In this document: positions 1-64,000 of the stretch, piece by piece | How the letters are laid out: each line of letters opens with the position of its first letter | How positions within the stretch are numbered: the first letter of the stretch is position 1 | Source: a virus | Taxonomy: Duplodnaviria > Caudoviricetes | Reading direction: 5' to 3' (one strand) | Length of the DNA stretch: 64,000 nucleotides | Virus record (IMG/VR): IMGVR_UViG_3300044709_000179 | Location: 1 to 64,000 of that record | Translations under genes and position numbers: made by a program | Notes under the pieces: generated by a model | The model's database searches: none | The model's input: the letters and a program-made list of their open reading frames with translations, nothing else | Told to the model about the DNA's origin: nothing

Positions 1-1
1 A

Positions 2-166
2 GGGTTCGTCTGTACCCATGAATTGGAGAACGGCAGCGGCCAATGCGGCGGCAACGTGTTCGACCCCGACGACGCGATCGGCGACCATTGCTGCGCGCTC
101 ACCTCGGAGCAGGTGGAGGCGCGGCTGGCCGAGATCGCCGCGCTGCCCGCGAAGGAGGGGTCATGA
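2..166 (+). CDS. Partial hypothetical protein (5' end outside window)
   Basis: Open frame 2 with GC3-rich codons ending TGA overlapping next ATG. Confidence 0.5.
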   Translation, partial: GFVCTHELENGSGQCGGNVFDPDDAIGDHCCALTSEQVEARLAEIAALPAKEGS

Positions 167-399
167 CCGACTGGCGCGCAACAAGGTTCGAACAGGCCAT
201 GCGCGATGGCGTCACGGCGGCCGGCTTCTACGCACACGCACAGCCCTCGGGGCAGGTGCTCGGCGCGATGCTCGACGGCCTGGAGGCCGCCGGCCTGCTG
301 CTGACCGACGCAAAGGTGGACGATCTCGCCGCTTCGGTGGCTCCGTATGGGGCTGACGCCTCGGATGCGGTTCGCACGTGGGCGGGGTGCTCGCGATGA
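163..399 (+). CDS. Hypothetical phage protein
   Basis: ATG after GGAGG RBS, ATGA overlap with neighbours. Confidence 0.65.
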   Translation: MTDWRATRFEQAMRDGVTAAGFYAHAQPSGQVLGAMLDGLEAAGLLLTDAKVDDLAASVAPYGADASDAVRTWAGCSR

Positions 400-581
400 C
401 CCTGCCACCTGACATCGAAGCCGAACTGGACGCCGCGCTGACCCCGCTGCGCGCCGAGGGCCTCACCGCCGAGCAGGCGGCCAAGCGGCTGCCGAAACAT
501 CTGCGCTCTGTGTTCTGGAGGCAGCACGTGAAACGCTGCCAGACGGACGAGCGGGCGAAGTCGGAAACGGAGGAGACGTGA
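396..581 (+). CDS. Hypothetical phage protein
   Basis: ATGA overlap, GC3 bias. Confidence 0.6.
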   Translation: MTLPPDIEAELDAALTPLRAEGLTAEQAAKRLPKHLRSVFWRQHVKRCQTDERAKSETEET

Positions 582-627
582 CGATGGACGAGGACCGCTT
601 CGAGCCGATCGATGACGAGGAGTACCG

Positions 628-885
628 GTGAACATCAGCCCCGAACATCTCGCGGCAATGTCCGACGACCGCTTGGCCGAGTGGGTGACCTTCCATGAGC
701 AGCGGGTCGAGAGGGAGTCCGCCACTGCGGGGCGTCTGCGCGACGAGGGTCCCGGAACGCGGTCTACGGACCGCCACGATGACCTGATCGCGTCCGCGCT
801 GAACTCGGTGCGCCTGTCGGAATCGGCGTTGGGACAGCTGCGTGGCGAGTTGGAACGGCGGATCGGCGCGGAGGTGAAGCCGTGA
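628..885 (+). CDS. Hypothetical phage protein
   Basis: GAGGAG RBS, coupled to next gene. Confidence 0.6.
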   Translation: MNISPEHLAAMSDDRLAEWVTFHEQRVERESATAGRLRDEGPGTRSTDRHDDLIASALNSVRLSESALGQLRGELERRIGAEVKP

Positions 886-1070
886 AGGTCACGGTGACCC
901 TGCGGGACGGCAGGACCACCTCCGACGACTCGCCACTGGTCCGCATGCTGGTTCCCGGCCTCGTGGACGCGGTGACCGGGGGCGGCACGCAAGAAATCCG
1001 GTTCATGATGGGTTCGCCGACCGCGGACTTCCGCGCGCCGGACGTGGTGCGGCTGGAGATCGAACGGTGA
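882..1070 (+). CDS. Hypothetical phage protein
   Basis: GTGA overlaps on both sides. Confidence 0.6.
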   Translation: MKVTVTLRDGRTTSDDSPLVRMLVPGLVDAVTGGGTQEIRFMMGSPTADFRAPDVVRLEIER

Positions 1071-1444
1071 CCGGTCCCTGCCCGAATGCCGCCGCTCACC
1101 AGTGGCACCCGTCCAGCTATGTCGCCCACTCCTGGTGGGCCGACTGCGCCTTGCTCATCGCCACGCAGGAGAAGTGCCCCGGCTGCGGCGGCTGGGAGAT
1201 CTGGGTGCCGAGGCGCGCCGACCTGCGCATCGCCGTCAACTGGCCGCCGCCGGACTGCGACTGGGGCGGGTGCGACGAGGAGGGGGTGGCGGAGCGGCTG
1301 TGGGAGGGCCGGTGGCTGCCGGTGTGCGTGCTGCACATCGACCTGGAGCCGGACGAGTTGAGCCCGCTGTCGGACATGCTGCGGGCGATCCAGGAGAAGG
1401 TGGCGGCGAGGGCTGCCGCCGAGAAGGACAGGAAGTGTTGTTGA
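1067..1444 (+). CDS. Cys-rich putative Zn-binding protein
   Basis: CPGC, CxxxxC, CxxH motifs; coupled. Confidence 0.6.
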   Translation: MTGPCPNAAAHQWHPSSYVAHSWWADCALLIATQEKCPGCGGWEIWVPRRADLRIAVNWPPPDCDWGGCDEEGVAERLWEGRWLPVCVLHIDLEPDELSPLSDMLRAIQEKVAARAAAEKDRKCC

Positions 1445-1728
1445 TGACCGTCATCCGCACCGCGAACATCACCGCAACAGGCGGCCGACTCGTCGCCATC
1501 CTGCACCTGCACGCCGGCACCTCCGAGGCCGACGTGGAGGCGCTCGTTGGGCACGTGCACCACCACCTGGAGATAAACGGGGTCGACGCGAGCGTGGCCG
1601 CACAACTCGCCGACCGGGTGCTGGACGTGGAGGTGACGCACCCGTCGGAGAGTCCGTTGCACGCGCTGCACTGGCTCGCCGACCAGTTGGCGTGGGCGAT
1701 GGCGACCGCGCCGGAGGTAGCGAAGTGA
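1444..1728 (+). CDS. Hypothetical phage protein
   Basis: TGATG overlap. Confidence 0.6.
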   Translation: MTVIRTANITATGGRLVAILHLHAGTSEADVEALVGHVHHHLEINGVDASVAAQLADRVLDVEVTHPSESPLHALHWLADQLAWAMATAPEVAK

Positions 1729-1886
1729 GCGAGCACTTCGTCCGCCTCCGCGAAACCGCCTCGGGCTGGTGGGTCGCGTGGTGCGAGTGCGGCAAGTACC
1801 GGTCGAAGAGGCCGCACGGCTACATCGGCAACGCACAGCGGGCAGCCGAGGAGCACGTCAAGGCGAAGGGCGGGACCGTCCGATGA
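1725..1886 (+). CDS. Small Zn-ribbon-like protein
   Basis: WCECG...H motif; GTGA overlap. Confidence 0.55.
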   Translation: MSEHFVRLRETASGWWVAWCECGKYRSKRPHGYIGNAQRAAEEHVKAKGGTVR

Positions 1887-2119
1887 CCCCGCGCGAATAC
1901 GCCGCTCGCATGCGGGCACTCAAGTGGTGGACCTTGGTCTACGTATCGTGGTTCGGTGGGACCTTCGGTATGGCCCTCTGGCTGTTCCGCGACTCGACGC
2001 TCCCAACCATCGCGCAGATCGCCATCGGCGTCTCAGTGGCCGGCCTGGGGCTGGCGATCGCGAACACCGTGGAGCGTCGAATCATCCGGTCGTCCGCCAA
2101 GCGACAGGCGCAGCCGTGA
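1883..2119 (+). CDS. Small 2-TM membrane protein
   Basis: Two hydrophobic segments; ATGA overlap. Confidence 0.6.
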   Translation: MTPREYAARMRALKWWTLVYVSWFGGTFGMALWLFRDSTLPTIAQIAIGVSVAGLGLAIANTVERRIIRSSAKRQAQP

Positions 2120-2304
2120 CTAAGCCGTACACCGAGGCCGACGTGAAGGCGATTACCCTGCACACGTTTGGCCGCTCCATCGCAATGGGCGCCAACGTGA
2201 ACGACTGCCGCGAGCGGGTGGTCAAGATTCTGGACTGGCTGACGGACGCCGGTCGACTGCGGTCCGAGGCGGAGCGCGACGAGTTTCGGAAGGTGGGTGG
2301 GTGA
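2116..2304 (+). CDS. Hypothetical phage protein
   Basis: GTGA overlap. Confidence 0.55.
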   Translation: MTKPYTEADVKAITLHTFGRSIAMGANVNDCRERVVKILDWLTDAGRLRSEAERDEFRKVGG

Positions 2305-2992
2305 GGTGGCCGCACTCGGGCATTACTTGCGCTGGACGAATAGCCGCGGTGCCGTCTCGGGTCCGGTTTGGGTGCGACTCGCGGCCGTCTGCTTCTGGGT
2401 GCCCAACACGCTCGTGGCGGGCACAGCCGCGGTCTGGACGCGGTCCGACATGTCTCGGGTGCTGAACACCTGCGCATGCGTGGTCAGTGCGCTGTTTCTC
2501 GTTCGGGCTGTCCGGATCCTGCGATCGCGGCTGGCGAACCGGCCCTACGTCGCGTTGACCCGGGACCTCAAGGCTGCGATTCGGTCGATGCCGTCCGGGC
2601 CGGTGGTCAACTCCGACGCGGGGGTTTTCCTCATCTACGAGTGCCAGCGTCTCGCCTGGTGGTACCCGGTCCGCTGCGACTCGGTGATCCGACTACAGGG
2701 GGACGACGTCGCCGACATTCGCGACTGGCGCCCCTCGGCGGTGGTGATGGAGGTGTTCACCGCCCGTCGCGACGGAACGCCGATCATGCGCCGGGTCGAC
2801 GGGATGCAGTTGCAGGCGGACGAGGACGGCACGTTGACCGAACTGAACACGGTGCCCGCCAAGTTCGCGATCGGTTCCACGATGCGTTCGCTCAGTTCCG
2901 GCCTGCACGACTTGAGCGCCGAGGAACTCGCTGAGTTGCGCGAGCAGATCGCCGGGGCGCGGACGGTTGGGGCCGACGACTCTGGGGCCTAG
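2297..2992 (+). CDS. Membrane-anchored hypothetical protein
   Basis: 231 aa ORF, N-terminal hydrophobic helices. Confidence 0.6.
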   Translation: MGEVAALGHYLRWTNSRGAVSGPVWVRLAAVCFWVPNTLVAGTAAVWTRSDMSRVLNTCACVVSALFLVRAVRILRSRLANRPYVALTRDLKAAIRSMPSGPVVNSDAGVFLIYECQRLAWWYPVRCDSVIRLQGDDVADIRDWRPSAVVMEVFTARRDGTPIMRRVDGMQLQADEDGTLTELNTVPAKFAIGSTMRSLSSGLHDLSAEELAELREQIAGARTVGADDSGA

Positions 2993-3061
2993 CGCCGCTT
3001 CGTGGTCGCCGGGATGGGTGTGACGTGTCGCGGCTCGGGCGAGTGACCGCGCCCCTACCGC

Positions 3062-3097
3062 TTGACGCTGTACCACGTCACGCTGTACGTTAGGTGC
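3062..3097 (+). promoter_or_regulatory. Sigma-70-type leaderless promoter with ACGCTGTAC direct repeat operator
   Basis: TTGACG-18nt-TACGTT-6nt-ATG; ACGCTGTAC at 3065 and 3080. Confidence 0.65.
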
Positions 3098-3373
3098 ATG
3101 ACCGAGACGCGCACCTACCAGGCTGGCGACGAGATCGACATCAACGGCACCACGATCGTCCTGTGCCGCCGCAAGGGCAACACCGGCATCCGCTGGTCCT
3201 GGATGGCGCCCGCGCTCGACTCCGGCAGCGAGGCGTACCAGACGACGCCGGAAGCCGCCATCGAGAACGCGCGCCAAGCCCTCGCAACACGCTGCGCCTG
3301 CGGCGCCGTCGCCACCATGACCGCCGCGACGGTGCGCACCTGCGGCAACTGCTACGACCGCCACGCCGACTGA
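3098..3373 (+). CDS. Hypothetical protein with C-terminal Zn finger
   Basis: CACG...CGNC; leaderless start. Confidence 0.65.
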   Translation: MTETRTYQAGDEIDINGTTIVLCRRKGNTGIRWSWMAPALDSGSEAYQTTPEAAIENARQALATRCACGAVATMTAATVRTCGNCYDRHAD

Positions 3374-3381
3374 GGAGCCCA

Positions 3382-3573
3382 ATGCCCGCCTGCATCGGCG
3401 ACTGCGCCGTCCACAACCGCCCGTGCGATCTCGACGCCGACCACCCAGACGACCACGAGTGCCCGCAGTGCCCCAGCTTCCTGACCCGGCAGCGTAAGGC
3501 GCAGATCGCCGAACGGGTCGCCGCGCACCGAACCTACGTCGAACTCATCGAGACAACCCCGGACGTGGACTGA
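3382..3573 (+). CDS. Small Cys/His-rich protein
   Basis: GAGGAG RBS; C-x-L-x3-H-x3-H motif. Confidence 0.6.
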   Translation: MPACIGDCAVHNRPCDLDADHPDDHECPQCPSFLTRQRKAQIAERVAAHRTYVELIETTPDVD

Positions 3574-4118
3574 TGATCGTAGACATGCGCCTCGGTGGCG
3601 AGCCCGTCAAGGTGGACCTGGACCGGCTCACCCCGACCGCTCGCACGCTGGCCGAAGCCATCGCCGCGCACCCCGCCCGGGTCGCCGGTGACATCTGGAT
3701 GGAGGCCGACCTCCCGCTCCGGGAGACACTGCCGGACTGGGATCTGTGGTACACGCCGGAAGAGGCGGAGCGTCCGGAACGTCGTCCGTGGCGCGGCTGG
3801 TCGGCCGAACCGCTCAACGGGAAAGACCCGCACGACCGACTGGAGTACGAGGCGCGCAAGGTCCCGCCCGGCTGGCACGTCCTTGGCGCGCACCCCGACC
3901 GTCCCGTCCCGTCATCCGGGCCAATCCGGGAGGCGACCACCGAGCAGGTGCTGGCGTACCTGCGCCAGCACGGACGCGGCATCACCGCCGCCACCTGGCG
4001 GTCCTATGTGGGCCGCAACCAGGCGCCGCAGCCGAGCCGACACGTCGGCCGCACGCCGCTGTTCGACCTGGACGAGGTCGCCCGCTGGCACACCCGGACC
4101 AACACGAACGAGGAGTAG
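3573..4118 (+). CDS. Protein with C-terminal AlpA/excisionase-like HTH
   Basis: TTEQVLAYL...TWRSYV..QAPQP...GRTPLFDLDEVARW. Confidence 0.7.
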   Translation: MIVDMRLGGEPVKVDLDRLTPTARTLAEAIAAHPARVAGDIWMEADLPLRETLPDWDLWYTPEEAERPERRPWRGWSAEPLNGKDPHDRLEYEARKVPPGWHVLGAHPDRPVPSSGPIREATTEQVLAYLRQHGRGITAATWRSYVGRNQAPQPSRHVGRTPLFDLDEVARWHTRTNTNEE

Positions 4119-4120
4119 TC

Positions 4121-4426
4121 ATGAACGACGTAACCGTGGTCGTAGACCTCGAAGCCTTGCCGCCGCTCAGCCCCGGCACCCGCGCGGCCATCGCCAACCT
4201 CGTCGACTACGCGATCGAACGCGCCCGAGGCGAGAACGTGGACGCTGAGATCGGCGGAGCCACCGTCATCGCCACCGCCGGGCTGAGGCTCGACCTGCGG
4301 GCGCAGTACCTGGAGGCGGGCTACGCCAACGCCGGGGTCTCTCTCGGCGAGTACGTCGCAGCGGCAATGCGGGCGGTCGTCGAGGACGGGGTGCGTGCGC
4401 GGACCGGACAGGTGGCGCCGGAGTGA
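4121..4426 (+). CDS. Hypothetical phage protein
   Basis: GAGGAG RBS. Confidence 0.6.
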   Translation: MNDVTVVVDLEALPPLSPGTRAAIANLVDYAIERARGENVDAEIGGATVIATAGLRLDLRAQYLEAGYANAGVSLGEYVAAAMRAVVEDGVRARTGQVAPE

Positions 4427-4704
4427 GCCCGGCTGTGGTCCCTCGAATGCCCGATGCGGTGGCCGGCCCCGGCGCGCATGGTCAGACGATGGCCGACGAC
4501 TGGGCTCCGGGGTGGGCGTTCGAACTCACCACGGCCGCCGGCGAGACGGTGGGGCCGGTGCGCTCAGAGCTTCTCTACGTGCACCGGGTGGCCCGGGAGT
4601 CCGTCGCCATGACCGGAGGCGTGTGCGTCGTCCTGCGGGGCGTTGAGGGCGACTGGCGGGCCATCGCCACGTACACCGACGGCGGCCCTGGACGCGCGGC
4701 CTAG
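4423..4704 (+). CDS. Hypothetical phage protein
   Basis: GTGA overlap. Confidence 0.55.
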   Translation: MSPAVVPRMPDAVAGPGAHGQTMADDWAPGWAFELTTAAGETVGPVRSELLYVHRVARESVAMTGGVCVVLRGVEGDWRAIATYTDGGPGRAA

Positions 4705-4937
4705 CGCACGATCAGCCGCTGCGGCGGTAGTACGAGATGGCGCCACGAATCCACCGAGGCCGGGTCGTCGGCGGCCAGAATCCATGCCTCAGGACGGTCG
4801 TAGGCGTCGCGGCGGTCGGTGCGCAGTAGCCAGTCGCCGCGACTGGCCGTAGCGGCGACCATCTCGGTCTCGGAGTCCGCTGTGCCCAGGTAAACGCCGA
4901 TGGTTATGCCGTCGCGGGTTTCGCTGGGGGTGACCAT
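4701..4937 (-). CDS. Small hypothetical protein downstream of repressor
   Basis: Co-oriented with repressor, GC3 bias. Confidence 0.55.
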   Translation of the reverse strand: MVTPSETRDGITIGVYLGTADSETEMVAATASRGDWLLRTDRRDAYDRPEAWILAADDPASVDSWRHLVLPPQRLIVR

Positions 4938-4955
4938 GCGTTCAGCATCGCAGGT

Positions 4956-5579
4956 CTAGCCGAACCGCCGCTTGACCTCCCCGGCCAGCCGCTCCTCGTA
5001 CGGGGCGATGATGTGCTCGACAAGCGTGGTCACCCGTACCCGCTCCTCGTCGGTGAGCGGCGAATCGTCGCCCACCGCGGCGTCGACCAGCAGGGCGAGC
5101 GTGGCCAGTCGGCGGCCTTCCAGTCCGGCGATCGGGTCGGCCGCCGCCAGCAAGTCCGTCTCGGCCACGTTGAGCAGCGGGGCGAGCCGGCGCAGCACGT
5201 CGGGGCGCGGGTTGGGCTCGTAGATGGCGCGGTGGACGGCCTTCGGGTCCAGGTCGGCGGCCTCGGCGAGGGTGCTCGGGGTGAGGTTGGCGTCGCGGAT
5301 GAGGCGCAGCAGGTGGAAGCCGAACTCGGTGGGTTGGCGACGGTGCTGCTCGGGGACGGGTATGCCGTTGAGGATGGCGTCTACGGTGCCGGGGGGCCAC
5401 TGGAGGGCGCGTTCTAGGCGGACGAGCAGCGACGCACGGTAACTCGTGCGCTGGCCGCGCTCGATGTCGCCGAGAGTCCGCGAGCCCAGATCATTCGCCT
5501 CGGCGAAACTGTCGCGACTGTCGTGGCCCAACTCGACTCGGCGCGCGACAACGGCACGTGCGAGCGCTGGCCAGTCCAC
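4956..5579 (-). CDS. Immunity repressor with two tandem XRE-type HTH domains
   Basis: RRVELG.SRDSFAE...TLGDIERG..RLERALQWPPG and second HTH LTPSTLAEAADLDPKAV..RRLAPLLNV; divergent from Cro. Confidence 0.8.
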   Translation of the reverse strand: MDWPALARAVVARRVELGHDSRDSFAEANDLGSRTLGDIERGQRTSYRASLLVRLERALQWPPGTVDAILNGIPVPEQHRRQPTEFGFHLLRLIRDANLTPSTLAEAADLDPKAVHRAIYEPNPRPDVLRRLAPLLNVAETDLLAAADPIAGLEGRRLATLALLVDAAVGDDSPLTDEERVRVTTLVEHIIAPYEERLAGEVKRRFG

Positions 5580-5674
5580 GACGCCATCTTGCCACTTTCT
5601 GCCTGTAGTTGCGTACCCACATCTATGCGGCGTGTCAGTTGCCTATCTGCCGGTTTCTGCCTAGACTTGCACGT
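5580..5674. promoter_or_regulatory. Divergent repressor/Cro promoter-operator region
   Basis: TTTCTGCCT twice, several TTGCC; TAGACT -10 before Cro ATG. Confidence 0.6.
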
Positions 5675-5923
5675 ATGCGCCAGCAACGAATTACCGTGAA
5701 CGGGGGCGCGATTCGCGCTCTACGCGACGCCCTGGGCTGGAACCTCGTGCAGTTCTCCGAGGCGGTCGGCGTCCACAACAGCTACATGAGCCGCGTCGAG
5801 AACGGGCTGCGGCAGCCCTCGTTCGAGGTGCGCCGGCGCATCGCCGCAACTCTCGGCGTGCCAGTCGGCGTCATCACCCGCGAGGTGATCCCGGAGTCGA
5901 CCGAACTGCCGCAAGCAGCCTGA
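5675..5923 (+). CDS. Cro-like XRE HTH regulator
   Basis: IRALRDALGW..QFSEAVGV..SYMSRVENG.RQPS. Confidence 0.85.
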   Translation: MRQQRITVNGGAIRALRDALGWNLVQFSEAVGVHNSYMSRVENGLRQPSFEVRRRIAATLGVPVGVITREVIPESTELPQAA

Positions 5924-6000
5924 CCCCCTGAACGCATCAGGCCCGGCGCGACTGTCCCACCGCCACCGGGCCTCTGATCGGACCAGGAGGTCCAACCGCA

Positions 6001-6081
6001 ATGCTCCATGTCCATGGTAGGGCGAACCGGCGCAAGAACGCGAGATGCTTCGGCATCCTTCCGTCCCGGGGTGCACAGTGA
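6001..6081 (+). CDS. Putative 26-aa leader peptide translationally coupled to replication initiator
   Basis: AGGAGG RBS at 5985; TGA 6079-6081 overlaps GTG 6078. Confidence 0.45.
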   Translation: MLHVHGRANRRKNARCFGILPSRGAQ

Positions 6082-7130
6082 CGGCCCCCGAAGTCGTCCG
6101 CATCGGACGATTTGAGTGGGAGCGACTCATGCTCGCCTCGGACCTGCCCTTCGCCACAAAGGGCATCCTGCTGACGCTCGGTACCTTCATGAGCCCCGAT
6201 GGTGCCGACTGTCGACCAGGGCGCGAGAACCTGATGCAGATCACCGAACGAGGCAAGACGACGCTCTACACGTCGATCAAGTCGGCCATCGATGCCGGCT
6301 ACCTGACCGAGGTCGAGCGAGGCGGATTCCGCAAGGTCGGAAACCGTGCGTCCGAGTATGCAGCCGTCGTCCCGAAGGTCATCTTCAACCACCGCGCGGA
6401 GATCATCGCTGCGATGTTCAGCCGCCGACGGGACGCACGAACGTTCAGTGAGCTGAACCTTGGTGACGCCGAACCAGCGGACGAAGGTTCAGCCGACCGA
6501 ACGTTGGTGAATCACGAAGGTTCAACCAGCCGAACGTTCGTCAGTCACGAAGGTTCAGTTTCGGCGCACGAAGGTTCAGTTTTGAGCCACGAAGGTTCAG
6601 CCCACCGAACCCCACCAAACACCTACACCAACCACCCCCACCAACGGCGCATGATCCACGCGAAAACGTCACCGTCTCGATCAACCCAGGGGGAGGGGGT
6701 CGATCGGAGCCAAAACCAGGACGCCGACGAGGCGTACGTAGCCGAGATCCTTAAGCACCGACCGGACTGGTCATCCCGGCGAATCTTTGAGGCCGTACAA
6801 CGCGCGGTCAAAGACGGCCGGGATGAAGCCCAGGCACGACGGGCGCTGGCATCCCTGGCAATGGGCAAGTACGGCGAGACGCAGGTTCCCGGCAGGCTCC
6901 TTGGCGACGGGCCCTGGTGGATGGATGCGGCCTCCCCACCGCGCGCCGTGGCCGACGATCGCTGCCCACGGCACCCCAACCGGCGCGCCGCCACATGCGG
7001 ACTATGTCTGCGCGAAAAGCCTGAGTGTCCGCATGGACAGGCTGGCGGTGCCGAACTTGCGCCGACGACGGACCTGCCCCGGTGCCCGTTCTGCCGTCGC
7101 GCCGCGCTGCGCTTGGTGGAGGCGGCATGA
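6078..7130 (+). CDS. Replication initiator (lambda O-like, N-terminal wHTH, internal iterons)
   Basis: N-terminal HTH, internal DNA repeats, followed by DnaB. Confidence 0.75.
   Translation: MTAPEVVRIGRFEWERLMLASDLPFATKGILLTLGTFMSPDGADCRPGRENLMQITERGKTTLYTSIKSAIDAGYLTEVERGGFRKVGNRASEYAAVVPKVIFNHRAEIIAAMFSRRRDARTFSELNLGDAEPADEGSADRTLVNHEGSTSRTFVSHEGSVSAHEGSVLSHEGSAHRTPPNTYTNHPHQRRMIHAKTSPSRSTQGEGVDRSQNQDADEAYVAEILKHRPDWSSRRIFEAVQRAVKDGRDEAQARRALASLAMGKYGETQVPGRLLGDGPWWMDAASPPRAVADDRCPRHPNRRAATCGLCLREKPECPHGQAGGAELAPTTDLPRCPFCRRAALRLVEAA
6437..6599 (+). repeat. Iterons ACGAAGGTTCA x5 (+1 degenerate direct, +1 degenerate inverted): probable origin
   Basis: Exact copies at 6481, 6514, 6547, 6568, 6589. 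Confidence 0.85.
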
Positions 7131-8479
7131 GCGAGCCTGCGGCGGTTCGCCCAACCGTCGACCCGGTTGCCGAACAGGTCGTGCTCAGCGGCATGCTGCT
7201 GTCAGACGCGGTCGCCGACCAGGTCTCTGGGACGCTCACCGCCGACGACTTTGCCGGTCCGGCCAACGCTGAGATCTTCGCCGCCATCGTGCGCGCACTG
7301 ATGCTCGGCGAGCCCACCAGCGTCGAAGGGATCGGCTCTGCGCTGCATGCAACTGGACGACTCGCCACCGGGCCGGTCGCCGAAGCTGGCGGCGGCGCTT
7401 ACCTAGAGTCTCTGGCGACCAGGGCGGACATTCCGACCGACGCGGTGTGGAGCGCGCAGAAGGTCCGTGAGTACGCCCAGTTGCGCCGGATGGACGCCGC
7501 ACTGGTCCGCGCGCATCTCGCTGTACGCACCCCCGGCGCGAGCGTTGCCGACGTTGCGGAGCAGGTTCAGCGGGCCGTCGTGGACGCCACGGCCGATTCA
7601 ACCGCCGACGACGGCCTGAAGCCAGCATCCGATGTGGTCTGGGATGTCATCGAGCGCATCGAGAATGTCGCGCTGGGGAAGACCCCGTCCGGCCTGACTT
7701 CCGGCCTCGGCTCGCTCGACGAGGTCACAGGCAAGTGGCAGCGAGGGCAACTGATTGTGCCGGCCGGCCGACCCGGCATGGGCAAGACGGTCGCAGCAAT
7801 GGGGTTCGTCAAGGCGTGTGTTCGAGCCGGACTGCCGGCGTTGTTCTTCTCGACGGAGATGCTGGCCGGGGAACTGCACATGCGGCTGCTTGCCGACGTC
7901 GGGAGCATCAACCACGAGAAGCTTCGCCGCGGGCTTATCGACGACGAGGACCGGGCGAGGCTCGGCGCCGCCGCGACCCTCATCGCGCAGTGGCCGCTGT
8001 ACGTCACGCACTCGGTGCACGACACGGCCACCATTCGTGCCGCATCGCGTCGGTTCCGCCAGCAGCACGGCGATCTCGGCATGGTGGCCGTGGACTACGT
8101 GCAGCGGCTGCGACCGACCCAAAAGTTCGACCGGAACGACCTGGAGATCGGGCAGCACGCCCGCGACCTGAAGTGGCTAGCCGTCGACCTTGAGACGGTC
8201 GTGGTCGCGGTGTGCCAGTTGAACCGCAACACCGAAGGCCGCTCCGACAAGCGGCCGGCCTTGTCCGACCTGCGCGGCTCCGGCGAACTGGAGCAGGAGG
8301 CTGACTTGGTGATCCTGCTGCACCGTGAAGACGCCTACGACCCCGAGTCACCGAAGGCGGGCGAGGCCGAGTTCATCGTGGCCAAGAACCGCGCTGGCCG
8401 CTGCGAGACGGTGGACGTGGCAGCCCAACTCCATCTGTGCCGTTTCTCCGACATGGGAATCGACGACCCTACCTCCTGA
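7127..8479 (+). CDS. dnaB: Replicative DNA helicase DnaB-like
   Basis: GRPGMGKT Walker A, FSTEM, VDYVQ, QLNR, DLRGSGELEQEAD, AKNRAG. Confidence 0.95.
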   Translation: MSEPAAVRPTVDPVAEQVVLSGMLLSDAVADQVSGTLTADDFAGPANAEIFAAIVRALMLGEPTSVEGIGSALHATGRLATGPVAEAGGGAYLESLATRADIPTDAVWSAQKVREYAQLRRMDAALVRAHLAVRTPGASVADVAEQVQRAVVDATADSTADDGLKPASDVVWDVIERIENVALGKTPSGLTSGLGSLDEVTGKWQRGQLIVPAGRPGMGKTVAAMGFVKACVRAGLPALFFSTEMLAGELHMRLLADVGSINHEKLRRGLIDDEDRARLGAAATLIAQWPLYVTHSVHDTATIRAASRRFRQQHGDLGMVAVDYVQRLRPTQKFDRNDLEIGQHARDLKWLAVDLETVVVAVCQLNRNTEGRSDKRPALSDLRGSGELEQEADLVILLHREDAYDPESPKAGEAEFIVAKNRAGRCETVDVAAQLHLCRFSDMGIDDPTS

Positions 8480-8489
8480 AGGACCCGCC

Positions 8490-8861
8490 ATGCCCTCGCT
8501 TTCGCCGCAGGCTCAGGCCATCTATGACCTGATCCACGCCAACCGCACTGGTACCAGCTTCATTGAGGTGACGACCGCGTTTCGACAGGCCGGATACAAC
8601 CCGGACGGCGGCCTCGCCATTGAGCACCCGGCCGTCGAACAGATGCTCATGTGGGGCGGCGTCAGCGACGACCTGTTGGCTGCGGTCAACGAACTGCTTG
8701 GCGCCCGCCTCATTCACTACACGCCGACGTCGGTACTTGTGTACCTCGCCGACGGCGGGATGATGCCCTACCCACTTGCCGAGCGGATGCCAAAGAACCG
8801 CAAGTTCGCGAAGCCGCACTGGATTCCGATGGTCCTCAACGACGGCCCAGCGCCCGCCTAA
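8490..8861 (+). CDS. Hypothetical phage protein
   Basis: GAAGGA RBS, GC3 bias. Confidence 0.65.
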   Translation: MPSLSPQAQAIYDLIHANRTGTSFIEVTTAFRQAGYNPDGGLAIEHPAVEQMLMWGGVSDDLLAAVNELLGARLIHYTPTSVLVYLADGGMMPYPLAERMPKNRKFAKPHWIPMVLNDGPAPA

Positions 8862-8882
8862 CTGCGACCCGAGGGGGAGATT

Positions 8883-9110
8883 ATGCCAATTCCGACGCCG
8901 CTTCCGCCCACCCCACCGTCCGACGCTCTGATCGAAGACCTCGCCCGCGGGCTGCACGCCGACTGGTACCGGGCGACCGTCAACGGCCAGGCCGACGACG
9001 CCGAGGTGAACGCGTTCTGGAACGACCCGCACCCGACGCCATCGTTTCCGGAGTCGGACCTGATGCGGCGCAGCTTCCGGAACAAGGCCCGCGCGCTGCT
9101 GTCCGCCTGA
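8883..9110 (+). CDS. Hypothetical phage protein
   Basis: GGGGAG RBS. Confidence 0.6.
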   Translation: MPIPTPLPPTPPSDALIEDLARGLHADWYRATVNGQADDAEVNAFWNDPHPTPSFPESDLMRRSFRNKARALLSA

Positions 9111-9188
9111 CCACCGCAACCGACCCACGAACCCGCTCTTTAACGCCACGCCAACCAGGCACCGACCACCGAGAGGAACCGACCCGCC

Positions 9189-9328
9189 ATGACCACCGAC
9201 TCCCGCTGCCCCACCTGCGACTCACCCGAGCCGCAACTGCACCCGCGACCCAAGCCGAAGGCGAAGTCACGCACATCTGCCCCGACCCGTTCCACGGCGG
9301 TGGGCCCGACGACCACGAGGAGCACTGA
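9189..9328 (+). pseudogene. Small Zn-finger gene with apparent 1-nt frameshift
   Basis: CPTCDSPEPQLHP in one frame continues as ATQAEGEVTHICPDPFH in another. Confidence 0.45.
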
Positions 9329-9330
9329 CC

Positions 9331-9561
9331 ATGGCCACGTTCAACGGCCCCGCCTACGCCGCCGAAGCCCTGACCCGTCTCAAGCTCGCCGACACGGCAC
9401 ACGATGCCGAGTTCTCCGTGCACCTGCGTGAGACGGCCGCCACCTACGCCACGCTGGCGCTGGTCGCGGCGACCGTCGGACCGACCTACGCCGACCGTGA
9501 CAGCAGCGAAGACGAGCAGTGGGCGAACGCGCTCACCCCGCCCGTGTCGCTTGAAGCCTGA
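9331..9561 (+). CDS. Hypothetical phage protein
   Basis: GAGGAG RBS. Confidence 0.6.
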   Translation: MATFNGPAYAAEALTRLKLADTAHDAEFSVHLRETAATYATLALVAATVGPTYADRDSSEDEQWANALTPPVSLEA

Positions 9562-9582
9562 CCAGAACTGAGAGGAACCCTG

Positions 9583-9858
9583 ATGATCCAGGTCACCGTC
9601 CACGTCGCCCAACCGATCCGCGACGAAGAAGCCGAAACCGGCCACATCGTCATCCGCGAGCCGCTGCCCGAGTTCACCGGCGACGACTGGAAGGAGCAGC
9701 AGGTCGCCGTGCACCGCCGCGACGCGAAACTGATCGCCGACGTGCTGCAAGGCACCCTGCCGGGTGGCACCTTCGACCAGTTGCTGTGTGAACTGCTGAC
9801 CCGTACGGCCAGCGCGTTCCGGGTGCGATACCCGAAGGTTGAGGAGGTGAAGGCGTGA
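9583..9858 (+). CDS. Hypothetical phage protein
   Basis: GAGGA RBS. Confidence 0.6.
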   Translation: MIQVTVHVAQPIRDEEAETGHIVIREPLPEFTGDDWKEQQVAVHRRDAKLIADVLQGTLPGGTFDQLLCELLTRTASAFRVRYPKVEEVKA

Positions 9859-10091
9859 TGAAGGTTCCGACGTGGGATGAGATCGACGGCATGGTCGAAG
9901 GCGACCCGCTCGCCCTGCGCGACCTGGCGGCGAAACTGGTCTGCGAGATCGACCGCCTGCGGGTCGTGTTCGCCGAGGTTGCCGAGTACGCGGAGAAGGT
10001 GGCCGGCCATCCGTGCGGCAACGTGGACCGCGACTACGCGCTGACTGCGATCGCGAACACGGCGCGGCAGGAGGTGACTCGCCATGGCTGA
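9855..10091 (+). CDS. Hypothetical phage protein
   Basis: Coupled ORF. Confidence 0.6.
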   Translation: MMKVPTWDEIDGMVEGDPLALRDLAAKLVCEIDRLRVVFAEVAEYAEKVAGHPCGNVDRDYALTAIANTARQEVTRHG

Positions 10092-10545
10092 CCAGACCCC
10101 CGACCCGACCACCCCAACCATCCGCAACGTCGTCTACGGCGCCCTGTCGTCGGCGCTACTCGACCACGGCATTCACCTGGAGCCGTACATGCGCGGTGGA
10201 ATCCGAGACGAGATCGTGGCAGCGGTCGCCGCGCTGGACGAAGAAGGCCCGCCCGGCTGGGAGGGCTGCGACCGCGCCGAGGCGATCCGCCAGGCCGAGC
10301 ACCACCACGCCGAACTGCTCAAGTGGATGGACGAGCACGACCGTCGCCGCGACGAGCGGGATGCGGCGCTCGCCGACCTGCGGGACCTTGCCGACGGGCA
10401 CGCCGAACTGGTGGTGCACGTCGCACGCCTACGCCGCTTCATGGCCAAGCACGGACTGGAAGACCCGACGTGGGCGAACCTGTCGGAGAGCAACAAGGCC
10501 GTGCTGCGGGCGGCCGACGAGAAGACGCTGGAGGGCGCGGCATGA
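10084..10545 (+). CDS. Coiled-coil hypothetical protein
   Basis: GGAGG RBS, heptad pattern. Confidence 0.6.
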   Translation: MADQTPDPTTPTIRNVVYGALSSALLDHGIHLEPYMRGGIRDEIVAAVAALDEEGPPGWEGCDRAEAIRQAEHHHAELLKWMDEHDRRRDERDAALADLRDLADGHAELVVHVARLRRFMAKHGLEDPTWANLSESNKAVLRAADEKTLEGAA

Positions 10546-10832
10546 CGGTCTTCGGCCCTCACTGCCCGCACGACGACTGCGGCTGGGCCGTCTGTGACAT
10601 CGCGCCGGAGCCGGAGAGTGGCGTCTGGTACACCTGTCGGCACGTCGCCGAATGCGACCTGTGCGGGCCGACGTCGCCGGACTGGCCGCGGCTGGCGGCG
10701 CAGTGGGTCGACTGGTGCGCGGAACGGTACGGGTCGGCGAGCAGCGAGGATCTGCGGGCGCGGGGCGCGATGCCGCCCAACGTGGTGGCGATGGCGGAAC
10801 TGGTTGAGGCGCACCCGGTGGTGACGCGATGA
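10542..10832 (+). CDS. Cys-rich hypothetical protein
   Basis: CPHDDC, CxH, CDLC. Confidence 0.55.
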   Translation: MTVFGPHCPHDDCGWAVCDIAPEPESGVWYTCRHVAECDLCGPTSPDWPRLAAQWVDWCAERYGSASSEDLRARGAMPPNVVAMAELVEAHPVVTR

Positions 10833-10990
10833 CCCCCGAGCTCGGCTACGGCTGCGACACCTGTGGCCCATTCGAGTACTGCCCGGACGACGCGATGGCG
10901 CGGCACTGGGAGGACTACGACCCGAGGGACGAGCCGGAGTCCGTCGCCGTGCCTGTAGTGGTGGCCGAGTACGACGAGAGGCCGTTCTGA
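10829..10990 (+). CDS. Small hypothetical protein
   Basis: ATGA and TGATG overlaps; below ORF-track threshold. Confidence 0.45.
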   Translation: MTPELGYGCDTCGPFEYCPDDAMARHWEDYDPRDEPESVAVPVVVAEYDERPF

Positions 10991-11508
10991 TGGCCTACCA
11001 GCACAACCCAGAGCGTGACCACCACCGCAAGCCCGGCGCCGCCGTGGCGCTGGCCACCGCGATGATTCCCACCGACCGCGTCCGCTGGGTGTACGCGACC
11101 GATTACTACGACGGTCCGCGCTCCGGTCGGGTGCAGGTCCAGGGTCCGAACGGCTGGCAGGACGCCGAGACGCTGTGGGCCGAACTGATCGAGGAGTGCA
11201 CCTTCGCGGTGTACATCGACAACGAGGACGACGAGCGTGAGTTCGACTACCCGTGCGGGTTCAACCGTCGATTCCGACTGGTCCGCCTCACGCCGGCGGC
11301 GGACGCCGAGGAGGCGCGCCGCCACGGGCTGTTCGAGGAGATGGTGGGCACCCACCATCGGTACGTCTACGACGACGAGGGGAACCGGCGGCGCGTGAGC
11401 CTGTTCGATGCTGCTTCGCACCCGGACTGGCACACGTTCTACGACCTCGCCAAGCGGTGGCCGGAGTGGAAGGCGGAGGGTGAAGTGATCGGGTGGTTCC
11501 AGACCTAG
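10990..11508 (+). CDS. Hypothetical protein (YYDGP.SG motif)
   Basis: 172 aa, coupled. Confidence 0.65.
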   Translation: MAYQHNPERDHHRKPGAAVALATAMIPTDRVRWVYATDYYDGPRSGRVQVQGPNGWQDAETLWAELIEECTFAVYIDNEDDEREFDYPCGFNRRFRLVRLTPAADAEEARRHGLFEEMVGTHHRYVYDDEGNRRRVSLFDAASHPDWHTFYDLAKRWPEWKAEGEVIGWFQT

Positions 11509-11753
11509 CGGTCGAGGCGCTCCAGGATCTGCGCGATGCCCTGCTCCAGGCTGGCCATGCGCTGGTCAAGGCCGTCGATGCGACCGTTGACCGCGGCGAA
11601 CCCGCTCTGGACCTCCTCGCGCAGTTCGTGCACCTCGGACTGGACCAGCGACAGGCCGAACGCCTGGGCACGCAGGCCAGCGCCGATCTCGGCGTGGCGG
11701 AGCTCTTGGACTTCCGCTTCGACCTTGCTGAGGCGCTCTTCGGGGGTGGCCAC
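11505..11753 (-). CDS. Small coiled-coil protein (leaderless moron)
   Basis: TATCGT-6nt-GTG; heptads. Confidence 0.65.
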   Translation of the reverse strand: MATPEERLSKVEAEVQELRHAEIGAGLRAQAFGLSLVQSEVHELREEVQSGFAAVNGRIDGLDQRMASLEQGIAQILERLDR

Positions 11754-11789
11754 GGTTCGACGATACCGGATCCGGTCGCCGTGGCCGAG

Positions 11790-12011
11790 TCACCCAACGC
11801 GCTTGAACAGGTACACGCCCCACGGCTGCCCGTTCTCGATCGCGACGGTGAAGAACGCGAGATCCCACCCGACGGCCGCGATCCGGTTGATAGCCACGTT
11901 CGGGTCGACGTTGGCCTCGTACAGCAGCGTGACGTGGAAGAGGCGATCGCCGCGCTGCCAAGCCTGCTGGGCGGCCTTCGCCTCGGGGGTGGTGCGCTTG
12001 AACCACGCCAT
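11790..12011 (-). CDS. Small hypothetical protein (DUF4177-like, leaderless moron)
   Basis: TACGAT-6nt-ATG; IN.IAA.GWDL...YLFKR. Confidence 0.6.
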   Translation of the reverse strand: MAWFKRTTPEAKAAQQAWQRGDRLFHVTLLYEANVDPNVAINRIAAVGWDLAFFTVAIENGQPWGVYLFKRVG

Positions 12012-12187
12012 GCGGTGATCGTAGCGGCGTCGGGTGCGCTAGGCAGCCAGCGTGGCCCGCAGCTCTTCGCCGAACTCCTCGACTGCGGCCTCATTGGGAT
12101 AGCGCTCGCGCAGTTCGCTGATGAACTCACGGGCGTTCATCGCCAGCGACGGCAGCGACCGGCGCCCCAGGGTGAGCGCGCGACGCG

Positions 12188-13027
12188 TTATGCGGCCAGT
12201 TGCTGGCCCCGCGCCCGCTGAAACAGGCAGCACTCCATGTTGCCGCACCAGTGGCCCGCGAGTTCGCCGAGCTGCTTGGCGTGGATCTCCAGTTCCGCCT
12301 TCATCTCTGCCAACTGGTGGTGCACCAGCGCCATTTGATCAGGGGAGACGTCGGGGTTCGGTGGCCGTCCGGGTTCGTTGGGCGAATCGTTAAGCGTCCT
12401 TACGACCGAGCCCTTGCCCTGAAAACTGGTGACCAAGCCTTGGCTGCGCAGTTCGGCAACGACGCGGCGGGCCATGGCGACGTCGACCTGATATTGCTTC
12501 TGCATCTCGGTCAGGGACGGCAGCCACGTGCCAGCGGCCAGTTCGCCGGAGTAGATCTGCGCGGCAATGGTGGCCGCGATTGCTCGAAACGTTGGTAGTG
12601 GCTTGCTGTAGGCCAGGACTTTCGGAATGGGGGTCGGCTCGGGATCTTCAATGAGCCCGCCAAAGAGGTCCACCTGGCCGTAGGGGTCCTCGCCACGACA
12701 AACCAGTTCGACTAAGGCGACCGTGGTGTCGAAGTCTGCGTCGTAGAAGTACTCACGTCGAGCGCGCTCGCCTCGCGAGCTTCGCACCATGAAGTCGATG
12801 ATGGTTGTCTCGTTGCGCGCGAAGCCCAGGTGCGCATCCGATATCCATGCCGCAACCAGCTCGGCGCGAAAGGCAGAGGCATCGCTGATGTGCTGCGCGA
12901 GCCGACTGGCGGGATCGACGGTCTTCCCGACCTTGACCACCTTGCAGTCGAATTCGATGACGTAGAGGTAGCCGAATCCATCAGTAACGGCTGGGCGCGA
13001 GGTCCAGACAGTGGGGTCGATGGTCAC
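12188..13027 (-). CDS. T5orf172/GIY-YIG-like domain fused to GntR wHTH
   Basis: YLYVI..VKVGKT.DP..RL..H..EYF; C-term I.SGEL.AG..LPS..E...Y.V...ARR...L...GLV...GKG. Confidence 0.75.
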   Translation of the reverse strand: MTIDPTVWTSRPAVTDGFGYLYVIEFDCKVVKVGKTVDPASRLAQHISDASAFRAELVAAWISDAHLGFARNETTIIDFMVRSSRGERARREYFYDADFDTTVALVELVCRGEDPYGQVDLFGGLIEDPEPTPIPKVLAYSKPLPTFRAIAATIAAQIYSGELAAGTWLPSLTEMQKQYQVDVAMARRVVAELRSQGLVTSFQGKGSVVRTLNDSPNEPGRPPNPDVSPDQMALVHHQLAEMKAELEIHAKQLGELAGHWCGNMECCLFQRARGQQLAA

Positions 13028-13062
13028 GGTACCAATGGTACCGCATGTACGCTTGGTACATG
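13027..13062. promoter_or_regulatory. Divergent promoter with two palindromes / four GTAC at 9-nt spacing
   Basis: CGGTACCA-A-TGGTACCG and CATGTAC-n5-GTACATG. Confidence 0.7.
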
Positions 13063-13275
13063 GAGCGTGAGATGCGGGTGCGTGAGGTTCGAGACCAACT
13101 CGGTCGCAGGGTGGACGCCGCCCACTACGGCGGTGAAGCCACCGTCATTACGTCAAGCGGCGAGAAGCGTGCCGTGCTTGTGCCATACGAGTGGTATCAG
13201 AGAGTTTGCGTCCAGCAAGCCGCAGGCAAGACGTCACCTCGCCGCCGGGTATCGGCTACGCCTCCCACGCCTTAA
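13060..13275 (+). CDS. Phd/YefM-family antitoxin (orphan)
   Basis: VREVRDQLG..VD.A...GE.TVIT..G..RAVLVP. Confidence 0.8.
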   Translation: MEREMRVREVRDQLGRRVDAAHYGGEATVITSSGEKRAVLVPYEWYQRVCVQQAAGKTSPRRRVSATPPTP

Positions 13276-14089
13276 CCGTCTTGGCCAGAAACGCTCGCGC
13301 ATCCTCACCAGTCAGCGCCTGCTCCCACATCGCGTCCATGACCTCCACATAAAGGTCGGGCGCCTCTCGTGAGTCCTCACCGTCGAAGGTTTCCACTACG
13401 ACGAGGTCGTCGTACATCTGGAAGCCGTGCTGCGGCACCCGACGGTTGCCACCCCGCATGGGCAGCAATCCCAGGCGAACGTTTGGCGCATCCAGCCACG
13501 TGGCGAGGAAGTGCAGTTGCGGGACCATGACGCGCGCCGGCACCCAGTCCCACAGTAGGGCGGGCTCGCCGATAAGGATCTCGAACCGCTTGGACTGGTC
13601 GTAGAGCAGGTGTTGACGCTTCATACGTGCGGCCACGGCTTCGTCGATGTCCTTCGGCGGCCGGTGCAACTCCACCATCTCGGCAAAGACGGCCCGGGCG
13701 TAGTCGCGGGTCTGGACGAGGCCGGGGATCCAGACGGTGTCGAAGTAGCGGATCACCTGCGAGTCTTCGACCATCTGGTTGTGGATGCGCTGCACCTCGG
13801 CTTGCCCGCGCGCCATCGTGTCCTTGAAGGTGCGTTCGTGCGCTACACCCGTGGCGCGTAGCTCCAGCAACTCCGGGGCAGCACCCGCCGCGCCAGTTGC
13901 CTGAGCCCACGCCTCAATGTCGGACTGCGACGGGGTGATGATGCCTTGCCGAATTCGGGACACCTTTGACGGTGCCCAGCCGAGTTGTTCGGCGAGGTCT
14001 TTACCGGTGATGTCGGCGGCGTCTTGCAGTTCGCGCAGGCGCTCGGCGAGGCCGCCGGGCACGATCAGCCAAGGCTTCGGTTCGTTCAT
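13256..14089 (-). CDS. XRE HTH + DUF5753 regulator (WhiJ/Scr1-like)
   Basis: LAEQLGW.PSKVSRI, IPGLVQT.DYARAV, ARM.RQ..L, I.E.AL. Confidence 0.85.
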   Translation of the reverse strand: MNEPKPWLIVPGGLAERLRELQDAADITGKDLAEQLGWAPSKVSRIRQGIITPSQSDIEAWAQATGAAGAAPELLELRATGVAHERTFKDTMARGQAEVQRIHNQMVEDSQVIRYFDTVWIPGLVQTRDYARAVFAEMVELHRPPKDIDEAVAARMKRQHLLYDQSKRFEILIGEPALLWDWVPARVMVPQLHFLATWLDAPNVRLGLLPMRGGNRRVPQHGFQMYDDLVVVETFDGEDSREAPDLYVEVMDAMWEQALTGEDARAFLAKTVKAWEA

Positions 14090-14655
14090 GGCGTGGACTC
14101 CCGGGTTGTGGCGGTGATGACGCCTTCGTGGTCGAGGGCGCCAAGTCGGACCGCCAGGTCCCGCCATGCGCATGCCTGCTTCACTCGGTTGGGGTCGGTG
14201 ACGAGTTCGTTGCGAACGCGCCGCCCTTCGCCGTCGAAGGACATGACGATCAGGTCGCGTTCATCGAGAAGCCAGAGGTCGGTGGCGCCGAGGAAAGCTA
14301 GCAGGCCAGCCTCGTCGGCCTGCGTCCGGGTCAGGTAGTAGATCTGCTCACCGGCCGCCGCGTTCCATGTGCCGATCCATCGCTCCCACCGCTGACTGTC
14401 GGTCGGCGGGTCGTCGTGGATGCGGACGCGGGTCATGCGCCGGCCGCGGTCGGTGAGGTCGCGGATGCGCTCGAACCAGAGTTTCAGGCTGGGCAGTTCG
14501 GTGGGGTCGCGCGGGTCGCCCGCGGCGAAGCTCACCACCGCCTCGTGCTCTTCCGGCTCGTGGTAGATCCGCTGCGCTTCGAAGCGGAACGCCGTGCGCT
14601 GGAAGTTGAAGAGGCGGCGGTAGAACTCGGCTTCGTCGATGAGCTGGCCGGGCAT
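14086..14655 (-). CDS. DUF6879-family protein
   Basis: F.RTAFRFE...Y, RVR..D.PPTD.QRW, N.AAGE.I, D.WL.D. Confidence 0.8.
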   Translation of the reverse strand: MPGQLIDEAEFYRRLFNFQRTAFRFEAQRIYHEPEEHEAVVSFAAGDPRDPTELPSLKLWFERIRDLTDRGRRMTRVRIHDDPPTDSQRWERWIGTWNAAAGEQIYYLTRTQADEAGLLAFLGATDLWLLDERDLIVMSFDGEGRRVRNELVTDPNRVKQACAWRDLAVRLGALDHEGVITATTRESTP

Positions 14656-14657
14656 GG

Positions 14658-14861
14658 TCAGGGTGCCTGCCGGAGCCGGTCGAGCACGTTGGCGGGGACG
14701 AAGACGCCATCCTCGTCGTCGGCGAGTTGCCGGAGGTGCGACCGCTCTTCGTCGGTGAGCTTGATGCCCTGGACGACGTAGCCGCCTTCGGTGGCGTAGA
14801 GGGCGGGGCAACCGCCGCCACCGCTGTCCCGGTCCTTCCAGAGGAATGTCAGGTTCCGCAT
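14658..14861 (-). CDS. Small partner protein of DUF6879/DUF5753 module
   Basis: L.FLWKD..S..GGCPALYAT...YVVQG...E..V.VP. Confidence 0.75.
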   Translation of the reverse strand: MRNLTFLWKDRDSGGGGCPALYATEGGYVVQGIKLTDEERSHLRQLADDEDGVFVPANVLDRLRQAP

Positions 14862-14883
14862 CGTTCGCCCCTTCTGTCGGGCT

Positions 14884-15039
14884 CCAGGTTCCTGACCTGA
14901 TGGTCCCACTGCGAGCAAGATCTATGCAATTGCCCTCGGCATGCCGCACTAGCGGTCATCCGAGGGCAATCAGCGGAACCTGGCTCCTCTCACGGTAGAG
15001 CAATCTTGCACAATTGCTTGAGTTGATCGAGCAATTGTG
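14884..15039. promoter_or_regulatory. Divergent control region with three inverted repeats
   Basis: CCAGGTTCC/GGAACCTGG, ATTGCCCTCGG/CCGAGGGCAAT, CACAATTGCT/AGCAATTGTG. Confidence 0.6.
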
Positions 15040-15089
15040 AGACATTGCATTGCGGGCGCAACGACCCGCCGACCGACGAGGGAGCGAAG

Positions 15090-15398
15090 GTGAGCGCATC
15101 AGCAGCCACAACCGCGGCCATCGAGCGGCTATCTGACGCCGATCGGGCCGCGTACGAGGCGTTCTGCGCTATCACCTGCCCCATCGAGCAGGCGCGGGCG
15201 ATCACCGCCTGGGGGCGACCCCGGGGCACACTCCGCTCGCCGTTCCGCGAGCTGCGCCTTGCCGCGCTCGCCAAGGTCCACGCCAGCGCCCAACTGAAGC
15301 GCGGCAAGGCTGCGGCCCTCGCCCTGCGCATCGGCTTCTCGCCGACCCGGTTCAGCCGTCTCACCCGGCACGTCAGCATCGAAGGGACGCCGTCATGA
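15090..15398 (+). CDS. Putative HTH DNA-binding protein
   Basis: AALALRIGFSPTRFSRL at C-terminus. Confidence 0.55.
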   Translation: MSASAATTAAIERLSDADRAAYEAFCAITCPIEQARAITAWGRPRGTLRSPFRELRLAALAKVHASAQLKRGKAAALALRIGFSPTRFSRLTRHVSIEGTPS

Positions 15399-15823
15399 CC
15401 ACCACGACCGTCGAGCACGCCGCCCGCGACCACGCCAAGCAGATCCGCGACCCGCAGCACCGCGAGGCCTTGGCGAAGCTTCTCGAAGACCTCGCCTACA
15501 TCTACGACGAGATCGGCGGCGGCCTGCACGTCGCCGCCCCCGACGGCCTGAAGGTCAACCCGCTGGTCGACATGAACCTGCGCTTCGGCTCGGACGTCGC
15601 CACCGAACTGGCCCGCCTGATCCGCGACGGCGAGCAGTGGATGACCGAGGCCGCCGCGCTGCGCCGCGAAGAGGACCGGATCAACCGGCTGGGCCAGCGT
15701 GAGCAGGTCATCTGCGTGACCCCGGAGGACTGGCGGCTGCGGCGCGCCGAGGGCTTCGCGGCCGGCGTTGACGCGCTCGCCCAGGAACTCGCCGCGTCCG
15801 ACTCGGATCTGGTGGACGCGTGA
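15395..15823 (+). CDS. Hypothetical protein
   Basis: Coupled ORF. Confidence 0.65.
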   Translation: MTTTTVEHAARDHAKQIRDPQHREALAKLLEDLAYIYDEIGGGLHVAAPDGLKVNPLVDMNLRFGSDVATELARLIRDGEQWMTEAAALRREEDRINRLGQREQVICVTPEDWRLRRAEGFAAGVDALAQELAASDSDLVDA

Positions 15824-16032
15824 TGACCGCCTACATCGCCCGCTACATCACCGTCGACCACTCCGGTGCGGTGATCGCCACTGGCGTGATCGACCTGAAC
15901 GGTCCCGGCTTCGACCTTTCCGATGCGATGGGTGCCAACCACGCCTACCGGACGGCCGCCGAGGTCGTCGGCAGCACGCCGCCAGTGCCGAACGGCACGG
16001 TCATCGTCACCTCGCTGGTGGAGGCCGGCTGA
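15820..16032 (+). CDS. Hypothetical protein
   Basis: Coupled ORF. Confidence 0.6.
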   Translation: MMTAYIARYITVDHSGAVIATGVIDLNGPGFDLSDAMGANHAYRTAAEVVGSTPPVPNGTVIVTSLVEAG

Positions 16033-17243
16033 TGCTCCCCACCGCCGTTGAGAACCCCCGCCCGCCGGTGACTCCCGCCGACGGGCGGGCCAACGGCGTA
16101 CACCCCCTCCAGGCGACCTTCATCGCGGAGCCCGCAGACAGGCATCTCCGGCTCCGCCCCATCGCCGGGCCGACCGACACTGCCGCCCCCCGTCAGCCGT
16201 CGGTCGGCCCGGCCCGCCTCGCCGAAGCCGACCAGGAGCCGACCACTCCGACCGGTCGGTATGCCGACCACGTCGACCGGTGGACCGCGACCCTCCGACT
16301 GGTCGCCCCCCTGCTCCTCGTTAACGCGCTTGCCGTCTACGGGCAGATCGCATACGCCTACGACCACATCGCGCCGACCACTTGGACCACCGCGTCCCGG
16401 GTGGTTCTCGCTGTCGGCGCTGCGGCGGCGGTCGAGTCGATCGCGCTGTACGTCGGATGGCACGCCCACGACGCACTCATCCTGAAGTCGTACACGACCG
16501 CCCGGCACCTCCGCCGCGCCTCGTACGTCATCGCGGCGGTCGTCGGCTCCGTCAACTACACCCACTTCGCCGATGGCTTCCGGCCCACCGGTGCGGCGAT
16601 CATGTTCGGGCTGTTGTCGCTGGTCAGCCCCTGGTTGTGGGGCCTGCACACCCGTCGCGTGCAGCGGGTCCAGCTCATCCGGGAAGACCTTGTCGACGAC
16701 GCCGGGGTCGAGTTTTCGATCACCCGTCGGCGCAACTTCCCGTGGCGGTCCTGGCAGGCGCGCCGCTGGTCGATCGACCACAACATCCGCGACCCGAAGG
16801 TGGCGTGGCGGGAGTACAACGCCGACCGGATGCGTCGCCGCGCGGAGTTGACGCGCGCAGCCGACCACCGCCCGCCCGCCCCGACCGCCCCCCGGTCGGC
16901 GCGGAAGCCGACCACCAAGAAGAAGACCACCCGGCGGGCACCGACCACCACCCCGACCGCCCCGGTTCCGACCACCGACCACCTGAAGCCGACCGGTCCG
17001 ACCACCCCCCCGGTCGAGAAGCCGACCACCACCCCGACCGACGGCAGGAAGTGGGCACCGGTCGCCCTCCGCGACGCGGCACTACTGCGGTCGAAGCACG
17101 GCACGGTCGGTGCCGACCACCTGCCCGGTCGGAACGAGCTGATGCGCCTCCACGACTGGAACGCGGGCAAGGCCTCGGACGCCCGGACTGCCTACCTCGC
17201 GGGCGCGGACCTCGCCCATACCCCGAATGGAGACCTCTCGTGA
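16032..17243 (+). CDS. DUF2637/Spd-like multi-TM protein with Pro/Thr-rich linker and C-terminal HTH
   Basis: 4 TM helices (..VN.LAVYGQ..ESIA..VNY.H..S..SP.LW), repeat linker; architecture typical of actinomycete plasmid spread proteins. Confidence 0.65.
   Translation: MLPTAVENPRPPVTPADGRANGVHPLQATFIAEPADRHLRLRPIAGPTDTAAPRQPSVGPARLAEADQEPTTPTGRYADHVDRWTATLRLVAPLLLVNALAVYGQIAYAYDHIAPTTWTTASRVVLAVGAAAAVESIALYVGWHAHDALILKSYTTARHLRRASYVIAAVVGSVNYTHFADGFRPTGAAIMFGLLSLVSPWLWGLHTRRVQRVQLIREDLVDDAGVEFSITRRRNFPWRSWQARRWSIDHNIRDPKVAWREYNADRMRRRAELTRAADHRPPAPTAPRSARKPTTKKKTTRRAPTTTPTAPVPTTDHLKPTGPTTPPVEKPTTTPTDGRKWAPVALRDAALLRSKHGTVGADHLPGRNELMRLHDWNAGKASDARTAYLAGADLAHTPNGDLS
16861..17120 (+). repeat. 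Cluster of CCGACCAC octamers (candidate clt/TraB recognition locus)
   Basis: 8 exact copies plus CCGACCG variants, in different reading frames. Confidence 0.55.
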
Positions 17244-17563
17244 CCACTCGCGCCACTCGTAAGCGCCACTCCGGCATGGCGCGGCGCACCGCGCTGGCCC
17301 TGGTCGGCGTCATGGCGCTGACCGGCTGCGCCCCGTCCCCGAAGCCCGACTTCGTCACCACCGGTCCGATCGTCGAGAAGAACCACTACGACCCGAAGGT
17401 CGACCCGAGCTTCTCGGCGGACCGGTGGGAGTTCTGCTTCGGTCGGCAGGCGCAGTCGGCCTGCGTCCCGGTCAGCCACGTCGACTACGACTCGTTCAAC
17501 GTCGGCGACACCGTCCATGTCGAGCAGGTCACGGGCGAGCTGGCCGAGGTGAGCAAGCCGTGA
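17240..17563 (+). CDS. Putative lipoprotein
   Basis: Signal with lipobox LTGC. Confidence 0.65.
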   Translation: MTTRATRKRHSGMARRTALALVGVMALTGCAPSPKPDFVTTGPIVEKNHYDPKVDPSFSADRWEFCFGRQAQSACVPVSHVDYDSFNVGDTVHVEQVTGELAEVSKP

Positions 17564-17850
17564 CGATCACTCGCCCAGACCGCATTCTCGGCCCGAGCGC
17601 CTCGACCGTCGAGGGCTGCCGCGCCAACGCCCGCTCCGCCGCGTTCGCCGGTGCGGCGGCTGCCCTGCTGACGGCGGTGCTCGCCAACACCTGGTGGCTG
17701 TTCCTGCTTGGCGCGCTGGTCACCGCCGGCTCGACCTTCGACGCCGTCCGCTACGCCCGCAAGGCCCGACGCCTCGCGAAGCACAACCCCCCGATCTCGG
17801 ACACCCACTCCCGCGGTGTTCCGACCACTTCCGAGAAGGAGCAGCAGTGA
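17560..17850 (+). CDS. 2-TM membrane protein
   Basis: Hydrophobic hairpin. Confidence 0.6.
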   Translation: MTITRPDRILGPSASTVEGCRANARSAAFAGAAAALLTAVLANTWWLFLLGALVTAGSTFDAVRYARKARRLAKHNPPISDTHSRGVPTTSEKEQQ

Positions 17851-18125
17851 ACACCAACGACATCACGACCAAGCTCAGCGACCTGGTCACAGGCTCGGCC
17901 GGCGGCTACCCGCTCCTCACCATGGCCGGCGTTGCCCTCGTGTGGGCGATCGCCATGGCGCTGACGCCCGGCAAACTTCGGATTCTGCCGGTTCTGTACG
18001 GCGTCCTGCTGGTCGGCATCTTCTACACCCACCACCTGGAGTTGCTGCCGTGGCCGCTCGCGGGTGGCGTGGCATGGGCACTGCTCATGTACGTGAACCC
18101 GTTCAAGAGCGCCAAGAAGGCGTGA
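17847..18125 (+). CDS. 3-TM membrane protein
   Basis: Hydrophobic segments. Confidence 0.6.
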   Translation: MNTNDITTKLSDLVTGSAGGYPLLTMAGVALVWAIAMALTPGKLRILPVLYGVLLVGIFYTHHLELLPWPLAGGVAWALLMYVNPFKSAKKA

Positions 18126-18415
18126 CGACTGTGGCCGACGGTGAGCTGCAGCAGCCCCGCTTCTACCGCGTGCGCTGCTTCGACCGGGAGCGGGAGGTGT
18201 TCGTCGAGCGTCGGGTACCGGCCGCGCTCGACCTCACCCCCGGCCCGGCCGTGCTCGCCGCCGAAGCCAAACTGCACGCCCTGCTCCAGGTCATGGCCTA
18301 CGCCGACGGTGCTCGTGGTGCACGCGTACGGGACTACCACCTGACGGTGGGGGACTGGCCGGAAGGGGTCGTGCACTTCCACTGGCCGGCCACGTCGTGG
18401 CCCGACCGCACCTGA
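18122..18415 (+). CDS. Hypothetical protein
   Basis: Coupled ORF. Confidence 0.55.
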   Translation: MTTVADGELQQPRFYRVRCFDREREVFVERRVPAALDLTPGPAVLAAEAKLHALLQVMAYADGARGARVRDYHLTVGDWPEGVVHFHWPATSWPDRT

Positions 18416-18458
18416 CCCGACACCCACCGCCACCTGCGAAAACGAAAGGACAACCCCC

Positions 18459-18977
18459 GTGAACCACACCATGTCCCCGACCGGGGTGGCGGTGCTGCTA
18501 CTGCTGGCACTGGTCGTCGACTACATGTCGGTCGGCCCCAACTCGCTGCGCGACCGGCTCGCGTTCCTGCTGGCCCTGCCCGCCGTACGGGAGGGCTTCA
18601 ACGGTTCCCCGCTCGACAACTGGACGGTCGGCGCCCTGTCCGGTGCCATCGACACGCTGAAGGGCATGTCGGGCGGTGCCTACATCGCCGGCGCGGTCAC
18701 TTCCGTGGTGGTGGGAGCCCTGGTGGGAGTGCTGTTCATCTACACGGTGGGGGCGCTGTTGCCGGAGAAGTTCGCGACCAAGTTGGGCCCGTTCGCGAAG
18801 ATTTCGTTCCCGCAGACGGGCACCTACCGCATCAACTTCAAGCTCTGGACCTGCGCGGTCATGCTCGGCCTGCTCGCCGACCTGCCTTCTGGCCTGGTCG
18901 GCAGTGTGGTCCGGGGCTCGATCACGCTCGTCACCGGCGTCACCTCCCTGCTGCCGTCCCTCCTGTTTGGAGCCTGA
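18459..18977 (+). CDS. Multi-TM membrane protein (transfer/spread-associated)
   Basis: AAAGGA RBS; several hydrophobic helices. Confidence 0.65.
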   Translation: MNHTMSPTGVAVLLLLALVVDYMSVGPNSLRDRLAFLLALPAVREGFNGSPLDNWTVGALSGAIDTLKGMSGGAYIAGAVTSVVVGALVGVLFIYTVGALLPEKFATKLGPFAKISFPQTGTYRINFKLWTCAVMLGLLADLPSGLVGSVVRGSITLVTGVTSLLPSLLFGA

Positions 18978-18978
18978 C

Positions 18979-19467
18979 ATGACCGAGTTTCTGCTGCTCG
19001 CGGCCCCTGCGCCCGCCGCTGAGAACGGGTGGGGCGGGGTACTGGCCCTACTGCTGACGGCGGGCGTGTTCTGGGGGCTGGTGACGGTGCATCGGCGCTG
19101 GCGGGAGGAGAAAGCCAACGGTGGACCGGTGGATCACTCCCCTGCCCTGCCGTCGGCTGAGCCTTCAAATGGGCTCAACCCGCAGGTCAGTGGGCCTGTT
19201 GATCCTTTTGAGCCTGCCGGTGAGCCCGTGTCGGCAGAAGTGGGTCGCAGCCGGGACTGCGAGGTCGAGTTGGTGCCGTCGCGGACGCCGCCGGGCACCC
19301 CGACCGCCCAGCCGGCCGAGCTGGACCGGTTCGTGGCCGCGCGGCTGCGTACCCAGCGGCCCACCGAAATCATCAGCGAGGCCCACCGTCGGTTCGGCCG
19401 TTCGCGGGCGACGGTGAACCGGGCCATCAAGCGCGTCCGCGCGGGTGCAGGTCGGGAGGTGGCGTGA
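18979..19467 (+). CDS. Membrane-anchored protein with C-terminal HTH (Spd/TraA-like)
   Basis: N-terminal TM, linker, RFGRSRATVNRAIKR. Confidence 0.6.
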   Translation: MTEFLLLAAPAPAAENGWGGVLALLLTAGVFWGLVTVHRRWREEKANGGPVDHSPALPSAEPSNGLNPQVSGPVDPFEPAGEPVSAEVGRSRDCEVELVPSRTPPGTPTAQPAELDRFVAARLRTQRPTEIISEAHRRFGRSRATVNRAIKRVRAGAGREVA

Positions 19468-19667
19468 TGCTGGCGTGGCTGTACGAGAAGGTGACCGGCG
19501 AGTCGTTCTGGACGGGCCGGTCTGCGGTTGACGAGTTCGGCCCGAGCAGGGCAACCCGTCACGCCGACGTGCTGCGCGGCCTCACCGACTGGGAGGTCGC
19601 CATGTACGGTGACCGGCTCGTCGCGGCGGCGGAGGCGAAGCAGGCCCCGGTGGGTGCGTCGCGATGA
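19464..19667 (+). CDS. Hypothetical protein
   Basis: Coupled ORF. Confidence 0.5.
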   Translation: MMLAWLYEKVTGESFWTGRSAVDEFGPSRATRHADVLRGLTDWEVAMYGDRLVAAAEAKQAPVGASR

Positions 19668-21391
19668 CCCGCCGGCGGCCCAAGCCTCTGCGTCCTGCCG
19701 CAGTGTTCGCGCTATGGGTGGGTCTGCTGCTGCTCGCGGCGGCCACCAACTGGGCGGCGCCGGTCGTCGCGTTCGTCGTCGCCTACGCCTGCTGGGCCAA
19801 CTTTCGCCGCCGCGTCAACGCGACCGTCGTGCACTTCGGTCAGCGTGTGCTGGAGTCGCCACGGGCGGCCCGGACCGTGTACCTGGTGACCGGGATTGAC
19901 CGTCGGCCTGAGCGTCCGGCGCTGCCCGCGACGGCGCGGCCGGCAGAAATCGTCAAAATCCGTCCAACTGCCGAGCGGGTCGCCGCGGCGCCGGTTCACG
20001 TACCGCAGGCAGTCGACATGGCCACCGCCCGGACCGCGGCCAAGTTGCGGGCCATGTTCGCCGAGCGCGGCGTGGACGCGACGGTGGTCGGGTTCACGCA
20101 GGGCCCGTCGGTGACCCAGTTCGCGGTAGAGAAAGGCGTCGGCACGACGGTCGACGCGATCCTGAAACTGTCGAAGGAAATCGCCTACGCGGTCGGGACC
20201 GCCGACGTGCGCATGGTGTCACCGATCCCTGGCCGTTCGGCGATCGGCATCGAACTGCCCAACGAGGCGCGCCGCACCGTTCGGCTCGCCGACGTGCTGG
20301 CCTCGCCGGAGGCGCGAGGCAACGACGCACCACTCCTGGTGGGGCTTGGCGAGGACATGGAGGGCCGCCACGTGGTGGCCGACCTCGCGAAGGGACCGCA
20401 CACGCTGGTCGGCGGTGTCACCGGTTCGGGCAAGTCGGTGTTTCTCAACGTGGCGCTGGTGTCGATCCTGCGGCGCACCACCCCCGATCAGGTGCGACTT
20501 CTGCTGGTCGACCCGAAGCGGGTCGAACTGGCCGCCTACAAGGACATCCCCCATTTGGTCGTGCCGATCGTCAACGATCCGTCGAGGGCGGTGGACGCGT
20601 TCGCCTGGACGGTCCGGGAAATGGAGTCCCGCTACGACCGGTTCGCCGAGGTCGGCGCACGCAACTTGGACGAGTACAACAAGTGGGCCCGCAAGAACGG
20701 TGAGACGCCGATGCCCAGCCTGCTCGTCGTGGTCGACGAGTTGGCGACTCTGATGATGGTGGCGAAGCAGCGCCGCGACGCCGCGAAGCGCGCCGCCACC
20801 GACGAGCTCCCCGACGACCCCGAGCAGGTGACCGCCCGCCTCGGCGCCGAGGGGCGTGCCGCTGGCATTCACCTGCTGCTGGCCACGCAGCGGCCCGACG
20901 CAACCGTCGTCACGGGCCTGATCAAGGCGAACGTGCCGGCACGGCTGGCGTTCGCCGTCTCTGATGCCGTCAACTCGCGGATCATCCTCGACCAGAACGG
21001 CGCTGAGGCACTGTACGGCGCGGGCGACGCACTGTTTCTGCCGCAGGGGGCCTCGACGCCGATCCGGCTGCAGGGTTCCTGGGTCGACGAGCAGGAGATC
21101 GCTGAGGCGGTTCGTCATGCGAAGGCATGGGGTCCGCCCCAGTTCCGCGACGACGTGCTCACCCCCGCCCCCGCACCGCGCGCGACACCGCAGGTCACGG
21201 TTTCGGCCGCCGACCTGCAGCAGGCTCGTGCGCTGGTGGTCGAGAAGCGGTCGGCGTCGGTGTCGATGCTGCAGCGCCAGATGCAGATCGGCTTTCCGAA
21301 GGCGGCGCGGTTGTTGGACGCGCTGGAGGCGGCCGGCGCCGTCGGCCCGGCCCGCGGTTCGAAGCCGCGTGAGGTCCTCGTCAAGGAGTAG
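19664..21391 (+). CDS. ftsK: FtsK/SpoIIIE DNA translocase (TraB-like) with gamma domain
   Basis: 2 TM, alpha domain, GVTGSGKS, VDPKRVEL, VVDEL, LATQRP, ASVSMLQR..IGF.KAARL. Confidence 0.93.
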   Translation: MTRRRPKPLRPAAVFALWVGLLLLAAATNWAAPVVAFVVAYACWANFRRRVNATVVHFGQRVLESPRAARTVYLVTGIDRRPERPALPATARPAEIVKIRPTAERVAAAPVHVPQAVDMATARTAAKLRAMFAERGVDATVVGFTQGPSVTQFAVEKGVGTTVDAILKLSKEIAYAVGTADVRMVSPIPGRSAIGIELPNEARRTVRLADVLASPEARGNDAPLLVGLGEDMEGRHVVADLAKGPHTLVGGVTGSGKSVFLNVALVSILRRTTPDQVRLLLVDPKRVELAAYKDIPHLVVPIVNDPSRAVDAFAWTVREMESRYDRFAEVGARNLDEYNKWARKNGETPMPSLLVVVDELATLMMVAKQRRDAAKRAATDELPDDPEQVTARLGAEGRAAGIHLLLATQRPDATVVTGLIKANVPARLAFAVSDAVNSRIILDQNGAEALYGAGDALFLPQGASTPIRLQGSWVDEQEIAEAVRHAKAWGPPQFRDDVLTPAPAPRATPQVTVSAADLQQARALVVEKRSASVSMLQRQMQIGFPKAARLLDALEAAGAVGPARGSKPREVLVKE

Positions 21392-21423
21392 GCCACGCCC
21401 CCGTGGCCGGAAGGAGTTCAAGC

Positions 21424-21663
21424 ATGGCAGCGAAAACCGAAACCGCCTTCGCCTCCCACGCGGTCACCCAGGGCGGCATCGTGGTGGCCGCCACCCCCTG
21501 GGGCATCGCCCAGGGCGACCCGCAGGAGACCGCCGACCACCTCGCCCCATGGGCCGCAGAACCCGGCCAGATTCTGCACGTGTGGGCGAACGGCGGGGTG
21601 CAGGCCACGATCGGCGGCACCCTGGCCGATCTGCCGACCCCGGACGCGGAGGTGGCGCGGTGA
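21424..21663 (+). CDS. Hypothetical protein
   Basis: AAGGAG RBS. Confidence 0.55.
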   Translation: MAAKTETAFASHAVTQGGIVVAATPWGIAQGDPQETADHLAPWAAEPGQILHVWANGGVQATIGGTLADLPTPDAEVAR

Positions 21664-21890
21664 CCGACTTCACCTTCGCCGAACGCGACCTGCTGCTCAC
21701 CGCGAAGGCCTGCGGCGGCTGGCTGTCCGTGAGCGCGACCCACGGCCACGACCGCGAGCGGGCGATGGCCCGCCTGATAGCCGACGGCCTGTTCGAGTTC
21801 CGCGGGCGGGAGCCGGGCGTACATCTGGCCCGCTACGTGCTGACCGCCACCGGTCGCGAAGCAGTTGCCAACCTACCCACCAACCACTAA
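21660..21890 (+). CDS. Small winged-helix-like protein
   Basis: L.ADGL...Y.LT.TG. Confidence 0.55.
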   Translation: MTDFTFAERDLLLTAKACGGWLSVSATHGHDRERAMARLIADGLFEFRGREPGVHLARYVLTATGREAVANLPTNH

Positions 21891-21900
21891 GGGAGCACCG

Positions 21901-22104
21901 ATGCCGAACATCCCGTCCAAGCAATACCTGGACGGCCGTCTCGCTCAACTACAGGCGGCCTGCGACGCCCACGACGGTAGGGGCGCCGCCGCCGTCATCG
22001 ACCAGATCCGGTTCGACGGCTACCCGGAGGTGGCCGACGGACTGCTGCGGGATCTGGTCGAGCAGGGCTCCCGCGACCTGGTCGCCGCGGCGGGTGCCCC
22101 ATGA
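21901..22104 (+). CDS. Hypothetical protein
   Basis: GGGAG RBS. Confidence 0.55.
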   Translation: MPNIPSKQYLDGRLAQLQAACDAHDGRGAAAVIDQIRFDGYPEVADGLLRDLVEQGSRDLVAAAGAP

Positions 22105-22165
22105 CCTGGACGATGCCGACGCGTGGACCGCTCGCCGACGCAAGCAACGAGAAGGAGCAACAGGG

Positions 22166-22408
22166 ATGAGCGAGAGCAAGACCGAAGACATCGAGTTCGA
22201 GATCGTGCGGATTCTCGGCAACCATGACGGCCGGCTCACGCTCGGCGAGTTGATGCCGATTCTGGAGACGTGGGTCGACGACCGCCGCTGGATTGGCGTG
22301 GCCATCGACCTGCACCTTGTTCCCGACGGCAAGGCCCGGTACGCGAACTGCCACGTCAACCACAACCACAGTGGGGCATGCGTGCTGGAGGCGGTGAGCT
22401 CGCAGTGA
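22166..22408 (+). CDS. Hypothetical protein
   Basis: AAGGAG RBS. Confidence 0.55.
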   Translation: MSESKTEDIEFEIVRILGNHDGRLTLGELMPILETWVDDRRWIGVAIDLHLVPDGKARYANCHVNHNHSGACVLEAVSSQ

Positions 22409-22611
22409 GCATGCCCGACGAGGTCGTCCTGGTGACGACCGGCGAGTACGCCGACCGCCGCGTGATCGCGGTCGCCGAGGACGAGGAGACGGCGCAGCGC
22501 TATGCGGACCGGTGGACGCTGGACAGTTTCGGCGTCGAGGCGTCCGGCTACGGCCGGCGCGCTGAGGCTGGCGAGCGGGTGCCGTTCGTGCGGACCGGTG
22601 ATGTGCGATGA
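22405..22611 (+). CDS. Hypothetical protein (GEY.D motif)
   Basis: Coupled ORF. Confidence 0.55.
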   Translation: MSMPDEVVLVTTGEYADRRVIAVAEDEETAQRYADRWTLDSFGVEASGYGRRAEAGERVPFVRTGDVR

Positions 22612-22841
22612 GCATTCATGAGGGCCCTCGCGCCGAGGACTCCGTTGCTCGCGCGGTCTATGCGGCGATCGAAGCTGGCGCGGACACTGTTCGCGCGATG
22701 GCCGACCACCTCGACGGCGACCTTGGCCTCCTGGCGGTCCGCGTCGCCCAGATGCGTCAGGCGGGGCTGCTCATCGTCCGAACCGGCAACGACGGGGTGG
22801 CTCATCACGCCATTCCTGAGAAACAAGGAGGTGCGCAGTGA
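22608..22841 (+). CDS. Small winged-HTH protein
   Basis: TVRAMADHL...V.QM...GLL. Confidence 0.55.
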   Translation: MSIHEGPRAEDSVARAVYAAIEAGADTVRAMADHLDGDLGLLAVRVAQMRQAGLLIVRTGNDGVAHHAIPEKQGGAQ

Positions 22842-23011
22842 CCGCCGGCTTCACCCGCACTCAGCGGGTCCACCACGTCATCCGCAACCAGGACGGCCGC
22901 TGGCTCGGCTTCGATGGCGCGGACCGCTCCACGTCATGGGTGTGGTTCGAGTCGGGTGCAGTGCGGGTGTCGACGGCTCGACTGCGGGGGATCGGGGAGG
23001 TGACACGGTGA
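22838..23011 (+). CDS. Small hypothetical protein
   Basis: GTGA overlaps both sides; GGAGG RBS. Confidence 0.45.
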   Translation: MTAGFTRTQRVHHVIRNQDGRWLGFDGADRSTSWVWFESGAVRVSTARLRGIGEVTR

Positions 23012-23217
23012 GCGTCTACGACAACGACTCGCGGGTGAAGCGAATCAGTGACTACCGGTACGACGTCCTCGCCATGCCCAGCGAGACGCCGATCGGCATT
23101 GCGGACTGGCATCCCAACGACGGCTGGGCGGCGATCAGGTACGGCGACCCAGTCGGTGCACCAACCTTCGCCACCGCCGACGACGCCATTCGCCGCCTGA
23201 TCGGAGATCCACAGTGA
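23008..23217 (+). CDS. YxNDxRV-family small protein, copy 1
   Basis: SVYDNDSRV...FATADDAIRRLIGDP. Confidence 0.65.
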   Translation: MSVYDNDSRVKRISDYRYDVLAMPSETPIGIADWHPNDGWAAIRYGDPVGAPTFATADDAIRRLIGDPQ

Positions 23218-23477
23218 ACGAGCCCGACAACCACACTGCGTGGACTGACGAGGACGGCGACACCTGGGTCCGAGTCGATGAGTGCGCGCTCGCCAACCAC
23301 AACTGGTTCGCGCTCACGGACGACCCCGAGCCAGGGACGCCCATGCATGCCCAAGATGCCGTCGGCGCCCCGTTCCGGTGGGAGCAAATGGCGGGCTTCG
23401 GGCTGCGAGAGCCGGCCGATCCGGGTCGTACAGCGCGAGCGCTGGAACGGGTGCGACGGGAATGGGCAGGCCGATGA
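23214..23477 (+). CDS. Hypothetical protein (D.DGDTW motif)
   Basis: Coupled ORF. Confidence 0.55.
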   Translation: MNEPDNHTAWTDEDGDTWVRVDECALANHNWFALTDDPEPGTPMHAQDAVGAPFRWEQMAGFGLREPADPGRTARALERVRREWAGR

Positions 23478-23749
23478 CCACTCTCCTCGACCTGTCCACC
23501 CTGGACCCCGACACCCGCTACACCGTTATCGAGATCGCCTCCTGGGTGCGCAAGGGCGCCGAGAACGCTCGCCAGGTGGCGATGTGCCTGCGCATCGACC
23601 CCGACGACGAGCGGTTCACCGAGGCGTGGAGCGCGGCGCTCGGCACCGACCAGATCCGCTACACGGGCGGCTGCTGCGACGGCGACCACGACCACGGCTG
23701 CGAGGTCGAGACGCCGACCCGCTACTCCATTCCCCTGGAGGTGATCTGA
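23474..23749 (+). CDS. Hypothetical protein
   Basis: Coupled ORF. Confidence 0.55.
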   Translation: MTTLLDLSTLDPDTRYTVIEIASWVRKGAENARQVAMCLRIDPDDERFTEAWSAALGTDQIRYTGGCCDGDHDHGCEVETPTRYSIPLEVI

Positions 23750-23750
23750 C

Positions 23751-24047
23751 GTGGCCCTCTACGCGGTGGTTCCACTTCGCTACGGTCGCGTGCCGCTCGG
23801 TGCGACGGTTCAGATCGTCACGGCAGACGGAACGGAGGTCATCTCGGGTCCGGTGCCTGACAACGGCCGTAGCGGCAGCGACGACCACCGCATCCACCGA
23901 GCGATCTCCAACCTCGGCCTTCATCTGCGCGATGGCAGCCTCGACGCGGCGCGCTGCCCGAGCACGCCGGGCACGGCACGGTTCGAGGTGATCGCGCCAT
24001 CAGGTGACGGTCGCGAGGTTCGGCAGGCTGCGGAGGTTGAGCGATGA
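23751..24047 (+). CDS. Hypothetical protein (paralog of 24516..24761)
   Basis: GPVP...HRI.R....LG. Confidence 0.55.
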   Translation: MALYAVVPLRYGRVPLGATVQIVTADGTEVISGPVPDNGRSGSDDHRIHRAISNLGLHLRDGSLDAARCPSTPGTARFEVIAPSGDGREVRQAAEVER

Positions 24048-24247
24048 CCGACGACATCCGCGCTCAGGAGGAGCAGGCGTGGGCCGAGTACGACGCCGCA
24101 CGTCGCACGTCCGGCATCACGGACCTGGAGTGGGCGATGCACGGGCGGCGGTGCGCGAGGGCCGAGCTGAACGCAGGTCCGCGCGGCGGAAAACTGCACG
24201 ACCGACAGCCGCGAGTGGTTGTCGACGACGAAAGGAAGGCAGCATGA
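24044..24247 (+). CDS. Hypothetical protein
   Basis: Coupled ORF. Confidence 0.5.
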   Translation: MTDDIRAQEEQAWAEYDAARRTSGITDLEWAMHGRRCARAELNAGPRGGKLHDRQPRVVVDDERKAA

Positions 24248-24519
24248 CCGCAGCGTGGACACCGGACGGCACCGAAAACCGCTTGTACCGGCTGGACATC
24301 CGCACCACCGGCAGCGACTACGCCCTTGGCTGGGATCGCGCGCCCAACTACCCGCTGGTCGAGTCGCAGACGTTCGAGGTCGGACATGACGTGGACGGCG
24401 TCGACCATGCTGACGACGTGATGGCGCGGCGACCGAGCACGGAGCACGGATTCCTGTACTGGGTAAACCACCCGCACGGCGAACGCTACGACGTGACGAT
24501 CGAAGGTGGGGCCGTATGA
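24244..24519 (+). CDS. Hypothetical protein
   Basis: Coupled ORF. Confidence 0.55.
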   Translation: MTAAWTPDGTENRLYRLDIRTTGSDYALGWDRAPNYPLVESQTFEVGHDVDGVDHADDVMARRPSTEHGFLYWVNHPHGERYDVTIEGGAV

Positions 24520-24761
24520 CCGCCGTCGCGCTGGTGACCCTGGAGGGCTCACGGATCGCCGAAGACTCGACCGTCACCATCCTGGTTGACGGGGCGCCGG
24601 TCGCGCAGGGTCCGGTGCCGCTGCGGGTTGAGGGAACCGGGCGGCTCGCACCACATCGCATCGTCCGGGGTGTTGCCGATCTCGGCTGGCGGGTCATCGA
24701 CTACAGCCAGCGGCGTGAGGTCGAGGGCGGGCTGGAGTTCGACGTGGAGCGGGTGGCCTGA
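24516..24761 (+). CDS. Hypothetical protein (paralog of 23751..24047)
   Basis: GPVP...HRI.R....LG. Confidence 0.55.
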   Translation: MTAVALVTLEGSRIAEDSTVTILVDGAPVAQGPVPLRVEGTGRLAPHRIVRGVADLGWRVIDYSQRREVEGGLEFDVERVA

Positions 24762-24822
24762 GACTGTGCGGGCCACCTCGCGTGGCTCGTGCGGTGTCCG
24801 ACCGGCCAACGAAAGGAACACC

Positions 24823-25095
24823 ATGAGCTACTACGAGAACGACCCTCGCGTCACGCAGGTGGGCGACGACGAGTACCAGATCGACACGGGACCCCATGGC
24901 CCGTGGCGGGTCTACCGCGACGGCGACCGGTGGTTCTCGGAGTCGCCGCCGAACGACAGCCCGCACCTTCCGGACCACATGACGTTCGAGCACCCGTCGA
25001 AGGAGGAGGCGTTCAAGGCGATGCTGAATCCCAAGGGCGGTGCGATTCTCGTGCCACCCGAGAGCCCGCTGGCGGACCGGGGCGAGGGAAGGTGA
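24823..25095 (+). CDS. YxNDxRV-family small protein, copy 2
   Basis: MSYYENDPRV. Confidence 0.65.
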   Translation: MSYYENDPRVTQVGDDEYQIDTGPHGPWRVYRDGDRWFSESPPNDSPHLPDHMTFEHPSKEEAFKAMLNPKGGAILVPPESPLADRGEGR

Positions 25096-25304
25096 CCACC
25101 GTAGGCGAAGGCCTCGTCGAGGCGATCTTCTGGTACGCCGACGGCCCGCACGCGCCCGTCCCGCCGTCGATCGCGGCGATGGGCGAGAAGGAGCGGGACC
25201 GGCTTTGGAAGTCCGCCGAGAAGCTGTTCCGGGAGCGCGGCCACGACTACGCGATGGGTGTCGCCGAGGGCGTCATCCAGCACCTGAGCAACGAGGAGAA
25301 GTGA
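25092..25304 (+). CDS. Hypothetical protein
   Basis: Coupled ORF. Confidence 0.55.
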   Translation: MTTVGEGLVEAIFWYADGPHAPVPPSIAAMGEKERDRLWKSAEKLFRERGHDYAMGVAEGVIQHLSNEEK

Positions 25305-25510
25305 TGAGCGCTTACGACAATGACCCACGTGTGCGGCGCATCGACCCCGCATTCGACAACCAATACGTCCTGGAGGAGCGGTTCTACGTTTCGCAGACCG
25401 GTGACGGCTGGAAGGCGTGGTCGTGGCCGGCCACTGACCTCATCGCCGGCTCGGCGACATCCACTGCGGACGAGAAGATCCGCGAGTTAATCGGCGAGCC
25501 CCGGCGATGA
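25304..25510 (+). CDS. YxNDxRV-family small protein, copy 3
   Basis: MSAYDNDPRV...TADEKIRELIGEP. Confidence 0.65.
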   Translation: MSAYDNDPRVRRIDPAFDNQYVLEERFYVSQTGDGWKAWSWPATDLIAGSATSTADEKIRELIGEPRR

Positions 25511-26325
25511 CCCAGACCTTGCGGCGGCCACCCCGGCAGGACCCGAACGTCCGCCGCAAGGGTCGCGTCTACCTATTCAAGACCCTGTGCGTCCACGAGT
25601 CCGGCCCCCAGGTCGGGCTCGTGTTGGACGGCACCACCGAAGAGGGCTACGTCGGCAAAACCCGCCAGACCCTGTCGCAGCGCGAGCAGCAGCACCGGGG
25701 CGGCGCGCCCGACGGCGAGGTGACCGAGTTCGAGGATCTGGAGGAGCAGCCGTGGTTCAGCATCACGGTGGGCGGCATCCAGCTACTCGAACAGGGCATG
25801 TGGACCGATGAGGAGTTGGCCGAGCGTGAGCGGTACTGGATCCGCCGGATCGGCCCGCGCTACAACTACGTTGACAACCTTGACTGCGTACGGCGAATTC
25901 CCAAGCCGGTCGCGCGCCAGCACCGAGACAACCGGGACCGGGCGGCGGGACTCGCGCCCCGTCAGTGGCAGCCGTTTAGCGCCCAGCGGCCCGCTCAGAC
26001 GCCCACCACGCGCCCCACATCGCCCCGTCCAGCCCGAACCACCCGCCTGTCCGCCGCGTGGCGCAGACGCCTCCTGAAAGCCGCTGCGTTCCCCTGCGCC
26101 GTGGGCATCCTCTGGCTCGCCCTGGCCCTCTACGCCGCGCCACGGGTCGCGGGCGAGCACTGGCAGACGTGGCCGGTCCTGGCGTTGGCCCTGACCGCCG
26201 AAGGGTTCGCGCTGCCGCTGGTGCGCCGGGTGCACAAGCGGGACCGGGGGATGGCGGCGTTGGGGATTACGGTAGCGGTTGCCGTGCTGGCGTCGGCACT
26301 GTACGGCTGGGCAACGGGAGGCTGA
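25507..26325 (+). CDS. GIY-YIG-like nuclease domain with C-terminal membrane anchor
   Basis: GRVY...YVGKT....R..QH...E...I....P.YN; 3 TM at C-terminus. Confidence 0.65.
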   Translation: MTQTLRRPPRQDPNVRRKGRVYLFKTLCVHESGPQVGLVLDGTTEEGYVGKTRQTLSQREQQHRGGAPDGEVTEFEDLEEQPWFSITVGGIQLLEQGMWTDEELAERERYWIRRIGPRYNYVDNLDCVRRIPKPVARQHRDNRDRAAGLAPRQWQPFSAQRPAQTPTTRPTSPRPARTTRLSAAWRRRLLKAAAFPCAVGILWLALALYAAPRVAGEHWQTWPVLALALTAEGFALPLVRRVHKRDRGMAALGITVAVAVLASALYGWATGG

Positions 26326-26326
26326 T

Positions 26327-26794
26327 ATGCAACTCTGGGACTTCGAGGCGTACCTACGCGACCTGCTGGCCACCCTCGACGGCATCACCTCGGCCGAGAC
26401 CTTCCGGGTCGCCGGCATCGCGTTGCAGCGTGGCGTGGTGATGACCTCCACGTCCGGCACCCGCGTCCTCATCCACCTGACGCGCGGCTCCGGCGGGTCC
26501 GACGAGCGCGAGGAGCCGCCGGAGCATCTGGCGCGCGTGGCCGAGCTCGAAGGCGTGCCCGCGCCGGACCTGAAGCCGTTGCCGGACGCTACGGCGGACA
26601 AGGTGGAGGACCTGCTTCGAACGGCCATCGACAACGCGCCGCCGCCCGGAATGACATACGTGATGACCTTGCACGACTGGCGCAACCAAGCGGGTAAGAC
26701 GTCGCGAGCCCGTGGAACGGAACGTGCGCAGGCCGGGCTGGTGGTGCGCTTCCAGGACCAGAGCGAGACCTATCTCAGGATCTTCCGAGCCTGA
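26327..26794 (+). CDS. Hypothetical protein
   Basis: GGAGG RBS. Confidence 0.6.
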   Translation: MQLWDFEAYLRDLLATLDGITSAETFRVAGIALQRGVVMTSTSGTRVLIHLTRGSGGSDEREEPPEHLARVAELEGVPAPDLKPLPDATADKVEDLLRTAIDNAPPPGMTYVMTLHDWRNQAGKTSRARGTERAQAGLVVRFQDQSETYLRIFRA

Positions 26795-26863
26795 ACCGAG
26801 CCCGCGCGCCAACTTTCCACCCAGCCCACCTGCCACGATTGCGGCACATCGAGAGGAGCAGTC

Positions 26864-27091
26864 ATGTACGAGCACGATGGGCGGGTCGTCCTGCACGACG
26901 ACGGCACCGCCACGGTCACCGTTGTGGGTGGCGACGACTGGACCGTGGCGCACCGGTCGGCGGGCGGGTTTGTCGCGAGGAAGGTGCGCGGCGGGCATGT
27001 GCTGGCGGTGCGCTGGGACAGCCCGCGCCCCCGGGTGTTCGAGACTTGCGACGAGGCGATCGCGGAGTTGCTGGCGACATTTGCTCGGTAG
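26864..27091 (+). CDS. YxNDxRV-family small protein, copy 4 (divergent)
   Basis: MYEHDGRV...FETCDEAIAELL. Confidence 0.6.
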   Translation: MYEHDGRVVLHDDGTATVTVVGGDDWTVAHRSAGGFVARKVRGGHVLAVRWDSPRPRVFETCDEAIAELLATFAR

Positions 27092-27122
27092 GGGCGTCGA
27101 GCGAGTCATCGAAGGAGGAGTT

Positions 27123-27368
27123 ATGGCAACGGTCGTGTTCACGATGGCAAGCGGCACCATCCACACCGTCCCGGACGTGACGCTGACGCAGGTGAGCCAA
27201 GCGTGGTGGCGTTGGGCCCAGGGTGCGGGGGACGCCGCGCTACCGGTCGCGGTATTCCCCGAAGAGGAGGACATTCGCAACCTGAGGGGTATTACCACCT
27301 ACGCCACCCAAGCGGAAGTCGACGCCAACCCGCACGTCCACATCGGCGATTGGGTCCGCATCGACTGA
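27123..27368 (+). CDS. Hypothetical protein
   Basis: AGGAGG RBS. Confidence 0.6.
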   Translation: MATVVFTMASGTIHTVPDVTLTQVSQAWWRWAQGAGDAALPVAVFPEEEDIRNLRGITTYATQAEVDANPHVHIGDWVRID

Positions 27369-27378
27369 CCCTGCACGC

Positions 27379-27428
27379 AAAAACGCGCTCCGCCCGGTCC
27401 GAAGACCAAGGGCGGAGCGCTTCTCGTT
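27379..27428. terminator. Bidirectional intrinsic terminator
   Basis: GCGCTCCGCCC/GGGCGGAGCGC stem, A5 on left, T-rich on right, between convergent genes. Confidence 0.75.
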
Positions 27429-27614
27429 GGTCGGCCCCGTTCGCAGCGGGGCCGCACCGTCAGTCTACCGAACCACAACCACCGCCGATCCGATCGTCGT
27501 CGTCTGGCCGGTGCCCGACGGGCTCACGTACACCCAGCCGAGCGTCGAGGTGCTGCTGGTGGTGTGGGCCGGTTGCGGCTCTCTGGGTGGCTCCGCGGGC
27601 CGCGACTGCGGTCT

Positions 27615-28028
27615 TCACGGCAGTTCCACGTCGCGCACATCCCGGGTCGCCGTGGTCGGCATGGCCCCAGAGGCACTGCGGGACGCCATCTGCCCGACCG
27701 TTGACCGGCTGGGCGCCGCGCCGGCGAACACCATCAGCGCGGCCAGCGCCAGCGCTGACATGTCCGCCGATCCGATGCCGTCCACGATCAGCGACGTGGC
27801 CAGTTGCAGTGATGCTAGGGCGGCGATCACCACGGTTTTTGCGATCGGCCATTGCGGCACGCTGGGGATGGCGTACACGAGCACCGCGTTGCAGACCGCG
27901 ATGGCGATCTGTACGCCCTCCACGTTGGTGATGCGGCCCCCGGTGGCCGAGTCGGACAGGGCGGCCTGGACGGCGGTGACGATCAGGACCAGGGCTGCGG
28001 CGATGGACTTGCCGTACTTGGACCACAT
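27615..28028 (-). CDS. Holin-like 4-TM membrane protein
   Basis: KY.K.I.AA, internally repeated TM pairs with D-x3-IT/DG-I..A motifs. Confidence 0.65.
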   Translation of the reverse strand: MWSKYGKSIAAALVLIVTAVQAALSDSATGGRITNVEGVQIAIAVCNAVLVYAIPSVPQWPIAKTVVIAALASLQLATSLIVDGIGSADMSALALAALMVFAGAAPSRSTVGQMASRSASGAMPTTATRDVRDVELP

Positions 28029-28114
28029 GGGCTACTCCTTGGGGTTCAGGGTTTCAGCCGGCTCCGTGAATGCGGTCCGGCGATGTTCAGGGGTTCAGGT
28101 GCGATGATCTGGGC

Positions 28115-28645
28115 ATGACCTCCACCGAAACCTGTCCGTACGCACCGCGTCACCGCCCCGACCGGCACGGACGGTGCGACTGGTGCATGGCCGACGTGCC
28201 CGCCCCCTGGTTCATGCGCAAGCAGTTGAGCCCCGCCGAAGAGGTAGCCCGCATCGGACACGAGGCGGGCGTGACGATCCCGCCGTACGTGGCCGAGCGG
28301 ATCGCGTCCGCGGTGCTCAGCTACGCGGATTCAGCCGAGGAGGTGCGCCTGCTGGTGCACCGGGAGGAGTGGGCCGACGAGTATCGCCAGCAACGGATCC
28401 GCCGAGGACTGCGCATGTCGCTGTTGGAGCGGGTCGCGACGGTGGGTCGGATTCCGATCGGGCCGCCTTCGGAGGCGGTGCGCTACCTGGAGATGCCCGC
28501 CTACGGCGCGGGCGCGGGGCGGGAGGTGCCAGCCCCGATGGTTGCCGAGGGTGCCGGCTACGACGAGGTTGAGGTGAGCCTGCGGGTCGCGTGCCGGACA
28601 CCGGCCGTCGATCGGGCGGCTGCCGTTCGGGCGGGCGTGCTGTGA
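28115..28645 (+). CDS. Hypothetical protein
   Basis: Leaderless start, GC3 bias. Confidence 0.6.
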   Translation: MTSTETCPYAPRHRPDRHGRCDWCMADVPAPWFMRKQLSPAEEVARIGHEAGVTIPPYVAERIASAVLSYADSAEEVRLLVHREEWADEYRQQRIRRGLRMSLLERVATVGRIPIGPPSEAVRYLEMPAYGAGAGREVPAPMVAEGAGYDEVEVSLRVACRTPAVDRAAAVRAGVL

Positions 28646-28721
28646 GCGACGAAGAGCAGCGGGCCCCGCTAATCGACGTCACCGACCGCACCGTTGCTCG
28701 CGGCGCCGTTAGGATCGCGCC

Positions 28722-28949
28722 ATGACCACCCACGCCGGCTACGTCGTCACCCTCGCCGAAGACATGCGCGAGGACGACGCTCAAGCGACCCTGACCGCAC
28801 TCCGCATGATCAAAGGCGTGGTCGGGGTGGAGCCGGTCGAAACGTCGGCCGACCTGCACATCGCCTACACGCGGGCCGATACGCGGTGGCGGGAGCGGCT
28901 GCTGGAGATGGTCCGCGACGGGGTTGCTGGCGAGACGGGGCGGATGTGA
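28722..28949 (+). CDS. Hypothetical protein (RMIKGV..VEP motif)
   Basis: TAGGAT-6nt-ATG. Confidence 0.65.
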   Translation: MTTHAGYVVTLAEDMREDDAQATLTALRMIKGVVGVEPVETSADLHIAYTRADTRWRERLLEMVRDGVAGETGRM

Positions 28950-29131
28950 AGGTCGGCAACCTCGTCTGGCTTCCGGAGCGACTGCGCACCGGCCCGTTCC
29001 CCGACCTCAGTGCGGACCTGAACGCGAAGCCGGGACGCATCGCTGAGATCGACGGCGACTGGGCGATGGTGGAGTACGAGCGCTGGGGTCAGTTCGGGTG
29101 CCCGGTCGAAGAGTTGACGGCGGCCGAGTGA
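28946..29131 (+). CDS. Small SH3/KOW-like protein
   Basis: KVG.LV...G.I.EI.G..A.V. Confidence 0.55.
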   Translation: MKVGNLVWLPERLRTGPFPDLSADLNAKPGRIAEIDGDWAMVEYERWGQFGCPVEELTAAE

Positions 29132-29454
29132 CCGCCTCCTGGCCGCTCGCCAACCGGGCACCCGAAGCGCTCCAGGCGCTGCTGCGCGGCGACCGCGACC
29201 ACGCACAGGTGCGGCTGCTCACCCTGTCGGAGATGTGCGAACTGTCGGCGGCGCTGCTGGAGTTGAACGGGCTGGCCCGCCAGTACCTGGACACCACCTG
29301 CATGGTGTGCGACGTGGCGGTGACGTGGGACCCGAACGAGCCGACCGGGCAAGAGCCCCGGTGGCGGCACCTCGACCAGGCCGCGTCGTACCGCGTGGGG
29401 GCACATCGGGCGATGCCGGACCGCAGTGGCCAATCTGCGGCTAGCGACGGCTAG
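29128..29454 (+). CDS. Hypothetical protein
   Basis: Coupled; CMVC..W.H. Confidence 0.55.
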   Translation: MTASWPLANRAPEALQALLRGDRDHAQVRLLTLSEMCELSAALLELNGLARQYLDTTCMVCDVAVTWDPNEPTGQEPRWRHLDQAASYRVGAHRAMPDRSGQSAASDG

Positions 29455-29515
29455 TTCTGCCGCAACGCGAAGCGTCCGACCGCCGGAGCCTCGCACCTGG
29501 AGGGTGAATCCTTCC

Positions 29516-29546
29516 ATAGTCCGTGACTGTCATGTACTATCGAGGC
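29516..29546 (+). promoter_or_regulatory. Leaderless promoter inside 12-bp imperfect palindrome
   Basis: ATAGTCCGTGAC-T-GTCATGTACTAT; TACTAT-6nt-ATG. Confidence 0.6.
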
Positions 29547-29753
29547 ATGACGAAGACGATGCCGAGGCGGAGCCTCCCCAGCGCATCCACTGCCGAACTG
29601 ATCAGCCAGTACGACTTGGCAATCAGTAGCTACGCGGGTCGGCTGACCGAGAAGGCGCCCCGGCAGCAGCGCATCAACGTCATCGTTGACCTGCTCAGCA
29701 ATCGGGCGGATGCAGGCGACACGATGGCTATCGCTTGGCTGTCACCGCAATGA
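29547..29753 (+). CDS. Hypothetical protein
   Basis: First gene of cassette. Confidence 0.6.
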   Translation: MTKTMPRRSLPSASTAELISQYDLAISSYAGRLTEKAPRQQRINVIVDLLSNRADAGDTMAIAWLSPQ

Positions 29754-29956
29754 GCGCGTACCAGCGGACGCACCAACCGATCCGAGTGGTTGAGGTCAAG
29801 TGCACAAGCCGACGCCAGCTAGACGCCAACGGGATGTGCCCAGACTGTGGCCGCCGCCTGAAGCGTGCGGGACGCGATCACCTTCCCAATGTCGATGGTG
29901 CGCTCGGATGGGTGGAGCACTACGGCGACGGATCAACGCGGACGGTGAAAACGTGA
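29750..29956 (+). CDS. Small Zn-ribbon-like protein
   Basis: CPDCG. Confidence 0.55.
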   Translation: MSAYQRTHQPIRVVEVKCTSRRQLDANGMCPDCGRRLKRAGRDHLPNVDGALGWVEHYGDGSTRTVKT

Positions 29957-30255
29957 GCCAAGACAGGATTTCCCTAACTCAGGTCAATGCCCGACCGACC
30001 CACGCAGTCGGCGACCCCCGAAGCCCGACGCGTTATCAGGTTTGCGCCAACGATGAGGCCGTCGGCTACGTATTCTCTCGCTCGTCGGAATCTTGGGGCA
30101 CCAGCTCAAACGGACGCATCCGGACAACATTTCGTGGCTATTCGCGATCATGGGGCGCCGATTATGTCGATGGCACGCTGGTTACGAAGTGGGCTTGCAG
30201 TCGCAGGCGGGCCGTCAAGGATCTGATCGACTATCACCGGAAGGCGGTTCAGTGA
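29953..30255 (+). CDS. Hypothetical protein
   Basis: Coupled. Confidence 0.55.
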   Translation: MSQDRISLTQVNARPTHAVGDPRSPTRYQVCANDEAVGYVFSRSSESWGTSSNGRIRTTFRGYSRSWGADYVDGTLVTKWACSRRRAVKDLIDYHRKAVQ

Positions 30256-30473
30256 GCCAGCAGCACCGCAACACGCAATTCACGTCGGTTAGCGTGACGC
30301 CGGAGGCGCGGGCTGCGCTCCGGAGGGCGACGGTTCACCTTTCGGCTGAGTGCGACAAGCGGCTAAGCATGTCCGAGGCGATCGTCATCATGGGACAGTT
30401 GGCACTCCGCCTTGGGTACGACCGCATCACCGAATGCGCGCGCGATGTCGGCGTAATCCCCGCGAATGACTGA
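30252..30473 (+). CDS. Ribbon-helix-helix-like regulator
   Basis: TSVSVTPEAR..LRR.......R.SMSEAI. Confidence 0.55.
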   Translation: MSQQHRNTQFTSVSVTPEARAALRRATVHLSAECDKRLSMSEAIVIMGQLALRLGYDRITECARDVGVIPAND

Positions 30474-30544
30474 TGTCCCATCGCGGCCGGTGCAACCCGA
30501 GCGGCCCTGTTGGGAATCCCCGGGACGACCCTACATCGCGCGCC

Positions 30545-30696
30545 TCACCGTTGGCCGTTGCGACTGACCGCCTCGTCGACCTCGGGCACGTGGGTCATCG
30601 ACCACACCCGCCACGCGTTCACCTCGTCGTTGACGGTCTTGCCGGGGCAGAGGCAGCACCAGCCGAGCACGACGTGCGAGGGGATGCTGTGGCCGA
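30545..30696 (-). pseudogene. 3' part of small gene interrupted by tnpB element (5' part at 32055..32090)
   Basis: Joining at GGGAT|GCTG gives a 58-aa ORF with GGGAGG RBS. Confidence 0.5.
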
Positions 30697-32054
30697 TGCC
30701 GGTAGACTGGAGGCATTCCCCGAGCCACCGCGAGGCAACGTGAACGAAGGTAGCCGCCCTGTCGGCGAGGCTGCTGAATGCTGACCGGCCGCCGCTACCT
30801 GCTCTCGTTCACCAACGAGCAGGCCGACTACGCCGAAACCGTCGGCAACGCCTGTCGCGCCGCGTGGAACACTGCACTGGAGCAGCGCCGTGAGTACCGG
30901 CGGCGCGGCGCGTTCATCTCATATGTGGAGCAATCCCGGCAGCTAGCCGAGGCCAAGAAGGACCCATTTTGCGCCTGGCTAGCCGATGTGCCGCACTGTG
31001 CACTACAGCAGACCCTTCGAGACCTTGAGCGCACCTGCAAGGCACACGGAACGTGGAAGGCGCGCTGGCGGTCCAAGGTGCGCACCGCCCCATCGTTCCG
31101 GTTTCCTGATCCCGCGAAACTCGCGGTGCGTCGCCTGAATCGCCGTTGGGCTGAGGCTCGTCTGCCGAAGTTCGGCTGGGTTCGCTTCCGCTGGACTCGC
31201 CCGCTCGGCGGCACGATCCGCAACGCCACAGTCTCCCGCGACGGCGGACGCTGGTACATAGCGTTCTGCGTCGAGGATGGCGTGGTCGAGGTTGCCCCCA
31301 ACGGCAGGCCCGCAGTTGGGGTCGACCGAGGTGTCGTGACTGCGGTTACCACATCTGACGGCGAAATGTTCGACCGCGGGTCGATGACCACCGGCGAGGC
31401 AAAGCGTCTGAAGCGACTCCAGCAGCAGTTCGCGCGTCAGGAGAACAAGCGGTCCAGCCGTCGCAAGGCTACGCGCGGCGAACTGGCTGTACTCAACGCC
31501 CGAATTCGAGCGCGCCGGGCCGACTTCGCCGCACAGACCGCCGTTCGATTGATCCGTAACTACGGCCTGATCGCCGTCGAGGATCTGCGGGTGAAGAGCA
31601 TGGCGGCTAGTGCAAGGGGCACCGTCGAGAGGCCCGGCAAGAACGTGCGGCAGAAGGCCGGGCTCAACCGCGCGATCCTTAACAAGGGCTGGGGCGGTTT
31701 CCTACTCAAGCTCGAACGCGCCGCCCGCTACCACGGCGCGACGGTGGTCAAGGTCCCACCCGCGTACACGTCGCAGACCTGTTACGCCTGCAAGCATGTG
31801 GATCCGAAGTCCCGCGAGAGCCAAGCGGTCTTCAGGTGCACGGCCTGCGGGCATCAGGACCACGCCGACGTGAACGCGGCGAAGAACATCCGTGAGCGAG
31901 GGATTGAACTCGCTTCCGCCGCAGGGCTTGCGGTGGCAGGGCGTGGAGACCTCGGCGTTGGCCGGTCCGCGAAGCGCCAACCACCCGTGAAGGTCGCAGC
32001 ATGAACGCGGCCGATGGGCGGGAATCCTCGTGGCACCCGCGAGGTGGAGGTCAA
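30686..32054 (+). mobile_element. Non-autonomous IS200/IS605 (IS1341-type) element, tnpB only
   Basis: Right-end hairpin 32026-32044 then GGAGGTCAA; degenerate related hairpin ~30715-30735; no tnpA; left boundary uncertain. Confidence 0.7.
30778..32004 (+). CDS. tnpB: RNA-guided endonuclease TnpB
   Basis: VGVDRGV, IAVEDL, TSQTC..C, CTACG...HADVNAA; all three RuvC acidic residues present. Confidence 0.95.
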   Translation: MLTGRRYLLSFTNEQADYAETVGNACRAAWNTALEQRREYRRRGAFISYVEQSRQLAEAKKDPFCAWLADVPHCALQQTLRDLERTCKAHGTWKARWRSKVRTAPSFRFPDPAKLAVRRLNRRWAEARLPKFGWVRFRWTRPLGGTIRNATVSRDGGRWYIAFCVEDGVVEVAPNGRPAVGVDRGVVTAVTTSDGEMFDRGSMTTGEAKRLKRLQQQFARQENKRSSRRKATRGELAVLNARIRARRADFAAQTAVRLIRNYGLIAVEDLRVKSMAASARGTVERPGKNVRQKAGLNRAILNKGWGGFLLKLERAARYHGATVVKVPPAYTSQTCYACKHVDPKSRESQAVFRCTACGHQDHADVNAAKNIRERGIELASAAGLAVAGRGDLGVGRSAKRQPPVKVAA

Positions 32055-32074
32055 GCTGTGGCCGAGAGGGATGC
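31880..32074 (+). ncRNA. TnpB omegaRNA (scaffold to TCAA 32054 + ~20-nt guide); 5' end approximate
   Basis: Known overlap of omegaRNA with tnpB 3' end and right end. Confidence 0.55.
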
Positions 32075-32252
32075 CGACGCCGTCGGGCATCTGGTGCCTC
32101 CCGTCGGGAATTGCAACGGCCCCAGCCTGTGGGGGCCGGGGCCAGAGACGATCCGGGCTGACAACTGCCGGCTAGGCCGGGTGTCCCGCAATGCGGTACT
32201 GCCAGTGGGTCCCGCAATCGCAGGTTCAGGATACGCCGTGGGGTGCGACCGG

Positions 32253-32648
32253 TCACGCCGGTTCAGCCTCGCGCGTCGTGCACGCCTCGCACGCACACGG
32301 ACGGATCTCGATCAGCGCACTACGCCAGTGGCCATCCCGCGAACTGTAGTGCTCGTTGGCCCAGGTCTGCGGTTGGATCTGGAAGTCGATCGGTAGCCCC
32401 GTCATCTCCTTGCCGAGCGCCGCGAACGCCAGCGTGATCGCCGCCAGTTTCGGATTACCCTCGGCGTTGTGGATGCGCCCGAACCGCTCCTCGAACTCGT
32501 CATCGTCCATGATGAGCCGCACGTCCACGTCGCGCCAGTCCTTCGTCTTCAGCGACGACCCGACGTGGTAGGCGACAGACCCGAAGTAGTCGCGGACGAT
32601 GGTGCCGAACTTGTGCAGCCAGATGCCGGCGGGCATGCCTGTGCTCAT
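32253..32648 (-). CDS. Minimal Pol-beta-type nucleotidyltransferase
   Basis: VGSS..RDVDV..IDFQ. Confidence 0.7.
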   Translation of the reverse strand: MSTGMPAGIWLHKFGTIVRDYFGSVAYHVGSSLKTKDWRDVDVRLIMDDDEFEERFGRIHNAEGNPKLAAITLAFAALGKEMTGLPIDFQIQPQTWANEHYSSRDGHWRSALIEIRPCACEACTTREAEPA

Positions 32649-32660
32649 CGCACCTCCCGG

Positions 32661-32918
32661 TCAGTACTTCTTGCCGTCGTCGGCCGGCGTGCGCATCTCG
32701 TGCGTCCAGCCGCGCTCGGCGCACGTGCATCCGTCGACCGGCCCCCACGACGGGCACACGTCGCGGTAGTCGGACCGGTGCTCGCACGGCACCAGCATGA
32801 GCGGGCCGGGGACGTCGAGGGCGCCGTCGATCCAGTTGTCGCACTGGCGGCACTTCTTGTACGGGTCGGCGAAGATGGTCGCGTTGTGGGTGCGGGTGAA
32901 GGTGTGGGTCAAGGTCAC
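32661..32918 (-). CDS. Cys-rich hypothetical protein
   Basis: CRQC, PCEH, CPSWGPVDGCTC. Confidence 0.6.
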   Translation of the reverse strand: MTLTHTFTRTHNATIFADPYKKCRQCDNWIDGALDVPGPLMLVPCEHRSDYRDVCPSWGPVDGCTCAERGWTHEMRTPADDGKKY

Positions 32919-32922
32919 GTGA

Positions 32923-33204
32923 TCAGCCTACGGGCGTCCAGCCCGTCCCCGGTGCGCCGACAAGCAGCTCGTACGACTCGGCCTCGCCAGTACCGTCGAT
33001 CCGCTCGACCGTGACGCCAGCCGTCCGGGCCGCTGCCAGGAACGCCTCGCGGTGTTCGTCGAAGCAGGTCACCAACCACGTCTCACGGGCGCCGTTCTCG
33101 CGGCCTTCGATCCAGTTGGCGTACGCCCCAGTTGTCGCCCAGACATCCATGCGTCGGGCGGTGTCGGACGTCACGAGGAACCGGTGCACACTCACGTTGG
33201 CCAT
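32923..33204 (-). CDS. Hypothetical protein
   Basis: 93 aa, co-oriented. Confidence 0.55.
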   Translation of the reverse strand: MANVSVHRFLVTSDTARRMDVWATTGAYANWIEGRENGARETWLVTCFDEHREAFLAAARTAGVTVERIDGTGEAESYELLVGAPGTGWTPVG

Positions 33205-33363
33205 GATTCCACGTCAGCTGACCGGGACGCCGGGGCTGGCGGGTGGCGGGAGCCGACGGCGGGTGCGACAGTCCGGGGTCCCCTCTCGGTTCGCCGACCT
33301 TCGTCATCCCGGGTTTAGGCCGACCCGCTTGCGCGCCCCGCTGTCGCTTCAAGCGTAGGGCAA

Positions 33364-33744
33364 CTAGTCGCGCTCCCGCCGCCACCGCGCCCACTCGCTG
33401 ATCCGCCGCACCTGCTCCAGAATTAGCTCTTTCGCGCGCTCGTCGGCCAGGTCGTACTCGTCGGCGAGGTTGTCGAACGCGGCCGGCAGCGGCTTGGGTG
33501 GCGGGCGGTCCTCGGTGCCGAAGGCGGCGGCGAACAGGTCGGCCTCCTCGACACGAAGGTGGGGGGCTGCGCGCAGGAGGAGTGGGGCCGTGGGCTCCGT
33601 GGTGCCCGAGATCCACCGGAGGACGACGGACGGCTGCATGCCAGCCGCGCGGGCGAACGCCGTGGGCGAGCGGTAGCCGGCCGCCTCGATGGCGGCGACC
33701 ACGTAGTGCCCGAACTCCCCGGACGGCGCTCCGCCTTTGCCCAC
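33364..33744 (-). CDS. Second XRE-family repressor
   Basis: SPTAFARAAGMQPSVVLRWISG..EP; leaderless TACTGT promoter. Confidence 0.8.
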   Translation of the reverse strand: MGKGGAPSGEFGHYVVAAIEAAGYRSPTAFARAAGMQPSVVLRWISGTTEPTAPLLLRAAPHLRVEEADLFAAAFGTEDRPPPKPLPAAFDNLADEYDLADERAKELILEQVRRISEWARWRRERD

Positions 33745-33837
33745 GAGCCAACAGTAAGGGACTACCGAGCGAAACCGGTCACTCGTCGGATCGTGCGTGT
33801 CTTAGCTTTCAGGCCAATGAACTGGTAGCATGTGAGC

Positions 33838-34101
33838 ATGCAGACTTACGCACCACGACGACGCCGAGGCATCGAGGTGCGGCCCAGTGAAGTTCGGCGC
33901 CGAGGTCGCGAACGCTTCGGCGTCCAGACCGACCGCGCGCTTGCCGAACGCCTCGGCTTCCATCCGGTCAACCTGTCGAAGCTGTTTCACGGCCAGCAGC
34001 CGAGCGGCATCGTCATCGCGACCCTGCTCGACGCGCTCGACGCCAAGTTCGAAGACCTGTTCCTGATCGTGCCGTTGAAGTCGGAGGCGGCGAGCCCCTG
34101 A
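33838..34101 (+). CDS. Second Cro-like HTH regulator
   Basis: TDRALAERLG....LSKL..GQQPS..FEDLF; TAGCAT-6nt-ATG. Confidence 0.8.
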   Translation: MQTYAPRRRRGIEVRPSEVRRRGRERFGVQTDRALAERLGFHPVNLSKLFHGQQPSGIVIATLLDALDAKFEDLFLIVPLKSEAASP

Positions 34102-34177
34102 GATGCATCAGGCCCGGTGGCGTTGGCGCGCCAACCGGGCCCCTGTGAACCACCCAGCCGTAGGAGGTCCGACCGCA

Positions 34178-34264
34178 ATGCCTCGTGGTTTCCATGCTAA
34201 CGCATGCAGTCGCGTCGTGGCACGCAAGCCATCGCGCAACCGCAGCCATCGGGACGCGGCGTGA
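34178..34264 (+). CDS. Putative 28-aa leader peptide coupled to AAA_25 helicase
   Basis: AGGAGG RBS at 34162; TGA overlaps GTG 34261. Confidence 0.45.
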   Translation: MPRGFHANACSRVVARKPSRNRSHRDAA

Positions 34265-35340
34265 CTGACGTCCACAAGCCCAACTTCGACCCGAGCCTTT
34301 GGGCCGCCTACGAAGCTGGCGCCGGTCAGGAGCCTCCGGGCGGCAACGGTAACGGCAAGGTCGTGAGCATTGCTGACGCAGCGGCGTCGCGGGCCGCCCG
34401 GATCAGGCGCCTCACGTATCGACGGTCCGAACTCGACAACATCCCGCCGCCGAGCTATCTCATCGACGGCGTCCTCAACGACAACGTCCTTGCCCTACTC
34501 GCGGGCAAGTTCGGCACCTACAAGTCGTTCGTGTCCGTGTCGTGGGCGTGCTCGGTCGCCACCGGAAAGCCGTGGTTCGGCCACGACATCGTCAAGCCCG
34601 GCCCAATCGTCTACATCGCCGCCGAGGGCGCATCCGGCCTGAAGCAGCGCACGGAGGCATGGGAGAGCGTCTACAACCGCGGCCAGCGCATCCCCGACGA
34701 TCGGTTCATTGTCGTCGGAGGCTCGGTCCGGTTGACCCTCGGCGGCGACATGGACGCGATCAGCGAACTGTGCGCCGAGGTGAAGCCGGTCTTGCTCATC
34801 TGGGACACCCTGCACCGCTGCGCGCCCGGCGTGGAGGAGAACTCCAACACCGAGATGGGCATGGTCGTCGCGGCGATGGACCGCCTGCGCGAAGCCCATG
34901 CGTGCACGCAGCTCGTCAACCACCACACCGGTCACGCCGGAAAACGTTCGCGCGGCGCGTCGGCGATCGAGGACGACTTCGAGAACTCGTGGGTGATCAA
35001 GCTCCGCGATCCCGAGGACCGGTCGCCCAAGAATCCGCGCACCATGGAGCACCGCAAGTGCAAGGACGACGTACTGCAGGAGCCGATTCCGATCCGGCTG
35101 GCGCTCTGCGACATCTCCGCCACCGTCGAGCGCGATGAGGATCGGGACGAGGACAGCAAGTGGCTCATCGAGGACAAGGCGAAGCGGAAGGCGGCCGAGT
35201 GTGACGCTGCCGGAATTCCGACGGGACTCGGCCGTGATCGGCTGAAACTGGCCGCCCAGCAAGCCGGGATCGCGGGGGTCTCGGACACGCTGTGGGCGCT
35301 GGTCGTCAAGGCCCGAAAGGGGCTGGACCGTGCGGCATGA
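34261..35340 (+). CDS. RepA-like (AAA_25, RecA-fold) replicative helicase
   Basis: GKFGTYKS, YIAAEG, LIWDT, EENSN, HHTG..G..RGASA. Confidence 0.85.
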   Translation: MTDVHKPNFDPSLWAAYEAGAGQEPPGGNGNGKVVSIADAAASRAARIRRLTYRRSELDNIPPPSYLIDGVLNDNVLALLAGKFGTYKSFVSVSWACSVATGKPWFGHDIVKPGPIVYIAAEGASGLKQRTEAWESVYNRGQRIPDDRFIVVGGSVRLTLGGDMDAISELCAEVKPVLLIWDTLHRCAPGVEENSNTEMGMVVAAMDRLREAHACTQLVNHHTGHAGKRSRGASAIEDDFENSWVIKLRDPEDRSPKNPRTMEHRKCKDDVLQEPIPIRLALCDISATVERDEDRDEDSKWLIEDKAKRKAAECDAAGIPTGLGRDRLKLAAQQAGIAGVSDTLWALVVKARKGLDRAA

Positions 35341-35360
35341 CATCGATACCCGCGAGCGCC

Positions 35361-35522
35361 GACCTGTTCCGAACAGGTCAGGACCACAACCTGTACCGGC
35401 GAGATCAGCACAGTTCCCGCATTTCCGCAGGTCAGACCTGTTCCGAACAGGTGCCGGCACAGGTCAGAACAGGCACAAAAACCTGTACTGTACCGGCCCG
35501 CCCCTAGGGGGCGGTACAGGTC
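35361..35522. repeat. Palindromic repeat cluster, candidate origin of second replicon
   Basis: GACCTGTTC-C-GAACAGGT at 35361 and 35435, further ACCTGT/ACAGGT half-sites, CCCCTAGGGG. Confidence 0.7.
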
Positions 35523-35699
35523 GGTTGCCCGCCTCCGGTACGGAGAAGAAGGCAAGGATCAGACCCCTGGCCCGAGCCTCATCCGGTACGTCTCTGACCT
35601 TAGCCACGCCCCACCCGGAGCAAGACCGCAAGCCCAGCCCGCGTTCACAGCCGCACTCCACGCCACGACTGAACCGCCGAGCACCGGAAGGAACCCGCC

Positions 35700-35966
35700 A
35701 TGCTGACCATCGATAACCTGCCCACCGACCTGCAAACCGCCATCCGCCAGTTCCAGCGCGACCGCGCCAACGGCTCCCGCTCCGCATCCGCGTACTTCGA
35801 AGCGTTCAGCGACTACCTTCAGAGACGCGCCCACGTCAGCGAGGTCAACGCCCAGCGCCTCATCGACAACATCTGCGCCCTGCGGATGCCGGACCGCCCG
35901 GACGCGGCCCCGTGCTTCGAGGAGCCGAACCACGACGGCTGCCACACCTGGGAGCGGTGGCACTGA
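35700..35966 (+). CDS. Hypothetical protein
   Basis: AAGGA RBS. Confidence 0.6.
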   Translation: MLTIDNLPTDLQTAIRQFQRDRANGSRSASAYFEAFSDYLQRRAHVSEVNAQRLIDNICALRMPDRPDAAPCFEEPNHDGCHTWERWH

Positions 35967-36274
35967 TGACCATCGACCCGGAGGTCGCCGATGCCCCTAT
36001 CGGCCTGCCGTACCAGCACTACTGGGACGACGAAGAATACAAGGCCGGCCTCCACGCCGAGATCGTGGAGGCCATCGAATACGCACGGGAGCGCGGCGAG
36101 ACGACCAAGGACTACCTGCTGGCCGACCACATCATGGACCGGGTGTTCAAGCGGGTGAAACTGCACACGTGGTGCGCTCGCGTGTCCTGCGGCGGGCACT
36201 GTTCCGGCCCGACCCACTACGCGTTCGACATCACCACGCACCCACGACGGTTCGCGGACGGGGACGTCGAATGA
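35966..36274 (+). CDS. Hypothetical protein
   Basis: Coupled. Confidence 0.6.
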   Translation: MTIDPEVADAPIGLPYQHYWDDEEYKAGLHAEIVEAIEYARERGETTKDYLLADHIMDRVFKRVKLHTWCARVSCGGHCSGPTHYAFDITTHPRRFADGDVE

Positions 36275-36291
36275 CCCAGGGAGGATTACCA

Positions 36292-36699
36292 ATGACCGAG
36301 GAGCCCGCCGCTAAGGATGCCGCACCGACCGTGACCGTTTTCTCGGCCACCGGAGCCGTCCGCACCTTCCGCGACGTCACCGACGACGACGTGGCGCAGG
36401 TGATCGTTCAGGCCCGCGCGCTCATCCGCCTCGACAAGCAGTTGTGGGACGCTCGACAGCGGGCCGAGCAACTGGAACGCCGGCTTGCCGAACGCGAGCA
36501 ATACGCGGAAGCCGCCCGCTCCCGCGAAGCCGACCTTCAGGCCCGCCTCAATGCCGTCCGGTCGATCCACTGGGAGGCCGAGCAGCCCTCCTGCGCCGAC
36601 GGTTGCTGCCACGAAGGGCTCGGTTGGTGCCGGGAATGCGGCGAGGGCACACCGTTTCCGTGCAAGACATACAAGGCCGCACGTGGGGAGACGTCGTGA
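36292..36699 (+). CDS. Coiled-coil protein with C-terminal Zn finger
   Basis: H...C..C...PC.T. Confidence 0.6.
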   Translation: MTEEPAAKDAAPTVTVFSATGAVRTFRDVTDDDVAQVIVQARALIRLDKQLWDARQRAEQLERRLAEREQYAEAARSREADLQARLNAVRSIHWEAEQPSCADGCCHEGLGWCRECGEGTPFPCKTYKAARGETS

Positions 36700-37070
36700 T
36701 GGCCAGCACCACCGCATGGCTCGACCGCGCCGAAGAGGCCCTCACCGCCGCGCGCAGCGAGACCACGCCGCAGTTCCGCTACCGCAACGCCTACCTGGCC
36801 GCTGCCCGTGCCGCCGCAGCCGTGTTCGCCGAGCGGGGCAACGGACCCGCCGACGGCGCCATCCTCGTCGACATCTGGACGCATCTGCCGCAACTGGCCC
36901 CCGAACTGGCCGACTGGGCGCGAACCTACGACCTCCGATCTGAAGCGCGGGCGACCGCCGACGCCGGCATTCGGCAGGTGCGGGGCGAGGAGGCCGACGG
37001 GGAGATCGACGACGCCGCGCACTTCCTGACCACCGTCTCACTTCTGCTCGGGATTGGAGGGGCGCGATGA
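36699..37070 (+). CDS. SAV_6107-like HEPN domain protein
   Basis: RY..AYLAA.RAAAAV..RG...W..L...APELA.WA. Confidence 0.8.
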   Translation: MASTTAWLDRAEEALTAARSETTPQFRYRNAYLAAARAAAAVFAERGNGPADGAILVDIWTHLPQLAPELADWARTYDLRSEARATADAGIRQVRGEEADGEIDDAAHFLTTVSLLLGIGGAR

Positions 37071-37444
37071 CCACCCACGTGACCATCGACCCGCCCACTC
37101 TCGACGGCTTCGAGACCCACTACGGTATCCCGGTGGCGATCCTCGGCGAGGACGGCGATCAGTTCGTAGCCCTCGGTCGCCACGACAAGCGTCGCGTGCT
37201 GGCCGCGTTCAACCGGATGTGCCGTGTGGATCTCGGGTGGCGTAACGGGCTCAGCGCCGAGTTCTCCACCGTCAAACTCGCCAACCTTCGCTACGAGCAG
37301 TGGGTGCTGGCCACCGACTGCGGTGACTGCGGGGACAACCCCGAGTGCACCTACTGCGCTGAGATCCGCAGCGGCAGGTGGTGGCTGCGGATGGCCACCG
37401 ACCGAGACGCCGAAGCGTTTCCGGTCACCGTCTGGATTGCGTGA
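37067..37444 (+). CDS. Hypothetical protein (GEDG..VALG.H motif)
   Basis: Coupled. Confidence 0.6.
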   Translation: MTTHVTIDPPTLDGFETHYGIPVAILGEDGDQFVALGRHDKRRVLAAFNRMCRVDLGWRNGLSAEFSTVKLANLRYEQWVLATDCGDCGDNPECTYCAEIRSGRWWLRMATDRDAEAFPVTVWIA

Positions 37445-37457
37445 GAGGAGCCCGATC

Positions 37458-37688
37458 ATGAAGCCCTGGCTGCTGATCCGCCCCGACGAAGACGGCAACC
37501 CCTGCCGCTGGCTCGACGACAACGACGTGCGGGAACTGCTCGCCAACCCGCGCGACCACGGCGTCGAGACCTTCCTGACCGAACCCCCGGACCGGGGCCC
37601 CAACTACTGGCCCGACGGCTCCGTGCTGCGGCTCAAGGTCGAGGCCGTGGTGCCGAAGCCGGCCGTTACCGCCTACGTACTGCCCTGA
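37458..37688 (+). CDS. Hypothetical protein
   Basis: GAGGAG RBS. Confidence 0.6.
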   Translation: MKPWLLIRPDEDGNPCRWLDDNDVRELLANPRDHGVETFLTEPPDRGPNYWPDGSVLRLKVEAVVPKPAVTAYVLP

Positions 37689-37703
37689 CGAAAGGAACCC
37701 GCC

Positions 37704-38147
37704 ATGACCACCTACTACTTCGCCGCCCGGTACTCCCGCAACGCGGAACTACGCGGCTACCGCGACGAACTGCAAGACAGGGTCCCGGACGCCAAGGTCA
37801 CGTCTCGCTGGATCGACCAGCACGGCGGAACGCAGGAAACCTCCTACCTGCCGGAACTCCTCAACGCCGACCCAGAAGGCTGCTGGGCGAACGGCCAGGC
37901 CGACTTGGAGGACCTCGCCGCCGCCGAGGTGATCGTGTCGTTCACCGGAGGCGGCGGGAAGGGTGGCCGACACGTCGAGCACGGCATCGCCATCGCGTAC
38001 GCCGACAACGGGCCGTGGTTGGCACCCAACGCCGCCCAGTTTCGGCTCGTAGTGGTCGGGCCCCGTGAGCACATCTTCCACTGCCACCCGGCAACCGAGG
38101 TGCACGCGACGTGGGGCGACTTCCTGGCGGCGGAGGTGGCACGGTGA
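37704..38147 (+). CDS. Nucleoside 2-deoxyribosyltransferase-like protein
   Basis: YFAARY.R, TSRW, D..D...A, GGRHVE.G.A.A, VVGP.E.IFH. Confidence 0.7.
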   Translation: MTTYYFAARYSRNAELRGYRDELQDRVPDAKVTSRWIDQHGGTQETSYLPELLNADPEGCWANGQADLEDLAAAEVIVSFTGGGGKGGRHVEHGIAIAYADNGPWLAPNAAQFRLVVVGPREHIFHCHPATEVHATWGDFLAAEVAR

Positions 38148-38378
38148 CCGCCGAAACGGAAGCCCGCCTCCATCTCCTCGACGCCCTCATCGCCGGAGTC
38201 CACCACCTCGAAGGGGAGGGTGGCGTCGCGGGCTCCTTCCGAGAGGCGTCCGTCAGGCCCCGGGCGATGCCAGTCGCGCCGGGGCCACCCATCTATTTTC
38301 CCAGGTCAAGGCCACAATCGCCAGTCAAAATCCATTCAAGAAAAGCAAAATGTCTTACCGGTCTGGCAGACTCTGGCC

Positions 38379-38879
38379 GTGACTTCCGTGCCCAGCGACG
38401 ACATAGGGATGGCGATCTGGACCGAGCCTGGCCGCCAGCCCGTATTCCTGGTGGTCGACGGCGGCAAGGTTGTGGACTGCACCCCGTTCGCGGAGCCTTG
38501 GGCGAAAGGTCGTAGTGCTGCCCAACTGCTGGAGCGCGCCGAACGCCTCGGAGTCAAGGTTGAGTGGATCCCGCTCAACTCTGTACCGACACGTCGGTCC
38601 GCGCATTTGGTCGAGCGGACCCGCCTGCGCCACTGGGCGACCAAGCACGACCGGGGCATCGTGAGCACGCTGGAGTTCGGCCAGACCGCCGACGGATTCA
38701 CCGTGGACGACGGGACTGAGCCGCACCTGTGGATCTACCCAGACCGCGACGATGCTGTCCGCGAGGTGCGACGTCGACTGGCGGTCGGGACGTGGTGGCG
38801 GATTGCGGCTGACCACGACGCACAGGGGCGACCGAAGCCGGACCCGGAGTTGCCCAGCGAGTGGGGCGTGCCCGACTAG
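38379..38879 (+). CDS. Hypothetical protein
   Basis: CAGACT-6nt-GTG; convergent with lysis genes. Confidence 0.5.
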   Translation: MTSVPSDDIGMAIWTEPGRQPVFLVVDGGKVVDCTPFAEPWAKGRSAAQLLERAERLGVKVEWIPLNSVPTRRSAHLVERTRLRHWATKHDRGIVSTLEFGQTADGFTVDDGTEPHLWIYPDRDDAVREVRRRLAVGTWWRIAADHDAQGRPKPDPELPSEWGVPD

Positions 38880-38912
38880 GCCCTACTGGGTCACTGTCTC
38901 GCGATCCGCGCG

Positions 38913-39287
38913 TTACTTGGCACCGGTTCGCGCCGTCAACTGAGCGCGGAGTGCGATCGTCAACTCCTCCATCGTCCGCATCTGCAGCTCCAACGTCCGC
39001 ACCTGATCGCGGAGCACGTTGGAGGCGTCGCGCTCCTTGGCGAGCTGCTCCGACACCCGGGCCATCTGGTCGTTCATTCGATCCTGCTGCGCCCGCAAGC
39101 GGTCCAACTGCTTGTCGGCGTCGGTGAGCGCCTTTTCGTAGATTGCTCGTGACCGTTCGTACGCCTCCGCGTCGACCTTCTTCTCGCTGACCTGATTCGC
39201 CTGCGAACTGGCTCGGTACGCGAAGGCTGCGGCTGCGATCGCCGGGATGCCCGCGACCGCGGCGACGATGATCTGACCAGCGTCCAT
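38913..39287 (-). CDS. Lysis-cassette protein, N-terminal TM + coiled coil
   Basis: Position after endolysin; TM then heptads. Confidence 0.7.
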   Translation of the reverse strand: MDAGQIIVAAVAGIPAIAAAAFAYRASSQANQVSEKKVDAEAYERSRAIYEKALTDADKQLDRLRAQQDRMNDQMARVSEQLAKERDASNVLRDQVRTLELQMRTMEELTIALRAQLTARTGAK

Positions 39288-39712
39288 CAGGACCCCCGGC
39301 GGTGCCGTGCTTCAGCCGGGGAGGGCTCCGGCCAGGTGGAGATGAGGCCGACAACGGCCGCGAACGCCAGCCAGATGACCGCGCCTACGTAGGCACGCTC
39401 CAGGTGGGCGACGATCGCCCCGGCGATGTAGGTGGCACCCCACAGCACCTTCACGCCCATGGCGGCGGCGTAGGCGGCCCGGTCGTTGCGCATGAACGCC
39501 TGAATAGCGCAGAGGATGCCGGGGACCAGCCAGATGGCCGACCAGACCGGTAGCGGCGCGAGGTGTGCGATGAAGTGCATGGTCGCGGAGCGGCGCGCAG
39601 ACTCGGGCGGGTTGAACAGGCTGTAGGCATAGACAAGATCGAGTTGGGCGAGGAAGAGCAAGAAGCAGCCCCGTCGGCCGATTCGACCGGCGAGGCTTCG
39701 AAGCGCTGACAT
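39287..39712 (-). CDS. Lysis-cassette 4-TM membrane protein (holin-like)
   Basis: GRRG.FL, four hydrophobic helices. Confidence 0.7.
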   Translation of the reverse strand: MSALRSLAGRIGRRGCFLLFLAQLDLVYAYSLFNPPESARRSATMHFIAHLAPLPVWSAIWLVPGILCAIQAFMRNDRAAYAAAMGVKVLWGATYIAGAIVAHLERAYVGAVIWLAFAAVVGLISTWPEPSPAEARHRRGS

Positions 39713-39739
39713 GTGGGCCCCCGCTCTCCGATGGTGCAG

Positions 39740-40666
39740 TTACGGCGTTCCGGAGCCCTCGCGCAGCGCCTGCTTCAGATCGGCAACCACGCCGGCGTGA
39801 TCGGCCGCGGTGAGCCCGTTGGCGCCGCTGGCGATCAGCCGGTCCGCGATCAGGTTGGCCTGCGCGGTCACCTGCTCGTCGGTGACCGTAACGACCGGGT
39901 CACGGAGCACCGTTCCGAACGCCGCCTCCGTCCAGCCGAGCCGCGACCAGCCGCCGTCGCCCCACTCCGCGCCCTCGGCGCCGTGGCCGTAGCCCATCTG
40001 CTTGGCGAGGTAGAGCACATCCGGGACCGCGAACGGCGGCACCGGCCGGGAGTGAACGAGGTCGCAAACGTAGTACTGGCCGGTGGTGGTGTCTTTGGCG
40101 ATGAACGGCATGGGGGTCTCCGGGGTTGCGGGGGTGGATTCGGTGCGGGGGTTGATCGCGGCGTCCATCAACTGCAAGATGCGGGCGAACGACGCTTGCC
40201 GGGCGTTGATGGTGTTTCGCCACCATTCGACATGCGTGTGGATGTTGACCGTATCCGTCGAGCTGATGACACCCTGACTGCGGTTCGCCGTGTCGAACCG
40301 CTTCTTGGCGGTGCCGTCGGGCGAGAAGTTGATGGCGCGCACTGCGACAAGCGCTGGGTCCGCGACCTTCAGGGCTGCGACCAGCAGGTTGTTGAACCGG
40401 ATCCAGGCCGAGCGTCCGCCGTGCGGCCAGTCGTCGCCGATGTCCATAGCTGACGCCTCATTGCCGCCGACGCTGCGGTCCCTGACCTGCCGGGTCGAGT
40501 AGTCGTTGTCGAAGTTGCCAGCGGCGCGAATCGCGGACACGCCGACGTGGTAGCCCTTGACGTGATGCTCGTCGGGCGCGATGCCAACCTCGACCGGGTT
40601 GGTGAAGCCCGTCGTACGCATGACGGCGGAGCGGAAGCTAAGCAGGTCGGCCGGCGCACTGGTCAC
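39740..40666 (-). CDS. Endolysin (M15-like Zn peptidase domain)
   Basis: GYH...ASAMD...H.H; GGGAGG RBS before GTG 40666. Confidence 0.7.
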   Translation of the reverse strand: MTSAPADLLSFRSAVMRTTGFTNPVEVGIAPDEHHVKGYHVGVSAIRAAGNFDNDYSTRQVRDRSVGGNEASAMDIGDDWPHGGRSAWIRFNNLLVAALKVADPALVAVRAINFSPDGTAKKRFDTANRSQGVISSTDTVNIHTHVEWWRNTINARQASFARILQLMDAAINPRTESTPATPETPMPFIAKDTTTGQYYVCDLVHSRPVPPFAVPDVLYLAKQMGYGHGAEGAEWGDGGWSRLGWTEAAFGTVLRDPVVTVTDEQVTAQANLIADRLIASGANGLTAADHAGVVADLKQALREGSGTP

Positions 40667-40722
40667 AACAAGCCTCCCGGGGGGGATGGGATCCAACCGA
40701 AGCTCTCAGGAGGGGTGGCGCA

Positions 40723-41328
40723 CTACGCCACGCTTGCCCAGGTCTTGCGGCGGACTACTGACTCGACTGCGGACGGCCAGACAACCGGATACGAGCGAGC
40801 GATACTGGCCGCAGACTCACCCTGGGCGGCGCGCTCGCGGATCACACGCACGTCGGCAACCGTGAGTTTCGGCCCACCCTTCGGAAGCCATGCGGGATCC
40901 GTAGCCTTCAACTTCAGGCATTCGCGACAGGAGCGCCGCCTGCGTCCGCTCGTGTGCCAGATCGTGTTTCCGGGCGTGAACTCGTGCCCTCGGCAGCACT
41001 TGGTCCGCGCCCCCAAACGGACGGGATGCGTGTCCCCGCGCCGGGTGTTCTGAGAGCGGGTAGTGGCCTCAAGGTGCGCTGGGTTGCAGCAGATCCGAAC
41101 ACGGCACAAGTGGTCAATGACCAGACCCTGCGGGATTGGTCCCTTCCAAATCTCGTACGCCACGCGATGGGTGTACGCCTTCCTGGCGTGGCGGATGCCG
41201 ATCGTCCCATAGCCATTGGGGAGCCGGGTTCCTTGCCAAATCCAGCAACCGCTTGAGTTCATGTCAACTCGCGCGAGTAGCCGATCCTTGATCGGCGTTC
41301 GTCGCGGGAGACTAGTAGCCTTTTCCAC
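40723..41328 (-). CDS. HNH homing endonuclease
   Basis: CWIWQG...GYG...HRVAY...DHLC..R.CCNP.HL...N; C..GH.F...N; C-terminal HTH. Confidence 0.9.
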   Translation of the reverse strand: MEKATSLPRRTPIKDRLLARVDMNSSGCWIWQGTRLPNGYGTIGIRHARKAYTHRVAYEIWKGPIPQGLVIDHLCRVRICCNPAHLEATTRSQNTRRGDTHPVRLGARTKCCRGHEFTPGNTIWHTSGRRRRSCRECLKLKATDPAWLPKGGPKLTVADVRVIRERAAQGESAASIARSYPVVWPSAVESVVRRKTWASVA

Positions 41329-41460
41329 TGCGGGACTCCTCTAGTCAGGCGTTCCGTCAGGCCCCGGGGCGCTCCAACGTCGCCGGGGCCGTCCATCCTC
41401 CCCATTTTCTCACGGTTCCACTCGGCTGCGTACTGCGGAACCGTTCTGCTGCAACGGGTT

Positions 41461-41586
41461 TTAGGCGACGCCACCGCCCGCGAGGTGGCGGGGGTCGGCG
41501 GCAATGCCCACGTCGTTGCCGGTGAGCCCCGTGACGGCCATGACGTCGCGGCGGAAGGCGAGGAGGTCGGGCGGGGCGTTGGACAT
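41461..41586 (-). pseudogene. Truncated 41-aa paralog of endolysin N-terminus
   Basis: MSNAPPDLLAFRRDVMAVTGLTGNDVGIAADPRH vs MTSAPADLLSFRSAVMRTTGFTNPVEVGIAPDEHH. Confidence 0.7.
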
Positions 41587-41607
41587 GGGAACCTCCGGGG
41601 GCGAGGG

Positions 41608-42306
41608 TCAGGGGCGCCGCCCGGTCAGGGCGGGCACGTCTGCGGGCGGTGCGGCCCAGCCGTAGGCCGGCCCGAGCACCCGCTCGATCTGGTGGGCCAT
41701 CGCCGCGTAGCCGATGTCACGAGGATGTATGCCGCCCGCATCGAGATCGGCGTGGGGGATCACCTGGAAGTCGACGAAGCCCGCGAACCGCGCCGGCCGC
41801 GGCGACGCCATGAAGCCGTGGGCGTAGCTGGCCCGCCAGATCGCGTCGTTGGCGTAGCCGACCCGCACCCCGAGCAGCCCGGCCGGGTAGCCGAGAAACG
41901 CCACGGCAACCTTGGCGCGGCAGATGTCGATGGCGACGTTGAGCAGCCAGTTGTAGCGCCACTCGAAGAGTCCGATGTCGCCGAGCGCGTCGTTGGTGCC
42001 GAGCGCGATCAGGACCAGATCCGGGTCTTTGTCCAGCAAGAGCGTGCCCAAGCCGGGCAGGGCGTCCGCCGTGCCCCAGCCGCCGACGGCGTAGGAGGTG
42101 ATGGTGAGTTCGGTGCCGGATGCCGCCACGTCCGCGATGAGCTTCGACCGCCAGCCTTGCCCGTCCGATGAGCCGTAGCCCTTGGCGATGGAGTCGCCAA
42201 CGACGACCAGATGTAGCCGTGCGACCGCCGCGCGGGTCGGAGTGGATCCGGCCAGCAGCAGCGTGGCGAGCAGGGCGAGGGCGAGTAAAGCGGCTTTGGC
42301 GCGCAC
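41608..42306 (-). CDS. Secreted SGNH/GDSL hydrolase
   Basis: GDSI, GTND, GIHP; signal peptide. Confidence 0.85.
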   Translation of the reverse strand: MRAKAALLALALLATLLLAGSTPTRAAVARLHLVVVGDSIAKGYGSSDGQGWRSKLIADVAASGTELTITSYAVGGWGTADALPGLGTLLLDKDPDLVLIALGTNDALGDIGLFEWRYNWLLNVAIDICRAKVAVAFLGYPAGLLGVRVGYANDAIWRASYAHGFMASPRPARFAGFVDFQVIPHADLDAGGIHPRDIGYAAMAHQIERVLGPAYGWAAPPADVPALTGRRP

Positions 42307-42379
42307 GGGGTCTCCTGTCGTGGGGTACGGGTACACCGACAGGCGGGGCGGAGGGGTGACGGGCGGTCCCTCGAACGGG

Positions 42380-43018
42380 TCAGGTCTGCTCGCCGTAGGC
42401 GGCCATCACGCGCACGCCGATCGTGCCGGGGCCCGCGGTGCGACGGGCCTGCACAGTCACGTCAACCGAGGCGAGGTGCGCGTAGGCGATCGGCAAGGCG
42501 GCCGGGCCGAACTGGAGGTAGCCGAACATCCCGGCCGTCACCGTCTGTGCGGCGGCCAGCGCGACCCCACCGACCAGCACCTGCACCTCGCCGGTGGTGG
42601 TGCCGTCGGACGCGCGCGCCAGGACGTTGACGGACAGGCGCGGATGCTGCGGCCTGTACCGCGCGATCGCGAGATCGACGAACGTGGCCGAGGCCGTGGT
42701 GTCGGTCGGCACTGTCGTGCTCGCAGAAGCGAACGGCACCGGGATGTAGGGACGCGCGAGCCCCGTGCCGTTGGAGTCAACGGTGGCGAGAGTGTTGCCG
42801 ACCGCGTCGTAGACCGCGACGCCGTAGACGTCCACGCCGTCCTGCACGAACTTGCCGATACGAGCCACCACATCACCAGCGGCGTTGCGCACCTCCATGG
42901 CGCCGTGCGACAGGACCGCGCCGTTGAGGGTGATGCCGCGTCGCAGCACTGCGACTTCGCGCTCCAACGCACGGAGCCGTTCGATGAAATCCTGGGGGTG
43001 GTTGGTCTGGTGGGACAT
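42380..43018 (-). CDS. Minor tail protein
   Basis: N-terminal coiled coil, follows tail hub. Confidence 0.7.
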   Translation of the reverse strand: MSHQTNHPQDFIERLRALEREVAVLRRGITLNGAVLSHGAMEVRNAAGDVVARIGKFVQDGVDVYGVAVYDAVGNTLATVDSNGTGLARPYIPVPFASASTTVPTDTTASATFVDLAIARYRPQHPRLSVNVLARASDGTTTGEVQVLVGGVALAAAQTVTAGMFGYLQFGPAALPIAYAHLASVDVTVQARRTAGPGTIGVRVMAAYGEQT

Positions 43019-44169
43019 CAGGCCACGTCGTCCAACATCGGATTCATCGTCAGGGTGGCCAACTCGACACCGTCCTGACCCGGGTCCACGTCGACCCCGA
43101 CAATCCGCATCGTGGTGTCCAGGCCGGCCGAGAAGAACAGGTCCTGGATGACGACCCGGGCGTCGTCGCCGGGGCCGTAGTCGCCGACGGTCGGCCCGAC
43201 CACGGCGCCGCTGGCGTTCCGGCCATCGCCGCGCACCTTCAGCGCCGGTGTGGCGACCGGCAGCCGGGAGGCGTGCAGGTCCCCGTCGGCGTGGGCCTGC
43301 AGCGTGGTCGGGTCGCTGACCCCGGATTCGCTGCTGTCGGCCTCCAGGAGGGGCCAACCGTCCGCGTATTTGGTGGTGTCCTCGGCGACGGCGATGGCCT
43401 GCCCGACCTCCATGCCTTCCCCGGCCGCGAACTGGCGGGTGACCATGCGGGTGCCGTCGGACGGCCATGTGTAGGAGAGCAGGTTGCCGCCGAGTTCGAA
43501 GACATGCGGGGAGCCCATCTGTCCGATCTCCGGGGTGCCGACCCGCATCAGGCGGACCGGTCGGCCGGAGGTGTCGAGGTCGGCGGCGACGTCGAACATG
43601 ATGTCGCAGCCGCCTTCGATGTGGCCCAAGTTGCGTAGCGCTTCGCCGACGTCGGTGCGGTCATGGCCCCACCACGTTCGGTCGCGCAGCACGCCAGAAA
43701 CGGTCGAGTCCAGTTGGATGCCGATGTCGCCGCCCGTGTGCGACTGGGCGAGGATGACGAGGTTGCGGGCGATCTGGTTCTGGTCGACGGCGGTGTAGAC
43801 GGTGGACAGTCCGGCGATCGTGGTCACGTCACCGATCACACCCAGCGCGGGCAGGACCTTGCGGTGGTCGAAGTAGGACCACCAGTCGGCCGCTCCGAGG
43901 CGAATCGCGTTGCTGCTGGAGTCGAACTCGGATGTCCAGAGGATGCCGCCCCACCACGGGCGCCCGTCACGCAGCAGGTAGAGCGCGGTACGGGCTGGAC
44001 GGGTCAGCCCGTACGGGTCGCCGCCACGCCACGAGCTTGACAGCGTCCACGTGCCCGTCACGGACCCGGAAGCGTTCAGCTTCTTGGACGGGGCGAACCC
44101 GGTCAGCGGGATCTCGGCGGTGATCGCGTTGGTCCGCAGATCGGCGAGCCAGCACGTCCACTCGGCCAT
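43018..44169 (-). CDS. Tail hub/Tal protein (ReqiPepy6 gp37-like)
   Basis: ADLRT...LN..G...R.G.P.WGG. Confidence 0.75.
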   Translation of the reverse strand: MAEWTCWLADLRTNAITAEIPLTGFAPSKKLNASGSVTGTWTLSSSWRGGDPYGLTRPARTALYLLRDGRPWWGGILWTSEFDSSSNAIRLGAADWWSYFDHRKVLPALGVIGDVTTIAGLSTVYTAVDQNQIARNLVILAQSHTGGDIGIQLDSTVSGVLRDRTWWGHDRTDVGEALRNLGHIEGGCDIMFDVAADLDTSGRPVRLMRVGTPEIGQMGSPHVFELGGNLLSYTWPSDGTRMVTRQFAAGEGMEVGQAIAVAEDTTKYADGWPLLEADSSESGVSDPTTLQAHADGDLHASRLPVATPALKVRGDGRNASGAVVGPTVGDYGPGDDARVVIQDLFFSAGLDTTMRIVGVDVDPGQDGVELATLTMNPMLDDVA

Positions 44170-45471
44170 CTACAACCACGCCTCAAGCGTCGCCTCAGTG
44201 CCGACCACGAAGTTGCCCAGGTTGGCGATCAGGGTGATCGACGCGTAGGGTCCGGCCACGTTGTAGACGCCGCCACCGGTCTCGTGCATCGACGTCGCCG
44301 CCGACGGGTAGACCGCCGAATGGGCCGTGAAATTGAGCATGTGCGAGGCCTGCGACCACCCGGTCAACTCGATCGTCGACTGTCCGAAGTGGTTGCTCGC
44401 GGCGACCGGGCCGGAGATCCAGCCGACAGCCGCGACGGTGCTCACGCTGTAGTTCTGGATCGATTCGGTGGTGTTGGCGATGGCGTGCCTGATCCCGTAA
44501 TAGTTGCCGCCGCTGTCGCCGTTGATCCGCATGTACAGCTGGACGACGGTGGCCCCCGCCGCGTCGCCCCGGCCGGTAACTCGAAGGGTGATGGTCTTGG
44601 TGGTCGCGGGGATCGACGAGAATACGATGCTCGCGGCGGTGCCGGTGAGGGTGACGACCTGCCGGTGCGGCGTGATGGACTGCCAAGCGCTGCCGGTGTA
44701 GCGGTGCAGCACCGCGTTGCCGGTGTCGGACGCGACCAGCCCGGTGTGCGGGTTGGAGACGGCGGACAGGTCGGCGATGGACGTGACCACCGGGAGGCTC
44801 TGCACCCGCCACGCGCCCGAGTCGCGGACCTCGACCCAGTCGCGGTCCTGACGGTAGGCGGGCATCCCGTCGTAGACGCCGGTGAGGCTGTCCCGGGCGG
44901 CCTGGGTGGGCACGGGCAGGATGCCGCCGACGGCGACCGTGTAGGGCGCCGAGGGCCGCAGGTCGGTGATGTTTCCGGACGTGATGGTGGTGGCGCTGGC
45001 GTTGACCCGAACGCGGGCCAGGATGATGCAGTCGGGGAATGCGGCTGTCGACGGGTCGGCGGGGGTGGCGCTGGGGGTGCCGACCACCTGCCGAACGGTC
45101 ATGTTGGAGTTGGCGTCACCGTAGAAGGTGTCGGCCTGGTGCGCGATGACGAGATCGTTGCGGGGGTTGGTCGCGTTGGCCGGCGTCGACAGAATGTTGA
45201 TGTCTTTGACGCTGTCCAAGGTGAGGACGTACGGCCCGCCCGGGGTGGCGCGCGAGGTCTGCAACGTCGCCTGGAACGGCTGGACATGGACGTTGCCGTC
45301 CGGCGTGCCGCTGGCGTAGACCGTGCCCGGGGTGACGGATCCGGGGCCGGGGCGGAAGCCGGTCTTGGCCGCGATGGCGGACGAGCCGGGGGTCCACAGG
45401 GCGCCGATGGCCATGCGGGCGTCCTGCTGGTCGATGCCGCCGGTGGTTGCCCAGCTATCCCTCTCGGCCAT
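44170..45471 (-). CDS. Minor tail / fibre protein
   Basis: A.ATNPR.DLV, ITDLR motifs. Confidence 0.75.
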   Translation of the reverse strand: MAERDSWATTGGIDQQDARMAIGALWTPGSSAIAAKTGFRPGPGSVTPGTVYASGTPDGNVHVQPFQATLQTSRATPGGPYVLTLDSVKDINILSTPANATNPRNDLVIAHQADTFYGDANSNMTVRQVVGTPSATPADPSTAAFPDCIILARVRVNASATTITSGNITDLRPSAPYTVAVGGILPVPTQAARDSLTGVYDGMPAYRQDRDWVEVRDSGAWRVQSLPVVTSIADLSAVSNPHTGLVASDTGNAVLHRYTGSAWQSITPHRQVVTLTGTAASIVFSSIPATTKTITLRVTGRGDAAGATVVQLYMRINGDSGGNYYGIRHAIANTTESIQNYSVSTVAAVGWISGPVAASNHFGQSTIELTGWSQASHMLNFTAHSAVYPSAATSMHETGGGVYNVAGPYASITLIANLGNFVVGTEATLEAWL

Positions 45472-45502
45472 GGCCTACCTTCCGTCCACAGTGGTCATGG
45501 CG

Positions 45503-46372
45503 TCACAGCCAAGCGTCCCTGAACTTGACTGTGAGCGAAGCGGCCGGGTCGTAGGCGCCGGCCGAGGCGAACAGGATGTGGTTGGCGCCCGGGTTGAGCG
45601 GGAACCACTGCCGGATTCGCAGTCGGTCGCCGCGCGGAACGCCGGACAGCGTGACCGACTGGGCTGCGGTATCGACGGTCAGGGTCTGCCCAGCCTCGAC
45701 CGTGAAGGTCGGGTCGAAGAGCAACTGCTGGCCGGTGTCCTGGTTGACGATTGCCGGACCCGTGATCGGTCCGGTGATGTCGAACGTCGGCCACGTGGCG
45801 GCCTTCCCGGCGTTGGTGGCGGTCGCCTGCGAGGTCGAGGTGGCCGAGCCGAATGACAGGGGGAACGTCAGCGGGAACGACAATCCGCCGGTCGCCCCTG
45901 ATGGCAGCCCGATCGTCGTCGAATGCTCGGTCACCGAGTAGCGGCGCGGATCTGTGGCCACCCACTGGGCCACGAGGTGCTCATCGCCGACCGACCAAGC
46001 GTGACCGGTGGGGACACTGGCGCGTTCTAGCCGGGCCCACACCAACTCCGGGGCGGCGGTACCGAACCAGGCGACCAAGGCCTCCTCAACGGGATCCTCG
46101 GCCACCGCGGTCGCCGCAAGCATGGCCGTCAACGTGGTCCCGCCGTCCGGGTCGAGCACCGACAGGTCGGCTTCGATGACGCGCTCACCGATCCGTTTCC
46201 GGCCGGGCATGCTGCCGTGCCGGTTGGGCCGGGGCGCGTTCTCGCCGCGCATCGCTGGCCGGTCCAACCACCCGTCGAAGTTTTCGACGTTGACGTTGGT
46301 CCCGGGCTGCCCCCACAGCACGCCGCGCCATTCGAGCTGATACGGGGCGGTGATGAGGTCGCCTGCCGCCAT
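45503..46372 (-). CDS. Distal tail protein (Dit)
   Basis: After TMP; DPRRY, FPL.FPL.F, N.G....P, L.PG.N. Confidence 0.8.
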   Translation of the reverse strand: MAAGDLITAPYQLEWRGVLWGQPGTNVNVENFDGWLDRPAMRGENAPRPNRHGSMPGRKRIGERVIEADLSVLDPDGGTTLTAMLAATAVAEDPVEEALVAWFGTAAPELVWARLERASVPTGHAWSVGDEHLVAQWVATDPRRYSVTEHSTTIGLPSGATGGLSFPLTFPLSFGSATSTSQATATNAGKAATWPTFDITGPITGPAIVNQDTGQQLLFDPTFTVEAGQTLTVDTAAQSVTLSGVPRGDRLRIRQWFPLNPGANHILFASAGAYDPAASLTVKFRDAWL

Positions 46373-46373
46373 G

Positions 46374-49300
46374 TCAGCCCCGCCCTCGTGACAGCCAGTC
46401 GAGTTCGCGGGCCACGTCGTAGGGGTCGTCGCTGCGGGCGTAGAAGTTGTCGATGGCGACGACCGCGCGCGGCTGCGGTGTCGCTAGGGCCGCTTCCTGC
46501 TCGCGGGTGCGGACCGTCTCGTTGCCCCTGGTGCCGTTGTATGCCAGCGTCAGACCGGGGCGAAGCACGCCGCCGCCGTCGTAGGTGCCGACGTGCAGCG
46601 GCAGGCGCGTGGTTGGCACGCCGAGGTGCTGGGCTAGACCGACCTGTCCGCCGCTGGCCATGGCGATGTGGATGTGGTTGCGGTGGGCCTGCATCAACCC
46701 CTCGTTGAATGAGCCCCGGTCGCGGCCACGGGTGTAGGCGTAGTCGCGCTTGCTGGTGCGGTGGATGAGTTCCAGCGGCCGACGCTCGGCGAGGAAGGTG
46801 GCGAGGGCGTCCTGTTCGTAGCCCATCCAGTCGACCGAACGTCCGGAGCCGTGCCACAAGGGATCGCCAGCCCTGTATGCGTTGCCGAACGAGCCCGAAA
46901 GCGGCCCTGTGGAACGGATCAGCGCGACGATCGACCGCCACACCCCACTGTCGCCACGTGATGCGGCTGGCGAGGACGGCCACGGCGGGAAGCCGGGCCC
47001 CGGGCCGAAGTTCGGGTTGACTCCGATGCCCTGCGGCCGGGTCGCGGCTTTCCATGCGTCCCACAGGCTGTCGACGGAAACGGGAAACACGACGTTGGAG
47101 GGGATCTCGACCGGCCACGTGCTCGACACCGCGCCGCCTTTAGCGAACCCGGGCAGCACGCCCTTGAGTCCGCCACCCAGGATCGTCTTGCGTAGGGCGT
47201 AGATGTTGCCGTGCCCACCGGCGGCCTTGACCTCGGCCGCGGTGAGGATGTGCTCGTCGTTGGACAGCCGGTAGCGGGTGCCGGTCTCCGGCAGGTAGGC
47301 GGGAACGTCATCCGAGGTGCCGGTGCCGGGGCCGAAGACTGGGCCACCGTCCGCCTTGAAGCGCGCACTCTGTCCCGTCTGACCGTTGACGGAACCCTTC
47401 AGAAAGTCGATCTCCGACTTGATCTGATCTTTCGTCCATGGCGGCTTCATCGCCAGGCCGACCTGCACGGCGTGCGCCTCGATGAGGTCGTCGATCGCCT
47501 TGTCGAGACCAGGGGTGGACACGTCGGTGGTGACCTTCGGTGGAATGTCCCCGTACTTCTTGGCGAGATCCTTCACGGCGGCCGTCTGCCGCTGGGTGGG
47601 ATCGATGCCGTTCATGATGGACTTGACCGTCTTGTCGTGCGTGTCGCGGGCCTTGTCCTCCGACACCCCGTTGGCCACGTCCTGCACGTACTTGTCGCGG
47701 GCGGCCAGCAACGCCGCTTCGAGGGCGTCGCGGTTGCGCAGGACCTCCTCGGTGTTGCCGCGCTGCTTGCCCTTGTTGAGGTCGAAGCCGGCCGAAGATG
47801 TAGCGAGTTGTTTGGTGAGGTCGGACTGTGTGCGGGCCAACTTCTCGTCGACTTCGACCTGGTCGATGGCAGTGCCGTACATCTGCTCGACGGCTTGGTT
47901 GAGCAGCCGGACCTTGTCGCGGGCGTCGATGGACGACTTGGCAATGTTGCCGAAGGCGAGGGCCAGATTGTCGAAGACTGGTCCGGAGTTGGAGGCCGAA
48001 TCGCCGATGCCGGACAGGATGTCGGCAAACAGGGACGTCTTGTCGGCCGCGTCGAGGTTGGCGTCGGCGACCCGCCCCGACATAAGGGCCAGCACTTCGG
48101 CCTTGGATGCCGCGTCGGCCTCGAAGCCGGCCAGCCGCTCGATGCCGCTGCGGTAGGCGTCTACTGAGTCGCCAGCGCCATTCAGCGCCGTCTTGACGGC
48201 ATCGAGCGCGCCCACCGAATCTTCGCCGGCCTCCGCCAGCGCGCGGGTCAGGTCGGCGGACTCAGCCATGGCCGAGTTCTGGCCCTCGAACGCCTTCGCC
48301 ATCTCGCGGAGTTGCTTGATCCGGTCGGCATGGGCCTGGGCTTCGCGCTTGTCGTCGGAAGAGTTGGCGAGGGCCTGTCGCTGCTGGATCTTCTCGGCTT
48401 CGATCTGCTTGTTGATCGCGGCGACCACCTGGCCGCGTGCCTCTCGGTCGCCGTTAAGCCCCTTCACCAGGGTCTGAGACTGCACGCCGGCCGCCTCGGT
48501 GGTCCGCACCAGATCCCGCAGGGCGGCGTTCTGAGCGAGCGCCTGCCGCGCCTGCTCGGCGGCGGCCGGTCCGGTGCCGTCCTTCAACGTCTGAGCATAG
48601 GAGGCGGCGGCGGCACGGAGCGCCTCGATCCGGCTACGAGCCTCCTCGTTGGCGGCGACGAAGGCCCCGATGATGCCCAGGGCGATGGTGAAGCCGGCGA
48701 GGAACGGGCCGCCGATGAACGAGGACACCGAGGCGACGCCGGTCCGGAACGCGGACGCCGAGGTGGTCGCGGTCGCGGTGGCGGTGGAGAAGCCGAGCAT
48801 CCGCGCGCCACCGGCCAGCAGTCCGCTGTTGAGCAACGTCTGCGCGCCGCTGGTGAGCAGCGCCGCCGTCTTGTAGGCGGTGATGGCGAACGCCAGCGCG
48901 GTGATGACCGGGACCGGGATGGCGTTGATGATGGAGGCGAGCAGCTTCAGTTCGGTGGCGACGACGGACCCGACCGGCGCGTACGCCTCGACGACGTGAA
49001 GCCCCGCGCGCGCCAGTTCGCCGATGGTTGCGACGACGTGGGGGCCTTCGGCGAGGACGAACCGCACGAAGCGCTGGAAGCCTTGGTTCTGGTCGAGGGT
49101 GCGGGACCAGTCGGCGAACCGCTCGCTGATGGTGAGGATGCCCCCGCCGACCTGCCGCTCAACCGGGATGAACTGCTGGACGATCCGCGCGAGGCCTTCG
49201 GCGACGTTGAGCGACGTGCGGAACATCAACTCAAGGTTGGGGTTGGCCTCCGAGGCGATGAAGCCGAAGAAGCCACGCCAGAACGGGTTGGTGAGTGTCT

Positions 49301-50939
49301 TCGCGGCACGGACCTCAAGCTCGCCGAGCTTCGCGGAGATGCCGCCAACAGACCGGTCGAGGCTGCCGAAGTAGGGGAGCAGAGTCGTGATGGCCTCTTG
49401 TGCGCCGGGCAAGATGCCGCCCTCGGCACTCGCCTTCAGGTCGTCCACGTTGGACTTCAGGCCGAACAGGAACCGGGCGAAACGCTGCCCGCTCGGCGAC
49501 AGTCGGTCCATCGCGTCGGCGAGCCCGTCCATGGCCGCGCCACCGGTCGCCCCGGCAGCGACCGCAGCGGCACCGATCCCACGCTGCGCGGTGACGACCG
49601 CCTGGCTGGCCTGCTGAATCTGGAACGCAGCCTGCCGCGCAGCGGTCGCCTGCTGAGTTTGCGCGTCCTTCACGGCCTGCGTGGCGTCGGCGACCCGTTG
49701 CTGGGCCGCGCGCACCGCGTCGGAGCCCTCGACGCCGGTCTTGTCGTTGCGGGCCTTCTCGTCGGCCAGCCGCTTCCCGGCGATCCGCAGGTTTTCGAGG
49801 CGTAGTTCGGCCTGCTCGGCGGCGATCTTGTCGACCTCGGTGCCGGACGCGGCGCGCTTGCGGGCGTCGGCCAAGTCGAGGACGGCCTGCCGCTGGTCGA
49901 TGGCGTTGCCTTTGGCCTGCTGGGCGAGATCCTGCTGGCTGCGGGCCTCCTGTTCGCGGACATCGGCCAGATCCCGCTCGGCCTGCTTCTCGGCGCGGCG
50001 GGCGTCGGCGACCTGTCGGGAGGCGCGCAGCAACGCGTCGGAGGCGTTGGCGCGGGTGTTCGCCAGAGACGCTTCGGCGGAGCGGACCTGGTCAGCGCCA
50101 CCGGCGAGCGACTTCTGTTGGCTGGCCAGCGTTGAGCCGGTCTTGGCCGCGTCCTGCTGGGCGGTGTCGAGCGCCTTGACGGCGTCGGCCACGCCATGGA
50201 ACGCGAGCGCGGCCACGCCGCCACCGGCCAGCGCCGACGTTGCCGCCGACCCGATGGCCAGGATGGCGCCCGCCGCGGCGATCGCGCCGGGGATGATGGC
50301 CGGACCGATCGCGAAGCCCGCCGCGACCAGAAGGTTGACTTCTTGCGCGGCCTGGCGGGCGTTGGTGCCCACCCGGATCTGCGGGTTAAGGTGGCCCACC
50401 TGCTGGGCCTGCGCGGTAATGGCGGCGAGTTGGGCGGAGGCGGTGCCGAGGTCGGTGCGGACCTGGATGGAGGGCGAGCGCCGGCCGAGTTCGGCGAGCT
50501 CCAGTTGGATGCGCCGCAGTTCGGCGAGCGCGTCGGCGTCGGAGATGTCGATGCCGATTTTCTGCGACCGCAGCGTGTCGATCGAGTTGCGAAGGTCGCG
50601 GACCTTCTGCTCGGCCTCGGTGGTGGCCGCGCCGATCTGAGGGGTCGGCAGTGCTCGCAGCGCCTTTTCGAGGCGGGCGCGGACTGCGTCGCCGAACCGG
50701 CCGCCGTACTCGGCCCCGGCGCGGGCGCCCTGGACGCCGATACCTGTGCCGTCGAGGCCATCGCGGACGGCTTTGCCGATGCGTGCGGAGATGGCCTTGC
50801 CGATACGGTCGCCGAGGTCCTCACCGGCACGGGCGGCCCCTACGCGGTTTTCGGCAGACCACTTGGCCCAGGCGTCTTTGGCCGTCTTGAGATAGACGTC
50901 GGCATGCACATCGCCGATAGAAATGCCGTCGTCGGCCAC
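46374..50939 (-). CDS. Tape measure protein with C-terminal peptidoglycan-peptidase-like domain
   Basis: 1521 aa Ala-rich; GPGTGTSD, H..GR.VD...H.NHIH. Confidence 0.9.
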   Translation of the reverse strand: MADDGISIGDVHADVYLKTAKDAWAKWSAENRVGAARAGEDLGDRIGKAISARIGKAVRDGLDGTGIGVQGARAGAEYGGRFGDAVRARLEKALRALPTPQIGAATTEAEQKVRDLRNSIDTLRSQKIGIDISDADALAELRRIQLELAELGRRSPSIQVRTDLGTASAQLAAITAQAQQVGHLNPQIRVGTNARQAAQEVNLLVAAGFAIGPAIIPGAIAAAGAILAIGSAATSALAGGGVAALAFHGVADAVKALDTAQQDAAKTGSTLASQQKSLAGGADQVRSAEASLANTRANASDALLRASRQVADARRAEKQAERDLADVREQEARSQQDLAQQAKGNAIDQRQAVLDLADARKRAASGTEVDKIAAEQAELRLENLRIAGKRLADEKARNDKTGVEGSDAVRAAQQRVADATQAVKDAQTQQATAARQAAFQIQQASQAVVTAQRGIGAAAVAAGATGGAAMDGLADAMDRLSPSGQRFARFLFGLKSNVDDLKASAEGGILPGAQEAITTLLPYFGSLDRSVGGISAKLGELEVRAAKTLTNPFWRGFFGFIASEANPNLELMFRTSLNVAEGLARIVQQFIPVERQVGGGILTISERFADWSRTLDQNQGFQRFVRFVLAEGPHVVATIGELARAGLHVVEAYAPVGSVVATELKLLASIINAIPVPVITALAFAITAYKTAALLTSGAQTLLNSGLLAGGARMLGFSTATATATTSASAFRTGVASVSSFIGGPFLAGFTIALGIIGAFVAANEEARSRIEALRAAAASYAQTLKDGTGPAAAEQARQALAQNAALRDLVRTTEAAGVQSQTLVKGLNGDREARGQVVAAINKQIEAEKIQQRQALANSSDDKREAQAHADRIKQLREMAKAFEGQNSAMAESADLTRALAEAGEDSVGALDAVKTALNGAGDSVDAYRSGIERLAGFEADAASKAEVLALMSGRVADANLDAADKTSLFADILSGIGDSASNSGPVFDNLALAFGNIAKSSIDARDKVRLLNQAVEQMYGTAIDQVEVDEKLARTQSDLTKQLATSSAGFDLNKGKQRGNTEEVLRNRDALEAALLAARDKYVQDVANGVSEDKARDTHDKTVKSIMNGIDPTQRQTAAVKDLAKKYGDIPPKVTTDVSTPGLDKAIDDLIEAHAVQVGLAMKPPWTKDQIKSEIDFLKGSVNGQTGQSARFKADGGPVFGPGTGTSDDVPAYLPETGTRYRLSNDEHILTAAEVKAAGGHGNIYALRKTILGGGLKGVLPGFAKGGAVSSTWPVEIPSNVVFPVSVDSLWDAWKAATRPQGIGVNPNFGPGPGFPPWPSSPAASRGDSGVWRSIVALIRSTGPLSGSFGNAYRAGDPLWHGSGRSVDWMGYEQDALATFLAERRPLELIHRTSKRDYAYTRGRDRGSFNEGLMQAHRNHIHIAMASGGQVGLAQHLGVPTTRLPLHVGTYDGGGVLRPGLTLAYNGTRGNETVRTREQEAALATPQPRAVVAIDNFYARSDDPYDVARELDWLSRGRG

Positions 50940-50942
50940 GCG

Positions 50943-51299
50943 CTACGCCCCTTCCGGCTGGTCGAGGTCGTAGCCGTGGAGCCGGGCGTGTTCTTCGGCG
51001 ATGGCGCGCAGTTGCGCCACAACGCGCGGGTCGCGACGGTACTTGCGCTTGAAGATGCCGGGGCGGTTGTACGGCTCTGGCACCTTCTCGTAGACCTTCA
51101 GGCCGTAGCCGAGGTGGCCGAGCCGGTCGATGATGTCGGCGAGCAGTAGATCGGTGTGGCTCCACTTCCCGTGCCCGGACCGTGGTTGGTCGATCAGATC
51201 GCGCAGCGTGTCCTCGTCGAGATCGTCGCGGACCGCCGTCTTGTACTGGCCCTCGCCGGGCAGTGCGTCAAGCAGGACATCGAGCCGCCGCCACGTCAA
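50943..51299 (-). CDS. Tail assembly chaperone, frameshifted C-terminal part
   Basis: Open -1 frame extends back to slippery site. Confidence 0.7.
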   Translation of the reverse strand: MTWRRLDVLLDALPGEGQYKTAVRDDLDEDTLRDLIDQPRSGHGKWSHTDLLLADIIDRLGHLGYGLKVYEKVPEPYNRPGIFKRKYRRDPRVVAQLRAIAEEHARLHGYDLDQPEGA

Positions 51300-51394
51300 T
51301 CGCGACGGCCCACCACGAGGGCGGAACAGGTCGCGCAGGTCGACGCCACTTGGCAGGCAGGCCAGGTCGCCTTCGATCTGGCGACAGTAGCGCT

Positions 51395-51778
51395 CTAGCT
51401 GGCCAGCGAGGTCAACCAGCTTCCCAAAGGGAAGCCGATCACGCCCTCGATCGCGGCGATGAACTCAGCGGCCTGCCGATTGGTCGGGTTGATTTTCGCC
51501 CAGGCCGCGAACTCGTCGGCCGGCATGACCTGCGACGCCCATTGGACGATGAGGCCACGCGCGAGCAGTTCGTTCGCCGCCGCTGGCCAGTCCCAGAAGT
51601 CCTTGACGAGGACCGTGATTCCGGCGAACGGCACAGGATGCAGCCGCGGCCCGCCATCCGGCAGTTCGGCCGCGACCTCGGCACGCAGGGCGTCGAGGCC
51701 GGACCGCCTGACGGTGGCGGGCCGCTTGGCCGCGAGGTCCGCAGGTGCGGACCCCGCCTTCTTGGCGCGTGGGGGCAT
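51395..51778 (-). CDS. Tail assembly chaperone
   Basis: Between major tail and TMP. Confidence 0.75.
   Translation of the reverse strand: MPPRAKKAGSAPADLAAKRPATVRRSGLDALRAEVAAELPDGGPRLHPVPFAGITVLVKDFWDWPAAANELLARGLIVQWASQVMPADEFAAWAKINPTNRQAAEFIAAIEGVIGFPLGSWLTSLAS
51422..51431 (-). other. Programmed -1 frameshift site (C CCT TTG / T TTG GGA)
   Basis: In-frame X XXY YYZ heptamers. Confidence 0.6.
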
Positions 51779-51790
51779 TCAGAGCTCCGA

Positions 51791-52369
51791 TCAGCCGAGG
51801 TAGGGGAGCGCGAAGTAGGTGTAGATGGCGTTGCCGGACGTGTCCGGGTAGGCGGACATTTCCACCGAGAACTCCAGCGTCTCGGAGTTCGCGATCTTGA
51901 TGTCACCCTGGTTGACCACTTCGACCGACGGCATGTAGTACCGGATGTGGTTGGTTCCGTCGACCATGTCGACGACGAGGGCGTAGAGCTGCCGCACGTA
52001 GGTGCCGGCCGTGACGGAGAATGCGCCGGTTGTGACCGCAGGAGTGATCGAGTTCAGGGCCTTCCTGAAGAAGACCTCCATCGTCCTGGCGTTGACCTCC
52101 CCGAACACGGCAGACACGGTGAACTTCTGGTCCGTGATCAGGGTTCGCTGCACGGCGGGACTGCCGTAGAATTTCTTTTCCGACGTGGTCGTCGCCTGCT
52201 TGATGGTGACGCCGGCCTCCGTCTGCCCCCCCATGTTCTTCCATGCTGCGGCCAATGCGGTCGTCGCGTCCGTCGGCGCGGTCGACCCGGTGGCCGCCAT
52301 CCACACCAATGCGAGACCGTCGGCCCCAGTGGCGGAGGTACCGGCGAGCAAGCCCCTGTTGTCTGCCAC
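51791..52369 (-). CDS. Major tail protein
   Basis: AP.G.TAPT...W..MG...E.GV; AYPD..GN. Confidence 0.85.
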   Translation of the reverse strand: MADNRGLLAGTSATGADGLALVWMAATGSTAPTDATTALAAAWKNMGGQTEAGVTIKQATTTSEKKFYGSPAVQRTLITDQKFTVSAVFGEVNARTMEVFFRKALNSITPAVTTGAFSVTAGTYVRQLYALVVDMVDGTNHIRYYMPSVEVVNQGDIKIANSETLEFSVEMSAYPDTSGNAIYTYFALPYLG

Positions 52370-52394
52370 GGTCGGGTGTCCTTTCTAGACGGAA

Positions 52395-52427
52395 AACAGC
52401 CCCGACCGACATCCGGTCGGGGCTGTT
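52395..52427 (-). terminator. 14-bp hairpin upstream of major tail gene (attenuator or mRNA stabiliser)
   Basis: AACAGCCCCGACCG/CGGTCGGGGCTGTT. Confidence 0.55.
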
Positions 52428-52444
52428 GAGTGGCTTGCAGGCGG

Positions 52445-52840
52445 CTAGCTGACGCCGACGTACCTGCTGATGGTCAGTTGATAGGAGGCCGACGCCCTGA
52501 ACACGTTGGTGGCGTCGTACGGGATGAGCTTCGGCGCGGACATGGTCTCCACCTTCGACACCGTCGACCCGTCGAACATGTAGCGGACCAGTCGTGTCCG
52601 CATCGCCGCCCGTATCTGCTCGGCGAAGTCCTCAGCGGTATCGGCAGCGGCTGCGTACGTGTCGATGTCGACGCGGGCGATGTCCAGCCAGTTGGCGCGG
52701 TCGGCCCCGCCGAACCGCTCGACGACATGGAACGGAAGGTCGAAGGCGAGGTTGGACGGCACTTCACGCCCGACGTTGGTGTGCCCGACGGTGGCGAGGA
52801 ACGCCTTCAGGAGCGCGTAGATGGAGGTGTAGCCGGCCAC
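52445..52840 (-). CDS. Tail terminator
   Basis: P...V.R.GG...VDID.YA. Confidence 0.75.
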   Translation of the reverse strand: MAGYTSIYALLKAFLATVGHTNVGREVPSNLAFDLPFHVVERFGGADRANWLDIARVDIDTYAAAADTAEDFAEQIRAAMRTRLVRYMFDGSTVSKVETMSAPKLIPYDATNVFRASASYQLTISRYVGVS

Positions 52841-52861
52841 CGCGCACCCCGTCTCAGTCGA

Positions 52862-53143
52862 CTACTGCGCGTCTTCGGTGTCATCGCCGTGGAGTAGGAT
52901 GCTGCCGGTCGCAGCGCGGGTGAACAGACCGGGCGGAAGATCGCCGCCGTTGTCGTACCGCTCCGCATCGCCTTGCGCCGCACCGTGGTAGGCCGCCAGC
53001 TCTTCCTCGGTCGGCTTCCGCGCGGTGCCCAGGTCGAGCATCGGTCGCGCCACCTCGTCGGGGATGTCCTCCACCTTGCCCAGCCGATCCAGGTCGGGCC
53101 CCGTGTTGTCCGCGTTGGGCGCGATGACGATGGTGACCAGCAC
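52862..53143 (-). CDS. Small virion-associated protein
   Basis: AR..L..G.AR motif; AAGGAG RBS. Confidence 0.6.
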   Translation of the reverse strand: MLVTIVIAPNADNTGPDLDRLGKVEDIPDEVARPMLDLGTARKPTEEELAAYHGAAQGDAERYDNGGDLPPGLFTRAATGSILLHGDDTEDAQ

Positions 53144-53154
53144 GGATTTCTCCT

Positions 53155-53553
53155 TCAGGCGAGGTTGACGGCGTCGAGGGCGCGGCCCAAGATGCGTTGC
53201 TTCTTGATGGTGTGGGTCCGCCCGGTCCGCTTGTCGACCCACGTCAGCCCGTATTCCAGGGCGGCCCCGTACCCGAACCCGTTCGGAAATCGCCTCGAAG
53301 GGCCCGAGCGAACACGGTTGATGACCCGCACGCTGGCGACGCCGTTACGGATGCCCGCCTCGACCTTGAAGCCGCCACCGTGGGCGCCCTTGCGGGATTC
53401 GATGCCGAACGCGTACGCGCCGCTGTCGACGGGCGCGATCTCTTCGGCGCGAATCCGGATCAACTGTCCGATGTGGTCCATGGCCGCCACTGCTCGCGGG
53501 GTCCGCAGCATGGCGAGCATTCCGGCGCGGTTCTCCCGGAACTCGGTAGGCAT
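53155..53553 (-). CDS. HK97 gp10-like neck/tail completion protein
   Basis: APVDSG.Y, Y...LEYG, ILGRA. Confidence 0.8.
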   Translation of the reverse strand: MPTEFRENRAGMLAMLRTPRAVAAMDHIGQLIRIRAEEIAPVDSGAYAFGIESRKGAHGGGFKVEAGIRNGVASVRVINRVRSGPSRRFPNGFGYGAALEYGLTWVDKRTGRTHTIKKQRILGRALDAVNLA

Positions 53554-53892
53554 TTACGCGACGAACATCGCGGTCGCGCCGGTCGTCGAGGTGAAGTTGA
53601 CGCCGATGAGGCCAGAGGAGTTGATGTAGCCCGCGAGCTGCAACCGGCCGAACGCCTTCGAGGTGTTGGCCGCAACCGTTGTTGCGGCTGGCGTTCCGGC
53701 TGCGGTTCCGGCGGGGGTGTGGCCAGGGTCGGTGAAGCTCACGTCGGTCGGGGTGTTCCCAACGGTCACGATGAAGACGCCGCCGTTGTTCACATCGTTG
53801 CCGTTGATTGTGTCGGCGGAGGCGGTGACCTGAACTCCGGTGCAGACGAGTGCAGTGGCGCCGGGGGTAACGGCAGAGAAGGCGGTAGCCAT
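53554..53892 (-). CDS. Small beta-rich virion protein
   Basis: AGGAGG RBS, Thr/Gly-rich. Confidence 0.6.
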   Translation of the reverse strand: MATAFSAVTPGATALVCTGVQVTASADTINGNDVNNGGVFIVTVGNTPTDVSFTDPGHTPAGTAAGTPAATTVAANTSKAFGRLQLAGYINSSGLIGVNFTSTTGATAMFVA

Positions 53893-53944
53893 CGAGTCCT
53901 CCTGTAGGCGTGATGTTGGGAGGCCGCATGGACGGCCTTACGTT

Positions 53945-54442
53945 TTACGGGATGAGCAGCTGGTCGCCCCAGGCGACTGCGCTGGGAAACGACCACACGG
54001 GCGCGATCTCCAGGAACCCCGAGTCCTGCGGATCCGTGCCGGTCAACGCTTCGTTGGCCAGCGCCAGTTCGTCGCGCGCCTTCTCGGCCTGCTTCAGCCG
54101 CTCTTTCGCCGTGGCGATGGCGTCTTCCCGGTTGAGGTGCGAACGCTCCGGGTAGTAGAGCTCGATGTTGCCGCAGGCGAACAGGGACGCGACCGTGTTG
54201 GCTTGCGGCCGCAGCGTCTCGTCGATGGTGCCGCATTTCAGCGTGACCCAGCCGCAGGCGTCGGCGATCAGACGGGTAACACGGGCGGCGGTCGGCCGAG
54301 TCGTGGTGGTGAACGCGTCCTGTTCGTCGTTGGCGCCCGTCGTCGGGTTCGGCACCAGCGTGCGCGCCGTCGTGTAGTCGGCTACCTCGGCCAGGGTGGG
54401 CGCCCAGTCGGGCAGGGTGGATGGCCCGGCGGGGATCGGCAT
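53945..54442 (-). CDS. Head-tail connector/adaptor
   Basis: PT...V......RT, FT..TRPT...V..LI..A. Confidence 0.65.
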   Translation of the reverse strand: MPIPAGPSTLPDWAPTLAEVADYTTARTLVPNPTTGANDEQDAFTTTTRPTAARVTRLIADACGWVTLKCGTIDETLRPQANTVASLFACGNIELYYPERSHLNREDAIATAKERLKQAEKARDELALANEALTGTDPQDSGFLEIAPVWSFPSAVAWGDQLLIP

Positions 54443-54449
54443 GCGGCAC

Positions 54450-57400
54450 CTACCTCGTGAACCAGTTGGTGCCGTTGGAGTACACGGTCGTCTTCGCGTA
54501 GGCCGCATTCAGCACGAGGTTGGCCGCGCCGTCGATCGTCCCGGAGGCGGGCGTGACCGTGATCGTGTTCGACACCGAGCACGAGCCTGACTCGTCTTTG
54601 ACCGTGAATTCCTGGCTGCTGGCCGACGACACCGACGGCAGGGTCGCCACCCGCGCGGCGGTGATCGACGTGTACGCCACCGTCATGTCGGTCAGCAGGA
54701 TGGTGTAGTTGGCGTCGGCGACGGTTGTCCGCTTGCGGGTCAGCCCCCCGCGCAACTGCAGCCGGTTGTCGAACAGCACCCCGCCGACCGTGTCCGGCCC
54801 GACGACGAGGGTGGGCATCGGCACCCGCGGTCCGGGAATGATGGTCCGCACGACGGCGGTTCCGGACTGGGTGAACGGGTTGGCGGACCCGGACGTCACC
54901 ACGTTGATGGCGGTCAGGTACAGCGGCGACGGCGTGGTGCCGATGGCCACGATGTTGACCGGGAAGCCGGTGGCGCCGTGGATGGACACGTTTTCCAGCG
55001 TCAGCGGCATCGAGTCGGTGTGCCGGATGGCGGTCCAGTCGGTGGCGTTGAACGCCTTGCATTCGACCGACGCGATCCGAGTGGCCGGCCCGATGGTGCC
55101 GCCGTACGCACTTTCCCAGAACAGTGCGGCCCCGTCGCAACGGACCCCGTCGATGACGATCTCTTGGATGCCCGGCTTGATCCTTTTAAAAAAGATCAAG
55201 TTGGTGCCGGTGCCGCCGCCATGCCAGCCCGCATTGGCCCCGTTCATGGTGACCGTGCTGCCGCACTGGTCGGCGCTACACCCGTACATGTGCAGGTTGA
55301 GGACGTTGGCGGTGGTGCCGTTGCCGAGATGCCATGCGCTCTTCGCCACGGCGGTCACGTCGCACTGCAGCCACGACAGTTGGGCGATGTCGAGGTCGGC
55401 CGCCCCCGGATGGTCGGCACCGACAGAGAAGCCGTTGAGCAGCCAGCCGACCGAGCCGGGCTGGATCCGCAGCGGCGCGACCCCGTTGGAGACGGTGGCG
55501 GGCACGTTGTCGGCGAGGGTGGCCGAAGAGAACGAGACGGTGGCCCCGGCGGTGTGCACGGCTGCGGGATAGACGAGACCTCGCCCGCGTGACGTGCAGG
55601 TGAGCGTGGTGGTGGTGCCGCCACTGGAGACGAAGAACAACTCCCCGTCGATGTTGACGACGAACCCGCCGGACGGTGCGGTCGGCGACAGCGGGGCAAC
55701 CAGCGGGATCGTCAGCGTCGAGGAGTTGATGTCACTGGCCAGGGTCGCCGTGTACTGCTGGACGGCGGTGACCGTGGAGGCGAACAGGTCCAGTCCGGAC
55801 AGTTGGATGGTGACGAGCCCGCCGACGTCGGCCGCGGAGAACTGCGCCGACTGCCACGGCGAGCCGCCCTGGTAGTCGGTCTGGCCGGTCTGCGCCGTGT
55901 AGATGGTCGGGGATCCGGCGGTGGTGACGCCGTCCCAGGCGCGCCGGAAGTTGATCGGCCCGTTGATGAACACCTTCTGGAACAGGCTGTGGTGCGCGCT
56001 TCCCGGCGACGACGTCGTGTAGTGCACGGCGTGCGTCACCTTCGCCGTACCCGACGCGGAGAACCGCATGTTGTCCATGCCGAACCGGTTGCAGGTTTCC
56101 ACCCGCAGCAGTTCGGTGGCGGTCGCAGTGGTGGTGCGGATGTGCGCGCCGGTGCCCGCGCCGACGAACCGGATGTCTTGCTTGCCCTGCAGTAGCAGAA
56201 TCCAGCCGGCGACATTGACGGTGCTGCACTGGTAGATGCCGACCGGAAAGTAGACGGTGGCACCGCCGGTGGCGGGGAGGCTCGCGAACAGCGCGTTCAA
56301 CGCGGCACTGTCGTCGGTGGAGCCGTTGCCGACCGCGCCGTAGTCTTTGACGTTGAACCACAGATTCGCTTTGTCGGCCTTCAGGTTCAACGCCGTCTGC
56401 TGCGCGGTGCTGACCGGCTTCGCGGTGTCGGCCGTGTTGTCGACGTTGCCGAGGCCGAGGTTGGTCTTGGCGGTCGCCGCTGAGGCGAGATCCGACAGGT
56501 TCGACGCCTTCTGTGCGGCGCCGGTGATCCTGGTGTCGTTGCCCTGCGCGGCGGTCCCGCTGCTGGTGCCATAGCTGACGACGAACGTCCGGTCGGCGGA
56601 CAGGTCCCCGCCGCCGATCAGGCCGGTCCCGGCGGTGAGCAGGCGAGCGACCGACACCGCCCCCAGGTTGGTCCGGGCCGTGGTGGTGGATGCGAGGTCG
56701 GACAGGTTGTTGGCCTTCTGTGCCGCACCGGTCACCCGCGCGTCGTCGCCGGCCGCGACCGTCCCGGCGGTGGTGCCGACGTTGAGGGTCGCCGCGCCGC
56801 CGAGGCCGAGGTTGGTGCGCGCAGTGCTCGCGGAGGTCAGGTCGGCGAGGTTCTGGCTGCGGGTCGCCTTCGCGTCGAGGGCCGTCTGCTGGTCGGTGCT
56901 AACCGGCTTGTTCGCGTCACTGGTGTTGTCGACGCTGCCGAGTCCGACCATGGCCTTGGTGACACCGCCGACGGTGCCAGTAAACGTCGGCCCGGCGATC
57001 GGCGCCTTCAGGTCGAGCGCAGCCTGCGCGGCAGTACTGACGGGCTTGTCAGCATCCGCAGTGTTCTCGGCGTTGGCGAGCCCGACGTCCGACTTGGTGA
57101 CGACGACGGAGCCGGTGCGGCCCGCCACCGAGGTGACCGGCGCAGTTGGGTACGGCAGTTCCGTCCAGTTCGACAGTTGAGTCGGGTCGGCACCAGTGAT
57201 GACCCAGCCGGTTGACAGGTCGTCGCGAATGACGAAGTCGGCCAACTGGCCATTCGTCGCGAGCATCGCCGCCTCGTCGGCTACGTGGCCGATGAAGTTG
57301 ACGATGCTGATGGATGGAATCTGCGCTGCGGTGAGCTTGCCGTCCGGCCCCAGGGTGGCAACGCCGAGGGCTGCACCCTTCTGCCCCAAGGGGATTGTCT

Positions 57401-58193
57401 GGGTGGCGAGGGCGTCGACCTTCGCCTGCGCGCCCGCCGACGTCTCCAGCAGCGACGTGTCCGCGATGCCGTGCACGGCGGTCGTGTCGATGATGTGCGT
57501 GCCGAGCATGGCGGCGGCAGTTCCAGCCGGCTCCGATGCGGCGATGGCTGCGGCCTGCGCCGCCTCGGCCTTGCTTGTCGCGTCGGTAGCCGCGGCGGCG
57601 ATAGCGGCCACCTGGGCGGCGTCGGCCTTCGCCTGTGCCCCGGACGTCGTCTCCAGGGCCGCGGTGTCGGCGATGCCGTGCACCGACGTCGTGTCGCCCT
57701 CGTGGGTGGCCAGTGCGGCCAGGGCGACTGCCTGCGCGTCGTCGGCCTTGGCCTGCGCTCCGGCTGGGGTTTCCACGCCAGCCACGTCGGCGGCGGCCAG
57801 CACGATGTCACCGGTGCGCCCGGCCACCGACTGGACCGCGCCACCGCCCCCTCCACCGGAGATCTCGACGGCGGTGACCCGTACGTCGAGGGCGTCGATC
57901 CGGTCGCCGGGGATCGCGTCGACCGGCCACGGCGCGACGATGCCGTCGGACAGCCACAGTCGCTTCGTGCCGTCGGTCGGGCCCCACCAGATCGGCAGGT
58001 AGCCGTAGCTGTCGGTGGGCACCTTCGAGTCGGCGATGACCGCCCCGGGGGCGCCGCCGCTGTCGGCCGCGATGGTGGCGAGGATGGTGCCACCCGAGTT
58101 GCTGTAGACGGTATAGGTGCGGTTCGGAACCGGGTTGCCGGCTGAGTCGTCAGCGCGGCGGCTGCCGGATTCGGGGAAGGGGAGGCGGGCCAT
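54450..58193 (-). CDS. Large fibre/spike with repeat stalk and pectate-lyase-like beta-helix
   Basis: VGL.NVDNT.D..KPVS.A.Q.AL repeats; NVKDYGAVG.G..DD..A..YFP.G.Y. Confidence 0.8.
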   Translation of the reverse strand: MARLPFPESGSRRADDSAGNPVPNRTYTVYSNSGGTILATIAADSGGAPGAVIADSKVPTDSYGYLPIWWGPTDGTKRLWLSDGIVAPWPVDAIPGDRIDALDVRVTAVEISGGGGGGAVQSVAGRTGDIVLAAADVAGVETPAGAQAKADDAQAVALAALATHEGDTTSVHGIADTAALETTSGAQAKADAAQVAAIAAAATDATSKAEAAQAAAIAASEPAGTAAAMLGTHIIDTTAVHGIADTSLLETSAGAQAKVDALATQTIPLGQKGAALGVATLGPDGKLTAAQIPSISIVNFIGHVADEAAMLATNGQLADFVIRDDLSTGWVITGADPTQLSNWTELPYPTAPVTSVAGRTGSVVVTKSDVGLANAENTADADKPVSTAAQAALDLKAPIAGPTFTGTVGGVTKAMVGLGSVDNTSDANKPVSTDQQTALDAKATRSQNLADLTSASTARTNLGLGGAATLNVGTTAGTVAAGDDARVTGAAQKANNLSDLASTTTARTNLGAVSVARLLTAGTGLIGGGDLSADRTFVVSYGTSSGTAAQGNDTRITGAAQKASNLSDLASAATAKTNLGLGNVDNTADTAKPVSTAQQTALNLKADKANLWFNVKDYGAVGNGSTDDSAALNALFASLPATGGATVYFPVGIYQCSTVNVAGWILLLQGKQDIRFVGAGTGAHIRTTTATATELLRVETCNRFGMDNMRFSASGTAKVTHAVHYTTSSPGSAHHSLFQKVFINGPINFRRAWDGVTTAGSPTIYTAQTGQTDYQGGSPWQSAQFSAADVGGLVTIQLSGLDLFASTVTAVQQYTATLASDINSSTLTIPLVAPLSPTAPSGGFVVNIDGELFFVSSGGTTTTLTCTSRGRGLVYPAAVHTAGATVSFSSATLADNVPATVSNGVAPLRIQPGSVGWLLNGFSVGADHPGAADLDIAQLSWLQCDVTAVAKSAWHLGNGTTANVLNLHMYGCSADQCGSTVTMNGANAGWHGGGTGTNLIFFKRIKPGIQEIVIDGVRCDGAALFWESAYGGTIGPATRIASVECKAFNATDWTAIRHTDSMPLTLENVSIHGATGFPVNIVAIGTTPSPLYLTAINVVTSGSANPFTQSGTAVVRTIIPGPRVPMPTLVVGPDTVGGVLFDNRLQLRGGLTRKRTTVADANYTILLTDMTVAYTSITAARVATLPSVSSASSQEFTVKDESGSCSVSNTITVTPASGTIDGAANLVLNAAYAKTTVYSNGTNWFTR

Positions 58194-58234
58194 TTACACC
58201 GCCTTCAGCCGTTGAGTGTCGCGCCAAGACATGA

Positions 58235-60385
58235 TCAGAAGTAGGTAATAACTTGGCAATAGCCACCGCCACCCGCGCCGCCGGCACCTGAGTTGCTGCC
58301 GTTGACTGAGGCGCCGCCACCGCCGCCGCCGCCGCCCCAGGAGCCACCCGCGCCGCCGGTTTGACCCACGCCGGAAGTCGACGAAGCACCGCCGCCGCCG
58401 CCACCACCTGGGAGGCTTCCGCCGGGCGTGGAGCCGGCTCCAGGGCTGGCGCCTCCTGCGACGCCTGCGGATGCCGCCGCGGCGGCAACGCCGGACATGG
58501 CCCCGCCCGCGCCGCCGTTACTCGCCGTCTCCGACGCGGAGATGATGCCGCCACCCGAACCGCCGCCGGTCGCGCCGAAACCCGAGGAGCCCGCGTTGCC
58601 GACGGTGCCTGTCGTTGAGGCGCTTCCGCCACCCGAGCCTGTGATGTAGCCACCGCCGGCCGACCCGCCGGTGCCGGTCGCGTTGGTGCCTCCCGCGCCG
58701 CCGGACGAGGAGGAGGCGCGCACGTAGGAACCGAACGTAGTGGTTCCGCCGGCGCCGCCGTTGCCGCCGTTGGTGTCGTCAGCGGTCGCCGCCGCGCCGG
58801 CGGAACCACCCGAACCGATGGTGACAGTCACGGGGGAGGTGATCGCCGACGCGGCCAAGGTGACGCGGGTGATGCCGCCGGCCGCGCCACCTCCGCCGCC
58901 GCATCGCACCGATGCGGCGGCGCCGCGACGTCCGCCACCCCCGCCGGAGCCGCCGGAGATGACGAGAATGTCGACGGAGACAGCACCGGTCGGCTTGGTC
59001 CACGTGCCGCTGCCACTGAAGGTCTGCACGTCGGGGGACCGTGCCGCCCATTTCATGCCATCGGTCTGGGTGGAGTCGGCGACGAGCGCGTAGCCGTCGG
59101 TGCCGATCGCCTTGCGCGCCACTGTGTCGGCAGCCGTGGCGACGATCAGGTCGCCTTTCGCATCCACCAGCGCCTGCGCCACAAACCGCGCGTCCAGACT
59201 GGACAGGGTGACCCGCCCAGAGGCGATCGTCCACACCCCGGCCCCGTTGGAGGTGAGGACCAGCGCCTCGTCCGTCAGGGTCAAGGTGACCGACGTGCCG
59301 GCCGCGTTGATGGTGTCGGTGCCGGCCCGCGCGATCGTCAGCGCGTTGGACCCGGAGGTGGCCAGCAGTTTGAATGCGACCTGCGCACCGGCCACGTTGG
59401 CGGCGGGCAGCGTCGCGGTGAACGAGCCGCCGGAGACGTCGCAACGCACCAGTTCCCACGCGGCTGCGGTGTACGTCCCCGTCTTGGTCGCGGTGACCGT
59501 CCACTTCGGCGTGACGTCGGCGGCGGTCAGTCCGTTCGGCCACGCGCTCGCACGGTCCAGCGGGTCCCGGTCGGTGACCGCGGTCGCCTTGAGCGCGGTC
59601 ACCTGGGCGGTCCAGTAGGTGGCGAGGGCGTTCCAACTCGTGTCCGTGACCTGCGTGGTGTAGCACCAGCGGGCGCCGAGCGATGCGGCGTGCGCGATCG
59701 CGGCAGCCATGTTGCCGGACGACACCCCGTAGACGAGGTGCAGGTACTTCGACGGCGGGTGCAGGTGGTACCAGTCTGCGGCATAGCCGGGCACCGTCGC
59801 GGCGAGGTAGGAGCCCGAGGTGAAGTCGCCCTCCCAGGTGCACACGATGTCGGCCGGCGCGACGTAGGCGTCGGCGAGCGGGTGCGTGCCCGGGTTGACG
59901 ACCACCGTCCAGCCGGAGGCCTTGCGGCGGGCGTAGTCGCACAGCGCCTGGAAGTACGTGACCTTGTCGCCGTTGGCGCCGGTCGGGGAGATGTCGTAGA
60001 AGATGCCGTCGACCGTGTACAGCGACGCCCACAGGTCCACGTCGGCCTGGACGGTCGCCTGCGCACGGGTGCCCGGACCGGTGCCGCCGTCCATCGACAC
60101 GTAGCCGAGAACGCGCGTGCCGGCCTTGCGGGCGTTGGCGATCGCGGTCACGTAGTCGCTGTTGGCAGACCCGCCGGGGCCGGTGGCCGGGTTGGCGATG
60201 ACCATGCCCGACGGGTTGGCCGTCATCGTCACCCAGTCGCTGCCCGCGAAGCTCGGGTAGACGTACAGGGGCACAATGGGGCGCATCGCGACGCCGTTGA
60301 CGGCCGTGGTGATGGCGGTCGCCTGAGCAGCAGCGACATCGGCGGCGCCGCCGCCGTCGCCCAGAAAGAGGTAGCCGTCGCTCAC
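58235..60385 (-). CDS. Virion protein with Spherulin-4 (GH135-like) domain and Gly-rich C-terminus
   Basis: PLYVYP, NP..GPG, VLGYV, DGIFYD, VNPG, AD...T.EG. Confidence 0.8.
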   Translation of the reverse strand: MSDGYLFLGDGGGAADVAAAQATAITTAVNGVAMRPIVPLYVYPSFAGSDWVTMTANPSGMVIANPATGPGGSANSDYVTAIANARKAGTRVLGYVSMDGGTGPGTRAQATVQADVDLWASLYTVDGIFYDISPTGANGDKVTYFQALCDYARRKASGWTVVVNPGTHPLADAYVAPADIVCTWEGDFTSGSYLAATVPGYAADWYHLHPPSKYLHLVYGVSSGNMAAAIAHAASLGARWCYTTQVTDTSWNALATYWTAQVTALKATAVTDRDPLDRASAWPNGLTAADVTPKWTVTATKTGTYTAAAWELVRCDVSGGSFTATLPAANVAGAQVAFKLLATSGSNALTIARAGTDTINAAGTSVTLTLTDEALVLTSNGAGVWTIASGRVTLSSLDARFVAQALVDAKGDLIVATAADTVARKAIGTDGYALVADSTQTDGMKWAARSPDVQTFSGSGTWTKPTGAVSVDILVISGGSGGGGGRRGAAASVRCGGGGGAAGGITRVTLAASAITSPVTVTIGSGGSAGAAATADDTNGGNGGAGGTTTFGSYVRASSSSGGAGGTNATGTGGSAGGGYITGSGGGSASTTGTVGNAGSSGFGATGGGSGGGIISASETASNGGAGGAMSGVAAAAASAGVAGGASPGAGSTPGGSLPGGGGGGGASSTSGVGQTGGAGGSWGGGGGGGGASVNGSNSGAGGAGGGGYCQVITYF

Positions 60386-60666
60386 CAGACACTCACCGAA
60401 ACCGTCGGAGTGCCGGCCGAGCGCAGCCGGACCTTCGCCACGCCGGACATCTTGATCGGGCCCTCGAAGCTCGCGAGCACGGCGGGGATGACGTCGTTGC
60501 CGTCCATGTTTCCGCTGACGGTACCGATGGCGACGTCCTTGGCGTTGAAGTAGACGGGCGCCGGGTTGTCGAGCACAGTTACGCGGTACCGGCTGTAGCC
60601 CTCCCCGAAGGTGAGGGTCGTCTGCGTGTCGGCGGACAACGTCACATGCTGCGGCGAAACGCCCAC
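60382..60666 (-). CDS. Small beta-sandwich virion protein
   Basis: Within head module. Confidence 0.6.
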   Translation of the reverse strand: MGVSPQHVTLSADTQTTLTFGEGYSRYRVTVLDNPAPVYFNAKDVAIGTVSGNMDGNDVIPAVLASFEGPIKMSGVAKVRLRSAGTPTVSVSVW

Positions 60667-60700
60667 GTCCTCACCTCACTTCCTGGTTGGGATGAGCGGA

Positions 60701-61057
60701 TCAGGTGGACTGGATGCCGGCGGCGCGCAGCGCGGCCAGTTCGGCGTTGAGCTTCGTGCGGGCCGCGGCGAGGTCCACCACGGTCGCAGCGACCGTCGAG
60801 CGCAGTGCGGTGATGTCGGTGACCAGCGCCGCCACCGTGGTCCGCAGCGCGGTCACGTCGGCCAGCAGCGCGTCGAATTCGTCGTCGGTCGGGGTGGCCC
60901 CAGCCGCCGTCACTGCGGTGAGCGCGGCCGGAGCCGACGCGGTGAGCGCCGATGGGGTGCTCGACGTGAGTGCGCCCTGGTCTGCGACAGCAGCGGCCGG
61001 GTTGACGCCAAGCGTCGGCTTGTCGCCATAGTAGGCGGCCCGTGGTGCTCCGGTCAT
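60701..61057 (-). CDS. Head fibre/decoration-like coiled-coil protein
   Basis: AAVAD...KLN..LA.LRAAG. Confidence 0.65.
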   Translation of the reverse strand: MTGAPRAAYYGDKPTLGVNPAAAVADQGALTSSTPSALTASAPAALTAVTAAGATPTDDEFDALLADVTALRTTVAALVTDITALRSTVAATVVDLAAARTKLNAELAALRAAGIQST

Positions 61058-61290
61058 GGCTGGTTCCCCCTCTTGCCGCGCCGGGGCTGCCGGACGGTAG
61101 CGGTCGTCCTGGTAGATTCCGGCGGCACGGCCGGCTCCGTGAGTTGGAGCTCGACCGTGCCGACGGGTGGTTGCTTGACCTCGTTGAGGCCGTGGATTCG
61201 AGCCAGCAGCCGGTTCTGTTCGGCCAGCAGCGCGCACATCTCGTGCAGAAACTGCTGGTCATTGGTGACCGGCTGCGGCAGGTCGGTCAT
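61054..61290 (-). CDS. Small head-module protein
   Basis: Directly after capsid gene. Confidence 0.55.
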   Translation of the reverse strand: MTDLPQPVTNDQQFLHEMCALLAEQNRLLARIHGLNEVKQPPVGTVELQLTEPAVPPESTRTTATVRQPRRGKRGNQP

Positions 61291-61291
61291 G

Positions 61292-62437
61292 TCAGGAGCC
61301 GTCACCCTGTGAGCCGATGGTCATGCGGGGGTCGATTCGGCTCCCGCCAAATACGTGAACAACCTTCTTCTCCGCCGCGCTGTGGTTGAACGACCACGGC
61401 ACCTCGCCGCCGCCGATGCGGCGCATGTCCGGCAACTTCTCGTACAGCGCCGGGGCCTCATAGCCGCGCAGGCGGCCGAACTCCAACGCCGGACGGGACT
61501 CGCCCGGGTTCGCGAATAGCCACCACGAGGTGTCCGCGTTCGCCGTGGTGGCGACGGTCGGGATGAAGTAGTTGACGTTCACCCGCAGGTTGGCGGCGAC
61601 GCCGTTGCCCCGGATGATCGTCACGTCACCGTTGGCGCCGACCGCACGGTATTCGGTCGCGTTGACGATCTCGTTGGCGGCCAGCGCGAGGCCGGGGCCG
61701 ACGACGAGCTCGACGCTCTTGACCTGGATCGGCATGCCTTTGTCGTCGACCCGCTTCGTCAGCACGGTGATCGCCGCCTGCAGCGCGGCGCGGGTCAGCG
61801 CCGGGTTGCCGGTCAGGATGTTGAGGTTGCCGGACGTGTAGAAGCTCGCGTGCGGGCCGCTCGCGTCACAGAACAGTTCGGTGACAAAGAGTTCCTCGGA
61901 GTCGATCGCCGACTGGGCGAGGTCCTGCGGCAGCCGCATGAACGCGTCCAGGTCGTCGTTGATCATCGCCTCGAAGGACAGCCCGAAGCCGGCCTCGTAC
62001 TTGTCGACCGCGTACTTGTACTCGGCCAAGCTCTGCGCGCGGCGCTTGTGCTCGTCGAGCTCCTGCACCTTCTCCAGCCGGCCACGGATGCCGGTCGTGG
62101 CGAACCGCTTCACCTCGCGGAAGTCGTTGACCGTCGCCGCGCGGGCGTAGTTGCGCCACGTCGGCTCCGTCGCCGTGTAGGCGCCGTACATCTGCCGGTC
62201 CAGGCTGTCGGCGAAGTACAGCGGGAAGTCGCTGCGGGTCATCGCCTCCTGGAAGTGGTGGATCGGGCGACGCCCCCGCCGGATGTCATCCAGGAAGCGC
62301 TCGGCCTCGACGAGTAGTTCCGGCTTCAGATGCGGCCGGTTCAGCGCGACCGCCTGCCGGTCGCCGAACAGCACACCGTACGAGGCGGACTCGGCGTCGA
62401 GTTCCGCCACGGTGCGGGAGAACAGAGTGTTGGTCAT
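61292..62437 (-). CDS. Major capsid protein (HK97 fold, Mu gpT-like)
   Basis: EA.T.SDFP, V.DF, S.EAMINDDL.AF, LVV.P.L. Confidence 0.9.
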   Translation of the reverse strand: MTNTLFSRTVAELDAESASYGVLFGDRQAVALNRPHLKPELLVEAERFLDDIRRGRRPIHHFQEAMTRSDFPLYFADSLDRQMYGAYTATEPTWRNYARAATVNDFREVKRFATTGIRGRLEKVQELDEHKRRAQSLAEYKYAVDKYEAGFGLSFEAMINDDLDAFMRLPQDLAQSAIDSEELFVTELFCDASGPHASFYTSGNLNILTGNPALTRAALQAAITVLTKRVDDKGMPIQVKSVELVVGPGLALAANEIVNATEYRAVGANGDVTIIRGNGVAANLRVNVNYFIPTVATTANADTSWWLFANPGESRPALEFGRLRGYEAPALYEKLPDMRRIGGGEVPWSFNHSAAEKKVVHVFGGSRIDPRMTIGSQGDGS

Positions 62438-62450
62438 GTCGGTCGTCTCC

Positions 62451-62810
62451 TCAGCCGGCCAGGCGGACTTCGATGTTCGTGCCGGTGGCTCCCGACGCGA
62501 CGGTGTCGACGGCGTGACCGATCAGGGTGCCGGTCGCCTTCTTGCTGACCGGCGGGGTGTCGGCGTCCGTGTAGTAGAGGGCGTCACCGGTCGCCACGGC
62601 GCTGTTGCCGGACCCGTCGATGCCCTTGACGGTGAGCGCGGCGCAGCCGTTGAACTTGACGGTCGTCTTGCCGGTGACCGTGTCCTCGTCGGTCAGCGCG
62701 ACCCCGGCCTTGACGCCCCAGCGGACCGGCGAGCCGGAGGTGGGGGTCGTCGGGTGCGAGACGGTGACGGCGAGCTGGTCGCCGAGCTCGCGGGTGATGT
62801 TCGTTGCCAT
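62451..62810 (-). CDS. Capsid cement/decoration protein (DUF2190-like)
   Basis: SG.PV..G...GVALT, GD.LY, G.A...V. Confidence 0.8.
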   Translation of the reverse strand: MATNITRELGDQLAVTVSHPTTPTSGSPVRWGVKAGVALTDEDTVTGKTTVKFNGCAALTVKGIDGSGNSAVATGDALYYTDADTPPVSKKATGTLIGHAVDTVASGATGTNIEVRLAG

Positions 62811-62826
62811 GTCGATTTCCCCCTTC

Positions 62827-63999
62827 TCAGATCGCTCGGCCGCGGGCTGCCGCGGTAGCCGCTTCGGCGGTCAGGCCTCGGGACTTGTAGGCCTCCACGA
62901 GGGCGGTGTTGACCGGCGTGGTCGGCGTGGCCCACGAACTGGCCGACGCCGTGTCGGTCGCCGTCGCGACCGGCTGACCGAACCCCGTGACCCGGCCCGC
63001 GCCGTCGGCCTCGGCCAGCGACGCCAGGTAGGTCTTCTCGGCGGTCGCCTCGGCCTCGACGAGGGTCTTGAACGCGGCCTCGTCGAAGGTGCCGGACTCG
63101 GTGAGCGGAACCCGCCGTTCGACGGAGGCGAGCACGCGGGCTTGCGCCGCGGGCGGAAGACCGGACTCCGCGAGAGCGACCGCGGCGATCGGGCGGGCAG
63201 CCTCGACCGCGCGGAACCGCTGCAGCTCCGTCTTCGCCTCGGCGGCCTCCCGCAGCGCCACATCGCGGGCCTGCTCGGCGGCGGCGCGCGCCCGGTCAGC
63301 CTCCTGCGCCTGAATGTTGACGGTTTCGATGGCCGGCGCGACCTCGGCCGTACCCGCCGTTCCCGGCGCCGGGCCGGTGGTGCTCCCCGACATGGGGTGC
63401 TCCTCTCGTTGTGGTGGGTTGGGTGCGGTCGGCGCCGTGCCGTCCGTCACGTCTTCTGCGGGGGTTTCGCCGCCGCCGGCGGCGTGTGCGTCCGGCTCAA
63501 CCTCGGCGGTGCTTGGCGGCTCGGGCCCGCGGAACGCCTCGGCGATGGCCGCAGCGGTCTCCGGGCACTCCCACGGCGAGCGCTGGAACAGCTGCGGCGC
63601 GTCCGCTTCGACCCGCGCCGACCACGCCTGAAGGCCGTCGCCGATCGCGGCCGACAGGGTGATCCGCTCCTCGCGGGTCAGTCGACCGTCGCCGTACATG
63701 TCGTCAGCGAACGTGGTCAGGGCGAGATGCAGCCGCGACTCCAGCCATGCGCCGACGTTGCGGGCCTCGCGCAGTTCGACCGGCTGCGGTGCGGGCTCTG
63801 AGGCCTCACGTCGCGCGGCCTCACGTGCAGACTCCAGCAGCGACACGATCCGCCCGCCCGCGCCGGCCGAGGTGACGAAATCGACGCTCTTGCCGACACT
63901 GATGGACTCCACGATCAAGCCCTTGCGGCCTTCGCGGGCGCCGTAGACCCCCTCGCCGTCAGCGTTGATGGAGACGCCGATGTTCTCCCATGCCTCCCG
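62827..63999 (-). CDS. Capsid maturation protease/scaffold (5' end outside window)
   Basis: IGVSINA, SVDFVT.AGAGG, Ala/Glu-rich scaffold tail. Confidence 0.8.
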   Translation of the reverse strand, partial: REAWENIGVSINADGEGVYGAREGRKGLIVESISVGKSVDFVTSAGAGGRIVSLLESAREAARREASEPAPQPVELREARNVGAWLESRLHLALTTFADDMYGDGRLTREERITLSAAIGDGLQAWSARVEADAPQLFQRSPWECPETAAAIAEAFRGPEPPSTAEVEPDAHAAGGGETPAEDVTDGTAPTAPNPPQREEHPMSGSTTGPAPGTAGTAEVAPAIETVNIQAQEADRARAAAEQARDVALREAAEAKTELQRFRAVEAARPIAAVALAESGLPPAAQARVLASVERRVPLTESGTFDEAAFKTLVEAEATAEKTYLASLAEADGAGRVTGFGQPVATATDTASASSWATPTTPVNTALVEAYKSRGLTAEAATAAARGRAI

Positions 64000-64000
64000 G

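Follow-up and report, generated by a model that had tools for sequence, protein, structure and literature searches.

Two copies of a hairpin, ribosome-binding-site and leader-ORF cassette precede unrelated replication genes in an actinomycete virus record: a candidate countertranscript-gated leader

Two CI/Cro-type switches in a single viral record share a cassette of about 100 nt, which in each of them sits between a Cro-like gene and a replication gene. The record is a 118,071-bp IMG/VR virus entry (68% G+C); the window referred to below is its first 64 kb, i.e., the whole 64,000-nt stretch of DNA that was analyzed. The two copies are collinear, and their resemblance exceeds chance: the local alignment of 5921-6019 with 34091-34199 scores 61, as compared with 20.2 ± 2.8 for shuffled sequences. 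The cassette is thus real, and it looks to have been selected. Our preferred reading, to which we assign a probability of roughly 40%, is that it functions as a countertranscript-gated leader: a post-transcriptional gate at the entrance of a replication operon that would resemble, by analogy, CopA/tap/repA of plasmid R1 or RNAII of pMV158.

The genes and putative promoters that surround the two copies are these:

4956-5579, minus strand: XRE repressor 1, divergent, upstream of copy 1
5662-5667, plus strand: putative cro1 promoter -10, TAGACT, from a TANNNT scan, 7 nt before ATG 5675
5675-5923, plus strand: Cro-like HTH gene 1, 82 aa (Pfam HTH_3, 5.6e-12; PHROG transcription regulators)
6078-7130, plus strand: Rep-like initiator (HTH_36 / phrog_270), its start backed by homologues P0002-P0007
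7025-8479, plus strand: DnaB, next after the Rep-like initiator
33364-33744, minus strand: XRE repressor 2, divergent, upstream of copy 2
33826-33831, plus strand: putative cro2 promoter -10, TAGCAT, from the TANNNT scan, 6 nt before ATG 33838 (leaderless)
33838-34101, plus strand: Cro-like HTH gene 2, 87 aa (phrog_3642)
34261-35340, plus strand: AAA_25 (RepA/DnaB-like) helicase (Pfam, 5e-36; PHROG primase/helicase families)

The replication genes behind the cassettes are unrelated to one another, with a Rep-like initiator and DnaB in one case and an AAA_25 helicase in the other. The two Cro-like proteins show no similarity (BLASTP E = 0.03); the CI-like (XRE) repressors are 40% identical across the HTH region. 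The spacing of the putative -10 to ATG 5675 implies a leaderless or near-leaderless cro1-replication transcript. As to the replication genes themselves, the alignments of all six Rep homologues (P0002-P0007) begin at the residues encoded from GTG 6078, and the helicase of a related locus, L007 (66% identical), aligns from residue 1 at GTG 34261; these two GTG codons are therefore the likely starts. Elsewhere in the record are an FtsK/SpoIIIE-like gene, a TnpB-type transposase and a third DnaB-like gene near 74.5 kb. The idea that the cassette belongs to the nearby TnpB element was rejected: the apparent matches were TnpB zinc-finger codons.

Copy 1 is organized as follows:

5921-6019, plus strand: cassette copy 1, the full stretch homologous to copy 2 by local alignment (130 bits with covariance model R1)
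5921-5923, plus strand: cro1 stop codon TGA, the left end of copy 1
5936-5979, no strand assigned: hairpin from folding, with lower stem AUCAG/CUGAU, 7-bp core GGCCCGG/CCGGGCC and a short upper stem
5934-5946, plus strand: GCATCAGGCCCGG, the hairpin block first noticed in the earlier reading of this DNA
5966-5972, plus strand: CCGGGCC, the second hairpin arm
5985-6003, plus strand: initiation region of leader ORF 1, with SD AGGAGG at 5985-5990, a conserved 10-nt spacer and ATG 6001
5985-6004, plus strand: block AGGAGGTCCrACCGCAATGC, 19/20 identical between copies
6001-6081, plus strand: leader ORF 1, 26 codons, GC3 0.73, its TGA (6079-6081) overlapping the Rep GTG at 6078 (GTGA)
6014-6019, minus strand: TACCAT on the reverse strand, candidate countertranscript -10; the countertranscript start would fall near 6007
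5925-6007, minus strand: predicted countertranscript 1, about 75-83 nt, which would span the anti-AUG, the anti-SD and the hairpin

Copy 2 follows the same plan:

34091-34199, plus strand: cassette copy 2 by local alignment (133 bits with covariance model R1)
34109-34145, no strand assigned: hairpin with the same core as copy 1 and a different upper stem, UGGCG/CGCCA, still paired
34105-34117, plus strand: GCATCAGGCCCGG, an exact match to copy 1
34135-34141, plus strand: CCGGGCC, the second hairpin arm
34162-34180, plus strand: initiation region of leader ORF 2, with SD AGGAGG at 34162-34167, the conserved spacer and ATG 34178
34178-34264, plus strand: leader ORF 2, 28 codons, GC3 0.64, its TGA (34262-34264) overlapping the helicase GTG at 34261
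34194-34199, minus strand: TAGCAT on the reverse strand, candidate countertranscript 2 -10, a hexamer identical to the cro2 -10

The hairpin arms GGCCCGG/CCGGGCC enclose interiors of 19 and 17 nt in the two copies and lie 12-20 nt ahead of AGGAGG. An earlier note on this DNA had named the hairpin, AGGAGG, the leader ORF, the GTGA overlap and the reverse hexamer; all were found where it had placed them, in both copies. Its further observation of near-identical blocks in front of an unrelated helicase was confirmed by the alignment score and by the dissimilarity of the flanking genes, and the cassette can be called discrete and, in the word of the note, portable, as it is common to two otherwise unrelated cro-to-replication junctions.

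How the two copies resemble each other is informative. The 13-mer in the hairpin block is exact in both, and the 20-mer at the ribosome-binding site (RBS) occurs exactly twice at ≤1 mismatch, with 0.03 occurrences expected at ≤3 mismatches. Self-blastn of the whole record revealed no similarity between the two regions beyond the ~100-nt cassette. Within it, runs of identity (13, 10, 9, 8 and 7 nt) are parted by diverged, indel-rich segments, and about 31% of the alignment columns differ. The differences concentrate in the top and loop of the hairpin, the spacer and codons 2-4, leaving the blocks intact (permutation p = 0.039). The upper stems of the hairpins differ in sequence between the copies, and pairing is kept in both. 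Between the SD and last blocks, the copies differ by an in-frame indel of 3 nt. The right edge of the homology falls exactly at the reverse TANNNT, and the left edge lies a few nucleotides past the hairpin; because of these edges, the conserved part corresponds to what would be transcribed from the reverse hexamer and not to promoter-upstream DNA. Moreover, the hairpin flank that is kept between the copies is the one on the antisense 3' side, whereas the sense 3' flank is not kept. Both leader ORFs have low GC3 values relative to 0.82 ± 0.07. Homology of the two leader peptides was considered and rejected, as there is no likeness beyond the cassette (p = 0.56).

Related loci were compared with the window. 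The closest Rep homologue, P0002 (85% identical), is encoded on a 1643-bp JGI metagenome contig, where it was called from an upstream in-frame ATG. It departs from the window immediately ahead of the GTG, where three substitutions are radical; read in the frame of the leader ORF, and assuming minimal codon changes, these would come down to one conservative change and one silent one. The cassette is probably present on this contig as well. No relatives of Rep 1 were found in IMG/VR, phages or plasmids, and one Dactylosporangium locus has a Rep 1 relative without the cassette. The L007 locus encodes homologues of repressor 2, Cro2 (46% identical) and the helicase, with a different hairpin and a 95-aa ORF between the latter two; because the gene families are kept and the intergenic segment is different, the cro-helicase junction is exchangeable. 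Ahead of the helicase operon, L007, L009 and L012/L016 (independent loci of like layout, inspected post hoc) have a post-stop hairpin with a reverse TANNNT 10-40 nt beyond it, and the hairpins of L012 and L016 differ by one compensatory pair. The locus of another Cro2 relative, L130, has neither a hairpin nor a reverse -10.

The search for further copies was extensive. Rfam (including CopA, C4 and sar) gave no match at gathering score in the window; at E values up to 5, the only matches at both loci were BjrC68 and sR53, which are irrelevant and lie away from the cassette. Used as an exact pattern on IMG/VR, metagenome contigs and species-representative genomes, the RBS block gave 4 + 38 matches, all without the hairpin. 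One recurrent 23-nt match to the RBS block is the antisense of an SDR gene. Scans with the hairpin block in genomes and IMG/VR yielded chance matches only, and blastn against isolated phages and plasmids revealed no copy of the cassette. The earlier note had proposed a covariance model and a wider search with it. The model was built (R1), and it recovered only copies 1 and 2 from the whole 118-kb record; it found no copy in the L007 record and three actinomycete genomes, and a single match (L128, upstream of an unrelated gene) in 302 genomes (151 + 151, from two actinomycete families). A genome-wide family of SAS-like motifs was likewise rejected, there being only two copies in 118 kb.

The general layout, by comparison, is commonplace. 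With a relaxed pattern (GGCCCGG..CCGGGCC, then AGGAGGT after 8-24 nt), we found 89 IMG/VR loci, most of which consist of a post-stop hairpin, an RBS and a start codon; a hairpin with AGGAGGT and a start codon behind it is frequent between the genes of GC-rich phages. Starts of the NTGA type occur in about 23 of 40 helicase relatives, and since the overlap is so common among relatives, it is not diagnostic. It is the specific shared blocks that are unusual; the hairpin-SD-start architecture alone is not special.

One infrequent element of the cassette is the reverse hexamer. TANNNT is rare in the record (0.0008 per position). On the antisense strand at +4 to +29 of a start codon, it is present in 6 of the record's 185 genes; of 40 comparable hairpin-SD-start sites (loci with GC ≥ 0.67), 2 have it. 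Against this background of 3-5% of comparable starts, it is present at the right edge of both copies (TACCAT, 6019-6014; TAGCAT, 34199-34194). The remaining TANNNT hexamers in both regions are located 6-7 nt before the start codons of cro1, cro2 and repressor 2, and because these are the positions expected of leaderless promoters, TANNNT can be taken to predict promoters here. No start codon is found at the expected antisense transcription start site, so a non-coding RNA fits. As for a -35 element, none is recognizable by eye in copy 1, and in copy 2 there is only GTGCCA at 18 nt. Two other possibilities were rejected: a sense-strand promoter inside the cassette, in which there is no plus-strand TANNNT, and an antisense protein-coding ORF starting from the last block, which by eye has neither an SD nor a properly spaced -10.

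The far end of the predicted RNA is less clear. A terminator scan of both regions gave no terminator-like site on either strand, and the hairpin is devoid of a U-tract in both directions (its tails read UCUGAUCGG and CCUGUGAAC on the sense strand and UGAUGCGUU and UGAUGCAUC on the antisense strand). A canonical U-tract terminator does occur elsewhere in the record (52369-52427), and given the bare tails of the hairpin, the end of the predicted short RNA is uncertain. These results also bear on a possible trivial explanation, namely that the motif is an existing Rfam or terminator family; it has no Rfam match and is no canonical U-tract terminator. An antisense RNA is no more than a plausible mechanism, predicted from the sequence and its fold.

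Folding was examined on both strands over identical intervals. The predicted minimum free energies (MFE) for the antisense strand were -43.0 and -42.8 kcal/mol in copies 1 and 2, respectively, versus -30.3 and -35.4 kcal/mol for the sense strand, i.e., the antisense folds better by 7-13 kcal/mol; the G+U-rich strand always folds better, and the composition-corrected z-scores are modest (-2.5 and -1.0). Both antisense MFE structures follow one plan: a closing helix GCAUU/GAUGC, a stem-loop 1 that holds the anti-SD, and the big hairpin. At its outer end, the closing helix has three pairs that read GGA/UUC in one copy and GAG/CUC in the other; stem-loop 1 differs between the two predicted RNAs. 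With only two homologous sequences, covariation statistics are nearly empty; RNAalifold on the MAFFT alignment misaligns the arms of the hairpin and is informative for the closing helix only.

From these observations, a mechanism can be proposed. Transcription from the leaderless cro promoter would pass through cro and the U-tract-less hairpin. Ribosomes would load at the conserved AGGAGG-10 nt-AUG and translate the leader ORF of 26 or 28 codons, and reinitiation at the overlapped GTG (GTGA) would follow, such that synthesis of Rep or the helicase would be largely coupled to translation of the leader. Meanwhile, a countertranscript of ~75-90 nt would start ~7 nt downstream of the reverse -10 (TACCAT/TAGCAT), inside the leader ORF. 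Its complementarity to the AUG, spacer and SD would be complete, the big hairpin would form its 3' stem-loop, and its pairing would block translation of the leader and hence expression of the replication gene. Together with the upstream Cro-like repressor, the countertranscript would constitute dual control, as in R1 and pMV158. Given the 19/20 identity of the target block, each RNA could also pair with the mRNA of the other copy. What the sequence shows directly is the anatomy, the conservation, the overlaps, the rarity of the -10 and the difference in folding between the strands, whereas the existence of the countertranscript, its end, translation of the leader and cross-talk are all points that we infer. 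The model is that of the earlier note; the analysis adds in its favor the scarcity of the -10 hexamer, the places where the homology stops and the better folding of the antisense strand. Weighing against it are the lack of a clear -35 in copy 1 and of a U-tract, the unlike stem-loops 1, the modest z-scores, the small sample of two sequences, the unconserved leader peptides with their low GC3, and L130.

A cis-antisense RNA needs no conservation between copies; for the countertranscript to account for the 19/20 block, cross-talk or a shared factor has to be invoked as well. In its fullest form, cross-reacting countertranscripts would mean that one small RNA species throttles both unrelated replication initiators. 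Two replicons residing together in an actinomycete (a phage plus a nested or neighboring plasmid-like or satellite-like element) would thereby have a common RNA-based immunity acting on replication, carried on a ~100-bp cassette that could be moved between early operons. The predicted duplexes have energies of -74 and -90 kcal/mol for the cognate pairs and -54 and -44 kcal/mol for the cross pairs. We regard this extension as distinctly unlikely. The same caution applies to the "copy-number/immunity switch" of the earlier note and to cross-regulation, which we can only infer.

The rival that fares best dispenses with the antisense RNA. In it, the cassette is a sense-strand leader only, with an ordinary post-cro hairpin (a partial attenuator, 3' stabilizer or processing site) whose flanks, CCCCUGA..GCAU and AGGAGG..AUGC, hide the SD or the AUG until a ribosome ending at the cro stop melts them; translation of the leader and the replication gene would thus be coupled to that of cro. 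The many GC-rich phage loci with the same layout are in keeping with this scenario. So is copy 1, in which the SD is strongly masked: its opening energy is 10.2 kcal/mol, as compared with 5.7 ± 1.7 kcal/mol when the upstream sequence is shuffled, and a ribosome sitting at the cro stop lowers it to 6.7 kcal/mol. For copy 2, a helix closing over the AUG (GAG..GCAU/AUGC..CUC) overlaps the stop codon of cro, and in L007 the stop-proximal UAGCCCC pairs with GGGGCUG beside the SD. Conservation to +19/+22 would match the footprint of an initiating ribosome, and the in-frame 3-nt indel also counts in its favor. However, masking of the SD is absent in copy 2 (4.1 versus 4.9 ± 2.2 kcal/mol) and weak in L007; consistent masking by the CCCCU run was therefore rejected, being true of copy 1 only. 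Further, the two copies have unlike MFE structures on the sense strand and matching ones on the antisense strand, and a sense-only leader leaves unexplained both the conserved, rare reverse TANNNT and the SD-AUG spacer, which is identical at 9 of 10 positions. We judge this explanation to be unlikely, albeit one to be kept in mind.

The countertranscript-gated leader has precedents. Plasmid R1 (IncFII) carries copB, CopA/CopT, tap and repA, and translation of its leader ORF is coupled to that of the replication gene, whose start it overlaps. The order is the same in the cassette: a small repressor gene, a leader putatively targeted by a countertranscript, a leader ORF of ~24-28 codons and a coupled replication gene. 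Overlap of the R1 type is present in both copies, with the leader TGA overlapping the GTG at 6078 or 34261. The systems also differ. The R1 antisense family has no sequence or Rfam relation to the cassette, and R1 is a plasmid, whereas the cassette is part of the CI/Cro switch of a temperate actinomycete phage or element. The predicted RNA would cover the SD and AUG directly, whereas CopA of R1 binds upstream of tap. Finally, unlike R1, the cassette occurs in two copies before unrelated replication genes, and its RNA is predicted from sequence.

Two other systems are close to the proposed RNA: pMV158/pLS1, in which CopG and RNAII act on repB, and phage P22, with sar RNA in the arc-ant region. 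Like the RNA proposed here, RNAII and sar are short, are promoted from inside the start of the downstream gene, are complementary to the intercistronic region and RBS after a small repressor gene, and end in a hairpin. The cassette adds a coupled leader ORF, a hairpin without a U-tract and a GC-rich actinomycete host, and its countertranscript is a prediction. By analogy, R1 copB-CopA-tap-repA, pMV158 CopG/RNAII-repB and P22 sar are the functionally closest systems.

Phage λ offers another kind of parallel. Its nutL and nutR are short, near-identical elements in two operons, and its OOP antisense RNA lies next to the replication genes. The cro-nutR-tR1-cII region has the same position as the cassette, after cro and before the replication genes, with an element found in two operons. 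The cassette differs in that it includes the downstream SD and AUG; no boxA/boxB-like motif happened to be noticed in it, and no N-like gene was present among the proteins scanned.

Such elements raise the possibility that the cassette is a binding site for a shared trans-acting protein that coordinates both early operons, either on DNA (as with SAS/ESAS or the L5 stoperators) or on RNA (as with λ nutR or HK022 put, which are also located just after cro). Two near-identical short blocks in unrelated operons make up a pattern like that of nutL/nutR and SAS/ESAS, the bulge positions of the hairpin are conserved, and the likeness of the two CI-like repressors in their HTH regions is in line with a common factor. 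The SAS is a 13-bp sequence, GGGATAGGAGCCC, of which Cluster K mycobacteriophages have 11-19 in each genome, 3-7 bp ahead of the start (PMC3203893; PMC12699233). SAS/ESAS belong to one phage lineage, their function is unknown, and the ESAS arms do not support RNA pairing (PMC3203893; PMC12699233). A conserved motif at the RBS position, immediately preceded by inverted-repeat arms whose spacer varies, is common to the cassette and ESAS+SAS, which are formally the closest described sequence feature in actinobacteriophages (PMC3203893); alike, too, are the asymmetry of the AGGAG-containing motif and the presence of unrelated, non-structural genes downstream.

The cassette nonetheless departs from SAS in several respects: it is present in only two copies, its sequence by eye is different and has no match to the SAS consensus, its block includes and ends at the ATG instead of lying 3-7 bp upstream, and it has a stable hairpin with differing, paired tops. 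That the upper stems differ yet still pair favors an RNA structure over a DNA dyad. Furthermore, direct reading and motif scans gave no recurrence of the cassette blocks between repressor and cro, and the proteins scanned included no N-like or Q-like candidate. We therefore consider a shared protein-binding site improbable.

It is more doubtful still that the cassette is a relic of recombination, i.e., an ordinary hairpin-RBS junction that was copied between the early operons of co-resident elements and whose role is no more than that of a terminator-like hairpin and an RBS. The generic layout and common NTGA overlaps would suit this explanation, as would the lack of further homologues in the databases searched and the different intergenic segment of L007 between conserved cro and helicase families. 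Arguing against it is the pattern of divergence: identity is block-wise, with several indels, and is not uniformly high as it would be after a recent transfer, and the hairpin tops have diverged with both remaining paired. Lastly, in phage λ the promoter PRE, situated where cII begins, directs transcription antisense to cro and on into cI. We see very little chance that the reverse -10 in the first ORF after cro similarly starts a long antisense transcript through cro into the divergent repressor gene for the establishment of lysogeny; the topology is identical to that of PRE and the U-tract-less hairpin may be read through, but it is the transcribed side that is conserved and not the side upstream of the promoter, where an activator would be expected to bind, and repressor 2 has a leaderless promoter of its own and lacks an SD by which it could be translated on a longer mRNA.

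How temperate actinomycete phages and integrative elements regulate their replication genes is, to our knowledge, almost unexplored, and we know of no antisense or leader-peptide gate described there. Were the cassette merely a recombined hairpin-RBS junction, it would be ordinary, and the same holds if the RNA does not exist; if the RNA exists, it would be a variation on antisense control of the R1 and pMV158 types. RNA pairing would then also offer one testable mechanism for the SAS/ESAS of mycobacteriophages. If our preferred reading of a countertranscript-gated leader is true, the cassette would represent a compact, transplantable module of ~100 bp, composed of a hairpin, an initiation region, a leader ORF and a countertranscript, that sets the output of replication genes below the CI/Cro switch and that could couple two replicons in one cell.

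The CI-like repressors of the two switches (4956-5579 and 33364-33744, both on the minus strand) share 40% identity over the HTH region (E = 4e-8), and another locus, L007, carries a third repressor of this family. Unlike the repressors, neither the Cro-like partners nor the operator regions of the two switches are related to each other. The Cro-like genes (cro1 in the first switch, cro2 in the second) and repressor-2, the CI-like gene divergent from cro2, each have a TANNNT hexamer, taken here as a putative -10 element, located 6-7 nt 5' of the start codon, without a Shine-Dalgarno sequence:

5662-5675, TAGACT, upstream of cro1
33826-33840, TAGCAT, upstream of cro2
33742-33756, TACTGT, upstream of repressor-2

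The mRNAs of these genes look leaderless; such mRNAs are frequent in actinomycetes. A leaderless cro2 mRNA, with TAGCAT 5' of the start, would favor ATG 33838 over GTG 33832, and the former is the likely start codon of cro2.

A post-stop hairpin is kept in two diverged IMG/VR relatives, L012 (2570-2630) and L016 (775-830). Its arms are GGGCCGTCC/GGACGGCCC in one of these loci and GGGCCGCCC/GGGCGGCCC in the other, a difference of one compensatory pair. In both, a reverse TANNNT hexamer (TATGCT, TACACT) lies ~30 nt downstream of the hairpin, and it is followed by a Zn-ribbon-like ORF that is joined to the helicase by an ATGA overlap.

A GGCCCGG..CCGGGCC hairpin, followed 8-24 nt on by AGGAGGT and a start codon, was found at 89 IMG/VR loci (L132-L220) in GC-rich phage contigs. 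Several families among these loci have in common both the tail TTCGCACGCC and a downstream protein that starts with MAVRKDMRLVTDE. This layout looks like a widespread actinophage terminator-RBS junction. In the present record, a ribosome-binding site between structural genes is preceded, at 52369-52427 on the minus strand, by a hairpin of canonical form whose tail is UGUUUU; U-tract terminators are therefore present in this record.

Over 159 bp (8240-8398), the DnaB gene is 74% identical to a gene at record positions 74608-74766 on the opposite strand; thus, the record contains a third replicative-helicase gene. At its two ends, the 118-kb record carries related, not identical, sequence: window positions 1-1256 and record positions 115541-118071 are collinear, with 92-97% identity in patches and insertions in between. 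This arrangement suggests either related elements in tandem or long terminal regions that have diverged, and an additional copy of the cassette could lie past the end of the record. Two further genes are of the following types:

30778-32004, TnpB-type transposase between the two switches (phrog_506, 6e-86)
19664-21391, FtsK/SpoIIIE-like gene in the first region (phrog_1358, 1e-93)

Their presence fits a composite of mobile elements.

What the first reader, a model, noticed from the sequence alone, without database searches (positions are those of the whole stretch)
15090..21391. Tailed phage carrying an AICE/plasmid-like conjugal transfer and spread module
Seen: DUF2637-like membrane protein, lipoprotein, four further membrane proteins and a complete FtsK/SpoIIIE motor in one operon, in an element with intact virion genes. 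Established: mycelial actinomycete conjugation needs only a TraB FtsK-like translocase plus Spd membrane proteins. Inference: a phage able to move dsDNA between hyphae or across cross-walls without virions, or to segregate an extrachromosomal prophage.
Basis: partly seen in the sequence, partly recalled or inferred. Interest (0 to 1): 0.75.

Follow-up and report, generated by a model that had tools for sequence, protein, structure and literature searches.

The report
Phage membrane operon with captured FtsK pump
A 118-kb integrating tailed phage of filamentous soil actinomycetes carries one tightly packed operon of membrane proteins ending in a complete FtsK DNA pump, which may move phage DNA between hyphal cells without virus particles; the idea is untested and this kind of module is already known in other actinomycete phages.

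Summary
Window 15090-21391 is one + strand, translationally coupled operon. It encodes a DUF2637/SpdB-like 4-TM protein, a lipoprotein, four more membrane proteins and a 575-aa FtsK with intact alpha, beta and gamma domains. The record is a 118-kb phage with real virion genes and a serine integrase.

- **For it:** the layout resembles tra/spd operons. Related phages carry TraB-like ATPases in the same slot, beside homologues of the DUF2637-like gene. A GntR-like regulator lies nearby. No att-like repeats bound the block.
- **Against it:** the motor is a true FtsK, nearest to Micromonosporaceae chromosomal FtsK, with its 4-TM N-terminus replaced by a 2-TM hairpin. It is not TraB. The best-conserved partners (m08-m09-m10) have no plasmid homologue. 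They mostly sit in ordinary prophages, beside tail and lysis genes, without any translocase.

My best reading (about 0.4) is a phage-specified membrane dsDNA pump acting across hyphal septa.

This is a new variant of a known kind. Plasmid-phages pZL12 and pFP4 conjugate, SpdB2 homologues in phiC31 and VWB have been noted, and this scan holds 118 notes whose text matches such phage modules, on other DNA.

The parts
12188..13027 (-). GntR-like winged-helix regulator. It is the last gene of the minus-strand regulator island that diverges from the operon.
   Evidence: Pfam GntR, 42 bits, residues 149-209. Similar wHTH genes lie upstream of the m09 cassette in 12 of 22 Micromonosporaceae genome loci. 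They also lie upstream of the TM-FtsK operons in viral loci L027 and L053.
13256..14173 (-). XRE-type regulator with a DUF5753 domain. The start codon is uncertain.
   Evidence: Pfam DUF5753, 108.9 bits. It is 57% identical to the neighbour of the cassette in L042, and homologues lie beside the FtsK operons in L033 and L118.
14086..14655 (-). DUF6879 protein.
   Evidence: Pfam DUF6879, 133.8 bits. 55% identical to its counterpart in L042.
14658..14861 (-). 67-aa partner of the DUF6879 gene.
   Evidence: GC3 gene call. 87% identical to its counterpart in L042.
14862..15089 (.). Divergent control region with operator-like palindromes.
   Evidence: 22-nt inverted arms at 15000-15021 and 15027-15048. 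Perfect 11-nt arms at 14929-14939 and 14960-14970.
15090..15398 (+). m01, a small soluble protein and the first gene of the operon.
   Evidence: Frame plot. GGGAG ribosome site before the GTG at 15090.
15395..15823 (+). m02, a 142-aa soluble protein.
   Evidence: GC3 0.94. 32% identical to the gene upstream of the m04 homologue in L002.
15820..16032 (+). m03, a 70-aa protein.
   Evidence: Frame plot and overlapping stop/start codons.
16032..17243 (+). m04, a DUF2637/SpdB-like membrane protein. It has four TM helices, a Pro/Thr linker and a C-terminal 3-helix domain.
   Evidence: AF2 model. 161 homologues, mostly Micromonosporaceae, several with C-terminal HTH domains. DUF2637 hits in the L042 and L040 counterparts. 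Atlas nearest clusters are DUF2637 at 0.92 and SpdB at 0.88.
16861..17120 (+). Array of eight co-oriented CCGACCAC octamers inside the m04 linker. It is only a candidate cis site.
   Evidence: 26 forward and 9 reverse copies in the genome, 11 of them in m04, read in two frames. Relatives have other clustered octamers in the same linker whether or not they have a translocase.
17276..17563 (+). m05, a lipoprotein.
   Evidence: Signal peptide with an L-T-G-C lipobox.
17560..17850 (+). m06, a single-TM protein.
   Evidence: TM segment at residues 32-55. Weak Rv2743c and holin-like Pfam hits below their cut-offs.
17847..18125 (+). m07, a protein with 2-3 TM segments.
   Evidence: Hydropathy analysis.
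18131..18415 (+). m08, a soluble protein and first member of the conserved m08-m09-m10 trio.
   Evidence: 30-46% identical to genes placed just before m09 in L004, L011, L022 and L042.
18459..18977 (+). m09, a 4-TM protein and the best-conserved gene of the module.
   Evidence: 52-65% identity to ten viral-locus homologues, with 71% mean column identity. Present in 22 genome loci, all Micromonosporaceae. No Pfam, PHROG, PADLOC or NCBIfam hit.
18979..19467 (+). m10, with an N-terminal TM helix and a weak C-terminal homeodomain-like HTH.
   Evidence: Translation. HTH_23, E = 7.8e-4, below the cut-off. Homologues directly follow m09 in other loci.
19464..19667 (+). m11, a 67-aa soluble protein.
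   Evidence: Frame plot and overlapping stop/start codons on both sides.
19664..21391 (+). m12, a short-form FtsK: a 2-TM hairpin, a linker and the alpha, beta and gamma domains.
   Evidence: Pfam, NCBIfam, alignment with six other short forms that share the same N-terminus, and trees.

Best explanation
The operon encodes a phage-specified membrane machine for moving double-stranded DNA.

Shown:
- The motor is a complete FtsK hexamer-type pump (alpha, beta and gamma domains).
- Its cell-division-targeting 4-TM N-terminus is replaced by a 2-TM hairpin that it shares with a small family of short FtsKs carried on mobile elements.

Inferred:
- This new N-terminus docks the pump onto the phage's own membrane proteins. 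These are the DUF2637/SpdB-like m04 (a 4-TM bundle with a C-terminal helical domain that may bind DNA), the 4-TM protein m09, the membrane-anchored HTH protein m10, the lipoprotein m05 and the small TM proteins.
- The complex sits at hyphal cross-walls or sporulation septa.
- The gamma domain has a changed recognition helix. It loads the pump on phage DNA, possibly at the CCGACCAC array.
- The DNA is pumped into neighbouring compartments or spores. That would give spread or inheritance without virions, as TraB plus Spd proteins do for Streptomyces plasmids.
- Expression is probably held down by the regulators encoded divergently upstream.
For: - The operon has translational coupling, as spd operons do (PMC4447253).
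- FtsK is intact and membrane-anchored.
- It lacks FtsK_4TM, which the chromosomal forms have.
- The cassette m08-m09-m10 followed by a short FtsK recurs in viral loci L022, L040 and L042. m09 followed by an FtsK also occurs in viral locus L028 and in four Micromonosporaceae genome loci.
- Close m04 homologues are followed by other FtsK-superfamily ATPases in L002, L005, L006, L013 and L016. Two ATPases of this group, in L005 and L029, have plasmid_TraB as their only NCBIfam hit. The L016 ATPase hits Pfam FtsK_SpoIIIE at 30 bits.
- The L002, L005, L013 and L029 ATPases are 23-31% identical to the conjugative-transfer ATPase of Micromonospora plasmid pVMKU. That plasmid has the same gene order and also an FtsK.
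- The record holding L002 also shares a 42%-identical capsid with this phage.
- The gamma recognition helix reads QRQMQIGFPKAARLLD, against a nearly invariant host QRKLRVGFAKAGRLMD.
- Precedents exist: plasmid-phages pZL12 and pFP4 transfer conjugally (PMC3583192, PMC4170104).
Against: - No experiment bears on this operon.
- The motor is of the FtsK lineage, not TraB.
- Of 17 viral loci with a close m04 homologue, only 5 have a detectable translocase.
- The m08-m10 trio occurs without a translocase beside tail and lysis genes in ordinary-sized prophages.
- m09 has no plasmid homologue.
- The SpdB profile does not match m04.
- The octamer array does not track the presence of a translocase in relatives, and it may simply reflect a repeated Pro-Thr peptide.
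- The phage integrates, so it does not need transfer in order to persist.
Confidence: 0.4

Rival explanations
1. Host take-over or developmental manipulation. The phage FtsK acts on the host chromosome, or competes with host FtsK, during septation and sporulation. This could keep lysogen spores intact or reshape infected hyphae. The membrane proteins would retarget it or act separately.
For: - The motor groups with Micromonosporaceae chromosomal FtsK and keeps all three domains.
- PHROGs files such proteins under host takeover.
- Published notes list ftsK among actinophage genes that may manipulate development (PMC10117723, PMC13587820).
- Regulators of a type common in actinomycetes (XRE-DUF5753) lie next to the module here and in L042, L033 and L118.
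Against: - The divisome-targeting 4-TM domain is gone.
- The gamma recognition helix differs from the nearly invariant host form.
- The tight, recurring linkage to phage-specific membrane genes is not explained.
Confidence: 0.25
2. Superinfection exclusion or defence. The prophage-expressed membrane cassette (m04, m08-m10) blocks DNA entry by other phages or plasmids, and FtsK is an optional add-on that expels or traps incoming DNA.
For: - The cassette sits at the typical accessory-gene position, between tail or lysis genes and the regulatory region, in many prophages, mostly without a translocase.
- It is very strongly conserved.
- The FtsK motor resembles FtsK-like domains of the defence proteins SspH and mad8.
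Against: - No module protein other than the FtsK domain matches PADLOC.
- The FtsK hits are similarity at the domain level only.
- No known exclusion system has this make-up.
Confidence: 0.15
3. Membrane anchoring of phage DNA. The membrane-bound HTH proteins (m04 C-terminus, m10) organise replication at the membrane, in the manner of phi29 p16.7. FtsK would separate or resolve replicated phage genomes, for example by activating Xer recombination through its gamma domain.
For: - Two membrane proteins carry C-terminal helical or HTH domains.
- Relatives of m04 carry HTH_23, HTH_11 or HTH_24 domains.
- The phage has its own replication genes: two DnaB-like helicases, a beta clamp and an exonuclease.
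- The phi29 comparison is from my own knowledge.
Against: - No dif-like site or Xer gene was sought or found.
- The cassette also occurs in small prophages, whose replication genes were not examined.
- The HTH assignment in m10 is below the Pfam cut-off.
Confidence: 0.15

Closest known systems
TraB plus Spd proteins of Streptomyces conjugative plasmids (pSVH1, pIJ101) and AICEs
   Same: - A membrane-associated FtsK-superfamily dsDNA pump with a C-terminal winged helix.
- It is encoded with several small membrane proteins in a translationally coupled operon.
- One partner is a ~400-aa protein with four TM helices and extra N- and C-terminal domains (SpdB2 is 409 aa and m04 is 403 aa).
- A GntR-type regulator lies nearby (PMC4447253).
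   Different: - The motor is a true FtsK with alpha and gamma domains. It is 27% identical to pIJ101 Tra over 220 residues, against 50-55% to cellular FtsK.
- There is no profile similarity to pIJ101 SpdB.
- m08-m10 have no plasmid homologues (one search tested m09).
- The element is a 118-kb phage, not a 9-24-kb element.
Streptomyces plasmid-phages pZL12 (phage ZL12) and pFP4
   Same: [quoted passage not shown]
   Different: - pZL12 is a ParAB plasmid, and Pfam FtsK_SpoIIIE finds nothing in it.
- The present phage has a serine integrase, no ParAB and an FtsK-lineage motor.
- No homology to the pZL12 tra genes was found.
Chromosomal FtsK of Actinobacteria (Micromonosporaceae)
   Same: 50-55% identity over the alpha, beta and gamma domains. 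All motifs are kept. They are adjacent in both trees.
   Different: - The 4-TM N-terminal domain and long linker are replaced by a 2-TM hairpin and a short conserved segment shared with six other 550-600-aa forms.
- The branch is long.
- The gamma recognition helix is altered.
FtsK-like genes already noted in cultured actinophages, and SpdB2 homologues in phiC31 and VWB
   Same: FtsK/SpoIIIE-like genes are reported in Streptomyces phages (PMC11536984, PMC13587820). [quoted passage not shown]
   Different: - No GenBank phage has an m04 homologue.
- No phiC31 protein matches the m04 or SpdB profiles.
- The linked membrane cassette is not described in those papers.
Micromonospora maris plasmid pVMKU transfer-like cluster
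   Same: A DUF2637-like gene (17.4 bits), small TM proteins, a 430-aa protein, a conjugative-transfer ATPase and then an FtsK, all on one strand. Its FtsK falls in the same clade as the window's.
   Different: - pVMKU keeps a full-length 4-TM FtsK of 822 aa and has a separate T4CP/TraB-like ATPase.
- The window phage has only the short FtsK, and it has the m08-m10 trio instead.

Membership tests
FtsK DNA translocase (alpha-beta-gamma) | Alpha domain, RecA-like beta motor with Walker A and B motifs, and gamma winged helix | tested here: met
   PF17854 69.7 bits, PF01580 172.4 bits and PF09397 77.6 bits. NCBIfam FtsK 343 bits, though under the full-length cut-off. GSGKS, DE and TQRP are invariant in the alignment.
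FtsK DNA translocase (alpha-beta-gamma) | N-terminal 4-TM divisome-targeting domain (PF13491) | tested here: not met
   No PF13491 hit. The precomputed domains of the chromosomal forms include it, and those of the window protein do not. There are only two TM segments, at residues 8-41.
FtsK DNA translocase (alpha-beta-gamma) | Phylogenetic placement among FtsK proteins | tested here: met
   It groups with the short-form FtsKs (SH-aLRT 96; 98/99 in the second tree), next to Micromonosporaceae chromosomal FtsK. The root is unstable because of long branches.
TraB/Tra of Streptomyces plasmids and AICEs | Sequence membership (NCBIfam plasmid_TraB, NF041214) | tested here: not met
   32.5 bits against a cut-off of 800. 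27% identity to pIJ101 Tra over 220 residues.
TraB/Tra of Streptomyces plasmids and AICEs | C-terminal winged helix that reads 8-bp direct repeats in a clt site | tested here: inconclusive
   A gamma winged helix is present and has diverged. A CCGACCAC array exists, but it does not co-vary with translocases in relatives.
TraB/Tra of Streptomyces plasmids and AICEs | Required for contact-dependent dsDNA transfer | not testable with these tools
   This needs mating and pock assays.
Spd spread proteins (SpdB/SpdB2) | Homology to a characterised Spd protein | tested here: inconclusive
   hhalign of the m04 family against the pIJ101 SpdB family gives probability 0.1. BLASTP gives E = 0.6-0.8. The Atlas feature search lists SpdB clusters at 0.88, which is only a lead.
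Spd spread proteins (SpdB/SpdB2) | Integral membrane protein with four TM helices plus N- and C-terminal domains, in a translationally coupled operon with the translocase | tested here: met
   AF2 model of m04, overlapping stop/start codons, and the SpdB2 description in PMC4447253.
DUF2637 (PF10935) | HMM score above the gathering cut-off of 22.8 bits | tested here: inconclusive
   m04 and 17 homologues give no listed hit. The L042 protein in the same slot scores 35.5 bits and the L040 homologue scores 22.2 bits. m04 aligns with a DUF2637 protein of 34.5 bits on a Streptomyces plasmid.
AICE (integrase + RepSA/RepAM/Prim-Pol + FtsK/SpoIIIE Tra; PMC3218068) | Integrase and an FtsK/SpoIIIE-domain protein | tested here: met
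   Serine integrase at genome 99662-101131. FtsK.
AICE (integrase + RepSA/RepAM/Prim-Pol + FtsK/SpoIIIE Tra; PMC3218068) | A discrete small element with an AICE-type replication protein and no virion genes | tested here: not met
   The record is 118 kb with capsid and tail genes. Its replication genes are of the DnaB-helicase type. No att-like repeats flank the block. The RepSA, RepAM and Prim-Pol models themselves were not run.
Plasmid-phage (pZL12/pFP4 type) | Plasmid maintenance genes (ParA/ParB) together with virion genes | tested here: not met
   No ParB_N or AAA_31 hit in the 118 kb, with positive controls. An integrase is present.

The most novel reading that the evidence does not exclude
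A chromosomally integrating tailed phage has captured a host-type FtsK, swapped its division-site anchor for one that docks on phage membrane proteins, and changed its DNA-reading helix. As a result it pumps phage dsDNA across hyphal cross-walls or into spores. In related phages a TraB-like ATPase fills the same slot. This would mean phages of mycelial actinomycetes have repeatedly assembled a virion-independent route of spread from different motors.
Probability: 0.3. Interest if true: 0.75.

Novelty: new variant of a known kind. Interest (0 to 1): 0.45.

Why it matters
If the operon does move phage DNA between hyphal compartments, then temperate phages of filamentous actinomycetes have a second, capsid-free way of spreading. 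That would change how plaque growth, lysogen spread and gene flow in soil mycelia are understood.

The case is useful because the motor is a well-understood FtsK. Its ATPase, its gamma-domain DNA recognition and its localisation can be tested directly. The short N-terminus and the highly conserved m09 and m10 proteins are concrete candidates for the docking interface.

The case also shows different FtsK-superfamily motors (FtsK, TraB-like, T4CP-like) placed beside the same DUF2637-like membrane gene. The idea itself is not new. It has experimental precedents in pZL12 and pFP4, and this scan has noted it many times.

Tried and rejected
- **Separate inserted element:** rejected. No flanking direct repeats, even base composition, and synteny with L042 on both sides of the block.
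- **Extrachromosomal prophage partition:** unlikely. The phage has a serine integrase and no ParA or ParB.
- **Close relatives among cultured phages:** none. Megablast found nothing, and m04 has no tblastn hit among 50,697 phage records.
- **Homology of m04 to pIJ101 SpdB:** hhalign found nothing. HMMs of both families found nothing among the 13 phiC31 proteins tested.
- **Structure of m04:** Foldseek against the PDB gave no match at E <= 0.001. VIA-align wide gave only generic helical bundles, Z <= 7.5. The C-terminal domain was not folded on its own.
- **m09:** the Atlas gave only unnamed actinobacterial clusters.
- **PADLOC:** only FtsK-domain hits.
- **KOPS-type GGGNAGGG motifs:** too few copies and no skew.
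- **Octamer array as a translocase loading site:** not supported by comparison with relatives.
- **pZL12:** Pfam FtsK_SpoIIIE found no match in it.
- **The ~766-aa ATPase of L002:** no PDB sequence match and no Pfam hit.

Full report
**What the record is.** The window is the first 64 kb of a 118,071-bp IMG/VR virus record, rated 97% complete. GC content is even at 64-72%. PHROGs identifies a siphovirus-type virion module on the minus strand from 39 to 64 kb: major capsid 61292-62437, major tail 51791-52309, tape measure 46374-50909, Dit 45503-46372 and minor tail proteins. A protein at genome 67165-68628 weakly matches a large terminase. Beyond the window lie a large serine integrase (genome 99662-101131), a second DnaB helicase, a DNA polymerase III beta clamp, a DnaQ-like exonuclease and a PDDEXK nuclease. 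No ParA or ParB model matches, and the controls were positive. It is therefore a temperate, integrating tailed phage. Its host is probably a member of the Micromonosporaceae. The homologues of m04 that carry names are nearly all from that family, and all 22 genome loci holding the m09 family are from it.

**The observation.** A third-position GC frame plot and translations give twelve + strand genes from 15090 to 21391. Eight junctions have overlapping or abutting stop and start codons, and the only gaps are 32, 5 and 43 nt.
- m04 (403 aa) has four long TM helices (model residues 73-217). These are followed by two confident helices, a disordered Pro/Thr linker and a C-terminal three-helix domain with pLDDT of about 95.
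- m05 has a lipoprotein signal ending in L-T-G-C.
- m06, m07, m09 and m10 have 1, 2-3, 4 and 1 TM segments.
- m12 is a 575-aa FtsK with alpha, beta and gamma domains, conserved catalytic motifs and two N-terminal TM segments.

The only soft point is the label 'DUF2637-like'. The Pfam model misses m04 and its close homologues. It does hit the protein in the same slot of the syntenic locus L042 (35.5 bits, with a C-terminal HTH_23), and it nearly hits the L040 homologue (22.2 bits against a cut-off of 22.8). m04 also aligns at 30% identity with a DUF2637 protein of a Streptomyces linear plasmid. Its nearest named Atlas clusters are DUF2637 (0.92), with SpdB clusters at 0.88.

**The motor is FtsK, not TraB.**
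- NCBIfam gives 343 bits for FtsK and 32.5 bits for plasmid_TraB, whose cut-off is 800.
- Identity is 50-55% to actinobacterial chromosomal and plasmid FtsK over residues ~125-574, and 27% to pIJ101 Tra over 220 residues.
- pIJ101 Tra itself scores only 38.8 bits for FtsK_SpoIIIE and has no alpha or gamma hit.
- The nearest full-length relatives are six proteins of 549-603 aa. They share the window protein's short N-terminus, which is a TM hairpin and a small conserved segment, and they lack FtsK_4TM.
- In a mixture-model tree rooted on low-GC FtsKs, the window protein lies in a clade with these short forms, the FtsKs of L040 and L042, and the FtsK of Micromonospora plasmid pVMKU (SH-aLRT 96). 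That clade nests among Micromonosporaceae chromosomal FtsKs (99).
- A second tree under LG+G4 keeps the same grouping as a split (98/99). However, the long branches of the window and L040 proteins are drawn towards the outgroup, so the direction 'captured from the host' is likely but not secure.
- The gamma recognition helix reads QRQMQIGFPKAARLLD. Chromosomal forms across Actinobacteria are almost invariant at QRKLRVGFAKAGRLMD. This hints at a changed DNA specificity, but that is inference only.

**The membrane genes form a phage cassette.** m09 is the best-conserved gene, at 52-65% identity and 71% mean column identity.
- The trio m08-m09-m10 recurs in viral loci. In L004, L007, L008, L010, L011 and L012 m09 follows an m04 homologue and no translocase was detected. 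In L022, L040 and L042 the cassette is followed by a short FtsK, and in L028 m09 is followed by an FtsK.
- Among the 22 Micromonosporaceae genome loci with m09, an FtsK follows in four, and a GntR-like gene lies upstream on the other strand in twelve.
- The neighbours of the cassette in L004, L007, L011, L042 and L022 are tape-measure, minor-tail and endolysin genes. The cassette therefore lives in real prophages, at the usual accessory-gene position.
- L042 is syntenic with the window on both sides: the DUF5753, DUF6879 and 67-aa genes upstream (57, 55 and 87% identity), and two small genes downstream.
- No att-like repeats flank the window's block.
- m09 has no hit in 72,556 plasmids, and m04 has none in 50,697 GenBank phages.

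**Other motors in the same slot.** Of 17 viral loci with a close m04 homologue, five have a large P-loop ATPase a few genes downstream: L002, L005, L006, L013 and L016.
- The L016 ATPase hits FtsK_SpoIIIE at 30 bits.
- The L005 and L029 ATPases have plasmid_TraB as their only NCBIfam hit (35.7 and 26.5 bits, far under the cut-off).
- The L002, L005, L013 and L029 ATPases are 23-31% identical to the protein annotated as a conjugative DNA-transfer family protein on pVMKU.
- pVMKU has the same order of genes: a weak DUF2637-like gene, small TM proteins, a 430-aa protein, the ATPase and then a full-length FtsK.
- L002 belongs to a record that also shares a 42%-identical capsid with this phage, and it has the closest m04 homologue (61%).
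- L029, which was found through its FtsK and shows no m04 homologue at the thresholds used, has both a TraB-like ATPase and an FtsK.
- Large high-GC viral records of 100-120 kb, two of them with terminal repeats, commonly have multi-TM genes directly upstream of a membrane-anchored FtsK. GntR or DUF5753 regulators lie opposite in L027, L033 and L053.

The association between a DUF2637-like membrane gene and an FtsK-superfamily pump is therefore recurrent but not obligatory.

**Mechanism.** The best-supported reading is a phage-built membrane complex for pumping dsDNA. The motor is retargeted by its new N-terminus to the phage's own membrane proteins, and it acts across hyphal septa. This parallels the way TraB and Spd proteins work (PMC4447253). 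I give it about 0.4. The rivals are:
- action on the host chromosome or on host development (0.25);
- exclusion or defence by the membrane cassette (0.15);
- membrane anchoring and resolution of replicating phage DNA (0.15).

The CCGACCAC array in the m04 linker has 8 copies in 260 bp, read in two frames. It is a possible loading site. However, relatives have other clustered octamers in the same linker whether or not they encode a translocase, so I do not rely on it. The intergenic region 14862-15089 holds strong palindromes and is the likely control point.

**Comparison with what is known.**
- Conjugation by tailed plasmid-phages is established for pZL12 and pFP4 (PMC3583192, PMC4170104).
- SpdB2 homologues in phiC31 and VWB were suggested to help phage DNA spread (PMC4447253).
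- FtsK-like genes in Streptomyces phages have been noted (PMC11536984, PMC13587820, PMC10117723).
- This scan has 118 earlier notes whose text matches the search words for phage, FtsK/TraB, Spd, DUF2637 and conjugation; the eight shown describe TraB/DUF2637 modules in phages on other DNA.

What is particular here is an FtsK-lineage motor with a swapped anchor, an integrating phage rather than a plasmid-phage, and a Micromonosporaceae-specific partner cassette with no plasmid counterpart. I rate it a new variant of a known kind, of moderate interest.

**Limits.** The pSVH1 SpdB2 sequence and the Pfam models PF27079 and PF27080 were not available. Gene calls are my own, made by the GC3 method. 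The tree root is unstable.

Noticed in passing
window 11505-14861 (minus strand): A minus-strand island holds a GntR-like wHTH gene, an XRE-DUF5753 gene, a DUF6879 gene and a 67-aa gene. The last three travel with the membrane/FtsK cassette in L042, L033 and L118, in differing arrangements. They may be its dedicated regulators or a toxin-antitoxin-like set.
   Followed up: partly
window 14929-15048: There are strong palindromes in the divergent intergenic region: perfect 11-nt arms, and 22-nt arms built on GCAATTG-like words. They look like operators.
   Followed up: partly
L020 (pVMKU) 2177-10497, L002 10040-15936, L005 9785-16923, L013 9797-16756, L029 2799-10422: A second conserved cluster is shared by a Micromonospora plasmid and several 70-120-kb phage records. 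In pVMKU, L002, L005 and L013 it starts with a DUF2637-like gene (none was detected in L029). It continues with a 3-4-TM protein, a ~420-460-aa protein with an N-terminal TM, and a TraB/T4CP-like ATPase. pVMKU and L029 also have an FtsK.
   Followed up: partly
L122 and L123 (Verrucosispora sp. TAA-831 chromosome start and 37-kb plasmid p1): The m09 and m10 matches at the chromosome end and on the 37-kb 'plasmid' give identical scores. The plasmid may be an excised or separately assembled prophage.
   Followed up: no
genome 99662-101131, 74512-75864, 86889-88046, 90066-90980 (beyond the window): Large serine integrase, a second DnaB helicase with its N-terminal domain, a DNA polymerase III beta clamp and a DnaQ-like exonuclease. 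The phage carries much of a replisome.
   Followed up: partly
window 58050-58350: A dense run of CGCCGCCG-type words (9 in 300 bp) lies in or near the start of the 716-aa tail-associated gene 58235-60385.
   Followed up: no
L022 6061-6789: In the slot where other loci have m04, L022 has a 242-aa 2-TM protein whose N-terminus weakly resembles an FtsK gamma domain (20 bits, below the cut-off).
   Followed up: no

Follow-up and report, generated by a model that had tools for sequence, protein, structure and literature searches.

IS200/IS605-family transposases leave no target duplication. The RNA-guided nuclease of the family, TnpB, takes its guide from the flank 3′ of the transposon right end (PMC8612924; bioRxiv 2023.03.14.532601). 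ISDra2 TnpB cuts the non-target strand at position 15 of the target and the target strand at positions 20–21, leaving 5′ overhangs (PMC8612924). Cleavage needs a heteroduplex of about 12–16 bp, while binding tolerates distal mismatches, beyond about position 8 (bioRxiv 2026.01.09.698545), and TnpB with a 10-nt guide binds and does not cut (PMC13507860). Homing and retention by TnpB are established, having been shown in engineered E. coli assays (bioRxiv 2023.03.14.532601), and homing has been described in restorative and non-restorative forms (PMC13565253).

Here, we analyze a tnpB element in a window of 64,000 nucleotides from the start of a 118,071-bp IMG/VR viral record with an estimated completeness of 97% and a G+C content of 68%. 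As a tnpB-only derivative of the IS605 family the element is ordinary, but its left junction is unusual and informative: a near-copy of its own target lies next to the insertion there. The features discussed below are:

30545–30685, minus strand: C-terminal (3′) part of an interrupted small ORF, codons IPSHVVLGWCC...NGQR and stop
30681–30685, plus strand: GGGAT, directly adjoining the insertion; TAM-like motif and TnpA target, as judged by the family TAM
30686–30696, plus strand: 11-nt copy of guide/target positions 1–11, GCTGTGGCCGA, a seed-only self-site
30697–30701, plus strand: TGCCG, corresponding to target positions 18–22 after a 6-nt gap
30698–30777, plus strand: putative left end, placed by the canonical 20-nt spacing, with a degenerate homologue of the subterminal hairpin at 30718–30735
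30778–32004, plus strand: tnpB, 408 aa, with RuvC triad and zinc finger intact (ORF, Pfam and structure alignment)
31885–32054, plus strand: predicted omegaRNA scaffold and right end (conservation and compensatory stem changes)
32055–32076, plus strand: original target and template of the omegaRNA guide, positions 1–22, read from the sequence
32055–32102, minus strand: 5′ part of the interrupted small ORF, MPDGVGIPLGHS, with its ATG at 32090–32088

The tnpB gene, its right end and its guide

Three Pfam domains are recognized in the TnpB protein, HTH_OrfB_IS605 (PF12323), OrfB_IS605 (PF01385) and Cas12f1-like TNB (PF07282), and its alignment to solved TnpB structures (8bf8/8h1j and others) spans the full length. 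The structure alignment places the RuvC residues D/E/D in GVDRG, AVEDL and DHADVNAA, and also aligns the CxxC...CxxC zinc finger. The window TnpB has the split RuvC and the zinc-finger/TNB region of the IS200/IS605 type, and the intact RuvC triad that had been read from the sequence alone is borne out by this alignment.

The closest TnpB relatives share 72–77% protein identity, the best copy in genome, viral and metagenome contigs having 77% amino-acid identity. They belong to multi-copy elements in Micromonospora, Dactylosporangium and Microbispora genomes and to one viral contig, and most carry tnpA upstream, its stop overlapping the tnpB start. In the 118-kb phage tnpB is a single copy; a search for Y1 tnpA (PF01797) gave no match in the phage, and the element itself is without tnpA. 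Since host-borne relatives possess tnpA, mobilization in trans is conceivable; the missing Y1 tnpA and the degenerate left hairpin make maintenance by recombination rather than by transposition plausible. Megablast returned no match for the locus among 50,697 phage records, and the nearest phage TnpB, 55% identical, is that of Saccharomonospora phage PIS 136, which carries a full IS605 with clean junctions.

The right end could be fixed independently from the alignment of relatives. Among ~23 close copies examined, 17 were aligned, and their conservation runs to ...GGAAGTCAA, with divergence immediately beyond; the conserved stretch after tnpB reads ...GGGAAT, hairpin, AGGAAGTCAA, and the flanks diverge directly after it. 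The same layout is found in the window: GAAT at 32022–32025; an 8-bp hairpin at 32026–32044; TGGAGG; and TCAA at 32051–32054, so that both the subterminal hairpin and the TCAA cleavage site are present. Because conservation stops at TCAA (32054) in ~20 Micromonospora relatives, the guide is predicted to start at 32055. Both placements, the right end at 32054 and the guide start after TCAA, agree with the sequence-only reading and are well supported by the aligned sequences. The last 170 nt, aligned in 18 sequences, are very highly conserved, and eight pairs in the predicted stems show compensatory changes, as expected of an omegaRNA scaffold overlapping the tnpB 3′ end, which this region probably is. 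No Rfam family matched the omegaRNA region or the locus at a permissive threshold. The guide itself contains a second GGGAT, at guide/target positions 14–18.

The near-copy of the target at the left junction

At the right junction, TCAA (32051–32054) is followed by GCTGTGGCCGA (32055–32065), GAGGGA (32066–32071) and TGCCG (32072–32076). At the left junction the same 11 nt follow GGGAT and run directly into TGCCG. The near-copy and its 6-nt gap had been described from the sequence alone, and the coordinates given for them proved exact. A repeat search reports the left/right pair too, and the likeness extends to GAGG before the junction tetranucleotide. Over the full 118,071-bp record, on either strand, GCTGTGGCCGA has exactly two copies, both at the element junctions; the next-best sites contain one mismatch and are located elsewhere. 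Base composition predicts 0.18 copies in the genome, so a second copy exactly at the left junction, after GAT, is not a chance occurrence. The TGCCG block after the gap is real and, taken alone, weakly significant, with an estimated ~1–3% probability by chance. An assembly artefact is unlikely to be behind the left-junction repeat, because the 11-nt repeat and the 6-nt gap should both be shorter than assembler k-mers.

We analyzed related loci for a comparable repeat. In the 1.5 kb upstream of 23 close relatives no guide-prefix match longer than 8 nt was present, phage PIS 136 has none either, and a scan of ~70 tnpB loci returned only left/right-end hairpin repeats and no such target repeat. 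A 13-nt repeat in one relative (L021) was considered as an analogue and rejected, as it sits 70 nt beyond the right end. Since the repeat is missing from the 23 relatives, from PIS 136 and from the ~70 loci, it represents an event and not a family feature; the left-junction feature is real, non-random and peculiar to the window copy. An 11-nt direct repeat of the target at both junctions departs from the absence of target-site duplication that characterizes IS200/IS605, and because the family transposase duplicates no target, a secondary event is needed to produce it. We interpret the repeat as the result of repair rather than of transposase chemistry.

The element interrupts a small phage gene. 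Excising 30686–32054 in silico produces a 58-aa minus-strand ORF beginning MPDGVGIPLGHSIPSH, with a ribosome-binding site, GGGAGG at 32102–32097 (CCTCCC at 32097–32102 on the plus strand), 6 nt before the ATG. This ORF and its ribosome-binding site had been recognized earlier; the excision was recomputed with the same outcome, and homologues share the restored motif. Two alternative deletions are also in frame, giving 56 aa (..GIGHSIP..) and 62 aa (..PLGHSIGHSIP..); with three in-frame deletions possible, the reading frame alone does not decide the ancestral allele. Three metagenomic homologues (P0001–P0003), 80–86% identical to the small ORF, all read (I/V)PLGHSI(P/S)SH. As (I/V)PLGHSI is found in 3/3 homologues, the intact allele is the 58-aa form and the ungapped copy on the right the original target, which makes the left-hand copy the derived one. 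A tblastn search of the small ORF against phages gave no match, and neither viral contigs, nor four related viral records sharing the neighbouring gene, nor 401 Micromonosporaceae genomes contained it; further apparent hits were noise.

LGHSI, the N-terminal motif with the strongest conservation in the small protein, holds the TAM and target. The TAM GAT is the codon of the invariant Ile, and GGGAT at 30681–30685 corresponds, on the minus strand, to the Ile-Pro codons of the conserved GHSIP motif. The idea that the left copy provides a replacement N-terminus for the broken gene was rejected, as it has no start codon or ribosome-binding site: the left-end frame is open, yet its first in-frame start codon (ATG, GTG or TTG) is the GTG at 30670. 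The small gene is genuinely disrupted, and the left end cannot rescue its C-terminal part.

Where the transposon proper begins on the left was judged from the relatives. Their left ends begin directly after NTGAT in 13–14/16 copies, the exceptions being CCGAT and TCGAC, and 20–21 nt separate the cleavage site from the left-end hairpin. With NTGAT as the family TAM, GGGAT is near-cognate and not consensus, deviating at position −4; the anatomy of the TAM-like NNGAT proposed by the sequence-only reading holds, but GGGAT itself falls outside the family consensus. In the window, a degenerate hairpin homologue is found at 30718–30735, in which 5/8 pairs form and whose 3′ arm, CCGCGAGG (30728–30735), is identical to the right-end arm at 32037–32044 in a similar context. 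It lies 20 nt after CCGAT (30693–30697), a spacing that fits CCGAT and not the GGGAT junction. Within this CCGAT is a second GAT (30695–30697), completed by the T of TGCCG and overlooked in the sequence-only reading. Canonical spacing puts the left end at 30698, leaving 12 extra nt at 30686–30697 (target positions 1–11 plus T) and assigning the GCCG of the TGCCG block to the start of the left end. This arrangement suggests that 30686–30697 is duplicated target DNA and not a transposon end, the boundary at 30698 being tentatively placed by analogy of spacing and by the degenerate hairpin. A TANNNT-like TAGACT is present at 30703–30708. An nhmmer profile of the relatives' left ends gave no hit in the window, homology being undetectable by this search, and the similarity between the left and right ends of the element was not significant by shuffling.

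The same data bear on two other explanations of the extra nucleotides. One is that a 12-nt tandem duplication (TGCTGTGGCCGA twice, ..PLGHSIGHSIP..) was present in the target gene beforehand and created CCGAT, and that a canonical element inserted there. Such a history would keep the 20-nt left-end spacing and could rely on ordinary transposase chemistry, the 62-aa ORF reconstructed for it is in frame, and CCGAT serves as the target in one relative (L006). At the protein level, however, the duplication is seen in 0/3 homologues, and it would be an improbable coincidence for an element to hit precisely the junction of a rare duplication that arose independently, so that we regard this history as highly improbable.

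The other explanation is that the block is the transposon's own left end, acquired at an earlier site in a variant allele (..GCTGTGGCCGAT/GCCGACG.., the GIGHSI form; the slash marks the junction here and below) or at the second GGGAT. The element would have been excised from the upstream GAT together with 12–18 nt of old flank and re-inserted by TnpA at the GGGAT of the intact allele. Removing 30686–32054 does restore the attested allele precisely, as a clean TnpA insertion would, and both GGGAT sites look like legitimate targets. Owing to the 11-nt repeat, the inserted segment can equally be written as 30686–32054 or as any 11-nt-shifted equivalent. This route calls for three or more steps that depend on TnpA, and the element would have to come back to one and the same 20-bp spot although hundreds of GAT sites are available, in a phage without tnpA; the GIGHSI allele occurs in 0/3 homologues, and the linker to the hairpin would be 32 nt long as against 20–21 nt in all relatives. 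We consider it very unlikely. TTGAT/GCCGGT in a relative (L005) was rejected as a left end, since it lies inside the coding sequence of another tnpB-like gene.

Origin and possible role of the junction

Based on these observations, we tentatively favour an origin in two steps, which we regard as quite possible: repair would have duplicated the target leftward by means of a 9-nt microhomology, and a 6-nt deletion would then have disarmed the self-target so formed. The element would be a tnpA-less IS200/IS605-family member whose left end has decayed and which entered a conserved phage gene of 58 codons on the 3′ side of GGGAT, and the left near-copy would be a partial target duplicate from break repair, not the outcome of a clean TnpA reaction or an ancestral transposon end. 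Its canonical ancestor would have read GGGAT/GCCGGTAGAC...TCAA/GCTGTGGCCGAGAGGGATGCCGACG, the left end starting at the present 30698, and the junction of the empty allele would read GGGAT/GCTGTGGCCGAGAGGGAT. TnpB–omegaRNA would have cut an empty allele, which may have resided in a co-replicating genome or arisen by excision. Repair would then have copied the element from the right side and, on the left, annealed through the 9-nt microhomology GGGATGCCG, which is indeed present at both proposed annealing partners: (i) the TAM together with left-end bases 1–4 and (ii) target positions 14–22. After the cut, a filled-in left end would finish ...GGGATGC(C) and could anneal at this 9-mer instead of at the proper homology. 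Target positions 1–18 would thereby have been duplicated to the left of the element and, together with the GCCG of the left end, would have formed a perfect TAM and 22-nt self-target. Cutting of this self-target by the element's own nuclease would have left a survivor with a 6-nt deletion of positions 12–17 between GA repeats.

The gap corresponds to positions 12–17, is bounded by GA (10–11) and GA (16–17) and straddles the position-15 cut, and the match of the left copy ends at 22, near the target-strand cut at 20–21. These cut positions, and the seed rules, are borrowed from other TnpB orthologues, ISDra2 TnpB, the source of the cut positions, being by our estimate only ~30% identical to the window TnpB. 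Of the three interpretations offered by the sequence-only reading, that of a cleavage-escape scar fits best, given the placement of the gap on the cut and its GA/GA borders. The two-step chain, a reconstruction from one sequence and a single case, would account for the 11-nt block, the position of the gap, TGCCG, the canonical spacing and the clean right junction. Since GGGAT deviates from NTGAT at −4, TnpB may not cut efficiently at this locus. The phage also encodes queC, and its DNA may hold 7-deazaguanine on that account, so that guanines may be modified. The same intermediate could be reached by other routes: insertions at the two GGGAT sites might have recombined with each other, or a tandem duplication might have been followed by excision.

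The junction might also have formed in a single step, by end joining or GA microhomology to a broken end that kept 11 nt of target; the 11-bp duplication would then mimic a target-site duplication, a full self-target would never have existed and TGCCG would be coincidental. This yields exactly the same final sequence as the two-step chain, it accords with the weak significance of TGCCG by itself, and survivors with at most 11 nt would be expected, since ends retaining at least 12 nt would be re-cut. It leaves unexplained both the 9-nt identity GGGATGCCG and the exact placement of the gap, with its GA/GA microhomology, in the zone where cutting is expected, and we judge a single-step origin to be unlikely.

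A second interpretation in the sequence-only reading, homing against phages with the intact allele, is plausible, because the TAM and target sit in the motif LGHSI. The third, autorepression of tnpB, touches on what the site may do at present. The remaining TAM-like motif and 11-nt seed could be bound and not cleaved, and autorepression is biochemically possible, since 10–11-nt matches bind without cutting. The site could be a selected regulatory one, at which nuclease-active TnpB–omegaRNA binds the TAM and 11-nt seed and represses tnpB and the omegaRNA or shields the junction; we give this a small chance, as we do the related notion that binding without cutting tunes tnpB and omegaRNA expression or marks the occupied allele as self. 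In its favour, 11 nt is the match length in Cas9 tracr-L autorepression (bioRxiv 2020.05.21.102756), TnpB with a 10-nt guide provides a precedent for binding without cutting (PMC13507860), and the site (30681–30696) lies 82–97 nt before the tnpB ATG and 7–22 nt before TAGACT. Yet the seed site occurs neither in any of the 23 relatives nor in PIS 136 nor in the ~70 loci, its TAM is non-consensus at −4, and the origin of the duplication can be explained without selection. A scan of the locus for sigma-70 promoters and terminators found nothing, which counts against a regulatory role. An autorepressor would combine repression with a conserved seed match and TAM over the effector promoter; the window has the match and the TAM-like motif. 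Autorepression therefore found no direct support, the site being absent from all relatives and no promoter being located, and the interpretation in the sequence-only reading is, overall, partly supported.

If the junction is such a scar, it records RNA-guided cleavage in a phage, microhomology-assisted repair, self-targeting and an escape deletion in the cut zone, and a left end with a TAM and no more than 11 nt of guide would be a search image for more cases. If the site is bound and regulatory, a repressor function could arise from an active nuclease without protein change, and the locus would be a natural intermediate between a selfish TnpB nuclease and a domesticated TldR-type repressor, born of a repair scar.

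Comparison with known systems

The element shares with ISDra2/IS608-type IS200/IS605 transposons (Y1 TnpA and TnpB; TTGAT or TTAC target; ...TCAA) the TnpB domains and catalytic residues, the GAAT-hairpin-TCAA right end, an omegaRNA over the tnpB 3′ end, a guide taken from the right flank and the family TAM NTGAT. It differs from them in having no tnpA, a degenerate left hairpin, GGGAT as its TAM and an 11-nt target repeat. The full copies closest to it, those of Micromonospora and of Saccharomonospora phage PIS 136, possess tnpA and lack a flanking repeat. IS1341-type tnpB-only elements, represented among the relatives by L014 and L017, likewise consist of tnpB alone with a left end of ~100 nt and share its right end and omegaRNA, but these two differ in their clean TGAT/left-end junction, in a good hairpin 20 nt in and in the absence of a guide repeat.

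A TAM- or PAM-flanked match of similar length, ~11 nt, near an effector gene is known from Cas9 tracr-L (bioRxiv 2020.05.21.102756), TldR (bioRxiv 2023.11.30.569447) and TnpB with a 10-nt guide (PMC13507860). Sites of the tracr-L and TldR type are conserved and their repression has been shown, whereas the window site is confined to a single copy of the element, with a non-consensus TAM and no mapped promoter. In the 10-nt-guide TnpB it is the guide that is truncated; in the window, the short match lies in the DNA.

With TnpB and IscB retention and homing (Meers et al., bioRxiv 2023.03.14.532601; PMC13565253) the locus shares a guide that matches the element's own donor joint. As with homing endonucleases, the target lies in a conserved coding motif, and the phage genome pool supplies homologous templates, a further likeness to TnpB homing. 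Natural footprints of TnpB-driven homing and retention, above all of a transposon's self-cutting and escape, were not found in the literature searched. TnpB homing as described is scarless homologous repair, whereas the left junction in the window holds a partial target duplicate and a 6-nt deletion; set against scarless homing, this junction would reflect imperfect repair followed by escape.

Possible transcription around tnpB

The tnpB element lies beside a convergent gene junction in the window, where the plus-strand genes stop at 30473 and the minus-strand operon stops at 30545, so that tnpB, on the plus strand, is antisense to the operon.

30093–30473, plus strand: last gene before the junction, ending at 30473
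Operon end at 30545, minus strand: converges with the plus-strand genes ending at 30473

A terminator was sought between the two gene ends (30473, plus; 30545, minus) and none was detected; as judged from this gene arrangement, read-through out of the upstream plus-strand gene could provide a second route to tnpB transcription.

At the right junction, the broken small gene keeps its GGGAGG ribosome-binding site and its 12 opening codons, and the reading frame now continues across the element boundary to form a 78-aa ORF (31854–32090, minus strand), antisense to the right end of the element and to the 3' end of tnpB. Since this ORF runs antisense into the element, transcription of the phage operon would yield RNA antisense to the omegaRNA scaffold.

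The interrupted gene and possible phage DNA modification

The gene adjoining the broken small ORF was followed in other viral records.

32253–32648, minus strand: 131-aa gene with homologues in viral records

Homologues 63–74% identical occur in four further IMG/VR viral records (58–133 kb), all four of which lack both the small ORF and the element. On this distribution, the small ORF is an accessory gene whose presence varies across this phage group.

Outside the window, the whole record (G000) carries a gene of possible relevance to DNA modification.

81539–82153 of G000: QueC gene (E = 1e-70)

The encoded QueC indicates that the 7-deazaguanine pathway is present, and a search of the phage with the Pfam TGT model for a DpdA-like gene gave none at E ≤ 0.001. 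If the guanines of the phage DNA are indeed modified, TnpB cleavage of phage targets could be affected.

Related tnpB loci

Two relatives from different Micromonospora assemblies (L006 and L024) have an identical CCGAT left flank and a near-identical right flank, GGACACCCCGACCACCC, and represent the same insertion, probably an orthologous, vertically inherited copy at a non-consensus target. The tnpA-less copy in locus L005 lies within sequence (about 1360–1440) that translates like the N-terminal part of an unrelated TnpB-like gene (..FPRRRRGLMPVRWHHATFGIDGRRVRIP..); on that translation, a tnpB element has landed inside a second one.

Loci L014:1405 and L017:1358, in a single uncultured actinomycete MAG, are two copies of one natural tnpB-only (IS1341-like) relative with 71% amino-acid identity. 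Their left end differs in type (CCTCGCTGSGATGCGCAA..., placed after CTGAT or TTGAT), yet the hairpin spacing is unchanged at 20 nt.
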